Positions 1-64,000 of a stretch of DNA of 64,000 bases are shown in pieces. Every line of letters begins with the position of its first letter. Within the stretch, counting starts at the first letter, position 1. Below the pieces are notes generated by a model. That model was not told where the DNA came from. It made no database searches and was given only the letters and a program-made list of their open reading frames with translations. Made by a program: the position numbers and the translations under genes. The stretch lies in assembly GCA_035480035.1 (NCBI GenBank), contig DATIID010000008.1:74401-138400 (forward strand), read 5' to 3'. This DNA is from Candidatus Saccharimonadales bacterium (GTDB lineage Bacteria > Patescibacteriota > Saccharimonadia > Saccharimonadales > OMJO01).

Positions 1-1
1 G

Positions 2-511
2 TTGTCGCTAACAGTTGGTTTGATCTTGCAAACGATTCAGGAACGCGTGCCATTCGCTGCCAAAATTTTAGTCTGGCTCGGTGAAATGGTTTGGGGTGTA
101 GCAACTTTCTTTGTAGTGCCAATCATTGCTGTCAGCGAAAAACCAGTCGGTCCAATTCAAGCTACCAAAGAGTCAACCAGCATAATTAAAAGGGTTTGGG
201 GCGAAAGTCTGATTGTTAACCTCGGTGTTGGCTTAATAGCATTGTTATCAATGCTAGTTTATATTCCACTTGCCATTATTATCAGCTTTTTGGCTAGCAC
301 CGTATCAGTGCCGCTAGCAATAGCTTTGGGGATACTGGCTTTTCTTGGTTTCTTCGTTCTGATTTTGGTATTTAACGTCCTGGGTGCCATTGCCAAAGCG
401 GCTGTCTATTATTGGGCAACCACCGACAAGGCACCCGAAAATTTCGACAAAGAATTGCTTCGAGCCTCATTGACCGACCGAAAAGCTAGAAAAATTTTCG
501 CATTGCGTTAA
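2..511 (+). CDS. Hypothetical polytopic membrane protein (5' partial)
   Basis: ORF open from window start; several hydrophobic helices (VATFFVVPIIAV, GLIALLSMLVYIPLAIIISFLA, GILAFLGFFVLILVF); no recognisable catalytic motif. Confidence 0.35.
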   Translation: MSLTVGLILQTIQERVPFAAKILVWLGEMVWGVATFFVVPIIAVSEKPVGPIQATKESTSIIKRVWGESLIVNLGVGLIALLSMLVYIPLAIIISFLASTVSVPLAIALGILAFLGFFVLILVFNVLGAIAKAAVYYWATTDKAPENFDKELLRASLTDRKARKIFALR

Positions 512-519
512 TGCAAAGG

Positions 520-1014
520 CTATCTGGGCTCTTTTTTGCCCTCGGCTAGCATGTCGCACATTCTAGCAATTCGAGCCACACGGGTTTCCGGTCTTTTGGC
601 TTCGTCAATCCAGCGAAAATATTCACGCTGGTGTGAATAAGCCAAACTTTCAAATTTTTCGAGTTGTTTGGCTTTGATCAAAGCTTTCTTAGCATCGGGT
701 GCAATCGGCCACTTGCGCTGCGCCGTGTCCAGCTCCACCACAACATGAACTTTGTCGCCTGGCTCTTTACCGAGTTCGGCCCGAACATCTTTGCGCAAAA
801 TTAGGCAAGCATCGCGGCCGCCCATTTTAGCTAGACTGCCTTGATAATGAACTTTACCGTCAAATATTGCTTTAATCGGCACCAAGTTACCTTTTCCGTA
901 CGTTTCTTTTAAATCTAGCGGGAACAAGATCCAGGCTGACGAATTGACGACGGATTCTTCACGTTCAATAAAAGCATCGAATTCAATTGGTCCGGGGTTT
1001 TTCAGCTCTGCCAT
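520..1014 (-). CDS. DUF1905 / YdeI-OmpD-associated family protein
   Basis: 164 aa; N-terminal DUF1905-like and C-terminal YdeI-like (bacteriocin-protection) pattern recalled from family knowledge; assignment is by pattern only. Confidence 0.4.
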   Translation of the reverse strand: MAELKNPGPIEFDAFIEREESVVNSSAWILFPLDLKETYGKGNLVPIKAIFDGKVHYQGSLAKMGGRDACLILRKDVRAELGKEPGDKVHVVVELDTAQRKWPIAPDAKKALIKAKQLEKFESLAYSHQREYFRWIDEAKRPETRVARIARMCDMLAEGKKEPR

Positions 1015-1172
1015 ACATAACAGTATACCTAACTAGTAATAACAGATGTGATGTGCTAGAATTACCCCTGTTGTTGACCAAGCCAGGGAAAAGAGCAGCG
1101 AGCTTGGTTCGCTTGCGAACACGGCTTTGCCGACGAGTAATGAGAAAAACCGTAGGTTTGTCTCATTACTAA

Positions 1173-1249
1173 GCACCCGTAGCTCAGCTGGATAGAGCGT
1201 TGGCTTGCGGAGCCAAAGGTCGTGAGTTCGAATCTCGCCGGGTGTACCA
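1173..1249 (+). tRNA. tRNA-Arg (anticodon GCG), CCA encoded
   Basis: 77-nt cloverleaf folded by hand: acceptor GCACCCG/CGGGTGT, D-arm GCTC/GAGC, anticodon stem TTGGC/GCCAA with loop TTGCGGA (U33, GCG, G37), T-loop TTCGAAT, A20 and discriminator A73 typical of Arg. Confidence 0.75.
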
Positions 1250-1325
1250 AATTATTTAGACTTGTTGCTCATGGTTTAACTTGGTATCTGATGTATCTTT
1301 CTTATGACAGTCGAGTTAGCTAGTT

Positions 1326-2027
1326 ATGAATAAAATAATTAACGAATCAATCCCTTTTTCGAACAATGAGTCTTTTGAGAAATTGGGGTTGCCCGAAGGC
1401 TTTTACACACGACGACTATCGGTTGAAGATGTTGAGGAGTTCGTGGCTTTTGACACCTGGAACTATGTTAACGCTAATCCAGATACGCCAACCGACCACC
1501 AAACCGGTTCCTACATTAACGAGACAGTTAGTGGATGGTTTAATGACGGCATTGTCATGGCCGAAGGCATTTTTGATAACGAAGGAAGCCTGATGGCGTC
1601 ATTAATGGTAGAGCCTTTGCCTGCCAAAGATGCACTTGACCTGACTAATATCAATACTCATATTAATTTGCGCGATAGGGGAATTGGGCATTATTTCCTA
1701 GACCGCACCGAAGCCATGGCCCGAAACTTTGATTTGTCAAAATGTACACTCCGGGTTGATCCGCTTAATAGTCGCGGCATGCATCTTTATATGGAGCATG
1801 GTTATAAAGTTACATCGTACGACAAAAGAGAAAAATGGTTATTTATGACTAATTGGTTAGTTGAAGGTCCTGAATTTGATTATTCAGATCAGATTGAAAT
1901 TAGAACAAGTGAAGATAATCGCTTAAAAGAAACGTTGGGTCTCGGCTACGTTGGCACAACTTTTGTTAGAAATACTGAAGTCGAAGATCCAAAAAATAAC
2001 AGCGTGATCTTTTCTAAATCTGTCTAA
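1326..2027 (+). CDS. Putative GNAT-family N-acetyltransferase
   Basis: 233 aa; RGIGHYFL motif resembles GNAT motif A (R-x-x-G-x-G); otherwise weak. Confidence 0.35.
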   Translation: MNKIINESIPFSNNESFEKLGLPEGFYTRRLSVEDVEEFVAFDTWNYVNANPDTPTDHQTGSYINETVSGWFNDGIVMAEGIFDNEGSLMASLMVEPLPAKDALDLTNINTHINLRDRGIGHYFLDRTEAMARNFDLSKCTLRVDPLNSRGMHLYMEHGYKVTSYDKREKWLFMTNWLVEGPEFDYSDQIEIRTSEDNRLKETLGLGYVGTTFVRNTEVEDPKNNSVIFSKSV

Positions 2028-2254
2028 TTTGATACTTGTTAGTTAACTAATATAAATCATTTATGTAATCAGTTATGTTGGAGTGGTGAAGGGACATCAC
2101 ATGACACTACTAATTATTGAACTGATGCTGGCTGTTTTTCTGTTATTTGCCTTGGGTGTAATGCTTTTTAAAGGACTACTAGAGTTATTCCCGGTGTGGC
2201 ATTAAGGTAACCAGGTCCATTTTACTTGTATAGATATTAGTTTATGATTTTGTT

Positions 2255-2548
2255 ATGCGAGAACAATCGAAAGTTGAGTGTAATGGTTCTATTTTTAAGT
2301 TTGAGCCTCCAGTTAAAATCAGAGACGATGAGCCGCCTATTGGCGAAGAAGAACCAGTTACGACATTAGAACGATTAGCAACAGTTGCTTGGTATGGCAC
2401 TGAGTTTCCTCGTGGTCTAGCCGACCAAACTTGTGAGGAAATGATGGTTCAATATTTTGAAGATGTTAAAAGAGATCCAAGAGAAATCTCTAATAAGCTA
2501 AATACTATATTGAAAGACAAATACGAAATAACTTTAGTTACTGAATAA
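2255..2548 (+). CDS. Hypothetical acidic protein
   Basis: 97-aa ORF, E/D-rich, no recognisable domain. Confidence 0.3.
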   Translation: MREQSKVECNGSIFKFEPPVKIRDDEPPIGEEEPVTTLERLATVAWYGTEFPRGLADQTCEEMMVQYFEDVKRDPREISNKLNTILKDKYEITLVTE

Positions 2549-2609
2549 ATTAGAGTCAAATATTCCGTTTCCACATAGAGCTATATGTGGTAGAGTTGCG
2601 AGCAATTAG

Positions 2610-2640
2610 TTGAGCTTAAGCATTTTGAATACTATATAAT
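2610..2640 (+). promoter_or_regulatory. Sigma70-like promoter (TTGAGC-17-TATATA) for the RND transporter gene, implying leaderless or very short-leader mRNA
   Basis: TTGAGC at 2610-2615, 17-nt spacer, TATATAAT at 2633-2640; the ATG at 2649 follows the -10 by about 9 nt with no RBS; a 7-bp hairpin (CCACATA...TATGTGG) sits at 2570-2589. Confidence 0.3.
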
Positions 2641-2648
2641 GTTCGGTA

Positions 2649-5528
2649 ATGCCAAAGGCTAGGAAAACTGTAGCTAAACCATCGGCTATCAAGGTGCCGA
2701 GAGACCGGTTGTTGCCAAGATTGACAACGACCTTTTTTGATCGACCACGAATTACGGCGTTAATCTGGGCGGTGTTAATTATTTTTGGCTCACTGAGCTA
2801 CACAACGCTTCTTCGCCGAGAAGGTTTTCCAAGTGTTAATATACCGCTGACAATTGTTAACGGCACTTATTTCGTTAATGATCCGGCCAAAGTTGACGGC
2901 AATGTGGCTAAACCGATTTCCGATATTGCCGTAAAAGATCCAGACGTAAAATCAATTCAATCACAAAGCGCTGACAACTTTTTTGTCATACAAGTTCAGT
3001 ATAAAGACGGCACCGATGCTAAAGCGGCCGCTAGTAAGCTCGAACAGGATGTTAAAAAAGACGGACATTTGCCAAAAAATGCTCAAGTTCAGTTCAATGT
3101 GCCGTATTTTGGCGCGACCGGCGGCGATACTCAACAAATTGATGGCGCCATTTCGTTTTATGACCAAAACGGTCAATCCCCAACCAAGCAAACTGTCGCT
3201 AAAGCTAACGAAGCAGTTAAATGGTTGAATGACCAAAAGTTGTCGCATGTCCAATCGGTTTTCTTGAAAAATCCATATGAGACTGTTACTAACCCGGCGA
3301 CCGGTAAAAAAGTGACAGTTCAGCATAATTTTGATCGATTTGGGCTCCGTGATGGCAATCAAACTAAGTTCTATAACTCGGTGATAATTGGTGTAACGGG
3401 TGTTAAAAATGTTGACGTCATTAAGCTTGATACGCAATTGCGCGACGCTGTAAATCGTTTACAACAGCAGCCACAATTTAAGAATTATAGCGCTGACGTC
3501 AGCGCTAGCTTTGCGCCAAACATTAAAGATAATCTGAGCGAGTTGCAACGCGTGTTATTAGAGGGTCTAGCGGCTATTTTAGTGGTTGGATCAATCGTAA
3601 TTGCGATTCGGGCCTCACTGATTACAGTCATTTCGATGGTGACTGTATTGCTGACTTCGTTAGGGTTTTTGTACCTGATTGGTTACAGCCTCAACGTTAT
3701 CACCTTGTTTGCGCTAATTCTTGGTCTGGCACTGATTGTTGACGACACCATCATTATGGTCGAGGCGATTGATGCAGCCAGACGGCGCCACAAAGACCCC
3801 CGAGTTGCCGTCAAAGAAGCGTCGCAACGCATTAGCCGGGCAATGGTAGCCGCAACGGCGACGGCGTCATTGAGCTTTGCACCACTACTGTTTGTTGGTG
3901 GTATTTTAGGTAGCTTTATCCGCGCCATTCCGATAACCATCATTGCTTCATTAATTCTCAGCTTGTTTATCGCACTGGTTCTAATCCCGTTTATGGCGCG
4001 CTACATCTTGCTTGGTAAAAAACAAATGGGCAGCAAAGGTGTTGAAGAAGTCGCTGCCGGTTTTGAAGCTCAAATTGCTCGTGTGATCGCTAGTCCAATG
4101 ATCTGGGCTCGAGGCAACAAGAAACGCCTGTTCGGTGTTGGTATTACTGCGCTGGTGATTGGCTTTGGCTTCACGGCCGCTGGTTTAACGATTGCTAAAA
4201 ATGTAGTCTTTAACATTTTCCCGCCAACAAAAAATACTAACGGCTTGGTTTTAAATATGAACTTCCCACCTGGCACCACAGTTGATAAAGCAGGTAAGAT
4301 TGCCGATAAAGCTAATCAACTGACCGCTGAAACAATTGGTAGTAACTTTGTTCAAAGTTCGTTTTATAATTCCGGCTCGGCACAATCGGCTATGGAGCAG
4401 ATCCAAATTATTTCTTATAACAAACGTGACGTCACATCACCAGAGCTGGTTAAACAGCTTCAGCAGCGCTTTGACAGCGACTTTAAGGACGCTAAGGTCT
4501 CAGTTGGCCAAAATGACGTCGGACCGCCAAGTTCGGCTTTTATCGTCCAGTTGGATGCTGCTAATCGAAAGCAATCCCTAAAAGCCGCTCAAGCCTTAGC
4601 TGATTATATGAACAAAGTAGAGTTGAAGCGATTGAATGGTAAAGTAGCCCATTTTGTAAACGTCAATATCTCAAATGCTAGTGAGTACGACCGCACCGGC
4701 AATAAACCGATTGTAATTGTCAGCGGCGGGTTTGACGGCAATGACACAACCACCTTAGTAACCCTTGGGCAAGATGCAGTCAAAAAAGAATTTAACGCCG
4801 ACAAGTTGAAGTCGTATGGCTTAAAATCGGACGCCCTCAGTTTCAACCTTGGTCAAGAATCAGATAACCAAAACTCGTTTAAAACTTTGGTCTTAGCTTT
4901 TCCGGTTCTGTTAGCGGTAATGTTTGTGCTGCTAGCGTTTGAATTTCATTCGCTATTACAACCGTTACTGATTTTTATGGCGATCCCGTTCAGTATTTTT
5001 GGCGTGATGCTTGGACTGTATCTAACCGACAACGCCATTAGCTTCTTTGCCTTGCTTGGATTCTTCGCTTTGCTGGGACTGAGTATTAAAAACACGATTC
5101 TATTAACCGACTATGCGAATCAAGCTCGGCGTAGTGGTATGGGCGCAATTGACGCCGCCCACGCCGCTCTTGAGGAACGATTCCGACCTTTATTTGCTAC
5201 TAGTGTCACGGCTGTCGTTTCGTTAATCCCATTGGCCCTGACCAGCCCGTTCTGGCAAGGTTTGGCAGTCGTCTTAATCTTTGGCTTAGTATCGAGCACG
5301 TTTTTGGTAGTAACAGTTTTCCCTTACTACTATTTGGGCGCCGAGTATTTGCGGCTACGCATTTCTCCTAAGCACTTCTTGGTCTGGGCGGCGGCCACAA
5401 TTGTTTTGGTTGTTCTAGCTACTAAACTTATCGGTGGTTATGGCTTTTACATTATTCCATTCAATTTGGCATTGGTAATTTTGCAAGCTATGTTTAAGAA
5501 GAAATTGATTCGTCCACATCAATTTTAG
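2649..5528 (+). CDS. RND superfamily (MMPL/HAE-like) transporter permease
   Basis: 959 aa; two repeats each of a large extracytoplasmic loop plus a TM bundle; conserved GLALIVDDTIIMVEAI motif matches the RND GxxVDDAIVVVENI signature. Confidence 0.7.
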   Translation: MPKARKTVAKPSAIKVPRDRLLPRLTTTFFDRPRITALIWAVLIIFGSLSYTTLLRREGFPSVNIPLTIVNGTYFVNDPAKVDGNVAKPISDIAVKDPDVKSIQSQSADNFFVIQVQYKDGTDAKAAASKLEQDVKKDGHLPKNAQVQFNVPYFGATGGDTQQIDGAISFYDQNGQSPTKQTVAKANEAVKWLNDQKLSHVQSVFLKNPYETVTNPATGKKVTVQHNFDRFGLRDGNQTKFYNSVIIGVTGVKNVDVIKLDTQLRDAVNRLQQQPQFKNYSADVSASFAPNIKDNLSELQRVLLEGLAAILVVGSIVIAIRASLITVISMVTVLLTSLGFLYLIGYSLNVITLFALILGLALIVDDTIIMVEAIDAARRRHKDPRVAVKEASQRISRAMVAATATASLSFAPLLFVGGILGSFIRAIPITIIASLILSLFIALVLIPFMARYILLGKKQMGSKGVEEVAAGFEAQIARVIASPMIWARGNKKRLFGVGITALVIGFGFTAAGLTIAKNVVFNIFPPTKNTNGLVLNMNFPPGTTVDKAGKIADKANQLTAETIGSNFVQSSFYNSGSAQSAMEQIQIISYNKRDVTSPELVKQLQQRFDSDFKDAKVSVGQNDVGPPSSAFIVQLDAANRKQSLKAAQALADYMNKVELKRLNGKVAHFVNVNISNASEYDRTGNKPIVIVSGGFDGNDTTTLVTLGQDAVKKEFNADKLKSYGLKSDALSFNLGQESDNQNSFKTLVLAFPVLLAVMFVLLAFEFHSLLQPLLIFMAIPFSIFGVMLGLYLTDNAISFFALLGFFALLGLSIKNTILLTDYANQARRSGMGAIDAAHAALEERFRPLFATSVTAVVSLIPLALTSPFWQGLAVVLIFGLVSSTFLVVTVFPYYYLGAEYLRLRISPKHFLVWAAATIVLVVLATKLIGGYGFYIIPFNLALVILQAMFKKKLIRPHQF

Positions 5529-5566
5529 TTGCGCTTGGCCGTGGCATGCCGTAATCTGGTATTTAA

Positions 5567-6268
5567 ATGGTGAGGCAAAGTCGCGGACGATTGTATTGTT
5601 TTTCGCCGCCAGTCATGCTGGCAACCTTTATTATTGAAACGTTTTCGTTTATTTATGTATTTGTACGCTACAAGCTGACGACTTTCACACGCTTAGCCAC
5701 GGCAACTTTAGGTTTATTAGCAATTTTTCAGCTAGCCGAATACAACGTTTGCGGCGGTCATGGAGTTTCGGCAGCAACTTGGTCACGGATAGGTTTTATG
5801 GCTATAACCTTACTGCCGCCGCTCGGTATACACTTAATCCAAACTATTTCCGGTCGTAACATTCGTTGGGTTGTCGGTCTAAGTTATTTGTCGGGGTTAA
5901 CTTTTGCTGGACTATTTGGCTTAAGCCAAAGTTCATTCAATAGCCACATTTGCGCCGGTAACTATGCTATTTTCCAATTAGCCAACAACCTTGGCGGCGC
6001 TTATTTTGCTTATTACTATACTCTGTTATTTTTGGGGATTAGTTTGGGACTTTACTTTAGTCTGTCGGCCAAACAAAGGGTTCGTGAAGGCTTAATTTTG
6101 CAAGTTTTTGGCTACTTATGTTTTTTGTTACCAACCGGGGTAACTAATGCTGTTAATCCACAGACCATCAGCGGTATTCCAAGTATAATGTGTGGCTATG
6201 CCGTAATCTACGCCTTAATTTTGACACTTGGTATAGTACCGGGACTAGCTTCAACCAAAAAAACTTAG
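5567..6268 (+). CDS. Hypothetical polytopic membrane protein
   Basis: 233 aa, 6-7 hydrophobic segments; start uncertain. Confidence 0.3.
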   Translation: MVRQSRGRLYCFSPPVMLATFIIETFSFIYVFVRYKLTTFTRLATATLGLLAIFQLAEYNVCGGHGVSAATWSRIGFMAITLLPPLGIHLIQTISGRNIRWVVGLSYLSGLTFAGLFGLSQSSFNSHICAGNYAIFQLANNLGGAYFAYYYTLLFLGISLGLYFSLSAKQRVREGLILQVFGYLCFLLPTGVTNAVNPQTISGIPSIMCGYAVIYALILTLGIVPGLASTKKT

Positions 6269-6852
6269 AAACGAATTTTGCGCATTAATTGATCAGTCAG
6301 ATCGTGGTCACGTTGTTCAAGCGGCAGATAACCGCTTAAGACATTAACAATACTTTTTTCATCTTTATGGTCATAGTAAATTGACAGTGGCGGCATAAAG
6401 CGTGTCATCGGCAGCAACAGAATCGAAGGGACGCCACTCTCGTCCATAATCGCGAACGACTTAAATCGAGCGTAAGGATAAGTTTTGGGACCAATCTTTA
6501 GTCCGCTGTTATCTAACACGTATTCCAAATTTTCCGGCTTGCGGGCAGCAAATACACCGAATATCACAAACATGGCCAGAATCAAAAAGGTTGGTAAGTA
6601 ATCGTGATTGGTAGTTAGAAAAACAATCCCGCCAATCACCACACCGCCCAAACCAAGGCCCATGAACCACATCGTATTTTTATCGTGAGCCATGTACTCC
6701 GAAGCCGTCCAGCTAACACTTTGCTGATGCGTAGGAGGTGGTGCATTCTGCGAAGTCGCCCCCTCAGACACGGCGGCTTTGTCGTCGGCACTAAATGTCC
6801 AGTTCGAATCTGATAGTTTAGCGTCTTCGCTGTCCGCCTTTTTCTTTGCCAT
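6265..6852 (-). CDS. Hypothetical membrane protein
   Basis: 195 aa; N-terminal soluble region then two TM helices (FMGLGLGGVVIGGIVFL, LILAMFVIFGVFAA). Confidence 0.35.
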   Translation of the reverse strand: MAKKKADSEDAKLSDSNWTFSADDKAAVSEGATSQNAPPPTHQQSVSWTASEYMAHDKNTMWFMGLGLGGVVIGGIVFLTTNHDYLPTFLILAMFVIFGVFAARKPENLEYVLDNSGLKIGPKTYPYARFKSFAIMDESGVPSILLLPMTRFMPPLSIYYDHKDEKSIVNVLSGYLPLEQRDHDLTDQLMRKIRF

Positions 6853-6898
6853 AAGCGTATTCTACAGTGACCGCGGGAAGCAGTCAAAGTGTCGGCCT

Positions 6899-8359
6899 TT
6901 AATTTTCCAATAAAATCGCTTCAGATGTTATGTAAGTTTGGTGCCAGTGTTCGTTTTCCAGGCGCCCAACAAGTTTATTGGTTTGGTTATCACGAAGCAA
7001 CAGTGCGCATTTAACGTCGTACTTGCTAAATTCTGATTTTCTCAGTCGATCGTCGCTAAATATTTTAGTGTAAATGTTGAAGTACTTCTGACCTTGTTCA
7101 TTGCGCCAACTTGGCATTCGGCCATCGATATAAATCGGTTGGTTTGGCAATTGCCAGATTAAAAAACCGCCAAGATTATAAGAATTAAAGATGTTGCCGC
7201 TACAAGGATGATCTTTCAGGTAGGTGTAAACCGTAAAGTCGGTTGAAATATCATATTTCTGCGGAATCCAGCTAACCCCAGACCGATAAACACCGTAGCC
7301 GACATCACCCAATACGATTAGAACTAATATGACTAGGACAACTTTGACACGAAGCTTAGGTTTTTTAGGGATGTTTTTACGTGCTTGTTTTGCATAATCT
7401 TCAAGTTTGGGCATGGCGGCTATGACAAAAAGAATGATATGCCGGGTTGACGATAGCCCAGCTAAAAACAACAGCTTATCAAACGTAAACAAATCGTCAA
7501 ATTTCTTTTTGGTGTACAGAATTGTGCCAGCTATCCAAAGCGAAATATAAGCCTGAGATTGCCAAAAGATCAGAAACGGACGCCATTCGACAATCTGCCA
7601 ATGGAGTTGGCTATCAAACAGAGTGGTAAATACTTCAAAATATAATCTTGGACCGTAGGGGTTTATAAAGGTTGCTAAAATTGACAGGCCAAATATTTTG
7701 AGCCACAGCCAATCGCGTTCCTTGATTAGTAAAAAACCAATGTAGGCCAGACCAATAATGAAGCCGCCATGTAAGTTGGTCCACAGCATTATGATTAATG
7801 GCATGAGAAAAATAAACTTTGATCTTAAGCGCTTACTCTCGGATAGTCTGATCAGAACTGCCAGCAGCAGTGCCGACCAAGCCATTGGTCGAACTGAAAC
7901 GTAGGGCTGAATCGCAATGGCGGCCAAAAGCATAGTAATTAAGTACCGCTTCCCGGTTACAAATAGAGCTGATGTCCAAACACCGGCAAACACCAGCGTC
8001 AAACCAATGTAAGAAATACGATTAAATATCAGGGCATTAATAACGTCGCTTAGCCATTCATGGTCAATCCAGCGATAATTTCTGGCGGTATAAGTAAACA
8101 CGTCGTGGCCTGGAACCCAGTGCGCCAAAATGTAGCGGCCAGCCTGCAAATGCCAGCCAAAGTCTGGATCGATAGTGTTCCAGACAATCAGTCCAAAAAC
8201 GGTGAAAACAATAACAAACTTAAGGCACTGCGTAAGTTTAGGATGTTTATCGGCAAACTTCGTCAGTTTTTGCCAAAGCACTTGAAGTTTAGCCCAAGCA
8301 ACATCGAATTGGGTAACTGGCTTTGTCTGATTTTTAACAGTTTTATTAATGATACTCAA
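6899..8359 (-). CDS. Polytopic membrane protein, possible GT-C-type glycosyltransferase
   Basis: 486 aa, more than 9 TM helices with a C-terminal soluble domain; architecture like lipid-linked sugar transferases; no firm motif. Confidence 0.35.
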   Translation of the reverse strand: MSIINKTVKNQTKPVTQFDVAWAKLQVLWQKLTKFADKHPKLTQCLKFVIVFTVFGLIVWNTIDPDFGWHLQAGRYILAHWVPGHDVFTYTARNYRWIDHEWLSDVINALIFNRISYIGLTLVFAGVWTSALFVTGKRYLITMLLAAIAIQPYVSVRPMAWSALLLAVLIRLSESKRLRSKFIFLMPLIIMLWTNLHGGFIIGLAYIGFLLIKERDWLWLKIFGLSILATFINPYGPRLYFEVFTTLFDSQLHWQIVEWRPFLIFWQSQAYISLWIAGTILYTKKKFDDLFTFDKLLFLAGLSSTRHIILFVIAAMPKLEDYAKQARKNIPKKPKLRVKVVLVILVLIVLGDVGYGVYRSGVSWIPQKYDISTDFTVYTYLKDHPCSGNIFNSYNLGGFLIWQLPNQPIYIDGRMPSWRNEQGQKYFNIYTKIFSDDRLRKSEFSKYDVKCALLLRDNQTNKLVGRLENEHWHQTYITSEAILLEN

Positions 8360-8528
8360 CTTTGTTATTTTAGTCGCAGGTTTTCCTACTGCCTAGTATT
8401 GTTTCAAAGTCGGGGTCGAGCTGTCTAGTGGGTTTGACTAAACTACAATGATTTGCACTCTTGAACCAAGCATAACTTTAACTTACTCTATACAAAGCCT
8501 TCACTGACAGCTAAACTGTAAGTCCTAC

Positions 8529-8621
8529 GGAGAGGTACCCAAGTGGCTGAAGGGGATGGTTTGCTAAATCATTAGGGGGGCGCAAGCTCCCGCGAGGGTT
8601 CGAATCCCTCCCTCTCCGCCA
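8529..8621 (+). tRNA. tRNA-Ser (anticodon GCU), type II long variable arm, CCA encoded
   Basis: Acceptor GGAGAGG/CCTCTCC, 3-bp D-stem, anticodon loop TTGCTAA, long variable arm, T-loop TTCGAAT. Confidence 0.85.
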
Positions 8622-8674
8622 AAATAGCTAAATTAAGCCAGCCTGGTGGTTGTTATACAAAAATTCGGTGACTA

Positions 8675-10912
8675 TTGATGACACTTAACACATCTCGTTC
8701 TTCCATTACCAGTCGGCTAACCTATTTACTTTTGTTTTGTTTTTTCACCTCGGGTTTCTGTGCATTGGTTTACCAATTAGTTTGGCTAAGATTAGCTTTT
8801 GCAGAGTTTGGTATTAATGTTCAGGTCGTCTCGGTTGTACTGTCGGTCTTTATGGCCGGGCTAGGTCTTGGTTCGATTAGCACTAGTCGAATTAAGAATT
8901 TTATTAATTCTAAGGTCTCGATTGACACATTACGGCTATATGCGATTGCCGAGCTGTTTATCGGTCTAGGCTCAATTATCGTTCCAAAACTTTTTATATT
9001 CGGCAACAGGTCGCTTCTTGCTATTGGTCAAACCAGTTCTTTTTGGTATCTGGTACTTACGGCCATCATGGTGTTCATATCGATTTTACCCTGGAGTTTT
9101 ACTATGGGTACGACCATACCCTTAATGATGTCAGTTTTCAAAGAGCGACGACTTTCAGATACCCGAAGTTTTAGCCTGTTATATACAGTCAACTCAGCCG
9201 GAGCGCTATTTGGCGTCGTTGTTAGCACATTTGTTCTTATTGAGCTGTTCGGCTTTCAAGCTACGTTGCTAATGGCTGGAATACTTAATGTACTGATCGC
9301 CCTGTTATGTTTTTATCTAGCTCGCCAACTACCTAAAAGTAAAACTCGACGCGCATTGATTAGCTCGAATAGCATGACGGCTAAATCCCACATAAACAAA
9401 TCTAACGAAAATCAGTTACCTCTTTATGTACTGTTTTTTACGGGATTTTGCTCGATTGGTCTCGAGGTAATTTGGACCCGACTGTTTACCGCCGTCTTAT
9501 TGACTACCGTGTATGCGTTCGCACTGATTTTAATTGTATATCTCTTGGCAACGGTAGCTGGAGTGCGCACTTATAGGCGTAAGAATAGACAAAAACCTCC
9601 AGTTTCTACAACCTTGTTAGTATGGTTGGTGGCCATCGTTTCAATATCACAAATCGAGATTAATGATCCGCGTCTTCACCTGGGTGCATTCGGTCTAGTC
9701 GTTACAATTTTTGTTTACGCATTTTTACTTGGCTACCTCACTCCAAAACAAGTTGATCAATATTCATTGGGTAATCCAAAAATTGCTGGCAGAGCTTACT
9801 CGATTAACGCCCTTGGTTGTATCATTGGCCCGTTGTTGGTTGGCTATTTGCTTTTACCCTGGCTTGGCGCTCGTACATCAATAATAATTTTAAGTGCGCC
9901 ATTCTTAGTAATCGGTAGTATATTGTTAGCCAAAAATAAGGTCAAATATTATTACAGGGTTGCCGCAGTGGGCTCATCCGTGGCACTTATTATGATAGGT
10001 CTGTTGATTAACGTGAGTTATGAGGAAGGTCCTCTCAACATACCGAAAATGATAAAAAGAGATTACAGCGCCACTGTCTTTGCTTATGGTAGCGGTCTGT
10101 CAAAACAACTCATGGTTAATGGTAATGCCATAACAAGCCTCTCGCCTATCACAAAAATAATGGCACATCTGCCGTTGGCTACTCACAGTACTAAAGTTAG
10201 TAATGTGCTGGTGATTTGTTTTGGCATGGGCACAACTTTTAGATCGTCACTAAGCTGGGGCGTCGACACAACGTCAGTTGAGTTAACGCCTAGTGTCCCA
10301 GAACTTTTCCCCTATTTTTTCGGTGATGCTAACAAAGTCATCAGCGATAAACATGGCAAAATTGTCATAGATGATGGTCGAAGATATTTACAGAGAGTGA
10401 ATAAGCAATATGACCTCATAACCATTGATCCGCCGCCGCCAAGTCCAACTGTCGGATCAAGTTTGTTGTACTCGAGGGAATTTTACAAAGTTGCGAAAAG
10501 TCGACTGGCCAGAAATGGCATCCTACAGCAATGGTATCCCGGAGTCGCGGGTGAGACTTTGCAGGCCGTAGCCCGCTCACTGGCCGATGAGTTTACTTAT
10601 GTCAAAGTTTACCGCAGTACAATCGAGCCATATGTATCCGAGAGAAAAGGTTATCATTTCTTGGCATCAATGGAGCCTTTGATTGATCAATCGCCAATCG
10701 AGCTTGCCAAAAAAATGCCAGCCAGCGCCCAAAAGGATCTCTTAGAATGGGAATCTCCTGGCATTAGCACCGAAAAGATGCTTAAAGATATCCTCAATAA
10801 CGAGGTCAACATAAACAGCTTACTTAACCCAGACAAAAGCATTGTTATTACTGACGATCATCCCTTTAATGAATATTTCTACCTGAGATACAGCCTTCGA
10901 AATAAATATTAA
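8675..10912 (+). CDS. Fused MFS-like transporter / spermidine-synthase-like protein
   Basis: 745 aa; N-terminal half has 11-12 TM helices; C-terminal soluble domain with DLITIDPPPPSP...LYSREFY resembles the spermidine-synthase fold motif (D-x-I-x-D, polyamine aminopropyltransferase). Confidence 0.5.
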   Translation: MMTLNTSRSSITSRLTYLLLFCFFTSGFCALVYQLVWLRLAFAEFGINVQVVSVVLSVFMAGLGLGSISTSRIKNFINSKVSIDTLRLYAIAELFIGLGSIIVPKLFIFGNRSLLAIGQTSSFWYLVLTAIMVFISILPWSFTMGTTIPLMMSVFKERRLSDTRSFSLLYTVNSAGALFGVVVSTFVLIELFGFQATLLMAGILNVLIALLCFYLARQLPKSKTRRALISSNSMTAKSHINKSNENQLPLYVLFFTGFCSIGLEVIWTRLFTAVLLTTVYAFALILIVYLLATVAGVRTYRRKNRQKPPVSTTLLVWLVAIVSISQIEINDPRLHLGAFGLVVTIFVYAFLLGYLTPKQVDQYSLGNPKIAGRAYSINALGCIIGPLLVGYLLLPWLGARTSIIILSAPFLVIGSILLAKNKVKYYYRVAAVGSSVALIMIGLLINVSYEEGPLNIPKMIKRDYSATVFAYGSGLSKQLMVNGNAITSLSPITKIMAHLPLATHSTKVSNVLVICFGMGTTFRSSLSWGVDTTSVELTPSVPELFPYFFGDANKVISDKHGKIVIDDGRRYLQRVNKQYDLITIDPPPPSPTVGSSLLYSREFYKVAKSRLARNGILQQWYPGVAGETLQAVARSLADEFTYVKVYRSTIEPYVSERKGYHFLASMEPLIDQSPIELAKKMPASAQKDLLEWESPGISTEKMLKDILNNEVNINSLLNPDKSIVITDDHPFNEYFYLRYSLRNKY

Positions 10913-10944
10913 GTAAAACGTCTTTAGGCAATCGATCGCTTTAC

Positions 10945-11904
10945 TTAATTACTTAGTCTTCTAGTCTTCTTGTTGGTTATTGATGAAACGATATATAAGG
11001 GGCGGTTTTGGGTTTCAACGTAAATTCGAGAAATGTAACTGCCTAGTACACCGAGCATAATTAACTGGACACCGCCCAGGAAAAACATTGATACCATGAC
11101 AAATGCCCAACCCGGTACTTCTTTGGCTGGGTCAAATATTTTGAGCCCGACCACATAAACAATACCCATGACACTTAAAAGCGAGACTGAGTAACCCAGC
11201 TTGGAGATAAACCTCAGCGGAGCTACCGAAAAACCAGTAATACCATCGACAGCCAACCGCCACATTTTCTTTAATGAATAATTAGTCTTGCCGTTCGGCC
11301 GACTAGCCCGGCTGTAATAAACTGTGGTCTGATTAAAGCCAGCATAGCTAATTAGACCGCGAATAAACCGCTGGTGTTCGCTAAATTTCTTGATTTGATC
11401 CAAGACTTTTTTATCAATTAAACGAAAGTCACCGACATTCGAGGGTATCGGTGTGTCTGACATTTTATTAATTAAGTAATAGAATAAGCCAGCTGTTGAT
11501 CGCTTAAAGATGCTATCAACTTTACGTGGATTGCGCTTGGCGTAGACAATATCAAACCCCTCACTCCATTTGCTTATCAATTTTTGGCAAACGGCTGGCG
11601 GATCTTGCAAGTCGGCATCCATCGTGATTGTGGCGTCAGCCTCGGAATAATCCATGCCGGCAGTGATGGCAATCTGGTGACCAAAATTTCTTGATAAATT
11701 CAAAACCGTTACCGAACTGTCGGTTTGGCTTAACTTGATAAGTTTTTTGAGTGTATCATCGGTACTGCCATCATTCACAAAAATGATTCCAAAAACATAT
11801 TGCCGATTTAATGATTTGGTGACTTTTTTTAACTCACTATAAAGTTTTGGCAAGTTTAAAGATTCGTTATAAGTCGGCAAAACTATATTGACGGTTTTCT
11901 TCAT
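10945..11904 (-). CDS. GT2 glycosyltransferase, polyprenol-phosphate sugar synthase (Dpm1/GtrB-like) with C-terminal TM helices
   Basis: VLPTYNE, FVNDGSTDDT and DADLQDPP motifs (GT2 DxD) plus two C-terminal TM helices typical of GtrB/DPM synthases. Confidence 0.65.
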   Translation of the reverse strand: MKKTVNIVLPTYNESLNLPKLYSELKKVTKSLNRQYVFGIIFVNDGSTDDTLKKLIKLSQTDSSVTVLNLSRNFGHQIAITAGMDYSEADATITMDADLQDPPAVCQKLISKWSEGFDIVYAKRNPRKVDSIFKRSTAGLFYYLINKMSDTPIPSNVGDFRLIDKKVLDQIKKFSEHQRFIRGLISYAGFNQTTVYYSRASRPNGKTNYSLKKMWRLAVDGITGFSVAPLRFISKLGYSVSLLSVMGIVYVVGLKIFDPAKEVPGWAFVMVSMFFLGGVQLIMLGVLGSYISRIYVETQNRPLYIVSSITNKKTRRLSN

Positions 11905-11906
11905 TG

Positions 11907-12602
11907 TTATCTAGTATAGTAGCCAGTGCCGAAACGCCACAATACCCGAAGTGTTGTCAAACCGTAGACAAAGCTCGGCCAAAACTTAATCGAAGAGATG
12001 GTTGAATTGTAATAACAGTCGGTGTCAACTTCGGTGATTTGGTATTTATTGGCGATTGTCCAAGCGATTAGCTCGCTATCAAATACAAAATTGTCCGAAA
12101 AAGTTTCGTAGGGAATTTTCTTGAGTAGCTTAGCATTGTAAGCCCGTAATCCAGTGTGGTATTCGGACAGCCCGGCACCGTAAACTTGGTTTTGGCAAAA
12201 AGTCAGGAACCGGTTAGCGGCATATTTCCACAGTGGCATACCATTCAATCGAGCGGTTTTAAAACGTGAACCTAAAACTAAATCAGAACCGCTATGTATT
12301 TGTTCAATCATTTCTGGCAAACACTTGGTGTTGTACTGGTCATCGGGGTGCACCATGATAATGACATCTGATTTACTGGCCTTGATGGCATTAAACAGGC
12401 TTTTTTGGTTAGCGCCATACCCAAGATTACGCTCATGCACGATAGTCTTGATGCCCAGTTTCTGACTGATGACTTTAGTCTTGTCTTGGCTAGCGTCGTC
12501 GCACAACAACAATTCGTCATAAACTTTTGGCAAATTTAAGTAAGTCGCCTTAAGCGTGTTGGCGGCATTGTAAGCCGGAAATATTATCGTAGTCCGGCCC
12601 AT
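11907..12602 (-). CDS. GT2 family glycosyltransferase
   Basis: IIFPAYNAANTL and LCDDASQDKT motifs; 231 aa. Confidence 0.55.
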   Translation of the reverse strand: MGRTTIIFPAYNAANTLKATYLNLPKVYDELLLCDDASQDKTKVISQKLGIKTIVHERNLGYGANQKSLFNAIKASKSDVIIMVHPDDQYNTKCLPEMIEQIHSGSDLVLGSRFKTARLNGMPLWKYAANRFLTFCQNQVYGAGLSEYHTGLRAYNAKLLKKIPYETFSDNFVFDSELIAWTIANKYQITEVDTDCYYNSTISSIKFWPSFVYGLTTLRVLWRFGTGYYTR

Positions 12603-13810
12603 GAGTTGTTCAATATAAAAGTTAATAACAGATAGAAATTAAACATGCCAGAGCCGATTAATAAAAATTTCATTGGGGAACTTAACTTTTTTTGCCGTTC
12701 GCGGTATTTAATCATTAGTATCAACAATATCAGTGGCAGAAAATCGAGGGCATAGCGATAGCCAATTTGATAGTAGCCAATGCCATAATAACCAAAGATC
12801 ATGACCATACTGACAGCCACGGCAATTAGCAAGTTGCGGGTAGTGTGGTTAAAGTCACTTTTTCGAAGATTAAATAGCCAGAGTAGGTATGGAGAACTGA
12901 AAAATATACTCATTCCCCAGGGATTATTTTTAATAAACGGCATTCTTAGAACCTCTGAAACGTGGTCGCGGAAGACTGGCAGCGGACCAGCCAAAAAAGC
13001 ATAATAAATATTGGCTGGAAAATGAACGATACTGTAGACGCCATAACGACGGGTGGCTAATAATTGATCCCTCAGATATTGGTAGCGATAGCCCTGCTCA
13101 AAGATCGAGTGGAAGCGCGCATAGTTGTAAAGCGCCAATATAAGACCAGCAACCACGACCGGTGAAATTATTTGCAACCAGGCTTTTTGCCATTGTTTAC
13201 TGTCTTTATAAAGCGACTTGGATTCCAAAATAAAGAATAGGGCAATCGGGGCGGCGCTAATTCGGGTTAAGGCTAAACCGGCGCAAAATAAACCAATCAG
13301 CCACCAACGTTTTTGACCAACGTACTCATAAAGCGCTAACAGTAGCAGTAAAACAGTTATAGCTTGGGCAAAGAACCAACTCATCGATAGTGCTATGATG
13401 CCAATGTAGGCACTCCCCAGCAGAAAGCCAAATGCCCAAATCGCACTATCTTCACCGTCATATTTTAGTTTTCGCGCCAGTTTGAACAACATTACCAAGT
13501 TAATCATTGTGATGACCACCTGTAGATATGATTGATAGAAAAACAGATGGAATAAACTGAATAACGCAACAAACGGCATTAGGATTATGGCCGGCAATGG
13601 GCCTTGTGGCCAGTAATATTTGTTTTGATAAACCGACCAGTCGTCAGTTGAACCTGGACCTGCTTGAGTGACATTCAGGCGGTGATGTAACATAGCATCC
13701 GATAGATAACTAAACTGCTGATGGTTTGTGGTGGACATACAGAGCACAATCGCCACATAAAAGATAATAATGGCGGGCGCGAATTTAAGTATTTTTGTTA
13801 TGCCAATCAT
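12584..13810 (-). CDS. Polytopic membrane protein, putative GT-C glycosyltransferase
   Basis: 408 aa, about 10 TM helices; lies between GT2 and PMT-like genes. Confidence 0.35.
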   Translation of the reverse strand: MIGITKILKFAPAIIIFYVAIVLCMSTTNHQQFSYLSDAMLHHRLNVTQAGPGSTDDWSVYQNKYYWPQGPLPAIILMPFVALFSLFHLFFYQSYLQVVITMINLVMLFKLARKLKYDGEDSAIWAFGFLLGSAYIGIIALSMSWFFAQAITVLLLLLALYEYVGQKRWWLIGLFCAGLALTRISAAPIALFFILESKSLYKDSKQWQKAWLQIISPVVVAGLILALYNYARFHSIFEQGYRYQYLRDQLLATRRYGVYSIVHFPANIYYAFLAGPLPVFRDHVSEVLRMPFIKNNPWGMSIFFSSPYLLWLFNLRKSDFNHTTRNLLIAVAVSMVMIFGYYGIGYYQIGYRYALDFLPLILLILMIKYRERQKKLSSPMKFLLIGSGMFNFYLLLTFILNNSWAGLR

Positions 13811-13881
13811 TTACCCCTTGGTCCCTTGGATTATATCATGCCAAAGAGATTAAGCTTGACCTGTTAATAATCCTAATCTTG

Positions 13882-15543
13882 TTAGTGTTCCGGTATCTGA
13901 TAAATTAATATTGAACCAGCCACTGTATCAATCGGATAAACCCCCCTGATTTTGTAGTTAACCTTATTAAGACCACTGTAATTAGCAATCGAAGCCGATA
14001 CGGCCAGCCAGCCGCCACGTCTGGGAATTCGCCGATTCAGCCAATGTTTATCAAACGGCGCAATGCCAATATCGATAGTCTTAAAACCGTAGTAGGCCGG
14101 CTCAGCCATACCAAAATAGATAATTGGTAAGTTACTAATACAGTGTTTGTCGGTGTAAGCTTTTAATTGTTTCAGACCCTGGCCCCAGTCCAAGTTTGAA
14201 TCTGCCAAATAACGGTAGCTGTTTTTCCGACCGCCAAACAGCTCGTTGGAATAAGCTAAGTAATTAGGATAAGCACTGGCAAGCGTAAAAACGTAATAGG
14301 CCGCTCCCAGAGCAAGCCACGAGTAACCGTGTTTATAATTTTTGATTAATAAATAGCCGGCTCGTCCCAGCAAAATAAACAAAAAAGGATAAATTACAAA
14401 AATTAAACGCAGTCCAACCGCAAACTGTGTCTCCATTACCAGTACAAGGGTAACGACTATTGGTAAGACCAAAAACATCATGGTGTTGGACAGTCGATAG
14501 TATTTATTTTTCTTTACATAAATTAAGCCGCAAACTGTAACCAGTAGAACAACCAGTGTACTTTTGATAATAAAACTGCCCGGGAAAAACCAGACTTGGC
14601 CACTATTAGAATAATAACCCCCCAGATACATTGGTTTGTAAGCACCGTAACGACGCAGCCCTTGGTAGAGAGATTCGGTAAAACTACCGGGTAATAAATT
14701 GGCATGCTGCCAAACTTTACTGCCTTGGATAACCAGATAAGTCAGCCAGACGGTAATAAATGCCGACAAGTAGACTAAGCCCAGATGATTAAAATAAAAT
14801 CTTAACCGTTCACGCTGGGTTTGTTTAAACTTAAGCGCCGCCGGTATAAGCAGAATTAAAAGCATCACAACGGCTGAAACGGCACTGATTTTAGTGGCCA
14901 GTGCTAGTCCTAAAAATAAACCGGCTAGTTTGTATTTCCAGCTGGCATGTTTTTGATAGGCTAACCACAGACAATAGGCCATTGCGGCTACAAACGCCGC
15001 CATTGGCAGGTCAAAGGTCACCAAATGGCTGAAGGCGATCATGCTAGGGTCTAGGCTGTAAAAAGCTAAGGCCAGTAGGCCAACGGTTGCACCAAACATT
15101 GATTGAGCCCAGAAGAAGATAACTAAGCCTAGTGACATTGCTAGTATGAGTACGGGCAAACGGCCCCAAAATACTATTTTGTCGGCGTCATTGCCGGGCG
15201 TGAAATAGAGTAAATGACGGCCAAAGTCGTATTCTTGATCATTTTTAAAGCTTGGCCAATTAGTATCAAGCTTCGGGTGAGCGACAAATTGTGCACTTAA
15301 ACCGCTTAGGTATTTGATAAGTACGGGGTGCTCGGAGTTGATTCGAAAGTCATCAGTCTGGACATAACTAATGCCGGCTGGAATATGTGAAACCTCATCG
15401 GCAGTGGCCGATTCATGCGAAGATTCAATCAGGCTAAGACTGGCAAAGATCCCAAGCAGTAAAACAACCAGAGATGGAATTATCCAGCGCCTAAGTTTGT
15501 TACCAAACTTATTGGTAAATTTTGATATTTTTTTATTGGGCAT
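13882..15543 (-). CDS. GT39/PMT-family (ArnT-like) membrane glycosyltransferase
   Basis: 553 aa; N-terminal TM followed by DE-containing first loop (ATADEVSH), 10+ TM helices and a C-terminal soluble domain, as in protein O-mannosyltransferase / ArnT-type GT-C enzymes. Confidence 0.5.
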   Translation of the reverse strand: MPNKKISKFTNKFGNKLRRWIIPSLVVLLLGIFASLSLIESSHESATADEVSHIPAGISYVQTDDFRINSEHPVLIKYLSGLSAQFVAHPKLDTNWPSFKNDQEYDFGRHLLYFTPGNDADKIVFWGRLPVLILAMSLGLVIFFWAQSMFGATVGLLALAFYSLDPSMIAFSHLVTFDLPMAAFVAAMAYCLWLAYQKHASWKYKLAGLFLGLALATKISAVSAVVMLLILLIPAALKFKQTQRERLRFYFNHLGLVYLSAFITVWLTYLVIQGSKVWQHANLLPGSFTESLYQGLRRYGAYKPMYLGGYYSNSGQVWFFPGSFIIKSTLVVLLVTVCGLIYVKKNKYYRLSNTMMFLVLPIVVTLVLVMETQFAVGLRLIFVIYPFLFILLGRAGYLLIKNYKHGYSWLALGAAYYVFTLASAYPNYLAYSNELFGGRKNSYRYLADSNLDWGQGLKQLKAYTDKHCISNLPIIYFGMAEPAYYGFKTIDIGIAPFDKHWLNRRIPRRGGWLAVSASIANYSGLNKVNYKIRGVYPIDTVAGSILIYQIPEH

Positions 15544-15561
15544 AGGTTAGTCTCGCCAACT

Positions 15562-15651
<90 letters not shown>

Positions 15652-15686
15652 TAACAGGGGTAATTATAGCAATGGTTAGGTGTTAT

Positions 15687-16364
15687 TCAAAATTGGCTTT
15701 TCTGAGCGAATACTAATGCATTGACTGATTTGGCACCTGCTTGGCGCAAAACACGGGCAACTGATTCCAGCGTGCCGCCAGTGGTGACAATATCATCAAT
15801 TAAAATAATTGACTGGCCTTGAACATGCTTGGGGTGTTTAACATAAAAAGCCAATCCCAGTTGTTTTAAGCGCTCCTCTCTGTGAGCACCAACTTGTCGC
15901 GATTGGCCCAGACGCCCAACCAGTGACTCATAACTATAGCCAGTTTGACTAGAAATAGCTTTGGCTAGTAGTTTGGTGTGATCATAACCACGCATCCGTA
16001 AGCGTGACGTAGCCGTTGGTACCGGCACTAATAGTGGTGGTTTTTCAAATAACGGCAAAGTTGTGCTCATATAACTCGAGATTGCTCGATTAGCCGATTG
16101 GCCACGCTCAAACTTATAGAAATGCAGTAATTCTTTGGCTAGATCGCTGTACTCTGTTGCAACCCAAACGTGGTTAAGGCGACTTTTGGACCGACAGCGT
16201 TTACAAACTTGAAAATTTTCAGTAACCGCCTTGCAAATATAGCAACGCGACGGTAACGGCAGCACTAAACTGGCACAATTAGAACAGATCAAACTGCCTT
16301 CTTGGCCGCAAGACAAGCAGTTGAATGGGGCGATGACGCTTATAAGTCGCTCTAATACAAACAT
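15687..16364 (-). CDS. comFC: ComF-family protein (ComFC-like phosphoribosyltransferase, competence-associated)
   Basis: N-terminal 4-Cys zinc finger (CLSCG...CSNC...CYIC...CKRC) and C-terminal PRTase motif IILIDDIVTTGGT. Confidence 0.7.
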   Translation of the reverse strand: MFVLERLISVIAPFNCLSCGQEGSLICSNCASLVLPLPSRCYICKAVTENFQVCKRCRSKSRLNHVWVATEYSDLAKELLHFYKFERGQSANRAISSYMSTTLPLFEKPPLLVPVPTATSRLRMRGYDHTKLLAKAISSQTGYSYESLVGRLGQSRQVGAHREERLKQLGLAFYVKHPKHVQGQSIILIDDIVTTGGTLESVARVLRQAGAKSVNALVFAQKSQF

Positions 16365-16570
16365 GTTGTAATACTTATGTTGTAAATATCCACAGGCACG
16401 GTTGCACCTGTTGAATATACTAAGCTATACTGATAGGTAACAAAAATTGCAAGTCAAAAATGATCTAATCATAAGAGGGAAAGCCGTCATATTTATCATC
16501 TGAGTAGGTCGGCTAATTGGGGAACCGCTGTGGCGGACTACTCATATTAATAAAGTGGAGGGTAACAACG

Positions 16571-17044
16571 ATGGCACGCAAAAACCACGATGAGGACCTA
16601 TTAATGGAAGACGAATTAACTGCCGCCTTTTTAGGCGATGATAATGATGTGCCCGCCGCTGGCGATGATAGTGATGTGCCCGCCGAACCGTCGGATGAGT
16701 GGGACGAGGAAGAAGCTGTACCAGGCCAGTTAGCTGTTGATGTTTATGAAACCAAAGAAAAATTGGTGGTCAAGGCACGTACAGCTGGGGTTAACAAGAG
16801 TGAGCTAGATGTCAGTATTGCTGACAATACTCTAAGTATTCGCGGTACACTTTCAGCCGGTAACGAAGAAGATGTTGAGAATTATTTCGTTCAAGAGTGT
16901 TACTGGGGTGAATTTTCACGCAGTATTGCCTTACCGGTACCAGTTAAAGAAGACGAGATTGAAGCTGTCTTAAAAGATGGTGTCTTAACAATTAGTTTCG
17001 CTAAAGTTAAGCAAGACAGCGTTAAGAAGATACAAGTTCTCTAA
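16571..17044 (+). CDS. Hsp20/alpha-crystallin family small heat-shock protein
   Basis: Alpha-crystallin domain (AVDVYETKEKLVVKA...GVLTISFAK); start placed at the internal ATG (16571) preceded by GGAGGG RBS rather than the track start 16517. Confidence 0.75.
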   Translation: MARKNHDEDLLMEDELTAAFLGDDNDVPAAGDDSDVPAEPSDEWDEEEAVPGQLAVDVYETKEKLVVKARTAGVNKSELDVSIADNTLSIRGTLSAGNEEDVENYFVQECYWGEFSRSIALPVPVKEDEIEAVLKDGVLTISFAKVKQDSVKKIQVL

Positions 17045-17057
17045 GGACTATTAATAA

Positions 17058-17090
17058 ATAGCCAGCCTCTACAAGCTGGCTATTTTTATT
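17058..17090 (+). terminator. Rho-independent terminator after the hsp20 gene
   Basis: ATAGCCAGC-loop-GCTGGCTAT hairpin followed by TTTTTATTT. Confidence 0.55.
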
Positions 17091-17110
17091 TACATATGCT
17101 TGGAAAATAA

Positions 17111-17137
17111 AAACGCGCCGTGATTTTCGCGGCGCGC
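17111..17137 (-). terminator. Rho-independent terminator ending the minus-strand pilin operon
   Basis: GCGCCG-tgattttc-CGGCGC hairpin; on the minus strand it is followed by a GTTTTTATTTT run. Confidence 0.45.
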
Positions 17138-17160
17138 TATCTTTAGGCAGTTAAGATATT

Positions 17161-17577
17161 TTAGCCACCTGCAGTTTGTGTCTTGTTTAGGACGAACTTG
17201 ACGATTAGCTGAGCTAATGCCACGATGACCAAACCGACAATCGCGTACAGAATGGTATTCTTTGCACCCGAAACGGCACCAGCGTCACCGTTAGATGTAA
17301 CGTACTTAAGACCACCGATGATGATCATGACTACACAAACTAGACCAACAACTACTGAAAAGATGTTGATGGCGATTGTAACAATGTTTTGCACAACTGT
17401 TACAGCGTTGTTTGCTGAAGTACAGCTAGTTGCCGCCAGGTCAGCGTTAGCACCACAAGACAAGTGGTTAGACCCAGTTAGCACTGCAGCTCCGGCAGTA
17501 GCAGGCGCAGCCAGCGGTGTTAAGAACAAAGCCGACATTGTGCCTATCATTAATAATTTTCTAATTGCTTTTATCAT
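17161..17577 (-). CDS. VirB2/TrbC-like T4SS pilin family protein, paralog 1
   Basis: Signal peptide; variable Cys-containing segment; two hydrophobic helices separated by the short polar loop KYVTSNGDAGAVSGAKNT; conserved C-terminal ILYAIVGLVIVA helix. Topology is that of VirB2-type pilins. Confidence 0.55.
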   Translation of the reverse strand: MIKAIRKLLMIGTMSALFLTPLAAPATAGAAVLTGSNHLSCGANADLAATSCTSANNAVTVVQNIVTIAINIFSVVVGLVCVVMIIIGGLKYVTSNGDAGAVSGAKNTILYAIVGLVIVALAQLIVKFVLNKTQTAGG

Positions 17578-17657
17578 TTTATAGACCTTTCTTATTCTAT
17601 TGTATCTACTTATACCATAACCATTTTAGATATAGCAATAGTGTTTTTCAATACTAA

Positions 17658-18032
17658 TTATCTTATCTTGTTTAAAACGTATTTTACAATGCCTTGCGCC
17701 AAGGCCGCAACAATGATTCCAACTATGGCATAGATCAGGGTGTTTTTAGCACTCGCCACGGCATTTGGGTCGCCATTGGAAGTAATGTATTTGAAACCAG
17801 ATATGATTACCATAACGACGGCGACAAAGCCGATTACGACGGCGAAAAGCTGAACCGATTTGGCCGCAGCGCTTGGAATATTAGTACTACCGGCCGGAGC
17901 TGTACAACCAGTACCCAAACCCGCGCCATTACAAACTGCCTGTTGAGCGGCCGAAGCAGCCATAGCAACAACTGGTGTCAGTAATATGGTCGCGGTGATG
18001 AAAGCTATTACTAAGTTAATAAATTTTCGCAA
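17658..18032 (-). CDS. VirB2/TrbC-like pilin family protein, paralog 2
   Basis: Same architecture; loop KYITSNGDPNAVASAKNT; 2 Cys in the variable region. Confidence 0.55.
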   Translation of the reverse strand: MRKFINLVIAFITATILLTPVVAMAASAAQQAVCNGAGLGTGCTAPAGSTNIPSAAAKSVQLFAVVIGFVAVVMVIISGFKYITSNGDPNAVASAKNTLIYAIVGIIVAALAQGIVKYVLNKIR

Positions 18033-18047
18033 AATATTTCTCCTTTT

Positions 18048-18473
18048 TCATAGTATATGATTTAAAGCAAAGGCAATTGTAGCTTGAGCTGAAACTGCCA
18101 CGATTAATCCAACTACGGCGTAGAGTAAGGTGTTTCTGGCAGTAGCAACTCGTTGGGCATCGCCTCTGGAATTCATAAATTGAAAACCAGAGTACAAGAT
18201 AACTGCCACTGATGCTAGACCAATTATCCAACTGAGTATTAATGACGCCTTGATTATAACGCCGTTATTGCCAGCAAACGGGTTGGCTGAATATGACTTG
18301 CAAGCAACCGAAGCAGTCGCCGAGCCTTGGCACACAGGCAGGGTTTTCGCGGTAGCACCTCCAGATGTCGGGCGGTTAAACGGATTGAAGGCCAGGGCTT
18401 GGCTAGACTGTAACAATACAAAGCTAGTGGCTAGTAGCAAGATTAAGGCAAGGCTTGTTTTAAAGTATTTCAT
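18048..18473 (-). CDS. VirB2/TrbC-like pilin family protein, paralog 3
   Basis: Same architecture; loop FMNSRGDAQRVATARNT; 2 Cys. Confidence 0.55.
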   Translation of the reverse strand: MKYFKTSLALILLLATSFVLLQSSQALAFNPFNRPTSGGATAKTLPVCQGSATASVACKSYSANPFAGNNGVIIKASLILSWIIGLASVAVILYSGFQFMNSRGDAQRVATARNTLLYAVVGLIVAVSAQATIAFALNHIL

Positions 18474-18763
18474 GACGTTACCTTAGGAATGACAAACGCT
18501 ACGATTGAATAGGCCATAATAGCCACTACTAAACCAACGATGGCATAAAGAATCGTATCTTTGGCTCTGGCGGTTGCTTGTGGATCGCCTCGCGACATGA
18601 CGTATTTAAAACCACCCAACGCGATAATAAATACGGCGATGGCGCCTAAAGTCGCCAATATGGCGGTGACAACATTGTGAATGGTAGCTGAACTGGGAGT
18701 AGCACTCGGCAAGCTTTTGGGACGGTTTATATATACGGCTACCAGATAGATTAGAGCGTTCAT
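18470..18763 (-). CDS. VirB2/TrbC-like pilin family protein, paralog 4 (short, no Cys-containing variable region)
   Basis: 97 aa; helix-loop(KYVMSRGDPQATARAKDT)-helix core only; overlaps paralog 3 by 4 nt and paralog 5 by 1 nt (translational coupling). Confidence 0.5.
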   Translation of the reverse strand: MNALIYLVAVYINRPKSLPSATPSSATIHNVVTAILATLGAIAVFIIALGGFKYVMSRGDPQATARAKDTILYAIVGLVVAIMAYSIVAFVIPKVTS

Positions 18764-19164
18764 TAAGTACCCCCTAGTCGATTGCCAATAAATCCAACGG
18801 CCGAGGCGGCAATGACTGCAATAACTGCGCCGATTAAAGCATTAACTATAGTACGACGGGCTTCTGCGGTTTTATCTGGTTCGCCCTGGCTGATTAGATA
18901 AGTAAAGCCGCCCCATATAACAAAGGCAACTGCTACCAAGCCGGCAATTCTCATGACTATATCCAGAGCCGCTAAACCGATTAGCCAATATTGTCCCCAG
19001 CTATGAATAGTTACTTCACATTTACCAGTCAAAGCACTCTTGGAATAGGACAAATACTTGTACCACCTTGGCAAAGCAAAAAAGTTGCTAGCTTTACTAC
19101 AAGTTACTGCCGGGGCGCCAAAAAACCGAAGTTGAGTTAGGGTATACGTCAGAAAAGCGTACAT
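18763..19164 (-). CDS. VirB2/TrbC-like pilin family protein, paralog 5
   Basis: 133 aa; loop YLISQGEPDKTAEARRT; 2 Cys in the N-terminal region. Confidence 0.5.
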   Translation of the reverse strand: MYAFLTYTLTQLRFFGAPAVTCSKASNFFALPRWYKYLSYSKSALTGKCEVTIHSWGQYWLIGLAALDIVMRIAGLVAVAFVIWGGFTYLISQGEPDKTAEARRTIVNALIGAVIAVIAASAVGFIGNRLGGT

Positions 19165-19165
19165 C

Positions 19166-19840
19166 CTAGAAGATACCTCCCGGCACTAACCACTGAATGA
19201 ATGACCAGAAGAAACCATAGGCTACTAGCGCGAAGACGGCATTAGCGATCTTGCGACGAGCTGCGGCCACGGCATTGGGGTCGCCACGAGAAGCTGAGTA
19301 CTGGATCCCGCCGACCACAATCATAATGGTGACGAGTATGCCGACGCCGATCCCCAGAAAATCAATTGCCGGGAACAACCACCTATTAAAGATCCGGCAA
19401 CTGGTTGGCGAATCACTAGCCCTAAGCAAACACGATCGTTCGCCTTTTCTATCTGCTAGTTCGGCCACGGAAACTGGAGTGCTGCTATTGCCCCCGCCGT
19501 TGCTGTTATTGCTACTGTTATTACCAGTTTTATTTCCGCCACCTTTATTACCACCAGTAGCAAAGACACCAGATGTACAACTGGCTGGCTGATAAACAAA
19601 GCCGCCGCCGCCGTTTGCTAGCTGTAATATGTAACATTTGTTAGCTACCGGATAGCCGCCGGTCGTCACCGGCCAATGACCACAACCACCAACGCCACTA
19701 GGAGCAACTAGCGATTGATAACAGCGCGGCGCGGCGGCAAATACTGATTGAGTATTTAATATTATTGCGGCAAAGGGCATAAGAATAGCCGCTAAAATAA
19801 CAATAAGTGCTTTTAGGTTTTTATTTTGTTTCATTTTCAT
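19166..19840 (-). CDS. VirB2/TrbC-like pilin family protein, paralog 6, with extended Cys-rich and G/N/S-rich N-terminal domain
   Basis: 224 aa; signal peptide; 6 Cys; low-complexity GGNKGGGNKTGNNSSNNSNGGGNSS tract; then conserved helix-loop(QYSASRGDPNAVAAARRK)-helix core. Confidence 0.45.
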   Translation of the reverse strand: MKMKQNKNLKALIVILAAILMPFAAIILNTQSVFAAAPRCYQSLVAPSGVGGCGHWPVTTGGYPVANKCYILQLANGGGGFVYQPASCTSGVFATGGNKGGGNKTGNNSSNNSNGGGNSSTPVSVAELADRKGERSCLLRASDSPTSCRIFNRWLFPAIDFLGIGVGILVTIMIVVGGIQYSASRGDPNAVAAARRKIANAVFALVAYGFFWSFIQWLVPGGIF

Positions 19841-19969
19841 CTGTCTTGATTATAATTCTGGTTTTTAGCTTAAGCAAGTCTATTATACAATGATTCTCCA
19901 AATCCAAGTTCGAAATCAAAATGCATAAGCATTTTGCAGCCGTTTAAATTTGTTGCTAGTATTAAAGAT

Positions 19970-22924
19970 ATGAAAACGGCTAATCCCGTTCGCTATAGGC
20001 TAATTGTGGCTATTTTTTTGTCGCTTTTTGGGTTTACGTTTGTAACTCAATTGATTCATCCCCAAACTGTTCAAGCGGTCACCAACTGTGCTCACTGGGA
20101 TAGAAGTGTCATTCTTTGTCCCGGCGGCCAACTTTTTTACGACAACCAGATTGATGGTAACTACACTTATGTCCTTCAAGGTGATCCCGACAGTTGCGAT
20201 GACACAATTAAGAAGCTTACAAATAACAATACTCAAGCTACTCTACATACCTCGGTACCAGATCCGGTTAATGGTGGCTGTAAAGAGACCACTTCCGGTA
20301 TAACGCTTTCTTTAAACGCACAGTCCAGAATGCCGTTTGTGTATGTGGACGCGACACACATTATTACCAGTGACGGTAAAACTTCCTACACTTATAACAG
20401 TGCCTTAAAACTGTTCGTCGAAGTCGGCGGCGACAAATGTAAAGACACACTTAAAGTAATTGCTGGCGGACCTAATGGAGCCAGCGCGACCGTACAAGTT
20501 ATCGCCAGCACTGGCGGAGCAAATACTGCATACGATAAATGGGCTCAAGAACTAGCATTCGACAAAACTAAAAGACAAAGCATAAGTGGTTGTACCAAAT
20601 ATACCAACGTTGCGGCCAATACCTACAAAGTCAGTACCCAATTTTTAAAACAACCGTCGATAGCAAACCCGGCTATCGCTGGCAGCAACGGTGGTGGTAG
20701 TAATGGTGGTACAGGCGATGGTAGCGGCGGCGGCGGTGTCAATTTTGATTGTGAAGTAAGGTTTTGGAACCCGTTAACTTGGATACTTTGCCCGGTCGTT
20801 GAACTACTTCAAGGTTTCTTAAACTGGTTTGACGTGCAGATTGACGACATGTTGGAGGTTAATCCCAATTATATTGACACCACGAAGACTGAAGGCAAGG
20901 GCTTTTATCAAGCTTGGTCGTCAATTCGTACTATTGCGTTGGTGTTGATAGTGATTTTCGGATTGGTCATGATAATCTCGCAAGCAGTTTCGGTCGGGCC
21001 GTTTGACGCTTATACTATCAGAAAGGTTTTACCCAGGTTGGTGATAGCAACAATCGGCATTGCCTTGTCTTGGAATTTAATGATAACGGCGATAAATCTA
21101 ACTGGCGATCTGGGCGGTTCGATCAGAGGTATCCTGAGCGCACCATTTGATAATCTGACGCTACCGTCACTTGGGCAGGGCGCCACTGGTATATTTGCTG
21201 CCGGTATTGGTACATTTTTAATCGGTACCAGCTTTTTGGGTGCCGTTAGTCTACTATTAACCGCCGTTTTGGCAGTTTTAATTGCGTTCTTTGTACTAAT
21301 AATTAGGCAAATTGTAATAGTGTTGCTGATCATCTTGGCCCCTATTGCCATCGCCTGTTATGTTTTGCCGAATACTTCCAGGGTCTGGAAACTGTGGTGG
21401 GAGTCATTTAGTAAGGCCCTGCTGATGTTTCCCATGATTGTAGCCTTAATTGTCGCCGGACGAATCTTCGCCAAAGTATCGGCGGTCGACGGCGATGTGC
21501 TTCACCAGGTTATCGCTTTCATTGCTTATTTCTTACCGTATTTCCTAATCCCAGCCACGTTCCGTCTAGCTGGTGGTGCTTTATCGACCATTGGTGGCTA
21601 CGTCAACAATCAGGGTAAGGGCGGCTTTGACCGACTTAAGCAATTCCGTCAACAACAGTACAAGACAACTATGGATAAAAACCGGGGGGGTAACCGTCTG
21701 CTTGGTGGTAGAACTGACCCGACGACTGGTAAAGCCATTAATTTTCGCGGTAGAATTAACCGGGGCATGCAAAACTCTACTTTGTTGCCAGGTGCAATAG
21801 CAGCTGGGGGTGTAGTTCGAGGAGTAAGAGATGCCCGTGGACAAGTTAAAGCAATTAGGCGAACAGCTGACTTTGCAGCCGCACAGGAAATTATGAAAGA
21901 TCCAGCTTTTGGAATGCTAGGTGGTAACGAACATAACATGGTGGGTATGCTTGGTACATCTCGTTCGGATATAATTACTAAACTTAGAAGCACAGATTCT
22001 TATAAAGATGCCAGCGACCAAGACTTGAACGAATTAGCTGACACTATCGAGCAACTTCAAAGGGTTCATGGTGCCAAACCATTACAAATTGCCGCTTTCA
22101 TGCAAAAGGCGACCAGCAAGAATGCCTTTAACGAAGCCGGCCAAATGGAGAGAGAAATTGCTGAAGTGGCTGGTGGTGATGGAATCCTGGCCAGCAATCT
22201 AATAGCCCACGCCCGCTCGGCTCAAACCCAAGCTGGCCGAGCCGATAATGTTACTGCTTTTGGCGAGCAGTTTGGGATTGTTGACGATGTTATGCACAAT
22301 CGTATTAAAATCGGCGAACGCACCGAAATTGATCAAGAGACTGGAAAACCAAAGCAAGTACCAATATATGACACTACCAAGAATCCCGAGCAAGTCCAGG
22401 CTGCCGCCGGTCAACGCGTCATACGTGGAGCTTTGGAAACTACTAGTCCAGGCCAAATCTTAGGTGGTACACAAAGAAGTGTTAGCAATTTCATGGCGGA
22501 ATTAGGCCGGCAGTGGGCAGATGCCATTGATCATGGCACAGTAGATGAAATGACGAATGTTGGCGCCAGAATGGCCACCTTCAGGAATGCCATGGGCGGC
22601 GCCACGCCTCAAGTCAGGGAAGAAGTATCAAAAATGCTAGATTCAGCCGGTGTCAACCTTGACTCTGACGAATCTTCTGACCAACAATTAGCCAGAAGGA
22701 TTGCCGACGCTAACATTAGCAGGAGCGGAACACCATTATCTGAAACTGATCGAATTAAGAGTACAAGGACTGTTATGGAAGAAATTCGAACCAAGGCCGG
22801 CCTGTACGATATGGGCAATCGCGAATTAACGCCCGAGGAACGTGCCAATCAGCAGATGATGATGAGTGGTGGTCAGCCACCTGGAACCGGTATCCCGCCC
22901 TCGGGGAACCCCGACGAAAGATAA
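19970..22924 (+). CDS. VirB6/TrbL-like polytopic T4SS membrane protein with N-terminal Cys-rich ectodomain and long C-terminal extension
   Basis: Track ORF starts at TTG 19934; the ATG at 19970 gives a canonical signal peptide (MKTANPVRYRLIVAIFLSLFGFTFVTQLIHPQTVQA). About 270-aa Cys-rich region; Gly-rich linker; about 6 TM helices (aa ~320-560); about 440-aa hydrophilic tail; position is divergent from the pilin operon. Confidence 0.4.
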   Translation: MKTANPVRYRLIVAIFLSLFGFTFVTQLIHPQTVQAVTNCAHWDRSVILCPGGQLFYDNQIDGNYTYVLQGDPDSCDDTIKKLTNNNTQATLHTSVPDPVNGGCKETTSGITLSLNAQSRMPFVYVDATHIITSDGKTSYTYNSALKLFVEVGGDKCKDTLKVIAGGPNGASATVQVIASTGGANTAYDKWAQELAFDKTKRQSISGCTKYTNVAANTYKVSTQFLKQPSIANPAIAGSNGGGSNGGTGDGSGGGGVNFDCEVRFWNPLTWILCPVVELLQGFLNWFDVQIDDMLEVNPNYIDTTKTEGKGFYQAWSSIRTIALVLIVIFGLVMIISQAVSVGPFDAYTIRKVLPRLVIATIGIALSWNLMITAINLTGDLGGSIRGILSAPFDNLTLPSLGQGATGIFAAGIGTFLIGTSFLGAVSLLLTAVLAVLIAFFVLIIRQIVIVLLIILAPIAIACYVLPNTSRVWKLWWESFSKALLMFPMIVALIVAGRIFAKVSAVDGDVLHQVIAFIAYFLPYFLIPATFRLAGGALSTIGGYVNNQGKGGFDRLKQFRQQQYKTTMDKNRGGNRLLGGRTDPTTGKAINFRGRINRGMQNSTLLPGAIAAGGVVRGVRDARGQVKAIRRTADFAAAQEIMKDPAFGMLGGNEHNMVGMLGTSRSDIITKLRSTDSYKDASDQDLNELADTIEQLQRVHGAKPLQIAAFMQKATSKNAFNEAGQMEREIAEVAGGDGILASNLIAHARSAQTQAGRADNVTAFGEQFGIVDDVMHNRIKIGERTEIDQETGKPKQVPIYDTTKNPEQVQAAAGQRVIRGALETTSPGQILGGTQRSVSNFMAELGRQWADAIDHGTVDEMTNVGARMATFRNAMGGATPQVREEVSKMLDSAGVNLDSDESSDQQLARRIADANISRSGTPLSETDRIKSTRTVMEEIRTKAGLYDMGNRELTPEERANQQMMMSGGQPPGTGIPPSGNPDER

Positions 22925-22949
22925 TCAACCTAAATTCTAAAGTAGATTA

Positions 22950-22978
22950 TTGACTATTTCGCTAATGTTTGCTATAGT
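22950..22978 (+). promoter_or_regulatory. Strong sigma70-like promoter TTGACT-17-TATAGT, leaderless transcript for the downstream gene
   Basis: TTGACT 22950-22955, 17-nt spacer, TATAGT 22973-22978; ATG at 22988 lies about 9 nt downstream, no RBS. Confidence 0.4.
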
Positions 22979-22987
22979 ATCATTACT

Positions 22988-24364
22988 ATGTCAGAACTTC
23001 CTCCTGATACAAAAACTATAGAAACACCAACAGTCACCGCCGAAATTCCAACTGTTCCGATGCAAGAAGTTAATGCTGGTCCTACAGAAGCATATATATT
23101 AACCGACGAGCCTGGTGTGGCTTGGCTAGGCATGAAACGATGGGTTACGGCATTTAGAGCAGGTATGGCTGAGCATGTCATCAATCAGTCCGACATTAGC
23201 CATCGAGTATCTAGTCATTCAGCCGAATATGCCCTTCAAGAAGATCCTGTCCATACGGCGGCTCTTTCGACACTTAAGAAACCAGGTAGCGTTAGGGTAA
23301 TAAAGGGTGGTTTTAATCTTGAGAGTGGCGATTCCAAAATTAAGTTTGAGCCTGGCATTGTACCAAAATATCATTCAGAAACTGGGGAATTTACAGGAAT
23401 TGATTTTGATTTTGGGCTCAACATAAATGATAGGAACAAAAAAATTAAAGATGGGATCGACGCCGAAGCAAGAGGCGAGTCCCAAAAAAGAGATGTAGAC
23501 AAGGAAGAAGTTTATATTCTCTCCGAACCCGTAGAACGACGCCGGGCCGAGCGGCCCGTCACCTGGCCAGAACGCCGAGCTTCTCTATTTCGAGCACGCC
23601 AGGTTAGAAAAATGAATAATTTACGAATTTCAAGTGGTCGTTTGAAAAAAGACTATTCCACAAAAGCCCAAGAACTTGGCAGTATAGCGCCACGAGATCT
23701 ATTCAGTGCCGAAAGAGGAATGCATGGGCGCAACGTTAGGACGTTTGGCGAAAGACGCGATTATGCTAAAGCCTATCGACAACAACGTAAAAACACTGAG
23801 GGTGGCATAATTAAACGAGCCCTGGGATTGCCAGTTGGGTATGACCGAATTCGCGAAACTACTGAACAGGCCATTCGCGGTGAGTCCCCTATGCAAAAGC
23901 TAAATATTCGTCGACAAGAGAGCGCCAAAGATAAAGCCAAAGGTCTAAGAGAAGATGTTGAGGTGCTCCGCGCACAACACCAGCACGCCAAAGGACGACA
24001 ACAAAAACGTAACAACTATATGGATGAAATAAAGCGTAGGAATACTTACTTTGCGTCGCAACCGGCAAACATTGACAAAACCGAGGCCGAGTTTGTAGCT
24101 GCTTCACCTTTGGTCACAAAATTAAAGAAGCTATCAGCTCGCGCCACTAAATCGCGTGCCGCAAAATCGACGGTTGATATTGCTAGACTAAACCATCAGA
24201 TTCGTAGCCAAACCGACAGTGATAACAAACAGGTATTAGCCGAGAAATTGACCCGGACTCGACAAAAAAAGGCCGGCTTAGCTTCGAAGGCTTACAACCG
24301 ATACAAGGATATAAATCGACGCCGAACTGAAACCGGTAAGGTTGATGTAACCGGCTGGATGTAA
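22988..24364 (+). CDS. Hypothetical highly basic, low-complexity (K/R/E-rich) protein within the T4SS-like locus
   Basis: 458 aa, no TM, predicted largely disordered/charged; no recognisable domain. Confidence 0.3.
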   Translation: MSELPPDTKTIETPTVTAEIPTVPMQEVNAGPTEAYILTDEPGVAWLGMKRWVTAFRAGMAEHVINQSDISHRVSSHSAEYALQEDPVHTAALSTLKKPGSVRVIKGGFNLESGDSKIKFEPGIVPKYHSETGEFTGIDFDFGLNINDRNKKIKDGIDAEARGESQKRDVDKEEVYILSEPVERRRAERPVTWPERRASLFRARQVRKMNNLRISSGRLKKDYSTKAQELGSIAPRDLFSAERGMHGRNVRTFGERRDYAKAYRQQRKNTEGGIIKRALGLPVGYDRIRETTEQAIRGESPMQKLNIRRQESAKDKAKGLREDVEVLRAQHQHAKGRQQKRNNYMDEIKRRNTYFASQPANIDKTEAEFVAASPLVTKLKKLSARATKSRAAKSTVDIARLNHQIRSQTDSDNKQVLAEKLTRTRQKKAGLASKAYNRYKDINRRRTETGKVDVTGWM

Positions 24365-24423
24365 TTCGGCAAACTATTATCTGATTTAGCTATTGGCTAC
24401 AGAGGTTAGCTCCTTTATACTTA

Positions 24424-25653
24424 GTGCTAATGGCTACGTATAAGGTTATCCAGGATATTGAGGCCGAGGACAAGCTGTTGGGGCCGTTAACGCTACGGCA
24501 GTTTATCTATGCTGCGATTACAATCGTTATTGGTTTTATTATCTTTAAAACCCTGGGTTCTGGTGTTTGGTATGTTGCTCTTGGATTGGCACCACCGATG
24601 TTTTTCTTTGGACTACTGGCGGCGCCATTTGGCCATGATCAATCGTCAGAAGTTTGGATGCTTGCCAAAGTTCGTTTTTGGATAAAACCACGAATTAGAA
24701 TCTGGGACCAAGACGGCGTCAACGATTTGGTGACCATTACCGCCCCGAAACCACCGCCAAACTTAACTAATGGTTTGTCTCAGCCCGAAGTTCAAAGCCG
24801 ATTAGAAGCCCTGGCCACCACCATCGATAGCCGTGGTTGGGTGGTTAAAGATTTGGGCTATGACCCATTTGCCACCAATCAAACCGATCGTTTAGTTGAT
24901 GAATCGCAAACACTTAAAGAAGCGTCGCCAGTTGATATGTCTCAAGTGGTTGACGTTATGGATGAAAACACCAACCCAACGGCCCAAAACTTTGACAAAT
25001 TAATGGCCGCGGCTGAGCAATCCCATCGCCAGCAAATTGAGGCCTCGATGCAAAAAGCTATCCAAAAACCGGGTGATAAGTCCAAGACTAAAACCCAACT
25101 TGAAGAGGAAGCCCAGAAACCAGCGCCTGATTTTTGGTTTATGCGTGAAGATCACTCGCCAACCGAACCAGGCATTTCAATTTTCGATAACCCGGCTGTG
25201 GTAGCACCTGGTTCAAGGGACCTTGATTTGCCATATCAGCCAACCGATGAAGAGCAAAAAATTATCAACCGCGCCAAAGACGAACAAGCTCAACCACTAC
25301 CAATTATGTATCACTTAGCCAGGCTGGATGATGTTGAGCAACCCGAGCCAGAACCTGAACCGGCGGCACTGAAACAACCGACGCCGTCCAATATAGCAAT
25401 GAGCAGTTTAGACGTAAAATTACCGCCGATTGTTACTAAAAAAACACCAGATACCAGCAGCTACTCAACACCAAATACTGGCCCTCCCATAACTGCCCAA
25501 ACTGATATAATGAAAAAGAAGATCCCCTCGCTGCCATTCAACAATGATTTGAATGTCGAAACAATTGCGCGCGAAGCCAATCGTGAGACAGTCAAAGTTG
25601 ATACTTTAGGTGACGAGGTGGTGATTAATTTGCATTACAAGGGCACCTCTTAG
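24424..25653 (+). CDS. Membrane-hairpin protein (VirB3/PrgI-like N-terminus, tentative) with long acidic Pro/Glu-rich C-terminal tail
   Basis: N-terminal 2-TM hairpin (FIYAAITIVIGFIIF / VALGLAPPMFFFGLLAAPF) directly upstream of VirB4, as VirB3 homologues usually are; C-terminus contains a PEPEPEP tract. Confidence 0.3.
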   Translation: MLMATYKVIQDIEAEDKLLGPLTLRQFIYAAITIVIGFIIFKTLGSGVWYVALGLAPPMFFFGLLAAPFGHDQSSEVWMLAKVRFWIKPRIRIWDQDGVNDLVTITAPKPPPNLTNGLSQPEVQSRLEALATTIDSRGWVVKDLGYDPFATNQTDRLVDESQTLKEASPVDMSQVVDVMDENTNPTAQNFDKLMAAAEQSHRQQIEASMQKAIQKPGDKSKTKTQLEEEAQKPAPDFWFMREDHSPTEPGISIFDNPAVVAPGSRDLDLPYQPTDEEQKIINRAKDEQAQPLPIMYHLARLDDVEQPEPEPEPAALKQPTPSNIAMSSLDVKLPPIVTKKTPDTSSYSTPNTGPPITAQTDIMKKKIPSLPFNNDLNVETIAREANRETVKVDTLGDEVVINLHYKGTS

Positions 25654-25685
25654 CAATGTTTATCCGAAGGTGGGTGATATAAAAA

Positions 25686-26648
25686 ATGAATCCAAACTCT
25701 AAAACACCAAGTAGTCGACCAACCTCAGGCGCAGTTGGGGGCCAGTATTATGGTGACATTGGTAAATCTCCTTCGCCAATCGCTGGTCCCACACCAGCAG
25801 CCGGCCATGAGCCGCCCCGCCCGCAAAATTATTCTCAGTTTACGCCTATGGGTCAGGCCGCGCCTGCTCCGGGTGCTCCCGGTGGACCACGGGCGCCCTT
25901 GCCGCCACACGTCATAAACCCGAACAGCACTCAAAACATGTTGCAAATTGCCGAAATTCGCGACGGTTTGGTAATTATGAATGATGGCTCATTCCGCTCA
26001 ATCGTTATGGCTCGATCAATTAACTTTGATTTGATGAGCCCGGACGAGCGTGAAACGATTGAATATGCTTATCAAGGTTTTTTGAATTCGTTGCATTTTC
26101 CGGTTCAAATTTTCATTCGCACTGAACGAGTTGATATTCGTCCTTATTTGGAACGGCTCGATAATTTACGGCGGCAACAGGACAATATGTTATTGGCTCT
26201 ATTGATGGAAGACTATATAGGCTACGTTGAAGAGTTGGCCAGCCAAACCAACATTATGGACAAGAAGTTTTATTTAGTTGTGCCGTATTTTCCGGTCGCC
26301 GATATTCAAAAAGCGATTACTCAAAGCAAAAATTTCTTCACTGGTTTAATTGATATGTTTAACAAAAAAGCGCGACGTGTCACCATCAACGAGGCTGAGC
26401 TAAACAATGCTAAGGTGGAACTGCGCGAACGGGTTCAGGGTGTTTTGGCTGGTTTGCAACAAGCCAGTATCAAAGCCTTGCCGCTTGATACCCAAGAATT
26501 GATCGAGTTGTACTACGACATTTACAACCCAGACACTGCTACCCGCCAACAGCTCAAAAACTTTGACGGTATTAGCGAACCTGTGGTGACCAAAGGCGAG
26601 GGCGAAGCGCCCCAACCAGGACTAACTCCGGAGAATAACAATGGCTAA
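25686..26648 (+). CDS. Protein with Pro-rich N-terminus and VirB4 N-terminal-domain-like region (possible 5' part of a split virB4)
   Basis: Segment DGSFRSIVMARSINFDLMSPDERETIEYAYQGFLNSLHFPVQIFIRT resembles the start of Gram-positive-type VirB4/TraE ATPases (recalled, not searched); its stop overlaps the next ATG by 8 nt. Confidence 0.3.
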   Translation: MNPNSKTPSSRPTSGAVGGQYYGDIGKSPSPIAGPTPAAGHEPPRPQNYSQFTPMGQAAPAPGAPGGPRAPLPPHVINPNSTQNMLQIAEIRDGLVIMNDGSFRSIVMARSINFDLMSPDERETIEYAYQGFLNSLHFPVQIFIRTERVDIRPYLERLDNLRRQQDNMLLALLMEDYIGYVEELASQTNIMDKKFYLVVPYFPVADIQKAITQSKNFFTGLIDMFNKKARRVTINEAELNNAKVELRERVQGVLAGLQQASIKALPLDTQELIELYYDIYNPDTATRQQLKNFDGISEPVVTKGEGEAPQPGLTPENNNG

Positions 26649-28563
26649 GAAAATTGACGCTGTCACCGCCGCCGAACAACAACGCTTGCTTGAAGAACAA
26701 CAAGTCCAAACTGCTTTTCAAAAAGGCATTACGGCGCTGCGCGATTTTATTGCACCCAGTTCCATCGAGTTAAAATCGACTTTTTTCCAGATTGGTACAC
26801 GTTATGCTCGAGCTTACTACGTTTATGGCTACCCGAGGCAGTTATTTACTGGTTGGCAGAGCAGCATAATCAATCTTGACGAAGTAATTGACCTGTCGAT
26901 GTACATTTACCCAGTGGAAAGCCAAGTTGTGTTGGAAAACCTGCGCAAAAAAGTCGGGCAACTGGAAGCTGGTTTGCAGATCGACGCCGAAAAAGGCCGC
27001 GTTCGAGATCCGGCCAAACAAATTGCCATTTTAGACGCTGAAGAAATGCGCGACAAATTGCAGGTCGGGGAGGAACGCTTCTTTAGATTTAGCATGTACT
27101 TCACGCTTTACGGTAGTAGCCAGGAAGAGTTGGAGTTTGTTTCGCGCAAAGTTGAATCGATTCTTGGACAACAGTTAATTTTTTCTAAGCCGGCCACGTC
27201 TCAGCAAGAGCAAGGTTTAAACAGTACGATTCCGCAGTTTATAGACCAATTGCAGATTAAACGTAATTTTAGCACTGGTGCGCTTAGTACCAGTTTCCCA
27301 TTCACCTCGGCTGATCTAACTCAAGAAAACGGTATCCTTTATGGCATCAACATGCACAACTCAGGTTTAGTTATCTTTGATCGGTTTACTCTAGAAAACA
27401 GCAATGCCGTGGTGTTTGCGAAGTCTGGCGCCGGTAAATCTTTCGCGGTTAAGTTGGAAGCTTTGCGAAGTCTGATGATGGGTACGGAGATTTTTATCAT
27501 CGACCCAGAGAACGAGTATCAGCGTATGGCTGAAGCCGTTGGCGGGGCATATATTCGACTGAGCCTAAACTCTGCGACTCGAATCAATCCATTTGACCTA
27601 CCGACTGTAGTGGATGTTGAGGAGGCCGACAACGCCTTGCGTAGTAACTTAATTACCTTGCATGGATTGCTGCGTCTAATGATGGGTGGTGCTCAAGCCG
27701 TCCTGGCCAGTGGTTCGTCAACTGCCGCACCGGCGCTATCTCCAGTTGAAGAGGCCGATCTGGATTCCTCCCTAATTGAAACTTATGCCCGCGCCGGCAT
27801 TACCAATGACCCCTTAACTCACAAGTCACCACCTCCCACCATTAATGATTTATATGACACACTCCTGCACATGGGTGGCTCGGGACCGCAATTGGCTTCG
27901 CGTCTACGCAAATATACCAGCGGCACATTTGCTGGCATTTTTTCTCAGCCCAGCAATATCGACATCAACAATACTATGGTGGTCTTTAACATCCGCGACC
28001 TAGAAGACGAATTACGACCGGTCGCTATGTACATCGTGCTGAACTATATTTGGAACAAAACTAAGGCCGACCAACAACGTCGTATCTTGGTCGTGGACGA
28101 GGCCTGGCAATTGATGAAATACGAGGACTCGGCTAATTTCTTATATTCGTTAGCGAAACGGGCTCGTAAATACAACCTTGGTATTACCACAATCACTCAG
28201 GACGTCGAAGACTTTATGGGTTCCCGTATGGGTCGGGCGATTGTGGCCAACGCCAGTATGCAGGTGCTTATGAAGCAAGCGCCATCGGCCGTTGATGTGT
28301 TATCTGATGTTTTTAAGTTGACCAGCGAAGAAAAGAAGCGGCTCAGCCAATTCCCGGTCGGACAAGGTCTATTCTTTGCAGGACAAAACCATGTGCACAT
28401 TCAAGTAGCGGCCAGCGCGACGGAAACTGGTTTGATCTCAACAACACCAGTCGCTAGGCAAGCAGCTGCAGCTCAGGCTAGTCAGTCAACCGGCGAACTT
28501 GACCAAGCCCAGGGCAGTATCGAACTGAACAATCAGCCACCACCGCCAGCGGGGGGAGTATAA
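26641..28563 (+). CDS. virB4: VirB4/TrbE-family T4SS ATPase
   Basis: IAPSSIELKS...IGTRYARAYYVYGYPR VirB4 region; Walker A AKSGAGKSF; Walker B RILVVDEAWQLM; 640 aa. Confidence 0.7.
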   Translation: MAKKIDAVTAAEQQRLLEEQQVQTAFQKGITALRDFIAPSSIELKSTFFQIGTRYARAYYVYGYPRQLFTGWQSSIINLDEVIDLSMYIYPVESQVVLENLRKKVGQLEAGLQIDAEKGRVRDPAKQIAILDAEEMRDKLQVGEERFFRFSMYFTLYGSSQEELEFVSRKVESILGQQLIFSKPATSQQEQGLNSTIPQFIDQLQIKRNFSTGALSTSFPFTSADLTQENGILYGINMHNSGLVIFDRFTLENSNAVVFAKSGAGKSFAVKLEALRSLMMGTEIFIIDPENEYQRMAEAVGGAYIRLSLNSATRINPFDLPTVVDVEEADNALRSNLITLHGLLRLMMGGAQAVLASGSSTAAPALSPVEEADLDSSLIETYARAGITNDPLTHKSPPPTINDLYDTLLHMGGSGPQLASRLRKYTSGTFAGIFSQPSNIDINNTMVVFNIRDLEDELRPVAMYIVLNYIWNKTKADQQRRILVVDEAWQLMKYEDSANFLYSLAKRARKYNLGITTITQDVEDFMGSRMGRAIVANASMQVLMKQAPSAVDVLSDVFKLTSEEKKRLSQFPVGQGLFFAGQNHVHIQVAASATETGLISTTPVARQAAAAQASQSTGELDQAQGSIELNNQPPPPAGGV

Positions 28564-28584
28564 TGTGGCAAAAGGGTATTTGGG

Positions 28585-31500
28585 GTGAGTAATAACGACT
28601 TAGAGGAACGCGAAACTAGCGGTGACGATTTTTCCAAAAATCTCGATGCCAAATATTCAAAGGCTGAACGCAAAAAACTTGAAGAAAAATCTCAAAAAGA
28701 AGCCGAATCACCAACCACTGAGCAACTCGCTAAAGACCGGCAAGAATCGGCCAAGTCGGCCGGACAAGATGACGGTAACAGTATTCCGTTTCGACAAGAG
28801 AAAAAAAGCCGCTTCAAAGGCAAAGGTAAGGGGGGTAGCCGTAGTCTTGCCAAAAAAGCGCTGATTGGTGGCGGCATTGGTGGCGGCATCGTCGCGCTAA
28901 TAATTACGATCTTTGTTAGCTTGTTGCCACTTAAGTTAATTCACATTTTTGAAAACTTGCAGCAACATTTTTTTGGTACTAGCGAATCGGCTGTCCAAAA
29001 CCGCTCCGAAAGATTACTTAGCGACTACCTCAAAAAGAAAGTAGCGCCAGGTATGACTATCGGTGGACCTTGTGGTCGCTGGAGCACTATTGATAAAAAT
29101 TGTGTCAAAAACTCACCAACTGACTCCGCGTCTGGCCGTTTATATAACGCTTGGCGGGACGCCCGAATTGAGAACGACTTATCGTCTAAATTCGGCATTG
29201 AGCTAGCCAAGACCGGTCCAACCCAATTCAAATTAAGCATCAACGGCACTGATTCAGGTGTTAATGTTGATGGCTGGTTAAACTCGACTAATGACAAAAC
29301 AACATTGTGGACAGCTATTGGTGGTCGGTCAGACGTCCGTCAAACATTTCGGCAAGCCTTTCAGAACGAGACATACCTTAAAAGGATTATGTATCGCTTC
29401 AAGGTCGGACGTTTACTGGAGCGCAAGTACGGCATTAAGCGGTGTGTGTTTGCTTGTAACGCCAAAGATAAGTTCGATGACTGGGGCGATAACAGCAGCC
29501 AAGCCTTTAAGTTAATGGTGATTCGCCGGGTCATAATTCCACACACCCAGTTTGTCGGCTTTGCGTTAGAGTGTATCATCACCAATACCTGTGGCAATAA
29601 TACGACTACGGATGTTACCCAAGACGGTGAAGACAATCAACGCCGTGACACGCTTGAGAAAAAGATAGCCGCAATGCTGCAGAAAAACGCTGTCGAGTAT
29701 AGTGCCGATTCGGTTTCTAAAATCGCGACAGTGGCCGAGCAGATATTAAAATACGATAAAGCTGGTGGCTTTACGAATTATTTAATTCAAAGCATTGCCG
29801 ATTCGGTTAGTAGCGATCTGGTTAGTGGTGCCACCGAAAAAGCGATACCAATTATTGGCTATATTGATATGGCGGCCAAGGTCTGGAGTACTGTAGCCAA
29901 CGCCGGACCGAAGATTAAGCGCTGGACATTCGCTATCACGACGACGGCGATGATTACGTACTATATGATGGGCGCTTCGCAAGCCAGCGAGATTAAAGCC
30001 GGTCATACTAACCATCAGGTAACAGGGTCTTTGGTTAGCGCCCTAGGCAATACCGCCGGCAGCGCCGGCCACCAAAACCAGCCAGCCGAAAACGCACCGC
30101 TGTATACCGCCCTGATAGGTGGTAATGGCCCGCCGCAGCGTTCGATTATTAGTACTATGCTACCTAGCGCTTTAGCGGCCGATCCGGCTAATCCAGATTT
30201 ATCGCCAAAAGCCTACACCTGTGATGACGGTAGTATATTGAATACCGCAAAAAGCCTAGTTTGTCCCGAGGAAAGTGTTAAAGCCAGTAATATTTTTGTA
30301 AAAATTTCCGATTTGTTTCATAGTCCACCATTAAGCGGGATAACTACATTCTTCAATATTTGGAATAAAAGTATCGGCACGATCTTGGGTTGGGTTGGTA
30401 AAATAGGTGCTCTCGGGTGGAATGTTGTTGACAATATTTTAAATGGTATAGTGCCCGGCTATAAAAGCGCCAAAGATGCCATTTTGGCGCAGGTCGGAAA
30501 GTTACTCGAAGCCGTGGCCCAATGGCTCATACCGTCGCCGATATCTGACAACATGAGCGGTGCCAGATCGTTTGATATGTTAGCCGGTGGGGCCGATGCC
30601 GCCGGATCCGACTATTCGCATTATGGTTTAGGTGCCAAGCGGGTAACTGATCAAGTGGCGGCCAGGATAGAGCAAGAACAAGAAGACCAGGCTTTACAAG
30701 ATTTTCAAAGCCGGCCTTTCTTTGCGCGGATGTTTGATGTTCAGGATGCTCATTCGCTAGTCTCACAGCTAGCTATGGATGTGCCGATAAGCACCAACAC
30801 TATTGTCCAAAACGGTTTGGCGTCATTTATCTCAAATCCATTCACGAAAATATTCAACGGTTTTGCCGCTATGTTGCCGGGTGGCCAAAAAGTCCATGCT
30901 GCCCCAATCAATGACCCGTTTGGTATTCCGCAGTTCGCTTATGATTTAAATGATCCTGAAGTCCAGGCCGCCATGGGAGTAGACCCAGACACACTGACTG
31001 ATTCGGTTTGCGCTCAGATGAATAAAGACTGGGCTAACGGTACTGGTCAATTTGCTGGTACGCTAAAGATTGATCCCGATACCGGCAGTGATTACCACAC
31101 AAAAGTTGATCCCTGTTTATTAAATTCCGCGGCGGCCGGAAGCGCTGGTGGCTACTTCAGTACTGATGTATTGTCAGCGTCTGATCTAGGCCCGCCATCT
31201 TCTAACAACGGCAACAACAATCCGCCACCAACAGGAGGCGGAACTGGTGGTTATCATAATCCGTTTCATGATATGACTAATGTGTTGCAGAGCCGTATCG
31301 ATGAAGGCGTTGACTACGTCGCTAAGTCTGGCACGTCTGTGCCGGTTTACGCTATCGGCAATGGTGTAGTTGATATAGTTTCTTCAAACAGTACTTTTTA
31401 TACGACTTCGGCCGGTAACGCTGACTGGGTAACTTATCACCTAACTGATGGTCCGGCAGCTGGCAAATATATCTACATTGCCGAGGGCTGCCCCATTAGC

Positions 31501-31767
31501 ACAATTAGCCCGGGCGATAAAATCACCTGGCAGACGCGGCTGTGCGACATGGAGCCAGACAGCATTGAGATGGGCTGGGCGTCTGGTGGCACCATCCAAA
31601 CACCGGCGGCCAGCAATGTCTATATTGAGTGTCATCAAACAGCTTATGGTGTCAATTTTAATCAATTACTAGTTAAATTAGGCGCACCGACTGGCCATCC
31701 GGACACTGGTGGCGGAGCTTGTCTAAATATCGAGGGTAGCTTGCCGGGAGGGTGGCCGTCGTGGTGA
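28585..31767 (+). CDS. Large bitopic surface protein with C-terminal LytM/M23-like domain (catalytic residues apparently degenerate); PrgK/VirB1-analog candidate
   Basis: 1060 aa; charged N-terminus; single TM (IGGGIGGGIVALIITIFVSLL); C-terminal GVDYVAKSGTSVPVYAIGNGVVDIV matches the M23 core, but the HxxxD His and the HxH motif are replaced (IDEGVD; NVYIECHQ). Confidence 0.4.
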   Translation: MSNNDLEERETSGDDFSKNLDAKYSKAERKKLEEKSQKEAESPTTEQLAKDRQESAKSAGQDDGNSIPFRQEKKSRFKGKGKGGSRSLAKKALIGGGIGGGIVALIITIFVSLLPLKLIHIFENLQQHFFGTSESAVQNRSERLLSDYLKKKVAPGMTIGGPCGRWSTIDKNCVKNSPTDSASGRLYNAWRDARIENDLSSKFGIELAKTGPTQFKLSINGTDSGVNVDGWLNSTNDKTTLWTAIGGRSDVRQTFRQAFQNETYLKRIMYRFKVGRLLERKYGIKRCVFACNAKDKFDDWGDNSSQAFKLMVIRRVIIPHTQFVGFALECIITNTCGNNTTTDVTQDGEDNQRRDTLEKKIAAMLQKNAVEYSADSVSKIATVAEQILKYDKAGGFTNYLIQSIADSVSSDLVSGATEKAIPIIGYIDMAAKVWSTVANAGPKIKRWTFAITTTAMITYYMMGASQASEIKAGHTNHQVTGSLVSALGNTAGSAGHQNQPAENAPLYTALIGGNGPPQRSIISTMLPSALAADPANPDLSPKAYTCDDGSILNTAKSLVCPEESVKASNIFVKISDLFHSPPLSGITTFFNIWNKSIGTILGWVGKIGALGWNVVDNILNGIVPGYKSAKDAILAQVGKLLEAVAQWLIPSPISDNMSGARSFDMLAGGADAAGSDYSHYGLGAKRVTDQVAARIEQEQEDQALQDFQSRPFFARMFDVQDAHSLVSQLAMDVPISTNTIVQNGLASFISNPFTKIFNGFAAMLPGGQKVHAAPINDPFGIPQFAYDLNDPEVQAAMGVDPDTLTDSVCAQMNKDWANGTGQFAGTLKIDPDTGSDYHTKVDPCLLNSAAAGSAGGYFSTDVLSASDLGPPSSNNGNNNPPPTGGGTGGYHNPFHDMTNVLQSRIDEGVDYVAKSGTSVPVYAIGNGVVDIVSSNSTFYTTSAGNADWVTYHLTDGPAAGKYIYIAEGCPISTISPGDKITWQTRLCDMEPDSIEMGWASGGTIQTPAASNVYIECHQTAYGVNFNQLLVKLGAPTGHPDTGGGACLNIEGSLPGGWPSW

Positions 31768-33140
31768 CACCCAAACGCCATCTGAGATTTACTCGATCTG
31801 GGTCAGCATTTGACTTGGTATTGATGTTGTTGGTTGGTGTATTACTAATTAATTTAACTTGGCCGGCTATCGTGTCGGCAGCTAGCCTTTCACAAGACGA
31901 CAAGGAAGCTATCGTTGGAAACTGGCCGCACTGGACGACCCAAAATTTTGCCAGTGATACTTCCACCACCGGCGGTGGAACTTGTGGTGGTTCAAACGGT
32001 GCCACTGATGGCGGCAAAGTTTATTTTTTGGGTGACTCCATCGGCGTTAGAACAACTCCGGCTTTAACCACCGCTTTAAGTGCTAAAGGCTTTAAGCTAA
32101 AGTCAGATTCGTTATCGTCTCGTACATTATCGGGCGGAAGTGTTTCGCCCGACGGCTTAACGGCCGCTCGACAAGCCGCCGACAAAGCCTTCATTAAAAC
32201 GGCTAACGTAATCGTGATTGAACTGGGTACTAATAGCTCAGGATTTTCAAATGCTAACATTGATAAGTTAATTAGCGAAATTCGGCCAATTGCTCAACCA
32301 GGTGCAAAATTTTATTGGGTTGATACAGTCGTGGTTGGTCGTGGTAATGCATATGCGTCATCTTTTAGCGCAACCAATCAGACTATTTATGGCCACAAAT
32401 CAATCGGTAATTACGCCGTTATATCTTGGAACAAGAAAGTATTGGGCGCTAACGCCAATCCCCTTAATATTAGGCCTAGTGCCGTTGATACAAATGGTTA
32501 TATTGATAAGACTGACCATCTAGGTGTACATCCGACTGTTCCAAAGGGCTCTAATGCTTTGGCTAATTTAATTACCACGGCCGTTGTTAATGGCGGCGGG
32601 GGTTGTAGTGGTGGTGGTACTGTTGCTGGTAACTGTAACGAAGATAAGGTGTGGAATTTCTTTATTGGCAAGGGCTTATCCCAGGTCGCTACCGCCGGTA
32701 TCATGGGCAACTTTCAGGCCGAGTCCCACTTTGAACCACGACTTGTTCAATATGGCGGCCGCAACTATAAAGGTCAGGTTTCAGTCCAGGGCCAACCCTC
32801 CAGTCTTGCCGACTATTTGAACGCCGATGGCACGACTGGCTACGGCATTGCCCAATGGACAGCAATTGGCAGACAAACTGGTTTACACAATTATGCTACT
32901 AGTAAAAAAACCATTGACGGCAATCTAACTACCCAGCTTGGTTGGGCCTGGACGGAAATTACCAGTCCGTATTTTGCCCACGTTTATCTGGTCTTAAAAA
33001 CCTCAAAGAATATTGCTGAAATCAATTCGGTCTTCGGACATGAATATGAAGGCTATGGTACAAATACTGAAGCCACTCGTCTACAATTCGGTCAGGATAT
33101 TTTAAACGCCCTGGGTGGCGGCGGAAGTTCGTGTACTTAA
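31752..33140 (+). CDS. Secreted/membrane-anchored SGNH(GDSL) hydrolase fused to a lysozyme-like domain (putative peptidoglycan esterase/hydrolase)
   Basis: N-terminal TM/signal; SGNH blocks FLGDSIG, ELGTNS, DHLGVH; C-terminal AGIMGNFQAESHFEP...GYGIAQWT resembles the phage-tail-lysozyme-like muramidase family (tentative recall). Confidence 0.45.
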   Translation: MAVVVTPKRHLRFTRSGSAFDLVLMLLVGVLLINLTWPAIVSAASLSQDDKEAIVGNWPHWTTQNFASDTSTTGGGTCGGSNGATDGGKVYFLGDSIGVRTTPALTTALSAKGFKLKSDSLSSRTLSGGSVSPDGLTAARQAADKAFIKTANVIVIELGTNSSGFSNANIDKLISEIRPIAQPGAKFYWVDTVVVGRGNAYASSFSATNQTIYGHKSIGNYAVISWNKKVLGANANPLNIRPSAVDTNGYIDKTDHLGVHPTVPKGSNALANLITTAVVNGGGGCSGGGTVAGNCNEDKVWNFFIGKGLSQVATAGIMGNFQAESHFEPRLVQYGGRNYKGQVSVQGQPSSLADYLNADGTTGYGIAQWTAIGRQTGLHNYATSKKTIDGNLTTQLGWAWTEITSPYFAHVYLVLKTSKNIAEINSVFGHEYEGYGTNTEATRLQFGQDILNALGGGGSSCT

Positions 33141-33172
33141 GATGTTAAGTAAATTGAGAAAGAACTATCATC

Positions 33173-34687
33173 ATGAGAAATAAACTCGCGGCACTAGTCC
33201 TAATATTTGTGGTGTTAGTAGCGGCGATTTGGTTTAAGGGCCAGTCATTTCTAGAAATTACAATTAATAACGGAGCGGGCCAGCTGTCCTATAGCTTGGT
33301 TAATCAAAATTCTCAAAAAATAATTAGCCTAAAAAATTCTTCAAACCATATCAAAAAAAGATTACCAGTGGGCAACTATGAATTGGTGGCAACTAATGGC
33401 AGTGGCAGTTTTTTGGCAGTGGCCAAAACCCATGGTTTCTTTCGGACTACAAGTATTAGTGGGAGTCTACAACCTGAGCGGGAAAGACAGTTTATTGGTA
33501 ACGACCCCGGTTCATGTATGAATTACATTGATAAAATTTTAATTTCTTATGATTGTGGTAGTTTGTTGAGCGACGCGGTGATTCATGCACCCGCTACGGC
33601 TAAGTTACCCAGTTACATCTACAAAAATCCAGCTGAAACTTTTGGCGGCGGCGAATCAGGAGGTGAGGCTTCAGAGATCACGCTCAATGGTTATATCCAG
33701 GGCACAATTACTATTGGCAATGACTTATGGGCTTTAATCCAATCGACCGCTGGCAAAACTGGACCGGTCATAGCAATTGCTAAATTGAAAAATAATCTGG
33801 CGTTGGATGATCGGGTCGCTTTAAGTGACCTTGATATTGACCTGTCGTACAATATAAAGCCGTATAAAAGTGGGTTTATTGTTTATGACTCAACGTTTGG
33901 TGGCGATATTTATTATTACGCCACGCCTCAATCTAAACCCGATATATTAAGTTTTGTCCGTCCTCAGAGCCGTGATTTAGCGGCCACCAGTTTAGACACT
34001 CACGACAACAAGATTCTAATGTTTTACTCACAACCAACTACAGACTCAGGTAAAGCAACTTCGGAAATTGCCCTTAGTTCAGATGGTCATGAGTCCCATT
34101 TTAAGCTTAACAAAGCCTATATTAGGGTTGGCTTTTGTGGCTCTGATAAAGTTTGTGCACTTGGCGACAAGGGTTTGGACATTTACAACATTAGTGGCAA
34201 AAAGGCCGCCATGTTATTCGCGGTCAACGGCATTACCGATTTCAGGACGTATGGTGACAGAGTAATTGCGGTTCGTCAAAAAGATATCATCGATTTAGAC
34301 GTTAGTTCGCAAACCGGCTTCATTTCCTACAGTTTTGGAGATTACGAGTATGCTGACATTCAAGCCGACCAGACCGGTTACATTTTGCGCCTAAACGGCC
34401 CAAGCGGCAGCTCAGCCTTATTGATTGATGAAAAAAGTAATGTCACAACGGCGATTGATAAGAAAGTTTTGGAGATTGGCGCCTGGTCCGAAGTAAAGTC
34501 GGTTTCGGCTTATGGCAATTACGTCTTTATTTCGCCGAATATTGGTGAGCCTGATCAGTACAACAGTCAACTGCGGATTTTTGACTATGATCCAGCTAAA
34601 CGCCAAGCGGCCACTAATAGCATTAACCAAAAGTTGCCGCCTTTAAATATCGATAAAAAATATACGGTTGTTAATTTACTTCAATAG
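33173..34687 (+). CDS. Hypothetical N-terminally anchored extracytoplasmic protein (last gene of the T4SS-like block)
   Basis: 504 aa; N-terminal TM (LAALVLIFVVLVAAIW) then a large beta-rich-looking domain; no motif recognised. Confidence 0.3.
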   Translation: MRNKLAALVLIFVVLVAAIWFKGQSFLEITINNGAGQLSYSLVNQNSQKIISLKNSSNHIKKRLPVGNYELVATNGSGSFLAVAKTHGFFRTTSISGSLQPERERQFIGNDPGSCMNYIDKILISYDCGSLLSDAVIHAPATAKLPSYIYKNPAETFGGGESGGEASEITLNGYIQGTITIGNDLWALIQSTAGKTGPVIAIAKLKNNLALDDRVALSDLDIDLSYNIKPYKSGFIVYDSTFGGDIYYYATPQSKPDILSFVRPQSRDLAATSLDTHDNKILMFYSQPTTDSGKATSEIALSSDGHESHFKLNKAYIRVGFCGSDKVCALGDKGLDIYNISGKKAAMLFAVNGITDFRTYGDRVIAVRQKDIIDLDVSSQTGFISYSFGDYEYADIQADQTGYILRLNGPSGSSALLIDEKSNVTTAIDKKVLEIGAWSEVKSVSAYGNYVFISPNIGEPDQYNSQLRIFDYDPAKRQAATNSINQKLPPLNIDKKYTVVNLLQ

Positions 34688-34689
34688 AT

Positions 34690-35751
34690 TTATTTGACAA
34701 GCGGTATGATTCGGCTGTTGCCAGTAAAGTGCTGAACTACCACATCAGCGTCGGTCGTGGTAATAAAAGTTTGGTAATCTTGTAAGAAATTGGTTAGGGC
34801 GCGCCGTCTGGCGCCGTCTAATTCACTAAACACATCGTCAAGCAGTAGTATTGGCCGCTGCTCATAGCGTTTTTCAACGATATCGAGCTCAATAATTTTG
34901 AGAGCCAGCAGCAAGGTGCGAATCTCGCCACGTGACGCACTGTCTTGAATGTCGTGTCCGGCAAACGTTATTTTCAAGTCATCACGATGTGGTCCATAAG
35001 CCGTGAAGCCGCGCTCTAGGTCCAATTCAACACTAGCGTCCAGTTTGTGTAAAAACTGGCTACTGTACTGATTTAATGGAACTTTAGAATCATAGCTAGC
35101 TCTAACTTTAGCTCGACTGTTAGCTAGCTTATTATAAAGTTTCGGTAATTTTTGATCGATAGTGGCGACTAGTTTCTGGCGCTCCGTTACAATGTGGCCA
35201 CCTAACTCGCTCAACCGAACGTTCCAGGCAAAAAGTTGCTGACGAACATCGGTTGGGTGTTGTTTGAGCAAACGATTGCGTTGAGCTAGAGCTCGTTTGT
35301 ACTGCTGCCTAAGCGAACCGTAACCAACGACGGTTTGCTCCAGAAGATCGTCCAAATAATCGCGACGGGCTTCTGGACCACGTAAAAATAATTGCAGGTG
35401 GTTTGGTTCAAACAAGACGACGGCTAGCTGTTTGGGTTGAGTAATTCGTCGGCTGATTTGGTCATTTATGGTCAGGTTTTTTTCGACACTACCGGCCGGA
35501 TTATTAATTAGTTTTAGGATACGGTTGGCGTTTGGAGTATAGGCTTCGATGCGTGCCCAGGGTCGACCGTACTTAATCGTCTCCTGGTCTTTGGCGCGAT
35601 AAGATTTGCCGGCGCAAATCATTAAAATCGCCTCTAGTAAATTGGTTTTGCCACTGGCATTGGGGCCAACAATAATATTTACGCTGTCGTCGAACTCAAA
35701 CGAATCGTCTTTGTATGATCGGAAATTCTGAACCCGAATAGTGTTTAACAT
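34690..35751 (-). CDS. recF: DNA replication and repair protein RecF
   Basis: Canonical N-terminus MLNTIRVQNFRSY; Walker A GPNASGKTN; C-terminal LLLDDVFSELD. Start set at the internal ATG (35751), not track start 35841, which would overlap dnaN. Confidence 0.8.
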   Translation of the reverse strand: MLNTIRVQNFRSYKDDSFEFDDSVNIIVGPNASGKTNLLEAILMICAGKSYRAKDQETIKYGRPWARIEAYTPNANRILKLINNPAGSVEKNLTINDQISRRITQPKQLAVVLFEPNHLQLFLRGPEARRDYLDDLLEQTVVGYGSLRQQYKRALAQRNRLLKQHPTDVRQQLFAWNVRLSELGGHIVTERQKLVATIDQKLPKLYNKLANSRAKVRASYDSKVPLNQYSSQFLHKLDASVELDLERGFTAYGPHRDDLKITFAGHDIQDSASRGEIRTLLLALKIIELDIVEKRYEQRPILLLDDVFSELDGARRRALTNFLQDYQTFITTTDADVVVQHFTGNSRIIPLVK

Positions 35752-35777
35752 TGTCTTTATTGTACTTGAGTCGTTAC

Positions 35778-36869
35778 CTAGCTCTTGAGCGGCATGATAA
35801 CGTGTAGATAATCGGTACTCTTGGGATCTTTCAAGACGCAAGGTTCAAGTTTGCCGTTAAACGCAAACACCACATCCTCGCCGTTCAAACAATTCAGAGC
35901 GTCTAAAATGTAGCGTGAGTTCAGTGTAATTGTGCTGTCGGTTGATACTTCAGCAGTGGCGCTAGCCACGTTCTCGCCAAGCTGTGAAGCAATCGAATGA
36001 ATGCTCAGCTGGTTGGCTTTTTTATCTAGATCAATGGTTACGCTGCCGGCGTTTTCGCGGGCAAATAGACTGGACACTTTGGTCACGTTAGTTAGTTCGG
36101 CGCGTTTAAGTTTAGCGGTATTAGCAAAATTAGTCGGAATTAGTTTGCGGTAATCTGGATAGTTGCCCTCAATTTGTCTGGTGACCAGCTCAATCTCGCC
36201 AACTTTAAATAAAACTTGTTGGTCGTCATGGACGATTTCAACCTCATCTTCTTCATCGCCAACAATTCGAAGCAGGTCCTGAATAGCTCCGGCCGGAATT
36301 AACATCTGGACATCGGTCTTAAGCTTGATTAGGCCCTTTTCGGCTAATCTATAGCTGTCGGTAGCCACCAAAAAAAGCTGGCCGTTGAAAGTATGGATAT
36401 AGACACCGGTTAAAACTGGCCGCGACTCATCGTTACTGGCCGCGACCACTACTTGATTAAGCCCACTTTTTAAGGTTTTACCGCCAAGTTTTAGGGTTTG
36501 ACCATTCGAAATGGCCGGCATAACCGGAAAGTCGTCAGCTGGGACACCGTTAATGACCGATTTATAACGATCGGTACTGATGTGAAGTTTATTATCTTCA
36601 AGCTTCAGTTCAATAACACTGCTCGGCAAGCTAGCCACAAAATCCTGCATCAGTCTAGCCGGTACTGTAATTGAGCCTTCTTGTTCAACTTTTGCGCCAA
36701 TGTATTGAGTTATCGCGACGTCAAGGTTGGTAGCCGCAATACTAAGCCGATTGTTAGTGGTTTTGATCAGAATGTTTGACAAAATAGGTAGAGTACCTCG
36801 AGTGATAGCAATGCGCGAAACATTGCCTAAGGCTTTAGTTAGGTTTTCTTGGGTAACTTGAAGTTTCAT
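35778..36869 (-). CDS. dnaN: DNA polymerase III beta sliding clamp
   Basis: 363 aa; N-terminus MKLQVTQENL...LSNILIKT typical of DnaN; position between dnaA and recF. Confidence 0.8.
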   Translation of the reverse strand: MKLQVTQENLTKALGNVSRIAITRGTLPILSNILIKTTNNRLSIAATNLDVAITQYIGAKVEQEGSITVPARLMQDFVASLPSSVIELKLEDNKLHISTDRYKSVINGVPADDFPVMPAISNGQTLKLGGKTLKSGLNQVVVAASNDESRPVLTGVYIHTFNGQLFLVATDSYRLAEKGLIKLKTDVQMLIPAGAIQDLLRIVGDEEDEVEIVHDDQQVLFKVGEIELVTRQIEGNYPDYRKLIPTNFANTAKLKRAELTNVTKVSSLFARENAGSVTIDLDKKANQLSIHSIASQLGENVASATAEVSTDSTITLNSRYILDALNCLNGEDVVFAFNGKLEPCVLKDPKSTDYLHVIMPLKS

Positions 36870-37115
36870 ATTACTACTCCTTTATATAAGTTAGTTGTAG
36901 GATTAATAAACCCTGTGGAAACACTGGAAAACTTTTGCTCAACGGGGTTAGAGTGACAACCAAGCTGTGAACAATACTGTTTAATAGTTTGGTAAAAGAC
37001 TCGGAAAACTGATGGGTTTTCCCACACCACAGCAACACCAAGAACATGCCTGTGTATTAATCGATGGATTTGCCCACAAGTATGCCGTACATTATCAACA
37101 ACTTTTACCCATACT
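36870..37115. promoter_or_regulatory. dnaA-dnaN intergenic region with DnaA-box-like 9-mers (second oriC module)
   Basis: TGTGGAAAC, TTTTCCCACA, TTTGCCCACA and TGTGAACAA variants of TTATCCACA/TGTGGATAA seen by eye; AT-rich. Confidence 0.4.
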
Positions 37116-38483
37116 TTAGGCATATAAATACTCCTTGATCTCACTAATCGCGCTGCGGATATCATTATCAAAACCAGCCTCTTTCTCAATTTTTTCAACG
37201 GAATGAATCGCGGTGGTGTGGTCTTTTCGGCCAAGTTCCCTGGCAATTTTAGGAAAACTCAAATGTAGCTCACTTCTGAGTATATACATAGCGACCTGGC
37301 GCGGTACGACAATGTCTTTATCGCGCTTTGGTCCTAAAATATCTTCAAGCGGAATCTGAAAATGCTTAGCGGTGCGCTCAATAATCTGCTTAGCGCTAAT
37401 GTGTTTGGGCCGCGACTTGCTGTCATTTAACAAACTGGTGGCCACTGCTAGATCGGGTTGCAAGCCGCGCATTTCACAAAACGCCAATAACTGGTTTAGG
37501 GCTCCCTCGAGTTCGCGGATGTTGGACTGAACGAGGTTAGCTAAATATTCCACAACCGCTTGGTCAAGTTCCATATTGACGGCCCCGGCTTTAGTTTGAA
37601 CAATTGCGCAACGCGTTTCAAAGTCCGGATTTTGCATATCAATGCTCATACCCCACGAGAAGCGACTACGCAATCGCTCTTCAAGGGTCGGTATTTCGCG
37701 TGGCGGCTTATCGCTGCTGATAATGATTTGTTTGTTGGCTTGGTGCAACGCATTAAAGGTATGGAAAAATTCTTCCTGAGTTTTTTCCTTGCCGGCGATA
37801 AATTGGATATCGTCAACAATTAAGATGTCGGCAGTGCGATAGTAACCAGCAAAATCAGTATTTTTCTTATAACGGATAGCGTCTAAAAATTCCTGAACAA
37901 ACTGCTCAGTTGAGATGTAAACGACGTGTGCTTTTGGGTTTTTTTGCCGGACAGCATTACCAACAGCTTGGATTAAATGGGTTTTGCCAATGCCAACCCC
38001 ACCATAAATAAATAGCGGATTGTATTTGGTGCCCGGGGCTGCGGCAATTGCTTGACAAGCCGCGTAAGCTAATTCGTTGCCAGAACCAACAATAAAGTTA
38101 TCAAAACTATAACGCTCATTAACACCCTGTCGATAAGCGTGAGTCAAGGTTGTTCTTGTCGGTCGGCCCTCACTGGCTAACGGCTCGTCCTTTGGTTTAA
38201 CGATTGACTCATCCTCATTTAGTTTTCTTGATGACGAAAAAGAAGAGTGAATTTTAAATTCAACCCGATCAGGCGTAACACCATTTTTGGCGAGCGTATC
38301 AAGGATCAATTGATTATATTTTTTTTCAAGCTGTTGTTTGATAAAGACATTGGGTACACCAACCACCAAAACGTTATCTTTGAATCGCAGCAGTCGGGTA
38401 TTTTTAAACCAGGTAATATAATTACCTCTCGACACAGACACTTCAATTTCGCCCAATACTGCTTGCCACAAGCTATCTTGCAT
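37116..38483 (-). CDS. dnaA: Chromosomal replication initiator DnaA
   Basis: 455 aa; AAA+ Walker A GGVGIGKTHL; Walker B IVDDIQF; C-terminal DNA-binding helix-turn-helix region (RQVAMYILRSELHLSFPKIARELG); GGAG RBS. Confidence 0.9.
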   Translation of the reverse strand: MQDSLWQAVLGEIEVSVSRGNYITWFKNTRLLRFKDNVLVVGVPNVFIKQQLEKKYNQLILDTLAKNGVTPDRVEFKIHSSFSSSRKLNEDESIVKPKDEPLASEGRPTRTTLTHAYRQGVNERYSFDNFIVGSGNELAYAACQAIAAAPGTKYNPLFIYGGVGIGKTHLIQAVGNAVRQKNPKAHVVYISTEQFVQEFLDAIRYKKNTDFAGYYRTADILIVDDIQFIAGKEKTQEEFFHTFNALHQANKQIIISSDKPPREIPTLEERLRSRFSWGMSIDMQNPDFETRCAIVQTKAGAVNMELDQAVVEYLANLVQSNIRELEGALNQLLAFCEMRGLQPDLAVATSLLNDSKSRPKHISAKQIIERTAKHFQIPLEDILGPKRDKDIVVPRQVAMYILRSELHLSFPKIARELGRKDHTTAIHSVEKIEKEAGFDNDIRSAISEIKEYLYA

Positions 38484-38755
38484 CCCTCACTCCCAATCAA
38501 TAACGTACCAACATCATATCGAACAAACATAGTTTTCCACAACCCGTTTCTACCACCAAAACTTATGAAATAAGCAAAAGCTTACAGCCATCGGTAATGT
38601 TTTACACAACCATTTCCTTAACCTGTAAAACTGTGGAAAATAGTTGGAAATAAGTGGATAACTTGCTAGTATTGGTGGGTAATTATTGTCAATTTCACGT
38701 TTGTCAAAAGTCACAACAACCCATCACCAACTAAACTCATGTCAGGACAAATAAA
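38484..38755. promoter_or_regulatory. oriC candidate: dnaA-rpmH divergent intergenic region with DnaA boxes
   Basis: TTTTCCACA at 38533-38541, TGTGGAAAA at 38632-38640 and AGTGGATAA at 38653-38661 (each 1 mismatch from the consensus), plus TTTACACA; lies between divergently transcribed dnaA and rpmH. Confidence 0.55.
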
Positions 38756-38893
38756 ATGCCCAAACGAACCTACCAGCCGAAGAAACGACAACGTTCACGC
38801 GAACACGGTTTTATGAAACGCATGGCCACTCGCGCCGGTCGAGCTGTCTTGAAGCGTCGACGAAACAAAGGTCGTACTAGTCTCAGCGCTTAA
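38756..38893 (+). CDS. rpmH: 50S ribosomal protein L34
   Basis: 45-aa [45 protein letters not shown], found by reading the sequence (below the ORF-track size cutoff). Confidence 0.85.
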
Positions 38894-38934
38894 TCGGCTA
38901 GACTACCCCAGTTCAAACGGCTAAGCTTAATAAT

Positions 38935-39273
38935 ATGATTTCTAGAACACATCGTTTCCATGGACGAGCTAGCTTGAATTATGTCTATCGCCAAGGCAAA
39001 ACTGTTCATTTGCCCGAAGCCAGCCTAAAATTCATACTAAACCAAAGACGACAAACTTATCGAACAGCGGTGGTCGTCAGCAAAAAAGTTAATAAATCGG
39101 CCGTAGCCCGCAATCGTATTCGTCGCAGGTTATATGAAGTAATTCGCCGACACAACACCACTAAACCCTACGATTTAATCATAACTGTTTTTGCTGACGA
39201 CATTGCTGCCTGGCCAACCGAACAAGTCAATAATTTTGTCGACAGACTTTTTAAGCAAGCCGGTATCAATTGA
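38935..39273 (+). CDS. rnpA: Ribonuclease P protein component
   Basis: 112 aa basic protein with RnpA-like RNRIRRRL motif, immediately downstream of rpmH. Confidence 0.8.
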   Translation: MISRTHRFHGRASLNYVYRQGKTVHLPEASLKFILNQRRQTYRTAVVVSKKVNKSAVARNRIRRRLYEVIRRHNTTKPYDLIITVFADDIAAWPTEQVNNFVDRLFKQAGIN

Positions 39274-39328
39274 CTAGTCCGTCGCGGGCGTTAGTTCTGG
39301 TATGATATAGGAATACTAAAGGAGTTCT

Positions 39329-40267
39329 ATGTTTGTTGCATCGCTTTTTCAAACCGTAATCGTTAAGCCGATTTTTAATCTGTTAGTGCTGATTTACGCG
39401 ATTTTACCTGGCCATAACTTTGGCCTATCAATTGTTATTTTCACGGTTGTTATTCGATTATTGATGTGGCCCTTAGTCAAGAAACAGCTTCACCAAGCTA
39501 AAGCTATGCGCGAAATGCAACCCGAAATTAAGCGCGTTAAAGCGGCCGCTAAGGGTGATCGCCAAAAGGAGTCGACAATGCTGATGGAGCTGTATAAAGA
39601 AAAGCAAATCAGTCCATTTGGTTCGCTTGGCGTACTAATTGTCCAGTTGATTATTTTGATTGGTCTTTATCAGGGTTTACACAAAGTTATCCTCGATCCT
39701 CACGCTTTGATTATTAATTCCTACGAACCGTTGCGTCACTTAAGCTGGATGAAAATACTAGCCGGCGACATCGGGCGTTTTGATTCATCGCTGCTAGGAT
39801 TAGTTGATTTGAAAAGAGCCGCACTCCATAAGGGCGGTACCTACTGGCCAGCCATGGTGTTGGTGTTGGGTAGTGCCACGTCTCAATTTTTTCAAGGTAA
39901 ACAACTTATGCCAGTTGATAAAAACGCTCGTAAGCTTAGGCACATCCTTAAGGAAGCTACTGCCGGTAAAAAGTCTGACAACAGCGAGATTAACGCCGCT
40001 GTTGGTCGTAGCACTAGTTACTTAATACCGGTTATGATTTTCTTGTTTACGGTTAATATTGCTTCGGCGTTGAGTTTGTACTGGTTGGTTAGCGGCGTGA
40101 CTGCTTACTTCCAGCAGGCTCGCATCTTGAGTCGCGACGAAAAAGAGATGGAAGTTATAGCCGATAAGCCAGGGCGTACCGTTATTGAAGGTGAAGTCAT
40201 CCAAAAACCTAAAAATAGTAGCGACAAGTCGGCCAAAAACAGCAAAAAACGAAAGAAGCGTCGATGA
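39329..40267 (+). CDS. yidC: Membrane protein insertase YidC (short, monoderm type)
   Basis: 312 aa; 5 TM helices, conserved LLMWPLVKKQ...MREMQPEIKRVK region; basic C-terminal tail; origin-proximal position. Confidence 0.75.
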   Translation: MFVASLFQTVIVKPIFNLLVLIYAILPGHNFGLSIVIFTVVIRLLMWPLVKKQLHQAKAMREMQPEIKRVKAAAKGDRQKESTMLMELYKEKQISPFGSLGVLIVQLIILIGLYQGLHKVILDPHALIINSYEPLRHLSWMKILAGDIGRFDSSLLGLVDLKRAALHKGGTYWPAMVLVLGSATSQFFQGKQLMPVDKNARKLRHILKEATAGKKSDNSEINAAVGRSTSYLIPVMIFLFTVNIASALSLYWLVSGVTAYFQQARILSRDEKEMEVIADKPGRTVIEGEVIQKPKNSSDKSAKNSKKRKKRR

Positions 40268-40755
40268 GCGAGAGCGATGAGCAAAACCAGGCCGGTTCGG
40301 CCGAAGAAGCGATCCAGTACGCCAAAAAATACCTAGAAGATTTGTTATCGTTTTTTGGATTAAACACCGATATTTATGCCACGACTGAAGACGGCGAGGT
40401 AATTGAGTTACATGTTCCAAGCACCCACCTTAACGGTTTTTTAATTGGCCAACACGGCGAGACTATGCACTCTCTGCAGTTCATGGTGTCGACAGCACTC
40501 AAAAACAACAACTACGAACCAAATCGAGTTAACGTCGACATTGCTGATTATAAAAAATCACGGGCCGATCGGCTGGCCGCCCAAGCTGCTGAATGGATAA
40601 AAGAAGTTCAAGTATCGGGTAAAGAACGTGAATTACATCCGATGAACGCTGCCGAACGACGTGTTGTTCATAAAGTAGCTACCGAAGCTGGCCTCATCAC
40701 CGAATCAATTGGCGAAGGCCGAGAACGACGAGTTGTTTTAAAGCCGGCCAAATAA
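40264..40755 (+). CDS. jag: Jag/KhpB-like RNA-binding protein (KH + R3H domains)
   Basis: 163 aa; C-terminal R3H-like ERRVVHKVATEAGLITESIGEGRERRVVL; overlaps yidC by 4 nt as in yidC-jag operons. Confidence 0.7.
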   Translation: MSESDEQNQAGSAEEAIQYAKKYLEDLLSFFGLNTDIYATTEDGEVIELHVPSTHLNGFLIGQHGETMHSLQFMVSTALKNNNYEPNRVNVDIADYKKSRADRLAAQAAEWIKEVQVSGKERELHPMNAAERRVVHKVATEAGLITESIGEGRERRVVLKPAK

Positions 40756-41865
40756 CTATTTTTCAGGCGTCAAAACCTTGTTATAAATCGCCAATGTTTC
40801 CTCGGCCATTTTATGCCAAGAGTAAAGCTTGACAACCTTACTACCGTTAACTGCCAACTCATTGCCAAGCGCTGAGTTGTCCAACACGCTACTAATTTTT
40901 TCGGCCATATCATTGACATTTTTGGGATCAAAATAAAGCGCTGCATTTCGATATATTTCAGGCAGGCAAGTCGCGTTGCTACTAACCACCGGACAACCAT
41001 GAACCATTGCTTCCAGGCCGGGTAATCCAAAACCCTCACTTAGAGACGGGAAAACATAAGCTTTGGCTTTTTCGTACAGCCATTTTAATTCAACTTCACT
41101 AACGAAGCCGGTAAACAAAATGTATTTTGAAGCTGGCGATTTAGCTGCTATTTTCTGCAATTGAGCGTAATAGTATTCGGATGGACCAGCCAATACCAGG
41201 TTAAGGGTTGGATTTTTAGTATGTATAATCTCGAAAGCCTTAATCAAGCGCTCTAAATTTTTATGAGGGAAGGCGCTACCAACGTACAAAATGAACGGCT
41301 CACGAATATTATAGGGTTCGGCCGCCGCCAAACTAATTGGTGGCTCACTGGCACAGTAAGTCACATAAGTTTTGTCTTTGGTGAACGGATATTTTTTAGC
41401 CAACGTATCTTTAGTGTAATTACTAAGCGTAATAATGGCTTGCGACCGATGATTGCTCAACCAAAAAATAAACCGATAGCCCAGCATTTTCAACCAAAAA
41501 ATTGGCAGCAGCGTTTTGCCAGGACGAGTGTAGTTAAGCATAGTTAAATCAAGTGTCGAGGTGACAGCTTTACCACTATAAAAAATCGGCTGCTGGTTCA
41601 TGGTGAAATGGACTAAGTCGGGTTTAAGCCGGCCGAGTTGCGTTGTAAAGCCGGTTTGCTCTAATGGACTAAACGAAAACTGGCTATAGTCACAAAATTC
41701 AACCGCGAAATTGGGAGCTTTCGGTTGCCAAGTATCGCTGGATTTAACCAATATAGTGTAATGATTGGTGGTATCGAGTGTTTGCAAATGTTCAATTAGC
41801 CGATCGGCGTATCGACCAGTGGACGATTGCCGAATTCGGCAATCTATGACTATGTGTTTGCTCAT
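40756..41865 (-). CDS. GT4 family glycosyltransferase
   Basis: C-terminal GT4 motif YVFPSLSEGFGLPGLEAMVHGCPVV. Confidence 0.65.
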   Translation of the reverse strand: MSKHIVIDCRIRQSSTGRYADRLIEHLQTLDTTNHYTILVKSSDTWQPKAPNFAVEFCDYSQFSFSPLEQTGFTTQLGRLKPDLVHFTMNQQPIFYSGKAVTSTLDLTMLNYTRPGKTLLPIFWLKMLGYRFIFWLSNHRSQAIITLSNYTKDTLAKKYPFTKDKTYVTYCASEPPISLAAAEPYNIREPFILYVGSAFPHKNLERLIKAFEIIHTKNPTLNLVLAGPSEYYYAQLQKIAAKSPASKYILFTGFVSEVELKWLYEKAKAYVFPSLSEGFGLPGLEAMVHGCPVVSSNATCLPEIYRNAALYFDPKNVNDMAEKISSVLDNSALGNELAVNGSKVVKLYSWHKMAEETLAIYNKVLTPEK

Positions 41866-43194
41866 TTCCGGTACAATTATAGGGTGGAAAAACTAAAACG
41901 CCTACCTTTAACTGGCTTTTTTATATTGTTGGCCTACATGCCGTTTCATGTTTTTCTGTCGCAATGGTTGAGTACCTTCACCGGCGGACTGGCCGGCTGG
42001 AAGGTTGCTAAAGATGTGTTTACTATGATGGTGGTGCTAGTGAGTGTCGGGTTAGTTATCCAGAAAAAACTGTACAAAAAATCGCCATTTATCGCACTGA
42101 TAGTTCTAAGCCTTGTCTACACTTTGCTCCACGTCTTGACCTACTATCACAACCACGGCACCAGTCTAAGGGTTGCTGAATTAGCTACCGTCTATAACAG
42201 CCGACTACTTTGGTATCTGTTAATTGGCTTTAGCGCAGCTTTATTATTTCCGAAGGAATTGGTGCCGGGGCGTTTGGATAAAATAGTTTTGTTTATAAGT
42301 ACGGCAGTAGTTTGTTTGGGACTAGCTCAATATGCTTTGCCGAAAAATGTCATGACCCACTTTGGTTACTCGATTGCCCGAGGTGCCCGACCGGCTTTTT
42401 TCATTGATAGTAAACCCGACTTGCCCCGGATCATGAGCACGGTTCGGGACCCAAACTCACTCGGCGCATTTCTAATCGTGCCAATTTTAATCCTGTTAAT
42501 TTATTTCTTTGATGATCGTAACCAAGAACAACGGATGTTAATTGGCGGATTACTTGGGCTACATCTACTAGTGTTGTTTCTAACTTTCTCGCGTGGCGCT
42601 TGGCTAGGTTTAGTATTGGGTTCAGGTTTATTAGCCACAGTTAAATTCAAGCGTCAGCTAATTCCCTGGCTAGCCAAGCAATGGCCGTTAGTGGTTGGTG
42701 CGGTCTTATTACTCGGCAGTCTAACTTTGATGTTTCGCCATCAATACGCCGTTCAAAATATCTTGGTCCACAGCGATAAAACCACCAAACAAACTGACTC
42801 CAATGGTTTGCATCTCGAATTTGCTGAGAATGGTGCCCGCGGCATTGAGCATAAACCATTGGGCCATGGTCCAGGTACGGCCGGCATTGTTTCGATTCAG
42901 AATTCTGGCGGCGGACTACTAACTGAGAATTACTTTATCCAAATTGGTTACGAAGTTGGTTTGATTGGTCTAGCTTTGTTTCTCATTGGTCTGGCGTTTG
43001 TGGAGAAAGAATTAACTATGTCGAATGCCAGTAATTTAGGAGTTGTTTTATGGATTAGCTTTTGGTGTTATTTATTGATTGCTATGGTGTCACATCTGTG
43101 GACCAATGAAGCGGTCGCCGCTCAGTGGTGGCTGTTGAGCGGTGCGGTAATCGGCTTAAAGTACGCACCAAAATCCAAAGTTAAGGTAAGCTAG
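41827..43194 (+). CDS. O-antigen ligase/polymerase-like (Wzy_C family) membrane protein
   Basis: 455 aa, 10+ TM; FSRGAWLGLVLG motif typical of the Wzy_C/O-antigen ligase domain; true start may be the downstream ATG near 41938. Confidence 0.5.
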   Translation: MPNSAIYDYVFAHFRYNYRVEKLKRLPLTGFFILLAYMPFHVFLSQWLSTFTGGLAGWKVAKDVFTMMVVLVSVGLVIQKKLYKKSPFIALIVLSLVYTLLHVLTYYHNHGTSLRVAELATVYNSRLLWYLLIGFSAALLFPKELVPGRLDKIVLFISTAVVCLGLAQYALPKNVMTHFGYSIARGARPAFFIDSKPDLPRIMSTVRDPNSLGAFLIVPILILLIYFFDDRNQEQRMLIGGLLGLHLLVLFLTFSRGAWLGLVLGSGLLATVKFKRQLIPWLAKQWPLVVGAVLLLGSLTLMFRHQYAVQNILVHSDKTTKQTDSNGLHLEFAENGARGIEHKPLGHGPGTAGIVSIQNSGGGLLTENYFIQIGYEVGLIGLALFLIGLAFVEKELTMSNASNLGVVLWISFWCYLLIAMVSHLWTNEAVAAQWWLLSGAVIGLKYAPKSKVKVS

Positions 43195-44158
43195 GGATTT
43201 TTGGCGGCCTTTGTTTGTAAAGCAAAGCATCAATCGACGCTGGACTGACTTTTCGAAACGACTGAACTTTATGGCGATCAGTAAAAATGGCCGGTAGATA
43301 AACAATGGCTCGTAAGGTGCCTCGAATAAATGCCCAACTACCGCCTTTGATTAATGATGAAGCAGCCAGACGTAGGGTTTGAAACCCAAAATTTGGTAAG
43401 TATTTCCAAAACAGCCAACCAGGCATATTTTTTAGATAAAGTAGGTAGAAGTTTTTAGTGGCATGGTAACGCGTAAATGAGCCAAGACCCGAACTTGTGG
43501 CGCTGACTTCATGATAAGCCAGCGCCGATGGCTGGTAATAAATCTGCCAGCCAGCTGAACGCGCGCGAAAACTAATATCGACATCTTCGTAATAGGCAAA
43601 AAACTTCTGGTCAAACAAACCGACTTGGGTAAACAATTTTGCGCGGTACAAACTGGCGCCGCCGCTGGCCGAAAAAACTGGTTCTGGTTTATCAAATTGG
43701 CCTTCGTCGAGAACGTTGCGAGCTCTTGGAAACGGCATACCATAAATAGAATATTGATCACCAGTGCTATCAAAATGCTGTCTGTCATCACGCATCAACT
43801 TGCAAGTTACAATACCAACCTCAGCCTGGTTGTCCAGCACCTTAACCAATTCGCTCAACCAATTTTTATCAGCCACAGCATCATTATTGAATAGTCCGAT
43901 ATAGTCAGCGCCAACCTCTAAAGCTTTTTTGATGCCAGCGTTCACGCCGCCACTAAAACCAGTGTTTTGGGGCAGGCTAATCAATTGAACCCCAGGATAT
44001 TTTTGCTTAACAAATTCAACCGAACCATCAGTCGAGCCATTATCAACTACCAATACTTGAGCGCTCTGATTTTGAGAGAGCAGGGAATCCAAACATGACG
44101 ACAAACGATTTTTGCCATTCCAATTCGGCACAATCAGGTAGATGAGACTTTTCTTCAT
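43181..44158 (-). CDS. GT2 family glycosyltransferase
   Basis: IVPNWNG...VLVVDNGSTDGS and NNDAVADKNW motifs. Confidence 0.65.
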   Translation of the reverse strand: MKKSLIYLIVPNWNGKNRLSSCLDSLLSQNQSAQVLVVDNGSTDGSVEFVKQKYPGVQLISLPQNTGFSGGVNAGIKKALEVGADYIGLFNNDAVADKNWLSELVKVLDNQAEVGIVTCKLMRDDRQHFDSTGDQYSIYGMPFPRARNVLDEGQFDKPEPVFSASGGASLYRAKLFTQVGLFDQKFFAYYEDVDISFRARSAGWQIYYQPSALAYHEVSATSSGLGSFTRYHATKNFYLLYLKNMPGWLFWKYLPNFGFQTLRLAASSLIKGGSWAFIRGTLRAIVYLPAIFTDRHKVQSFRKVSPASIDALLYKQRPPKIPSLP

Positions 44159-44222
44159 TTACTTAAAGTATACAAGAGTCTCTCATGGCCATAATCTTTA
44201 TAACAACTGTTAAACTATAATA

Positions 44223-45203
44223 ATGCCAAACAAAAGTCCGACTAAAAGGTCGAAAAACAAGACAAGATTAGCAATATTAACTGTCCTGATTTTGCTAATT
44301 GGCGCAGGACTAGCCTGTGTATACTCGAAGTATTCACATCGAACTAACCAAGCTAAAAACGAACATCAAACAGCGTCAGCAGAAGCTGCTATACCAAACT
44401 TTGCTCATATTGTCGTTATCGTTGAAGAAAATCATGGCAGTGACGCCATTTTAAATAATGCCAACGCGTCATTTATTAATAATTTAGCTAATCAATACGC
44501 TATTACCACCAATTACCATGCTATTACTCGTCCCAGTCTGCCGAACTATCTTTATTTAACCAGTGGTACTAGCCGTGGCACAAAGGGTGATTGTAACCCG
44601 CCCAGTTCCACCTGCATGGTCGATGCCCCAAATATTGCCGACCGGCTTGAGCAGTCTAACCATACTTGGAAAGCCTATTTTGAAAGCATGCCAACCAGCT
44701 GTGACGCCAATGCCTATAAACAATCGAGCCTATACGACATTGAACACAACCCTTTTGTCTACTATAAGGATATATTATTAAACCCAAAGCGGTGTAAACA
44801 ACACGTTGTTCCACTAACTGAACTAAATAAAGATATCAAAGATGTTAAAACTTTACCTGACTTTGTTTTTATTGTGCCGAATCGGTGCAACGATATGCAT
44901 GATTGTAGTGTCAAGACAGGCGATATCTGGCTATCCAGCATGGTTACAAAACTATTTGATTCACCTAGTTTTACTACTCAAGATTCATTACTGGCAATTA
45001 CTTGGGATGAAGCCGAAAAGGGTAATTCAGCAAACACGGTACCACTAATACTAGCCGGCAAAAGTGTTAAGCGTGTTTTTAAATCTTCAGCCAAATATAA
45101 CCACGGCTCTTTATTGCATACCATTGAAGAAGCCTGGGAGCTTAAACCGCTAAACGATTTTGATAAAAACGCGCCACTACTAAGTGAATTTTTCAAATCA
45201 TAG
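44223..45203 (+). CDS. Putative secreted phosphoesterase-family protein (PLC/AcpA-like)
   Basis: N-terminal TM/signal; HIVVIVEENHGSDAIL resembles the phosphoesterase-family motif; weak. Confidence 0.35.
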   Translation: MPNKSPTKRSKNKTRLAILTVLILLIGAGLACVYSKYSHRTNQAKNEHQTASAEAAIPNFAHIVVIVEENHGSDAILNNANASFINNLANQYAITTNYHAITRPSLPNYLYLTSGTSRGTKGDCNPPSSTCMVDAPNIADRLEQSNHTWKAYFESMPTSCDANAYKQSSLYDIEHNPFVYYKDILLNPKRCKQHVVPLTELNKDIKDVKTLPDFVFIVPNRCNDMHDCSVKTGDIWLSSMVTKLFDSPSFTTQDSLLAITWDEAEKGNSANTVPLILAGKSVKRVFKSSAKYNHGSLLHTIEEAWELKPLNDFDKNAPLLSEFFKS

Positions 45204-45222
45204 CTTGTCTACATGCCAATTG

Positions 45223-45948
45223 CTATTTCTGGATCAGATAGTAAGCACTTCCTCTGTCTTCGAGTCGTCCGTTGCCTTTTAATTCATTGAAGTGCTGATC
45301 AATTATTTCATAACCCTTACTTTTTATCATTCTATCGAATGACTGCGGGTTGTAACGAGATCCCCAATCCCAACCAGGAGCGGGAGTCTCAAAATAATCC
45401 TTTTTCTTGTTTGCAAGACTAACAACGGTTTGGATAATTAAGAAATGTCTTGCCATCTCATAAGACTTCTCAAGTACCGCTTCTGGATTTGTTATATGGT
45501 ATAAACCACCAACATTTGCGACTATATCGTATTTCTTTTTGCCGAGGTTATTTATATCAGTGTCCACGAAAGTAAAATTAGAGACATCAAGTTCTTTTGC
45601 TATTCTATCCGCCATTTCGGCATCGGCGTACCCATCTTTATTATTATCTGCTCCGGCTACTTTAGTAGCCCCCAACCGACTTGCTACCATTGCATAGTAT
45701 GCATCCGCACAAAACAACTCAATGAATGATATATCTTTTTTTATCTCTTTAGTTTTTGCAATCGCAAGGGCTATATACGCAGTGATTATAGGTGATTTTG
45801 CGTGCTGATTAAGTATGAAATGACCCTCAGCCTGCACATTGTTTTTACCAAAGAAAGAATATTCATGGTACAAGCCATCTAGGTACGATGATTTATTTCT
45901 GGCAAGCTTGCTTCTAATGTTTGTGATCACTGTGACCTCGTTACTCAT
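45223..45948 (-). CDS. Putative SAM-dependent methyltransferase
   Basis: 241 aa; Rossmann-like segment ELFCADAYYAMVASRLGATKVAGADN; weak. Confidence 0.3.
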   Translation of the reverse strand: MSNEVTVITNIRSKLARNKSSYLDGLYHEYSFFGKNNVQAEGHFILNQHAKSPIITAYIALAIAKTKEIKKDISFIELFCADAYYAMVASRLGATKVAGADNNKDGYADAEMADRIAKELDVSNFTFVDTDINNLGKKKYDIVANVGGLYHITNPEAVLEKSYEMARHFLIIQTVVSLANKKKDYFETPAPGWDWGSRYNPQSFDRMIKSKGYEIIDQHFNELKGNGRLEDRGSAYYLIQK

Positions 45949-46051
45949 GAACTAATCTTTTCAAGAGTATAACACCCCCTTGACATTACATTAACATAAT
46001 TCCCCAAGGTGTTTATTAAAGGCAATGAGTCAACTATAATAACCTAAAGCT

Positions 46052-46852
46052 ATGAAACACATATTTTCGAACAAAAATCGAGCTTTATTGAGTGAATTAG
46101 TCCGGACTGACTTTAAACTACGCTACCAAAACTCAGTGCTCGGCTATGCTTGGTCGCTACTTCGGCCGCTGTTACTGTTCGTAATTCTGTACGTGGTATT
46201 TGTTAAATTTTTAAAACTTGGCAATGATATACCCCACTATCCGGTCTACCTATTGCTCGGGATAGTTATATGGAATTTCTTCGTTGAAATGACCGTCCAA
46301 AGCTTAGGCTCGATTGTTGTGAGGGGTGACCTGATCCGCAAAATTAGAATACCGCGATGGATAATCATACTGTCCAGCAGTATATCGGCTCTAATTAACT
46401 TGTCGCTCAATCTTATTATCGTGGCGGTTTTTATGTTAATTAACCATGTCAATCTAATGATGACCGGCTTGCTGTTGCCACTAATCTTGTTAGAGGTCTA
46501 TGTGTTTGCCCTAGGACTATCGCTTTTTTTGTCTGCAGCTTTTGTTAGGTTTCGCGACATGAGCTACATTTGGGACGTACTACTTCAAGCTGGTTTTTAT
46601 TTGACGCCAATTTTATATCCAGTCTCGCGGATAGCCAATCCCACTTTGAAAAAATTGCTGTTCATTAATCCAATGGGTCAAGCTATCCAAGACGCCCGCT
46701 ACGCTTTAGTTACCCATCAAACCATTACTATCCACCATATTTTTAATGGCAGCTGGCATCAACTAATCCCGTTCTTGTTTACGCTCATAGCTCTAATTGT
46801 TGGTGTAATTTACTTCAAGCATGAATCTAAATACTTCGCGGAGAATATTTAG
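46052..46852 (+). CDS. wzm: ABC-2 type polysaccharide export permease (Wzm/TagG/KpsM-like)
   Basis: 266 aa, 6 TM; N-terminal LVRTDFKLRYQNSVLGYAWSLLRP signature of glycan ABC exporter permeases. Confidence 0.7.
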   Translation: MKHIFSNKNRALLSELVRTDFKLRYQNSVLGYAWSLLRPLLLFVILYVVFVKFLKLGNDIPHYPVYLLLGIVIWNFFVEMTVQSLGSIVVRGDLIRKIRIPRWIIILSSSISALINLSLNLIIVAVFMLINHVNLMMTGLLLPLILLEVYVFALGLSLFLSAAFVRFRDMSYIWDVLLQAGFYLTPILYPVSRIANPTLKKLLFINPMGQAIQDARYALVTHQTITIHHIFNGSWHQLIPFLFTLIALIVGVIYFKHESKYFAENI

Positions 46853-48028
46853 ATGGATGAAAGTGTCGCCATCAAGGTAGACAATGTCAGCAAGACATTT
46901 AAACTACCGCACGAAAAAACCACGTCACTTAAAAGCCTGCTAATTAACTTTAGAAAACGTCGGACATTTGAACTGCAAGAGGCTTTGAAGGAAGTTTCTT
47001 TTGAAGTAAAAAAAGGAGAATTTTTTGGGATTGTCGGTCGTAATGGTAGCGGCAAAAGCACTCTACTTAAGTTATTGGCTGGCATTTATACACCAACCAG
47101 TGGCCAGATCCAAGTCAATGGCCAGTTGACACCGTTTATTGAACTAGGCGTTGGTTTTAGCCCAGAGCTTACCGGCCGCGAGAATGTTTTTTTAAACGGC
47201 GCACTACTTGGCTTTAACCGAACGCAAATGGATGGGATGTACGAATCAATTGTTAAGTTCGCTGAGATCGAAAGATTTATGGACCAAAAGCTCAAGAATT
47301 ATTCATCGGGAATGCAGGTACGCTTAGCTTTCTCGATAGCCATTAGAGCCAACACCGACATCTTAATCCTCGATGAAGTATTGGCGGTTGGCGATGAATC
47401 TTTCCAAAAGAAATGCCTCGACTATTTTCGAAAATTAAAAAAGCAGCACCAAACTGTGGTGTTGGTGTCGCACGATATGAAAACCGTTGAAAAGTTTTGT
47501 GACCGCGCAATATTAATTGACAGTGGAGAGCTAATCCACGAAGGTAATGCCCAAATTATTTCTGCCGAGTATAGTCAGCTTAATTTAACCAATGATACTG
47601 CTCCAATCAGCCAAGATTCTGAACCTACTAGCGCTAAAATCCTAGATGTAAAAATTAATGGCAAGAAATCGTTAATCATGCACAAACATGAACTTTTAGA
47701 GTTAGAAATCACGTATAAAGCCCTAAAGGATGTGCCAGTTGCGCCATCAATGTCAGTAATCAAATCAGACGGCAATTTTCTTGCAAACTTTAACACTAGA
47801 GGCGATGATAATATCAAAATCACTAAAGCGGGTGAAACTAAAAAGCTCGTCTGCAAATTTAAGTCTGACCAGTTTTTAGCTGGCACATATGGTGTTGCCG
47901 TGGCCATCTACGAAGGTGAGATATATCTGGACAGAAGTTATAATGCTGTTCAGTTTACGATAGCTATGGCTGAAGATACCAAAAAGCAAGGAAGCTTTAA
48001 TCTTGACGGTAGTTGGCACTTTTACTGA
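46853..48028 (+). CDS. wzt: Polysaccharide ABC exporter ATP-binding protein (Wzt/TagH-like) with C-terminal extension (possible carbohydrate-binding domain)
   Basis: Walker A GRNGSGKST; signature SSGMQVRLAFS; Walker B ILILDE; about 150-aa extra C-terminal beta-rich domain. Confidence 0.7.
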   Translation: MDESVAIKVDNVSKTFKLPHEKTTSLKSLLINFRKRRTFELQEALKEVSFEVKKGEFFGIVGRNGSGKSTLLKLLAGIYTPTSGQIQVNGQLTPFIELGVGFSPELTGRENVFLNGALLGFNRTQMDGMYESIVKFAEIERFMDQKLKNYSSGMQVRLAFSIAIRANTDILILDEVLAVGDESFQKKCLDYFRKLKKQHQTVVLVSHDMKTVEKFCDRAILIDSGELIHEGNAQIISAEYSQLNLTNDTAPISQDSEPTSAKILDVKINGKKSLIMHKHELLELEITYKALKDVPVAPSMSVIKSDGNFLANFNTRGDDNIKITKAGETKKLVCKFKSDQFLAGTYGVAVAIYEGEIYLDRSYNAVQFTIAMAEDTKKQGSFNLDGSWHFY

Positions 48029-49029
48029 TCACGTTTTCTCCCGACTTTTTTATATAGTGATCGGGTGTTGCGGATTAATTTAACCGGCATGAGCCGATGT
48101 ATACGGTTTATATAATCATTAAGACTTTGGTTGGCGGTTCTTAAATTCTCAATGTCAATTTTTAAGCTAGCTAATTCATTGGCGTGATCGGCGCGTTCCA
48201 GTTCCAGTTTGTCTATTAAAAATACAGCCGGCTTATCAACTTGATTAGTTATCTGTTTTTGAATCGGCCCATCACCCGAATAGCCGACACTAAAGTGCGT
48301 TTGAAAACTAAATTCACTCTTCAAGGTTTTAGCCAGATTCTTGTTTAAGATCGATGATATCTCGGGCTGTTTAAGCCAAGCTGTCGGCACGACAAAATTC
48401 ACAGCCAACTTGGTAAGCTCATGATTTTTACTAAGTAGCTCAAATATCTGATTGTAACGTTGCAGGTAGCTGAGCAAAAAACGACACTTTACCATGTCGA
48501 CCGGCAACGGAAAGTCGAAAGTGAATTCATAATCGATGAGATAGGTTTTATCACCCACCTGGATGAGGTTATCTAGATTGTAATCCAAATAACCAAGCTC
48601 AAGTGCTTGATATTGCCCAGCCCAAGCACTGCCAAACACTTTTATAAATTCGGAGTTTGAGCTAAAGTCCTGGGTGGACTTTTTTTGCATGTCAATTAAC
48701 TTTAAAACTTTAAGCAAAAGCTCCAGGCAAACCTCCCACTTATCATCAAGTAAGTTTTGTCTAAACTTATCATCAAGCAACTCGCCTTCGATAAAAGGCG
48801 TAACTACCTTACCGTCAACAAACTTAGACTTTATGACTAAAACACCCTTTAGGTCTTGAGCTAGCTTTTGTTCTTTAGCCGGATAAGCTTCAAGGAATTT
48901 TTTAGCATCTGGATGGGCGGCAGTTTTTTCAACCCAGCGCTTGCCTTCAGATTCAACAATAGTTGTAGTTACACGACAGATCGGCTTACGCGAAATTGAA
49001 GTTCGGCTATATAGAATTTTCCGGCTCAT
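48022..49029 (-). CDS. Kinase-like protein with C-terminal coiled coil (WbdD-like kinase/ruler module, tentative)
   Basis: LDYNLDNLI and YLIDYEF segments resemble the catalytic HxDxxxxN and IDxE motifs of APH/Kdo/WbdD-type kinases; C-terminal heptad-like LELERADHANELASLKIDIENLRTANQSLNDYINRI; start overlaps the upstream methyltransferase stop by 4 nt. Confidence 0.35.
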   Translation of the reverse strand: MSRKILYSRTSISRKPICRVTTTIVESEGKRWVEKTAAHPDAKKFLEAYPAKEQKLAQDLKGVLVIKSKFVDGKVVTPFIEGELLDDKFRQNLLDDKWEVCLELLLKVLKLIDMQKKSTQDFSSNSEFIKVFGSAWAGQYQALELGYLDYNLDNLIQVGDKTYLIDYEFTFDFPLPVDMVKCRFLLSYLQRYNQIFELLSKNHELTKLAVNFVVPTAWLKQPEISSILNKNLAKTLKSEFSFQTHFSVGYSGDGPIQKQITNQVDKPAVFLIDKLELERADHANELASLKIDIENLRTANQSLNDYINRIHRLMPVKLIRNTRSLYKKVGRKRDQ

Positions 49030-49973
49030 GCCAGTACCGCCTCAATTAGAAATGAGTTGGCAAACTCTCGGAATAGTCCACCATGTTCAATAGTAGTCAT
49101 GGCCAGCGATTCGGAGAAAAGTTGTTCGGTTGGCCGGTCGGTATCTGGTGAAGGCAAAAGTTCAATCGGAAAACTTGTGCCATGACCGGGATAATAATCG
49201 TCTGAGTAAACGAAAAACGGTGTTTTATAATCCGGATAAGGATAATACATATTCGTAGTCTTTAAGCCGCAACTACTTAGCAAATCAATAATTTCGTGTC
49301 GGCTATAAGTACGAACTTTTTTATCAGTAAAACGATAATCATTAATCCCATCAAACGGCTGGCCGGTATGATCTTCATTAGCACCCCGCCAATATTTGAG
49401 GCCAAACTTATTCTCGATAGCAATAAGAATTCGACCATTTGGTTTGAGGCTTTTCTTAACCTGTTCTAAAAACTGCACTGAGGGTACCGAACCTGAAATG
49501 TAAGACGGTGCATATTCCAAAACACCAACACAGATTGCGACATCATGCTTGTCGGTTGTAGACAGATCCTCTAAATTACCGCAGATAACCCTTAAGTTAT
49601 TTGATTGCTGATGGCGGGTAGCGGTAATGAGGGCTCGTCGCTTGGTTAATTCTAAGGCTGTCACATGGCGGCTTTTAGTAATTAGCGTTTCGGTAATGGC
49701 ACCACAACCAGCGCCAATTTCTAAAACTTTTTCATTCTCGCCAATCGGATACCAGTTTAGCAATGTACCCCTGGAATAGGACAGGTGGTAATAAAGTGGC
49801 CATGACGGATGGCTTGCCAGGATTTTTAAGCGAGCTTGTTCTGGATTTTTACTTCTAAACAACTGTAAAATTTGATCCTCGACATCCCCGTCACTGTAAT
49901 CTTCGGACAATTTTTTGCCTAAAGATAGTAGCTCAACATTACCAATTTTTTGGCTGCCAATCGCTTGCTTCAC
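49026..49973 (-). CDS. Class I SAM-dependent methyltransferase (WbdD-like methyltransferase module)
   Basis: Motif I VLEIGAGCGAITE; 315 aa. Confidence 0.6.
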   Translation of the reverse strand: MKQAIGSQKIGNVELLSLGKKLSEDYSDGDVEDQILQLFRSKNPEQARLKILASHPSWPLYYHLSYSRGTLLNWYPIGENEKVLEIGAGCGAITETLITKSRHVTALELTKRRALITATRHQQSNNLRVICGNLEDLSTTDKHDVAICVGVLEYAPSYISGSVPSVQFLEQVKKSLKPNGRILIAIENKFGLKYWRGANEDHTGQPFDGINDYRFTDKKVRTYSRHEIIDLLSSCGLKTTNMYYPYPDYKTPFFVYSDDYYPGHGTSFPIELLPSPDTDRPTEQLFSESLAMTTIEHGGLFREFANSFLIEAVLA

Positions 49974-50006
49974 ACCGGTTATTATATAGTAGTTTAACGA
50001 CGGTCG

Positions 50007-52577
50007 TTATTTAATAGATTCGATTTGCAGTAAATATTTGCTACTGCCAAACGGCGCAATAATTTTTTGGGAAGCTTGACCCATATGTTGGAGGTCTTGA
50101 TTGGACGACGCTTTTTTATTTAGTAATTTTTCAATGATGCTAGCAAATTGGTTGATGTTGGTGTGGTCGATAAAGTAGCCATTCTCGCCGTCAATTAGTT
50201 GTTCTTCCATACCGGAGCTGTTATTGCGAAGCACCACATGGCCCATAAACATGCCCTCGGCAATATACAATCCAAAAGTTTCATTTAATGAGCAGCAGAT
50301 CACCGCATTGCACTTGGCGGTAACCATCATGGCTTCATCCTTTGGAATAGAAGGATAGTAAACAATATGGTTTTTTAAGAGCGAATCACCAACCCAATGA
50401 ATTTGCTGCGATATATAATCCTGGCCAATCGATACCAGATGCAATTTAAAGTTACGATAGGCTGACTTATCCTTTTGATAATATTTTTGGTAGAAGTCAT
50501 AAAACGCCGACAGGGCTAACAACTGGCCCTTTCGTCCATCTGATGGTGTGCCGGAAATCAAGAAATTAAGCTCTTCATAATCACTAACTGGCCGTGGCTT
50601 TTGGTACTTTTCATCAACTTCGACGTGCAAATTAACGGCCTGAACCTTAGCTGTATCAAGCAAATCATCGTATTCCTGCTTGGTTCGCCGAGACGGTGTC
50701 ATAATAGTCAGCTTGTTCTCCTTAATAAGTTTGTTAACGTTTCTGAGGTTTGGTTTGTCTAAAAACTCCCTATGAATAATCGGTATTTGAGCAAGGTCCT
50801 CATGAATGAACCAGTAAGCGTGACCTAACCGGCCATTTTTGAGCCACAAAAATATAAAATCACGATAATTATCCAAGACCGCCACCGTATTCATGAGAAC
50901 AAAGTCATTTTTACCAAGCCCTAATTGCAAACGAATAAAGTGAAAACCAACACCGGCCACGGCTTTTTCATAGCGCACACCAAGCTCACTTAAAAACCTG
51001 AGTTGATGGGCAGTTATTTCGGGCGCCAAGACCAAAACATTTTGACCGCCGTATTTTTTGGCGTACTCCTCGATGACTTGCAATAAAACAAGAGGTGCCC
51101 CAGTGTTATCAAACGGATGCCCGATGAATATATAGCGACGTTTATGCGGCGGGGACTTACGTTTATTAATTTGAGTTTTGGCAATGCCGGCTGCTAATCG
51201 GGCGGAGCGCATCACACCTTTGCTGCGAACTTTTGATACGATTCGTGGTGTAATATCAATAATTTTAGTAAGCTTACTGGTCTTTAACGGTTGCGAACTA
51301 GGTGGGGTGATTAAGGGTTCGTTGAAGCCCAAGCTTCGGCGATACTCCATTTCAGCATGATACGGTGTTGTTCCGCTGCCAATGTCTGTGGCTAACTTGT
51401 TAGTTATGTAGTGCCACTCGTACTTTGGCTTAATCTTGATAATGGCTTTTCGGATATCGGCCAGCTTTGCTTGATGCTTAAACAAATCGTCAACTGTCGA
51501 CACGATGGCCTTGGCCGTTAATTCCGGTAGCCGAATGGCAGCTTGCTTTTCAATTAGCTCGTCACTGAGCGGATCGCCACCATTGGTTAGGATGGCCAGT
51601 TCGCCCCAAACGTAATCCATCACACGAGTTCGCCAAGAATATTTATTTTCTTCACCTGGCTTATTTAGGCTAATCACTACGTCGGCGTGTTTGTACCAAT
51701 TAATTCGATGATCAAAATTCACCCAATCGACGAAAAACATCGATTTATTTGTGAGTTTATGTTCATTAGCGAAGGCTACGGCTTTGTCGTATTGTTTAAA
51801 GAAATCTGGGTTGGGATTGAAAGGATTCTTACCACCCACAAACACAAATTTGATAGTCTGATTTTGGGACAAGGTTTTAATGGCTTCAAGCAATTCCTCA
51901 ACATGAAACCATGGATACAAACCACCAAACCACAAGACCGTGAAATCCTTATCGGTTATACCTAAGTTTTGATAAGGATTACTGGTGGCGTTGGCCGCCA
52001 ATTCGTGAATACCGAATGGGACTATCAAAATGCGGTCTTCGCGATAAGACCGGGGATTGAGGATGCCGAGGCTCGACAGTACGCCGACATAAAAAACTTT
52101 CTGAGCTTCATTGGCGCACAGAAAAAGGTCACCGCGCTTGAGGACCTTGTTAAACCTAGTAATATCGCCCATGTAAGCGGTGTATTCAGTATCAATATCT
52201 TTTGATTCACGGGCCGATACCTCGACATAAATCGGCACGTAAGCATCCAAAATTAACTGTACGTTATCATTAATATTGTCGACAACGAAAACTGAAGGGT
52301 CGCCCATGCAATAACTCATCAAAACCGTATCGTAGGTGTTGATAAGCTGAGCGAACTGATTATCCAAGCTCCAATTTATTAACCGAACACCTTCATGTTC
52401 TTGAATTTCTTGCGGAAAAGAATTGTTGACCGCCACTACCACATCCACACCATTGGCCTTAAGACCTTTGGCTAAACCCCAAACCCGCATACCGCCGCCT
52501 TCAACGGTTTGATACTGTGGTGTTGGTACGGGACCGTAAGTAATCAGCAAACACGATTTTGTCTTTGTTTCAGACAT
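50007..52577 (-). CDS. Large multi-domain GT4 glycosyltransferase (WbdA-like tandem glycosyltransferase)
   Basis: 856 aa; two Rossmann-type GT-B modules; C-terminal GT4 motif NETFGLYIAEGMFMGHVVL. Confidence 0.55.
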   Translation of the reverse strand: MSETKTKSCLLITYGPVPTPQYQTVEGGGMRVWGLAKGLKANGVDVVVAVNNSFPQEIQEHEGVRLINWSLDNQFAQLINTYDTVLMSYCMGDPSVFVVDNINDNVQLILDAYVPIYVEVSARESKDIDTEYTAYMGDITRFNKVLKRGDLFLCANEAQKVFYVGVLSSLGILNPRSYREDRILIVPFGIHELAANATSNPYQNLGITDKDFTVLWFGGLYPWFHVEELLEAIKTLSQNQTIKFVFVGGKNPFNPNPDFFKQYDKAVAFANEHKLTNKSMFFVDWVNFDHRINWYKHADVVISLNKPGEENKYSWRTRVMDYVWGELAILTNGGDPLSDELIEKQAAIRLPELTAKAIVSTVDDLFKHQAKLADIRKAIIKIKPKYEWHYITNKLATDIGSGTTPYHAEMEYRRSLGFNEPLITPPSSQPLKTSKLTKIIDITPRIVSKVRSKGVMRSARLAAGIAKTQINKRKSPPHKRRYIFIGHPFDNTGAPLVLLQVIEEYAKKYGGQNVLVLAPEITAHQLRFLSELGVRYEKAVAGVGFHFIRLQLGLGKNDFVLMNTVAVLDNYRDFIFLWLKNGRLGHAYWFIHEDLAQIPIIHREFLDKPNLRNVNKLIKENKLTIMTPSRRTKQEYDDLLDTAKVQAVNLHVEVDEKYQKPRPVSDYEELNFLISGTPSDGRKGQLLALSAFYDFYQKYYQKDKSAYRNFKLHLVSIGQDYISQQIHWVGDSLLKNHIVYYPSIPKDEAMMVTAKCNAVICCSLNETFGLYIAEGMFMGHVVLRNNSSGMEEQLIDGENGYFIDHTNINQFASIIEKLLNKKASSNQDLQHMGQASQKIIAPFGSSKYLLQIESIK

Positions 52578-52679
52578 ATAGTTTATGATACCAATAAGAG
52601 GTGAGCGTTGCTAGAGCGTCACTTAAAACTCAGTAAACACATTAAAAGTCTCGACACGTTATTTGTTAACATGAGTTAA

Positions 52680-54185
52680 GTGAAAAGCGCAAAAGATAAT
52701 CAACTGTTGAGTAAACTTGTTTTAATAACTCAGCGACCTATTTTTTGGTTACCAATATTTTTAGTATTTTTATTAGTCAGAAATTGGCAAGTATTCTTAT
52801 TAACTGATCTTCATGATGGTTACGGTGTAAAAACTTTTATTGTTTCGAGCGGTTTAAATTATCCGGGTCTAAAAGCGTACATCCACCGTTATGCTCTGCA
52901 ATCATATGGCGGCCATTTTATACCGTTATGGTTCGCTATTTTCTGGTTACTCATATATTTGTTTGATTCAAATCCATATGTACTTGGCCTACTTTCTTTT
53001 GCTTTTGCAGCCTGGCTTCTTTACTTGATTTATCGGCTATGCTTACACTTTTTTGATTCTCATCGTAATGGTCACCTATATGCTCTGTTAGCGGCAATGA
53101 TTTTCTCAAGTTCTGGTTTCTTTCTTGAGGCTATTGCATGGAAATGGATGCTCGGTTTAGTAATATCGACGGCATTCTTTTGTCAGGCGCTGTTAATTCT
53201 GTTGCGCCAGAAACACTCCAAGATCTGGCTAGCAATCTATTCGATTTTACTTTTAGGCTCGGTTTGGACCTTTGGCACTTCTTGGATGCTATGTTGGGGC
53301 CTTGTCATATTTTTGTTATTACAACGTCAAAAGAAACTTCAAAACTACTTGTTTTCAACAATAGCAGTGTCTGTCGTCGCCACAATTACAACCTTAATTG
53401 CTAATCGTCACATTGTGTCTCATCTAAATCCCGTCTTCATACTTACAAACCTTCCGGCAGTGGCCTTAATGGCAGCTGTTAATACGCTTTTGCAGATGTT
53501 TGGAGTATTTAGATTGGGCGGCGTTCAACATCTATACATTAGTTCGGCTTTAGCTATCACAATTCTGCTGGCTCTCGTTGTGTATTACTATGATCGCCAC
53601 AAGCACAATAATTTATCACAAAAAGACCAACTAGTTATTTCGCTGATTTTAGCTTACCTAGCAATTATCACGCTAAGTCTTATGAGATTGATGCCAGTTA
53701 CTGGCATAAGCCCAATCAGCTCACCCGAAAACTTTATCATTGGTGATAGGTACATGTTTGTTTATTCAATACCACTTTTTATAGCCCTATTTGTGACAGC
53801 TGGTAAAAAGATGATGAACTTACCAAAACTTATTCTTTACATACTAATCGGTGGAGCTATTATTTACGGTGTAGAAATTCAAATAAATTACTCCAAAATA
53901 GACCCTGTTATTGCCAATCACCACCGTACAGAGTTCTATAATCTTGAACCCAAGGCTTTGTTAGAAGCACAGGATCAAGGTCTAAAATTACCAGATATTG
54001 ATGGTGATCTTTTTGGCTCGACCCAAAGATTAAGTCGGTCGGTCAAAATCCGAAAAGATTATGCCAAATACAATCCGCAATTCGTTAGTCCAAAATCATT
54101 AACTACATCTAATTGTTTGGCTATTCATAAATCCAAAGACCTAGATAATTGGCTAAACTTGTATAGCAGTCAATGGTGCAATTAA
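52680..54185 (+). CDS. Polytopic membrane protein, possible GT-C glycosyltransferase
   Basis: 501 aa, about 12 TM helices, no soluble domain recognised. Confidence 0.35.
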   Translation: MKSAKDNQLLSKLVLITQRPIFWLPIFLVFLLVRNWQVFLLTDLHDGYGVKTFIVSSGLNYPGLKAYIHRYALQSYGGHFIPLWFAIFWLLIYLFDSNPYVLGLLSFAFAAWLLYLIYRLCLHFFDSHRNGHLYALLAAMIFSSSGFFLEAIAWKWMLGLVISTAFFCQALLILLRQKHSKIWLAIYSILLLGSVWTFGTSWMLCWGLVIFLLLQRQKKLQNYLFSTIAVSVVATITTLIANRHIVSHLNPVFILTNLPAVALMAAVNTLLQMFGVFRLGGVQHLYISSALAITILLALVVYYYDRHKHNNLSQKDQLVISLILAYLAIITLSLMRLMPVTGISPISSPENFIIGDRYMFVYSIPLFIALFVTAGKKMMNLPKLILYILIGGAIIYGVEIQINYSKIDPVIANHHRTEFYNLEPKALLEAQDQGLKLPDIDGDLFGSTQRLSRSVKIRKDYAKYNPQFVSPKSLTTSNCLAIHKSKDLDNWLNLYSSQWCN

Positions 54186-54193
54186 ACCCACGA

Positions 54194-55897
54194 TTAGTAT
54201 GAACTAATAAGACCGTATTGTTTTAGTAGTTTGGCGTTTAGGGTTTGCACTGTTGGTATATCGGTCGATAGCCCATACTGATAGTCACCAACGGCTCGTA
54301 CATGCCAAAAGCCATCACTTGGACGATAAACTGCAATGTCGGTTTTACCATCGCCGTTAAAGTCGCTCAAAACAGGTATGTCACCCGACTTACCATAATT
54401 AAAATCACCAACTGCCCGAATGTGCCAGGCACCAGTGCTTGGCCTAAATACCGCGACGTCAGTTTTACTATCGCCGTTGTAATCCCCAGGTACTGGAATG
54501 TCGGTTGACCAACCAAACGCGTAAGTTCCGACGTTACGAATCCGCCAGCCGCCATCAGCTGGCCGATACACACTAATGTCGGTTTTCTTATCGCCATTGT
54601 AATCACCTGGCACCGGGATATCACCCGACCGACCGTACATAAAATCACCAACCGCTCGAATGTGCCAGTAACCTTGACTTGGCCGCCACACGGCGATGTC
54701 CGTCTTGCCATCACCGTTATAGTCGCCGGGCACAGGTATGTCACCAGCTTGACCGTAGCTGAAATCACCAACCCCTCGAATGTGCCACACACCTTGGCTC
54801 GGTCTAAAAACAGCGATGTCCGTTTTACCGTCACCATTGTAATCACCAGGGACTGGGATATCACCGTTTTGGCCGAAACCGACGTCGCCATACGCCCGAA
54901 TGTGCCAACAGCCATTACTAGGTCTGAAGACTGACGGGTCAGCTCGACTATCACCCGTATAGTCACCGATGACTCGACGACCAGTCGACTGGCTATTGTA
55001 AGGATCACTACCACATATATTTACAGGCGAGCCGAACCAGTTGAGAAAAGTATTATAAAAACTCTGGTTACCACTGATGCTGGGAATATAAAAATAGCGG
55101 GCAGCCGTCGCGCCGTTAGTCATGGTCAGGGTCGTTCCGCCAACCGTGTATGTCCCATCATAATAAATAGACGAACTACTAGCTGAACGTTTGCGATATC
55201 CTTGCGTCATCGGCCCCCCATAATAAATGTTCTCATCGCCAGGATCATGCCCAGGATAACCGGTGAGTAGGCCATACGCCCGTTCTTGTCCAAAACGCTC
55301 CAACCAAGTGGCCGATAAAAGCTGCAAACTGAAACCTTCATAAGTCGCGTCACAATTGCCGGCGTCACATTGATTGCTCATGGCGATAGTTACGCAACCA
55401 CCGGCATACGGGCAAGCTGTGGTGCAGGTGTGCGAACCACCATTGCGCCACAGGTCACAAGTGTATGTATTGGATGGATTGGGTGTGTTGTAGTGACATC
55501 CTGCCGATCCGGTTACGACCGCTTGCTCGTATTGGAGTGTGGATAATATAACTTGCGGGTTAATATGATAAATTTGCGCCGTGTGGTATATGGCAGTGCC
55601 GGCAGTAACGTTTCCGCCGAACGTATATCCATGGTTTGTCCCTACTGAAGCCGACCAACCAGTCGGATCTGGTGTTGTGAAACCGTGGTTAGTGCTTAAA
55701 CAGCTTTGTGGCATTGAATTAAGAAAGCTATCAATCTGGCTAGCATTCATGGTGCCAGTATTTTCATAAGTACTATCTTCAATCACGTGGCTAGGATTGA
55801 AAGCAGCCTGTGCTGTTTTGTTTTGAATCAAAACGCCAGTCACCATCGAAATTAAAAATAAACAAACTATCGCAATAGTGCGGATGTTTTTTTTCAT
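54194..55897 (-). CDS. Secreted FG-GAP/integrin-alpha-like beta-propeller repeat protein with Cys-rich N-terminal domain
   Basis: Signal peptide; about seven 40-aa repeats [33 protein letters not shown], each with the DxNxDGxxD Ca-binding-type FG-GAP motif. Confidence 0.6.
   Translation of the reverse strand: [567 protein letters not shown]
54240..54975. repeat. Tandem ~120-bp near-identical DNA repeats (about 7 copies) encoding the FG-GAP blades
   Basis: Repeated nucleotide blocks (e.g. gtaatcacc...gggatatcacc...cgaatgtgccag) visible by eye; also generate long antisense ORFs. Confidence 0.6.
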
Positions 55898-56490
55898 GGT
55901 TGGACCTGAAGGTTAATTTGATCCACGGTGCTTTTAGTCTGGCCGCCCGCAGAGGCAATTGCAGTTATCGTCCAAGAGCCCGAACTGAGCCCGGCCGATT
56001 TAATATTCCATGTCCAATATGTAGATCCGCTACCGTCAACGATTTGAGCAGCTAATTTTTTAGTTTCGTTACCTTTCGTGAACTCAATATAGCAACTTAC
56101 CCCAGGTGTAGTAATGCAGTTTGATTCTTCTGTTGTCGGTGAGCCATTTTGACCCGGCCGATGGTTACTGACAAACCCACCATAAGGCTTAATTAGATCA
56201 CCGTTACTTGTCTGAGTACTACTAGAAGGACTCGATCCAATATCTTTTGATCCAGATGTTGCGGTGGCAGTACTTTTAGCTGCTTTTGAAGATTCTGAGC
56301 CACCAGATTTATTGGACATTGTAGGTATTATTGAAGTACTGCGAGTATTCTTATGGAAAAAATGAGTTGTATTGGTTAGTTCAAGACCGACCATAATGAT
56401 AATTAGCAAACCGACTATAGCAGCCGGAACTAACCAACTGGGCAGTTTTTTTGGGACAGTTTTACTAACCTTGTAAGCTTTCGATGCCAT
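55894..56490 (-). CDS. Hypothetical membrane-anchored Ser/Thr-rich surface protein
   Basis: 198 aa; N-terminal TM; S/T-rich linker; C-terminal beta-rich domain; overlaps the FG-GAP gene start by 4 nt. Confidence 0.35.
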   Translation of the reverse strand: MASKAYKVSKTVPKKLPSWLVPAAIVGLLIIIMVGLELTNTTHFFHKNTRSTSIIPTMSNKSGGSESSKAAKSTATATSGSKDIGSSPSSSTQTSNGDLIKPYGGFVSNHRPGQNGSPTTEESNCITTPGVSCYIEFTKGNETKKLAAQIVDGSGSTYWTWNIKSAGLSSGSWTITAIASAGGQTKSTVDQINLQVQP

Positions 56491-56567
56491 ATTTTTATTT
56501 TATAACAATAAAGTTATACGCCAAGTAAGTATAACAGATATGTAAAGGCATCAAAAGAGATAAATTA

Positions 56568-58292
56568 CTAGACGCCTAGCCACTTCGGGGCTTTGTTACG
56601 CATCAACTGATAAGCCGCATAGATTGAAAATATAATAATCGAAGCCATCAAAATTAGACTACCCAGACTTGGCAAGTCATGTAGCCAAGCGCTTTCTCTA
56701 AAGTTATAACTAAATAGAATGAAGTAAACAAACTGGGCAATAGTGGCGGCCATGACCAACCAAAACCAAAGCTTGTTTTTTAACTTCACCAAAAATGACA
56801 CGCTAACGGCAGTTAGTAAGACAATTGAAGCTTGGGCAAAGTGCATTGAGGCAATTGCTCGGGAGCCGCGCCAGCCAACTATTAAATCGGCCATTAAGAT
56901 CGGCACAAAAATTAGAATCCACAGGTCAATTTGTTTGAACTTTTGGATAATGCCCATGATAGTCGGTATGACTAAACCGACGCCAAGTGATCCAGGAATA
57001 GAGAGAATGCCAAACGACCAAATCCGTCGCAAGATTGTCTGACCACCACTTGAGTAAATTAGGTTATAGGGGCTCATTAAGAAGAACAAAGTATCAAGAC
57101 GGATTGAGATGATATCGAATGGCGAATACCGAAGGGTGTGCAAAAACTCACGGACTTCTTGGTGACCATGACCGGGTTGTGGCAAACCATGTAGCGATAA
57201 CGGGTACAGAATAAAAGTACTTGGTTTTTTATAGATAACACTGGAAATTACTAACCAAGGAAACGCAAATAAACTCATAACACCACCGACAATAAAAATG
57301 TCCCTAAATCGTCGATGATATAGCAGCAGTAACAAAGATGCGGCAATGTACAGCACCGCTAGGTCGTGTGTTAGGTAAGCTAGGCCGGCCGCTACACCGG
57401 CTAATATGGTTTCACGAAGATGGTTTTGTAAAATCAACAGCCACATCGTTAGAACAAAAAAGGCCACCAGAGACTTTGGCCAACTAAAGACGGCATTGTA
57501 TAGGAAGAATTGGCTGCTGATTAGTAATAGCAGAGACAAAATCGCGGTTTTTTTATCGAATAATAATTGAATCAAGAAAAAAGCCGGAATAATAAACAGG
57601 CCATTTAAAATGGCCGCAATGATTTGGAATTGAGCATAGGTGTGTTCATGATCGTTGGTTTTCGTACTCCAAAGATAATCAATTGGCGGACGCTCCTTAA
57701 GCACTAAATAATACCCAGCTGTGACGCTACCCATCAGCGGCGTTCGCTGGAAAAAACTAACACCCCATTCACATACAAAACAATCTTTAGCCGGATCCGA
57801 GCGATTAATTATGAATTGCGCTTGACGATACGGAATGTAATTATCATTTGCGCTGGTTTTGGCAATGTTGAGTACTTTAATATTGGCTGCGTGATAATTT
57901 CGATTCGGCAAAGGGTTAGGGTCTGGTATGTAGCTATATGGTGCGCCAAACTTTAGCCCGATAAATAAGCAGTACATTAGACTTGTCAGCACAAAACAAA
58001 TAATTGGAAAGCGCTGTAGCCACACTAACTTGTATAGACGATTCGTTATAAATAGATAGGACGTACCCAGAATTACCAACCAACCTAAAAGCACTAAAGG
58101 TCTAAAACCAACATTAAATGAATAGTGAACTAATCCGAGTAGAGCAAAGAAAACTAGACTGACAATGTAAGCAAAAATTAATTGCAAACCAGCTTGATTT
58201 TTACGAAAAAGTTTAAGTCGATTAACAATTACATATCCGGTAACCAGTAGCGTCAAATGTACGAAACAAAAAAATAATAAACCAAGTACCAT
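56568..58292 (-). CDS. Polytopic membrane protein, putative GT-C/PMT-like glycosyltransferase
   Basis: 574 aa; 12+ TM helices; upstream of a methyltransferase and sugar-nucleotide genes. Confidence 0.35.
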   Translation of the reverse strand: MVLGLLFFCFVHLTLLVTGYVIVNRLKLFRKNQAGLQLIFAYIVSLVFFALLGLVHYSFNVGFRPLVLLGWLVILGTSYLFITNRLYKLVWLQRFPIICFVLTSLMYCLFIGLKFGAPYSYIPDPNPLPNRNYHAANIKVLNIAKTSANDNYIPYRQAQFIINRSDPAKDCFVCEWGVSFFQRTPLMGSVTAGYYLVLKERPPIDYLWSTKTNDHEHTYAQFQIIAAILNGLFIIPAFFLIQLLFDKKTAILSLLLLISSQFFLYNAVFSWPKSLVAFFVLTMWLLILQNHLRETILAGVAAGLAYLTHDLAVLYIAASLLLLLYHRRFRDIFIVGGVMSLFAFPWLVISSVIYKKPSTFILYPLSLHGLPQPGHGHQEVREFLHTLRYSPFDIISIRLDTLFFLMSPYNLIYSSGGQTILRRIWSFGILSIPGSLGVGLVIPTIMGIIQKFKQIDLWILIFVPILMADLIVGWRGSRAIASMHFAQASIVLLTAVSVSFLVKLKNKLWFWLVMAATIAQFVYFILFSYNFRESAWLHDLPSLGSLILMASIIIFSIYAAYQLMRNKAPKWLGV

Positions 58293-58301
58293 GGATTAGA
58301 C

Positions 58302-58970
58302 TTATTCTAGCACTTTACCTTTTTCAGCAACGGCGAAGGTTTGCTTACCCATGATTAATTGTATTAATGGAACCTTCAGGTACAATTTTATGAGCATCGG
58401 CCAGGCCGGGAGACGCGAATTAGCAGTGAATGGTAAAAATCGAACCTTACAGTAAGTTTGTTTGAAACCAGTCAAGTTAAAAGCCTCGACCAAACTCTTT
58501 TCAGTCAGTGGCAAAGTGTGGTCGACGTAGTCCCAGTATTGGTTGCCGACCAAACGGATGTTCGGTTGTAATATTAATAATCGGCCATGTGGTTTTAGCA
58601 CACGATGGATTTCTTTCAGGGTTTGGATTAATTCAGCTTTGCTTTCGAGGTGTTCAAAAAAATTACTAGTGAAAACCACATCAATTTTGCCAGTTAGTTC
58701 CTTCGGCAGTTTGGTGCTGAGCGCTTTGTAAACCTTAACGTCTTTTTTGGCTAATTTTTTAGTTTGGTCATTAATATCAACTGCAATCTTGGTCTTACAT
58801 TTTATATTATTAATGAACTCGCAATAACCGGCGGCCAAATCCAACACAACTTCGTCGCGATCAATAAATTTTTGAAAATAGTCGCTACATAAAACTTTCC
58901 ACATGACATCACGCTTTTTTATGTTTTTATCGAAACGATCGGCATAGATGGATAAAACAAAATCTTTCAT
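58302..58970 (-). CDS. Class I SAM-dependent methyltransferase
   Basis: Motif I VLDLAAGYCEF and motif post-I region; 222 aa. Confidence 0.55.
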   Translation of the reverse strand: MKDFVLSIYADRFDKNIKKRDVMWKVLCSDYFQKFIDRDEVVLDLAAGYCEFINNIKCKTKIAVDINDQTKKLAKKDVKVYKALSTKLPKELTGKIDVVFTSNFFEHLESKAELIQTLKEIHRVLKPHGRLLILQPNIRLVGNQYWDYVDHTLPLTEKSLVEAFNLTGFKQTYCKVRFLPFTANSRLPAWPMLIKLYLKVPLIQLIMGKQTFAVAEKGKVLE

Positions 58971-59090
58971 AAACTTCCTACATTATAGAGTCCTGTGTTA
59001 TCAAAACACACCAACAAATACTTTTACAATTAATCAAGACAACTTTCTTTGCTATAATTTACCAATAAACTAAGAGGGAAATAACCTTTT

Positions 59091-60278
59091 GTGAAACCAG
59101 ATATTTGTATTGTCGGTGGTTGTGGTCATGTTGGCTTGCCGCTGGGTTTGGCTTTTGCCGATCAGGGTAAAACCGTCGCGCTATATGACTTAAATCAGGA
59201 AAGTATAAAGAAAGTTAATAAAGGCATCGTGCCATTTATGGAAAACGGCGCCACACCGATTCTAAAGAAAGTTTTGAAAGCTAAGACATTATTAGCTACC
59301 AGTGACCCAAAGATTATTACAAAAGCCGAAACAGTAATTATGGTAATCGGTACGCCAGTTGACGAACATTTGAATCCCAAAGTAAACGAAATTCTACGAG
59401 CCATCAAAGAAATTGAAAATTATTTAAGTGACAAGCAACTGCTGGTACTGCGCAGCACACTTTACCCGGGCATTACTGACAAGGTTTATGATTATCTAAA
59501 CAACCAAGGCAAAAAAACGCTGGTAGCTTTTTGCCCAGAACGCATTGCTGAAGGACACGCCCTCGAAGAATTATATTCGTTGCCCCAAATTGTGGCCGGC
59601 TGTACACCCGAAGCCACTAAACAAGCCAGTAAACTATTCAAAGTTTTAGCTGACAAAATTATCGTGACTGAGCCAATTGAAGCTGAGCTTGGCAAGTTGT
59701 TTACTAACACCTGGCGCTATATTAACTTTGCTATTTCCAATCAGTTTTACATGATTGCCAACACCCGTGGACTAGATTTTTATAATATCTATGCCGCAAT
59801 GACCGAAGATTATCCGCGTCTTAAAGCGTTTGCTAAGGCAGGACTGGCAGCTGGACCGTGTTTGTTCAAAGACACCATGCAATTATCATCATTCAGCGGC
59901 AATGATTTTTTCCTTGGCCACTCCGCCATGCTGGTTAACGAAGGTCTGCCAGACTACATTGTCGAATCGATGAAGCAAAAACACGAGCTCAAACGTCAGA
60001 CAGTTGGACTGCTTGGCATGGCCTTTAAAGGTAACAGCGACGACCCGCGTGAAAGTTTGTCTTATCGTCTTAAAAAGAAACTAGAAATCGAAGCTAAGAA
60101 TGTTCTCTGCCATGACCCGTATATTAAAGACTCGCGTTTTGTTAGCTTAGATAAGATTCATAAAGAAGCTGATATCATTGTGTTAGCCACTCCACATAGT
60201 GCCTATGCTGACGAGAAATGGGGCAGTAAAAAAATAATTGATATGTGGAATTTTTATGGGGAAGGCGGATTAATCTAA
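59091..60278 (+). CDS. Nucleotide-sugar (UDP-glucose/UDP-ManNAc-type) dehydrogenase
   Basis: GTG start with AGAGGGA RBS; N-terminal ICIVGGCGHVGLPLG Rossmann motif; catalytic Cys region (GPCLFKDT); 395 aa. Confidence 0.7.
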   Translation: MKPDICIVGGCGHVGLPLGLAFADQGKTVALYDLNQESIKKVNKGIVPFMENGATPILKKVLKAKTLLATSDPKIITKAETVIMVIGTPVDEHLNPKVNEILRAIKEIENYLSDKQLLVLRSTLYPGITDKVYDYLNNQGKKTLVAFCPERIAEGHALEELYSLPQIVAGCTPEATKQASKLFKVLADKIIVTEPIEAELGKLFTNTWRYINFAISNQFYMIANTRGLDFYNIYAAMTEDYPRLKAFAKAGLAAGPCLFKDTMQLSSFSGNDFFLGHSAMLVNEGLPDYIVESMKQKHELKRQTVGLLGMAFKGNSDDPRESLSYRLKKKLEIEAKNVLCHDPYIKDSRFVSLDKIHKEADIIVLATPHSAYADEKWGSKKIIDMWNFYGEGGLI

Positions 60279-61298
60279 ATGAAAATATTATTTACTGGTG
60301 CGGCTGGTTTTATTGCTGGCTATGCCATCGAAGAATTATTAAACAATGGTCACGAAGTTGTTGGTATCGACAACTTTTCCAAATACGGTAAACTCGAAAA
60401 AAGTTACTCCAAAAATCCTAAATATACATTTATCGAAGGGGATGCCCGAGACGTCGAGCTAATGAAAAAAGCCTTAGCCGACTGCGATGTGTTAGTTGCG
60501 GCTGCAGCATTGATTGGTGGAATTTCCTACTTTCATGAGCTAGCCTATGACTTGATTTCTCAAAATGAGCGAATCACCGCAGCTGCTTTTGACGCGGCCA
60601 TTTGGGCACATCAAAACAAGAAACTTAAAAAAATCTTGGTAATGTCCTCGTCAATGGTATATGAATCAACCAAACAATATCCGACTCCTGAAGGTGCTCA
60701 GCTAACTTCACCACCACCATTATCGACTTATGGTTTTCAAAAACTATCAACCGAGTATTTTACTAAAGGCGCGTGGGAACAATACCAATTGCCATATACC
60801 ATTGTGCGGCCGTTTAATTGTGTCGGCATCGGTGAAAAGCGGGCACTGACTGACAAAGATGTCTACTCAGGCAACATTAAATTGGCCATGAGTCACGTTG
60901 TGCCAGATATCGTTCAAAAAATTGTCAAAGGTCAAAACCCACTGCATATTTTAGGCGACGGGCACCAGGTTCGACACTATACTTACGGTGCTGACTTAGC
61001 TCGTGGTATTCGATTGTGCATTGAGAGTCCCAAGGCTTTGAATAATGATTTCAATATTTCAACTAAGCAATCGACTACCGTTTTGGAACTGGCCGAGTTG
61101 ATTTGGAAAAAAATTAATGGTCCCAAACCATTTAAGTATGTTTCCGATAAACCGTTTGCCCATGACGTCCAGAAGCGTGTGCCAGATGTGTCCAAAGCTA
61201 AAAAGATTTTAGGCTTTGAGGCCAAGACTCCACTAGACACCATGCTTGATGAAGTAATCCCTTGGATCGCCGAGCAAGTTAATCATGGCAACATCTGA
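60279..61298 (+). CDS. NAD-dependent epimerase/dehydratase (extended SDR)
   Basis: TGAAGFIAG GxxGxxG motif; catalytic YxxxK region (YGFQKLSTEY); 339 aa. Confidence 0.65.
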   Translation: MKILFTGAAGFIAGYAIEELLNNGHEVVGIDNFSKYGKLEKSYSKNPKYTFIEGDARDVELMKKALADCDVLVAAAALIGGISYFHELAYDLISQNERITAAAFDAAIWAHQNKKLKKILVMSSSMVYESTKQYPTPEGAQLTSPPPLSTYGFQKLSTEYFTKGAWEQYQLPYTIVRPFNCVGIGEKRALTDKDVYSGNIKLAMSHVVPDIVQKIVKGQNPLHILGDGHQVRHYTYGADLARGIRLCIESPKALNNDFNISTKQSTTVLELAELIWKKINGPKPFKYVSDKPFAHDVQKRVPDVSKAKKILGFEAKTPLDTMLDEVIPWIAEQVNHGNI

Positions 61299-61992
61299 CA
61301 AACCATTACTGCACATAATTACACCGGTCTATAACGAAGGCTCTAATTTTCCAGCCCAGTACAAAGAAGTCAAAAAATACATTAAAACCCCGCACGAACT
61401 GATAGTAGTCTATGACTTTAAAGAAGATGATACGGTGCCGGTGGTCAAAGCTTTGCAAAAGCGGGACAAACGCTTAAAACTGCGCAAAAATACTCGTGGC
61501 CGAGGTGCGCTGAATGCACTTCTAAGCGGCTTCGACACAGTCAGGAGTGGCCCAGTCTTAGTTATCATGGCGGATTTGTCAGATGACCTAAGAATCGTTG
61601 ATCAAATGTATCAGAAATATCTAGACGGTTACGTGGTCGTCTGCGGCAGTCGTTATATGAAAGGTGGCCAACAAATTGGCGGACCATTTTTGAAAGGTCT
61701 GATGTCGCGCGCTGCCGGCGTGTCGTTGTTTTGGCTACGGCGTTTACCAACCCATGACATTACTAATAATTTTAAAATGTATGACAAAGAATTCTTAGAC
61801 AAAATCACGATTGAGAGCCAGGGTGGTTTTGAGGTAGCTATGGAAATTACAGCCAAGGCCTTCCGGGCCAAACAAAAGATTGCTGAAATACCAAGCACGT
61901 GGCGCGACCGAACTGCTGGCGAAGCCCAATTTAAACTTATGAAATGGTTGCCGTCTTATCTGCGCTGGTATTTTTATGCTCTGCTTTGGTAA
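61285..61992 (+). CDS. GT2 polyprenol-phosphate sugar synthase-like glycosyltransferase
   Basis: IITPVYNEGSN and ADLSDD(DxD-like) motifs; 235 aa. Confidence 0.55.
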   Translation: MATSDKPLLHIITPVYNEGSNFPAQYKEVKKYIKTPHELIVVYDFKEDDTVPVVKALQKRDKRLKLRKNTRGRGALNALLSGFDTVRSGPVLVIMADLSDDLRIVDQMYQKYLDGYVVVCGSRYMKGGQQIGGPFLKGLMSRAAGVSLFWLRRLPTHDITNNFKMYDKEFLDKITIESQGGFEVAMEITAKAFRAKQKIAEIPSTWRDRTAGEAQFKLMKWLPSYLRWYFYALLW

Positions 61993-62386
61993 AAATAAAG
62001 TTCTTGTAAATAAAAAAGTTCCAGCACATTTGAAAAGCCACAGCTAAAATTTTAGCTTTAGCATAATTAATGTGATGGCTGACGTTTGATACAAAAATTA
62101 CCGTAAATATGAAATTAAATCCAAGTAACAAACCATAAGTCATGGCATGCTTTTGCAAACTTGATTTTTCGGACACACTAAAGGTCCACCACCGGTTGAG
62201 TGAGAAATTAAAAATTACCGATAGCCAGTAGGCGATAGAGGTAGCTAGAGGCAAACTAATATGAAATTTGCCGTGCAATAATATCAACGTCCCAAGGTCT
62301 AGAAAAAAAGTCGTGCCACCAACGAATAGATAGCGAATAAATGAATGTTTATAAAAATAAAGTGTTAACCGTTTCGCCTCTTGCAT
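61937..62386 (-). CDS. GtrA-family membrane protein
   Basis: 149 aa, 4 TM; N-terminal FIRYLFVGGTTFFLDLGTL matches the GtrA-like motif. Confidence 0.55.
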   Translation of the reverse strand: MQEAKRLTLYFYKHSFIRYLFVGGTTFFLDLGTLILLHGKFHISLPLATSIAYWLSVIFNFSLNRWWTFSVSEKSSLQKHAMTYGLLLGFNFIFTVIFVSNVSHHINYAKAKILAVAFQMCWNFFIYKNFIFTKAEHKNTSADKTATIS

Positions 62387-63249
62387 TATGGTCGCAGTCC
62401 TAATAGGTAACGGCCGTATCCAGATTTTTTCAGCGGTTCGGCTAATTTTTCAAGTTGCGCCAGACTAATGAAACCTTGGCGAAAAGCCGCTTCCTCAATG
62501 CAGCCAATCTTTAGAGCTTGACGCTCTTCAATGACTTGAACAAATTGGGCGGCTTGGGTCATTGAATCAAACGTGCCGGTATCTAGCCAAGCGGTACCGC
62601 GATCAAGCAGATAAACTTTCAATTGGCCGCTATTAAGATAGGCATTGTGAATTTCCGTAATTTCGATTTCACCACGTTCGCTTGGCTTAGCTTGTTTGGC
62701 GTATTTAATTACCTGGTTATCAAAAAAATAAAGTCCTGGAATAGCGTAATTCGACTTGGGTTTAAGTGGTTTTTCCTCGATTGATAAAACCTTCATATCT
62801 TTGTCGAAATCAACTACGCCGTAACGTTCTGGGTCGGCAACTTGCTGTCCAAAAATGATGCCGCCATCTAGTTCTTTGGCGGCTTTTTTAACTTTGGCTT
62901 CAAAATCACTACCATAAAAAATATTGTCGCCCAAAATCATGGCCACTTGATCTTTACCTATAAAATCAGCGCCGACAACAAACGCATCAGCTAAACCGCG
63001 CGGCTTGTGCTGAACTTTATACCTAAACTGGCAACCAATTTGTGAACCATCGCCCAGTAGTTGTTCGAACCGGGGCAAATCGTGTGGTGTGGAGATAATC
63101 AGGATTTCTCTTATGCCCGCGCCAATCAAAGTGCTCAACGGATAATAAATCATCGGTTTGTCATAAATTGGCATCAGCTGTTTGCTGACAGCCAGCGTTA
63201 GAGGGTATAGTCTGGTACCCGATCCACCGGCCAAAATTATGCCTTTCAC
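62386..63249 (-). CDS. rmlA: Glucose-1-phosphate thymidylyltransferase
   Basis: MKGIILAGGSGTRLYPLT...KQLMPIYDKPMIYY N-terminus diagnostic of RmlA/RfbA. Confidence 0.85.
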   Translation of the reverse strand: MKGIILAGGSGTRLYPLTLAVSKQLMPIYDKPMIYYPLSTLIGAGIREILIISTPHDLPRFEQLLGDGSQIGCQFRYKVQHKPRGLADAFVVGADFIGKDQVAMILGDNIFYGSDFEAKVKKAAKELDGGIIFGQQVADPERYGVVDFDKDMKVLSIEEKPLKPKSNYAIPGLYFFDNQVIKYAKQAKPSERGEIEITEIHNAYLNSGQLKVYLLDRGTAWLDTGTFDSMTQAAQFVQVIEERQALKIGCIEEAAFRQGFISLAQLEKLAEPLKKSGYGRYLLGLRP

Positions 63250-64000
63250 TTGCTCAACTCCTGTTTAACATAAGCCTTCAGGTCTTCACGCCAATCACGC
63301 ACCGCAAAACCAGATGCTTTAATCTTGCCCAGATCCAACGAACTTTGCAAGGGGCGGGGAGCAATACCATCTTTACCTTTGTAGTATTGTTCAGTCGTCA
63401 CGTCGGTTACTGTATTGTCTAGGCCAGCATCTTCAAAAATCGCTCTGGTAATGTCCGCCCAACTTACTGGCTTGCCATCATTGGATAAGTTGTAAGTACC
63501 AAACTCAGCTGGTTTATTTAGCAAATAGTCAATGGCTCGAACTAGCTCACTGGTAAAAGTTAAACGACCGATTTGATCGCCTACTACAGAAGGGTTCACT
63601 CCCTTTTGACCAAGCTCGAGCATCGTCCTGACAAAATTTTTGCCCTCACCGATTACCCACGACGTTCTTAATATATAGTGCTTTGGGTTTAAGCTAACAA
63701 CGACATCACCTGCGGCCTTAGAAGTCCCATAGACACTTAAAGGAGCAAAGGCTTCCGTTTCAGTGTGGGGTGACTTGGTGCCGTCAAAGACATAGTCGGT
63801 TGAAATGTGCACAAACGTCATGCCGTTGTTTATGGCGATGCGGTTTAGGTTAGCCACAGCAACCGCATTAACCTGCCAAGCAACCCGCCGACCATCATTA
63901 GTCTCAGCGCCGTCGACGTTAGTATAGGCGGCCGCGTTCAAAATCGTTTTGAGCCCTGACCAATCATAATTTTCAACAGCCGCTTGACTGGTTATATCCA
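63246..64000 (-). CDS. rmlD: dTDP-4-dehydrorhamnose reductase (3' portion; N-terminus beyond window end)
   Basis: HISTDYVFDG...YGTSKAAGD motifs of RmlD; reading frame stays open past the TTG at 63941 to the window edge. Confidence 0.7.
   Translation of the reverse strand, partial: DITSQAAVENYDWSGLKTILNAAAYTNVDGAETNDGRRVAWQVNAVAVANLNRIAINNGMTFVHISTDYVFDGTKSPHTETEAFAPLSVYGTSKAAGDVVVSLNPKHYILRTSWVIGEGKNFVRTMLELGQKGVNPSVVGDQIGRLTFTSELVRAIDYLLNKPAEFGTYNLSNDGKPVSWADITRAIFEDAGLDNTVTDVTTEQYYKGKDGIAPRPLQSSLDLGKIKASGFAVRDWREDLKAYVKQELSK

Follow-up and report, generated by a model that had tools for sequence, protein, structure and literature searches.

A probable wall-breaching gene pair with a histidine-less LytM-fold domain behind VirB4 in a Saccharimonadia type IV secretion locus

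The window (the whole stretch of 64,000 nucleotides analysed, from a Candidatus Saccharimonadales MAG) contains an origin-proximal type IV secretion system (T4SS) locus of the Gram-positive type, in which two genes, termed here geneA and geneB, lie immediately downstream of VirB4 in the order pilins-VirB6-PrgI-TraC-like-VirB4-geneA-geneB-recF-dnaN-dnaA (Table 1). Both reading frames were recovered exactly as first delimited: geneA encodes 1060 aa from a GTG start, geneB encodes 462 aa, and the 3′ end of the former overlaps the start of the latter by 16 nt. The geneA product and hypothetical protein VLF39_04290 at NCBI (Candidatus Saccharimonadales MAG) match at 100%, and that of geneB is 100% identical to a deposited 459-aa protein (P0027), a version that would begin with the GTG at 31761, preceded at a distance of 8 nt by GGGAGGG. 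VirB4 is split in two, as it likewise is in Candidatus Southlakia epibionticum (SEML1_0009/0008) and in two further Saccharimonadia contigs (L081 and L082), all of which have the same gene order; the pairs of L081 and L082 carry other enzyme domains or combinations, and the post-VirB4 slot is kept in every Saccharimonadia locus examined, though the domains in it vary. The position after VirB4, with PrgI, VirB6-like and six VirB2-like pilin genes upstream, and the order common to these loci support the proposal of a sequence-only reading that geneA and geneB form the module with which a monoderm-type T4SS remodels peptidoglycan.

Table 1. Features of the T4SS locus and of the geneA and geneB products, in window positions
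Feature	Position	Strand	Basis
Six T4SS pilin genes, VirB2-like	17161-19840	-	PF18895, E 5.5e-7 to 4.6e-13
VirB6-like gene, 996 aa	19934-22924		weak TrbL match
458-aa gene	22988-24364		context of T4SS locus
PrgI-family gene	24424-25653		PrgI, E=2e-10
TraC-like N-terminal protein of split VirB4	25686-26648	+	weak TraC_F_IV match (Pfam)
P-loop ATPase of split VirB4	26641-28563	+	Pfam P-loop_TraG, E=3.9e-27
geneA, bitopic T4SS-associated scaffold protein with C-terminal LytM-fold domain	28585-31767	+	ORF, synteny
geneA 1-87, K/S/E-rich N-terminal tail	28585-28845	+	composition, position before TM
geneA 88-125, single TM segment	28846-28959	+	Kyte-Doolittle scan
geneA 126-870, Cys-rich extracytoplasmic scaffold	28960-31194	+	homologue conservation
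geneA 871-889, Gly/Asn/Pro-rich linker, domain-swap boundary	31195-31251	+	orthologue homology stops here
geneA 890-1060, His-less LytM/M23-fold domain	31252-31764	+	family profile, AF2, Foldseek, hhalign
Invariant site residues D906; D910; E967; E995	31300-31302; 31312-31314; 31483-31485; 31567-31569	+	conservation table
geneB, exported SGNH + muramidase protein	31752-33140	+	ORF
geneB ~13-47, N-terminal signal peptide or anchor	31788-31892	+	hydrophobicity scan
geneB 89-280, OatA-C/PatB-kind SGNH domain	32016-32591	+	family alignment, AF2, Foldseek, profiles
geneB 296-454, gp13-N/PrgK-MUR-type lysozyme-like (muramidase) domain	32637-33113	+	PF18013, gp13 profile

Only one segment of geneA rises above the hydrophobicity threshold (maximum 2.48), in keeping with its original description as bitopic; a hydrophobic segment near the N-terminus recurs in its orthologues, a few of which show weak additional ones. 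The tail that precedes it is presumably cytoplasmic, judging from its composition and its place before the TM segment. The scaffold of about 750 residues is conserved across 25 homologues (26-57% identity), in which C163, C173, C287, C291, C330, C546, C560, C809 and C844 are invariant; it has no sequence homologue in Pfam, NCBIfam or PDB, and the homologue search found it solely in a post-virB4 T4SS context. Beyond the linker the closest orthologue (P0002, 57% identity) carries a different, canonical M23 domain, and orthologues of the scaffold terminate in M23, VanY/M15, M74, GDSL or LAS-motif domains: on these sequence comparisons, the C-terminal domain is an exchangeable slot for wall hydrolases.

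The domain occupying this slot in geneA had been called a clear M23 core, which overstates what the query alone reveals (PF01551, E=0.053 and 14.2 bits against a cut-off of 28.7 bits, with only profile positions 3-30 covered), but its membership of the M23/LytM fold is confirmed by family-level and structural comparisons. The family profile matches an M23 PDB chain (E=0.005), hhalign against canonical M23 domains gives a probability of 95.5% (E=1.3e-8), and the AF2 model (pLDDT 94.8, pTM 0.91) retrieves M23/LytM folds only, both in its top 27 PDB matches and in BFVD (Foldseek). Among the structural matches are the degenerate LytM domains of Csd2, SpoIIQ, DipM, EnvC and PrgK (8s0u), and the viral neighbours include Lysin A of actinobacteriophages. 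With canonical M23 domains (lysostaphin, LytM, ShyA, EnpA) it has in common the fold and the motifs xGVDY, PVYA-G-G-V and a V-GD-V hairpin, the stretch GVDYVAKSGTSVPVYAIGNGVVDIV lying at residues 908-932; unlike them, it has an additional C-terminal helix and an LPxGWPxW tail, and it contains a Cys969-Cys987 pair. The domain matches 845 clusters at E<=1e-3. The His-less family occurs outside T4SS loci as well, at least 11 of 149 His-less cluster representatives bearing the geneA scaffold. Its commonest architecture, a fusion to Phage_lysozyme2 (35 of 75 members; SLT, GH73 or GH3 in others), is the arrangement of gp13 (MUR + LytM).

The family alignment contains no conserved His anywhere in this domain, including the Zn-ligand positions. 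By hhalign, D906 aligns with H32 of lysostaphin and D910 with its D36, which upholds the proposed replacement of H-x3-D by DEGVD (residues 906-910), and E967 stands in place of H82. The proposed equivalent of HxH, NVY...CHQ (residues 1011-1018), did not fare as well: this stretch is unconserved in the family, and the mapping is probably wrong. Strand order and the secondary structure of the model instead suggest I994-E995-M996-G997-W998 as the equivalent strand, with an invariant E995 and no His, a mapping to which the sequence alignment, being noise around E995, lends no support. Across at least 149 cluster representatives from two phyla, D910 and E995 are conserved in 149/149 and D906 and E967 in 148/149, and all four are present in 81/81 of the compared Saccharimonadia and Actinomycetota copies; alignment and strand parity suggest that these carboxylates cluster in space. 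Because the replacements are four carboxylates invariant in two phyla, and not drifted positions, they argue for an altered functional centre over decay, so that of the two options first offered, an inactive dLytM domain or an altered catalytic centre, the latter is favoured and the former less so.

At its N-terminus geneB has a basic n-region and a hydrophobic core followed, as read by eye, by a likely cleavage site in VSA-AS. The SGNH motifs GDSIG (94-98), GTNS (159-162) and DHLGVH (255-260) come next; the family alignment shows no variation at Ser96 (32037-32039), Arg124, Gly135, Asn161 or His260 (32529-32531), and the Asp is residue 255, an atypical D-x4-H spacing. Although the Pfam scan leaves the domain below the SGNH threshold on the query itself, AF2 models the block with pLDDT mostly 80-95, its best Foldseek matches are PatB, OatA-C and acetylxylan esterases, and the SGNH profile finds SaOatA-C (E=3e-12) and CjPatB (E=3e-7), SpOatA-C and NgPatB also being among the best matches. 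The original reading, a textbook SGNH hydrolase acting as an esterase, stands as far as the family-invariant motifs are concerned but needs correcting as a generic esterase: the nearest solved relatives, OatA-C and PatB, are peptidoglycan O-acetyltransferase domains. These relatives support a predicted chemistry on O-acetyl-peptidoglycan, whether acetyl is added or removed. The lysozyme-like C-terminal domain expected from GNFQAESHFEP (319-329) and GIAQWT (365-370) was borne out by a strong match to PF18013 (E=1.1e-26, 94 bits, cut-off 28.2 bits); a profile comparison also matches phi29 gp13 (3csr/3csq, E=1.2e-14), aligning E324 (32721-32723, within GNFQAES) with gp13 E45.

An earlier publication (PMC12102498) already states that S. 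epibionticum cannot do without the peptidase and lysozyme homologues encoded after virB4. SEML1_0007 and SEML1_0006 of strain ML1, which score GD/ES/ES and are essential in Tn-seq (Wang et al. 2023, PMC10633639), occupy the same slot, with VirB4, a large protein, a lysozyme protein and then recF-dnaN-dnaA, their presumed orthology to geneA and geneB being one of position and architecture. SEML1_0007 (1113 aa) likewise ends in a domain of peptidoglycan-peptidase type, but with a Hedgehog/DD-peptidase (M15B/VanY) fold, and SEML1_0006 contains PF18013, as geneB does, between a GH73-like domain and a Cys protease in place of SGNH. Similarly, the wall hydrolase of the Enterococcus faecalis pCF10 T4SS, PrgK, whose gene adjoins that of a VirB4 homologue (PMC11323569), shares with geneA a tail at the N-terminus, a single TM helix and a LytM fold without the HxxxD/HxH set, and with geneB a muramidase domain of the gp13/phage-tail-lysozyme kind. 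The sole PDB homologue of this MUR domain is gp13. However, PrgK is a single LytM-MUR-CHAP polypeptide, whereas here the functions are divided between two proteins, CHAP is absent, SGNH is added, the scaffold has no PrgK counterpart, and the site carries invariant carboxylates where that of PrgK is merely degenerate. The tail-associated wall-degrading enzyme gp13 (PDB 3CSQ/3CSR) also joins on one protein a lysozyme-like domain homologous to that of geneB and an M23 domain, the latter a Zn D,D-endopeptidase of canonical type whose site is His/Asp/His. Compared with PatB and the OatA C-terminal domain, geneB keeps the Ser, Asn, His and GR motif in its SGNH domain and differs in its muramidase fusion and Asp-His spacing.

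From domain identities, folds, conservation and synteny, together with the published essentiality of the positional counterparts, we consider it probable that geneA and geneB breach the wall for the pilus-bearing T4SS that Saccharimonadia encode near the origin, as its equivalent of VirB1/PrgK; the pair looks like a gp13/PrgK equivalent split over two translationally coupled genes. One helix would anchor geneA in the membrane, and the far end of its scaffold would present the exchangeable domain, in this genome a distinct M23/LytM subfamily with D906-x3-D910, E967 and E995 for H-x3-D, H and HxH, to the peptides of peptidoglycan. GeneB, exported by Sec, would first strip from MurNAc the 6-O-acetyl groups that block muramidases and then cut the glycan strands, after which the LytM-fold domain may cleave cross-links, or at least bind them and position the cut, at the T4SS, so that a local gap opens in the cell's own wall, and possibly in that of the host, where the pilus or channel can pass. 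The location, the M23/LytM fold, selection on the site, the equivalence of the slot with other wall enzymes, the partner domains and the domain matches of geneB speak for the wall-module reading; the non-catalytic nature of characterised M23 folds without the His/Zn set, the transferase affinity of the SGNH domain and the sub-threshold Pfam scores of the M23 and SGNH domains on the query speak against it.

The geneA domain might instead be non-hydrolytic, binding peptidoglycan or a partner enzyme and targeting or throttling the geneB muramidase, like PrgK-LytM, EnvC, NlpD, DipM and Csd2, in which case its carboxylates would bind a cation or ligand; this is a possibility of some substance, though not the one we expect. 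Every characterised M23 fold without the His/Zn set is a non-catalytic interaction module (review PMC9662197), the degenerate LytM domain of PrgK is metal-free and down-regulates its MUR domain (PMC11323569), such degenerate domains are among the structural matches, and the most frequent fusion partner cleaves glycan, as would suit a regulator. Yet four acidic residues held invariant at former metal or catalytic positions in two phyla are unlike drifted dLytM sites, orthologues fill the same slot on the T4SS scaffold with intact Zn peptidases, and an Acidimicrobiia protein (L058) whose N-terminal half consists of repeats shows no evident Pfam-recognisable enzyme partner. Rather doubtful is the idea that the pair serves chiefly as an offensive device against the actinobacterial host wall (attachment, pilus penetration, nutrient release) and not as an aid to T4SS assembly in the cell's own wall. 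If so, the quick swapping of enzyme domains would track host peptidoglycan chemotypes: domains are indeed shuffled among close relatives, as P0002, L081 and L082 illustrate, the His-less family is common only to Saccharibacteria and Actinomycetota, the host phylum, actinobacteriophage Lysin A is a structural neighbour, and the T4SS, which has pilins and neither relaxase nor coupling protein, is needed for epibiotic growth. However, PrgK-type enzymes attack the donor's own wall (PMC11323569), geneA is anchored in the epibiont membrane, and the Saccharibacteria copies and those of Actinomycetota fall into old clades distinct from one another while the GC3 is not anomalous, so that nothing points to recent exchange.

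We think it unlikely that the SGNH domain is an O-acetyltransferase that acetylates MurNAc to shield the cell's own wall or mark the cut site, even though its best profile and structure matches are of this kind, Arg124, invariant in the family, lines up with the OatA-C GR, and an SGNH review notes Ser-His-Asp machinery shared across these families: geneB has no fused AT3 or MBOAT partner to donate acetyl and none is present among the neighbours scanned in part of the window, removal is the more coherent activity for a domain joined to a muramidase, an enzyme that O-acetylation inhibits, and PatB and OatA-C themselves show esterase activity when the acceptor is absent. Least credible, and in our view very improbable, is that geneA and geneB are ordinary growth or division autolysins adjoining the T4SS by chance. 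Bacteria of all kinds commonly have wall hydrolases built from M23, SGNH and lysozyme domains, and the His-less domain is not confined to T4SS loci, but the post-VirB4 position remains constant while the enzyme domains change, the two genes overlap, and the scaffold is known only from this T4SS context.

Two adjacent genes form the putative wall-hydrolase pair: geneA encodes a protein with a transmembrane helix, a cysteine-rich scaffold and a C-terminal domain of predicted LytM/M23 fold (termed here the His-less domain), and geneB encodes a protein that combines an SGNH domain with a muramidase-type domain. The two ORFs share an overlap of 16 nt and lie within a run of T4SS genes, as summarized in the table. 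The geneA product is 100% identical to NCBI 'hypothetical protein VLF39_04290' from a Candidatus Saccharimonadales MAG, and the deposited protein matching geneB has 459 aa, a length that implies a GTG start at 31761, with a GGGAGGG motif 8 nt before it. Every peptide string quoted in the sequence-only reading was found in its place when the sequence was read.

Genes of the pair and its surroundings, with positions in the window
Feature	Position	Strand	Remarks
PMT_2-type glycosyltransferase	13882-15543		adjoins pilin array
ComF-like phosphoribosyltransferase with double zinc ribbon	15687-16364		adjoins pilin array
Six tandem VirB2-like T4SS pilin genes	17161-19840	-	PF18895, E 5.5e-7 to 4.6e-13
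VirB6-like gene	upstream of pair	+	996 aa; weak TrbL match
458-aa gene	upstream of pair	+
PrgI-family gene	upstream of pair	+	E=2e-10
TraC-like gene	25686-26648	+	320 aa; upstream of pair
VirB4 P-loop ATPase	26641-28563	+	640 aa; upstream of pair; P-loop_TraG E=3.9e-27
geneA	28585-31767	+	1060 aa, GTG start (ORF listing)
geneB	31752-33140	+	462 aa (ORF listing)
504-aa protein with N-terminal hydrophobic anchor	33173-34687		between geneB and recF
recF, dnaN, dnaA	beyond 504-aa protein, downstream of pair	-
Short ORF	36866-37246		126 aa as listed; between dnaN and dnaA, overlapping dnaA end

The T4SS is among the few systems shown to be essential to the epibiotic life of Saccharibacteria, and the locus around the pair has the same gene order as SEML1_0004-0019, the T4SS locus of Candidatus Southlakia epibionticum ML1, in which SEML1_0008 is VirB4 (PMC10633639 supplementary tables). 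There, the 1113-aa SEML1_0007 contains a Hedgehog/DD-peptidase fold at residues 951-1105, SEML1_0006 combines lysozyme-like, phage tail lysozyme (PF18013) and cysteine protease assignments, and both have Tn-seq scores of GD/ES/ES (PMC10633639 supplementary tables). These positional counterparts being essential in Tn-seq, they offer indirect evidence that geneA and geneB may be needed for T4SS function. The same order recurs on two further Saccharimonadia contigs, one with a scaffold+GDSL+VanY protein followed by a GH3 protein and the other with scaffold+EEP+M23 followed by Phage_lysozyme2+Peptidase_C39_2, which brings to four the independent loci with such a pair immediately after VirB4. Because this order is shared with S. 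epibionticum and the two contigs, the assignment of geneA and geneB to a T4SS module is well supported; it is also already in the literature, both the T4SS association and the essential peptidase/lysozyme pair downstream of virB4 having been published for S. epibionticum. Neither gene matched SLT, CHAP or NlpC/P60, the domains in the TrsG, CD419 and VirB1 profile models, and a published study reports that VirB1 profiles did not retrieve these genes, terming them 'other glycosidases' that possibly fill the role (PMC12102498).

Other parts of the locus compare similarly. The pilin array, whose six members are divergent in sequence, is oriented away from the VirB6-like gene and corresponds to the pilin array described as essential in S. 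epibionticum. VirB4 is present as two overlapping ORFs, the first ~80 residues of the TraC-like part being rich in Pro/Gly/Ala; the split characterizes the lineage and does not reflect a frameshift, because it recurs in S. epibionticum (SEML1_0009/0008) and in L081 and L082 (two other Saccharimonadia contigs). The slot between geneB and recF is also variable: the 504-aa protein that occupies it here has no Pfam or NCBIfam match, whereas a pair of small proteins (PEGA/Ig-like and prealbumin-like) takes the place in S. epibionticum, and one or two small ORFs do so in L081 and L082.

By hydrophobicity scan, geneA has one transmembrane segment (residues 88-125), which follows a K/S/E-rich tail. 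Residues ~126-870, which include nine invariant cysteines, are shared with 25 homologues (26-57% identity). No sequence relative of this region turned up in Pfam, NCBIfam or PDB: scanning geneA directly against Pfam and NCBIfam gave no match, phmmer against PDB gave a non-significant TagE match alone, and a profile of scaffold residues 1-870 searched against PDB sequences gave nothing before profile position ~865 except noise (E>=0.3). Homology among orthologues ends at a Gly/Asn/Pro linker (residues 871-889), beyond which they carry different domains: PF01551 M23 in five (P0002, P0012, P0014, P0017 and P0019), PF02557 VanY in seven, and PF03411 M74, PF13472 GDSL, EEP or beta-helix domains in others, with LAS-type motifs (e.g., SDHHPG...GRAIDF...NHVH, read by eye) in orthologues that have no Pfam match past the linker. 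On this T4SS scaffold, the His-less domain fills the slot taken by intact Zn peptidases in orthologues. The swap is evolutionarily recent, as the closest orthologue, P0002, is 57% identical yet has as its C-terminus a canonical M23 domain containing QHLH. A scaffold and a glycosidase gene whose domains are swapped in close relatives provide a handle on substrate and host specificity, and we found no description in the literature of such a modular architecture, in which a conserved scaffold exchanges its C-terminal hydrolase and the glycosidase/esterase partner gene is shuffled. In addition, a PF03372 endonuclease/exonuclease/phosphatase domain lies between the scaffold and the M23-type domain in certain scaffold orthologues and certain members of the His-less family, namely P0014, P0017 (twice; L082 9001-13767) and P0138; teichoic acids or nucleic acids are possibilities for the substrates of such a domain on a T4SS wall-hydrolase scaffold.

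The relationship of the C-terminal domain (residues 890-1060) was found after the domain was isolated and a family profile built. PF01551 has no match on the full geneA protein and scores below its cut-off on the domain alone (E=0.053, 14.2 vs 28.7 bits, profile positions 3-30), and only 5 of 75 family members match it at E<=1e-3. The M23/LytM fold claimed by the sequence-only reading is nonetheless borne out by structure and profile comparison. The AF2 model, built from a 30-sequence alignment, has a pLDDT of 94.8 and a pTM of 0.91, and its Foldseek matches in PDB are all M23/LytM from rank 1 to rank 27 (TMq 0.29-0.50, mostly 0.40-0.50; E down to 2.8e-4), including both active enzymes (LysTt72, Csd1, ShyA, EnpA and lysostaphin) and degenerate ones (Csd2, SpoIIQ, DipM [7qrl], EnvC [4bh5] and PrgK-LytM [8s0u]). 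Against BFVD, all matches are phage M23 peptidases, actinophage Lysin A among them. The family profile matches PDB 9gy1 (M23) at E=0.005, and in hhalign a comparison with 11 canonical M23 domains reaches a probability of 95.5% (E=1.3e-8). As modelled, the His-less domain therefore has the M23/LytM beta-sheet fold.

Within this fold, the canonical ligands appear to be replaced by carboxylates. As previously proposed, the H-x3-D motif has become D906-E-G-V-D910, with hhalign placing D906 on lysostaphin H32 and D910 on D36; E967 aligns with H82. Position 906 is Asp in 148 of 149 members and His in none, no His is conserved anywhere in the domain among these members, and the five His residues of the geneA domain all fall at variable positions. 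Invariant or nearly so across the 149 members are Y890, P893, R904, D906, G908, D910, Y911, Y922, G925, Y951, G956, E967, T984, E995, G997, W998, T1019, G1022, N1024, P1058 and W1060. For the HxH equivalent, hhalign (at low mact, in global mode and with C-terminal halves alone) returned zero-confidence alignments that are noise beyond residue ~991. Its earlier placement at NVY...CHQ (residues 1011-1018) is rejected, since these loop positions vary in the family. According to the AF2 model and the family alignment, the strand after the V-G-D-V hairpin reads I994-E995-M996-G997-W998-A999, and from strand order and side-chain parity we infer that the invariant E995 is oriented as are the HxH histidines (lysostaphin H113/H115). 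Judged by sequence, the domain has no H-x(n)-D zinc motif, no HxH and no third catalytic His. A nearly invariant Y-x-N-P-[LF]-R motif (residues 890-895, window 31252-31269) precedes D-x3-D. Active M23 enzymes stabilize the oxyanion through a Tyr or Arg that lies upstream of HxxxD (PMC9662197); Y890, R895 and R904 are candidates for such a role.

Searched exhaustively with HMMER, a set of 1.84 billion cluster representatives yielded the His-less domain in 845 clusters (50% identity) at E<=1e-3, of which 413 also passed E<=1e-10; the listed proteins, 155-1270 aa long, nearly all end with the domain or a few residues after it. The family is missed by current Pfam and NCBIfam models, and our literature search found no mention of a His-less, carboxylate-substituted M23-fold family. 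Its 513 loci in GTDB species representatives fall in Saccharimonadia and Actinomycetota (Acidimicrobiia and Solirubrobacterales), and cultured carriers include Ferrimicrobium acidiphilum, Acidiferrimicrobium sp. and Aciditerrimonas ferrireducens. The Saccharibacteria copies form nearly one clade in an NJ tree of 81 copies, and D906, D910, E967 and E995 are invariant in all 81, in both phyla; 22 of the 23 Saccharibacteria copies have a Cys969/Cys987 pair specific to that group, whereas actinobacterial copies have I/V...G there. Mis-binning of the actinobacterial copies is rejected, as the cultured strains carry the domain and the Cys pair typical of Saccharibacteria is absent from the actinobacterial copies. 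We also reject a recent transfer out of high-GC Actinobacteria: the base composition of the domain-coding segment is close to that of the scaffold (GC 0.50 and GC3 0.49 vs 0.475 and 0.47), and the NJ clades are old and separate. According to a Pfam census of 75 full-length members (Phage_lysozyme2 in 35; GH3, GDSL_2 and SLT in 5 each; SLT_2 in 4; Glucosaminidase in 3), the domain usually has a glycan-cleaving domain as its neighbour, the arrangement of phi29 gp13 (lysozyme + M23), and the geneA scaffold is present in at least 11 of the 149 members. One actinobacterial example, from Acidiferrimicrobium sp. IK (L058 5077-6489), is a secreted 470-aa protein whose body consists of five ~40-aa repeats (GYWLVASDGGIFxFGDAxFYGSTG) and which ends in the His-less domain; read by eye, its neighbouring ORFs include no evident glycosidase or T4SS gene. 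The wall acted on may be the cell's own or that of the host; confinement of the family to the epibiont class and the host phylum, together with domain shuffling among close relatives, is consistent with host targeting.

What, then, does the His-less domain do? A functional site, binding metal or catalysing, is favoured over decay, because the four carboxylates are invariant across both phyla and the scaffold accepts Zn peptidases interchangeably in the domain's place. A strong rival, however, is that the domain is a regulator that performs no hydrolysis and acts via an amidase, a glycosidase or peptidoglycan binding: EnvC, NlpD, DipM and PrgK-LytM likewise have a LytM fold without Zn ligands, and all His-less M23 folds characterized to date are non-catalytic interaction modules (PMC9662197), although four invariant carboxylates in the former active site are atypical of degenerate LytM regulators. 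The boldest alternative, which we consider unlikely, is an active hydrolase with an all-carboxylate centre, i.e., a new M23/LAS catalytic type that, mounted on the scaffold, would breach actinobacterial host walls, with the swaps tracking host peptidoglycan chemotype. In such an enzyme, D906, D910 and E995 would form the metal triad in place of His-Asp-His, and E967 would replace the catalytic His; the type would be common to Saccharimonadia and Actinomycetota, and interchangeable in its scaffold use with Zn peptidases. Activity would extend the known chemistry of the M23/LAS fold, and a regulatory role would define a new, widespread class of regulators.

The N-terminus of geneB looks like a Sec signal, with a basic n-region, a hydrophobic core (residues 13-47) and VSA-AS, the cleavage site read by eye. 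Searched alone against PDB by phmmer, geneB gave no matches, and a family profile was needed. The lysozyme-like domain that had been recognized from the sequence holds up: PF18013 matches residues 296-453 well above its cut-off (94.1 vs 28.2 bits, E=1.1e-26, profile positions 2-139 of 140), and the family profile matches phi29 gp13 (3csr/3csq) at E=1.2e-14. E324, in GNFQAES, is invariant and aligns to gp13 E45 in GNMQSES, and PrgK keeps the equivalent Glu573; the PrgK 'SLT' domain is a muramidase whose sole PDB homologue is gp13-N and whose AFDB neighbours are 'phage tail lysozyme' proteins (PMC11323569).

An SGNH-superfamily domain in the other half of geneB (residues 89-280), as proposed from the same motifs, is likewise confirmed by its invariant GDS, GxN and His motifs and by fold and profile matches to OatA-C and PatB. 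All 19 sequences compared share G94-D95-S96-I97, which lines up with LIGDSV in SaOatA-C; R124, G135, G159-T160-N161 and H260 are also invariant in the family, and D255 is present, in a D-x4-H spacing vs D-x3-H in most relatives and the typical D-x2-H. The query alone falls below Pfam SGNH cut-offs (DUF459, 13.2 vs 27.2 bits), and homologues carry PF13472 or PF04311 matches in the precomputed list. The AF2 model of geneB is confident for both domains. Foldseek matches of the SGNH domain to PatB, OatA-C and GDSL esterases have E of 2e-6 to 1e-5 and TMt of 0.6-0.7, the top ones being C. jejuni PatB (8gr2, 8tlb), S. pneumoniae OatA-C (5ufy), N. gonorrhoeae PatB (7tjb) and acetylxylan esterases, and the geneB profile matches S. 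aureus OatA-C (6wn9/6vjp; the identity of 6VJP was confirmed from PMC9487903) at 3e-12 and CjPatB at 3e-7. These profile and structure matches place the SGNH domain in the branch that handles the 6-O-acetyl group of MurNAc. Its OatA-C/PatB relatives are transferases with weak esterase activity, and sequence and fold fail to separate SGNH esterases from transferases (PMC9487903).

We propose that the two genes make up a wall-breaching module of split gp13/PrgK type, linked to the T4SS, in which geneA would anchor an exchangeable, peptide-directed peptidoglycan domain on a long extracytoplasmic scaffold and geneB would supply a muramidase and an O-acetyl-directed SGNH domain. De-O-acetylation prior to muramidase attack appears to be the most coherent reading of the latter, because O-acetylation often inhibits muramidases (PMC11323569) and no AT3 or MBOAT acetyl donor was found fused to geneB or among the neighbouring genes scanned. 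We found neither recognition of a split gp13/PrgK design in the literature nor, for Saccharibacteria, anything specific on a His-less LytM or on the fusion of SGNH and muramidase domains. The module would be a split version of the phage gp13/PrgK design, one of whose interchangeable domains comes from a large unmodelled family with an M23 fold and its catalytic His residues all replaced by invariant Asp/Glu.

Farther downstream, the place between dnaN and dnaA that holds the short ORF is occupied in L081 and L082 by small called genes of 79-99 aa.
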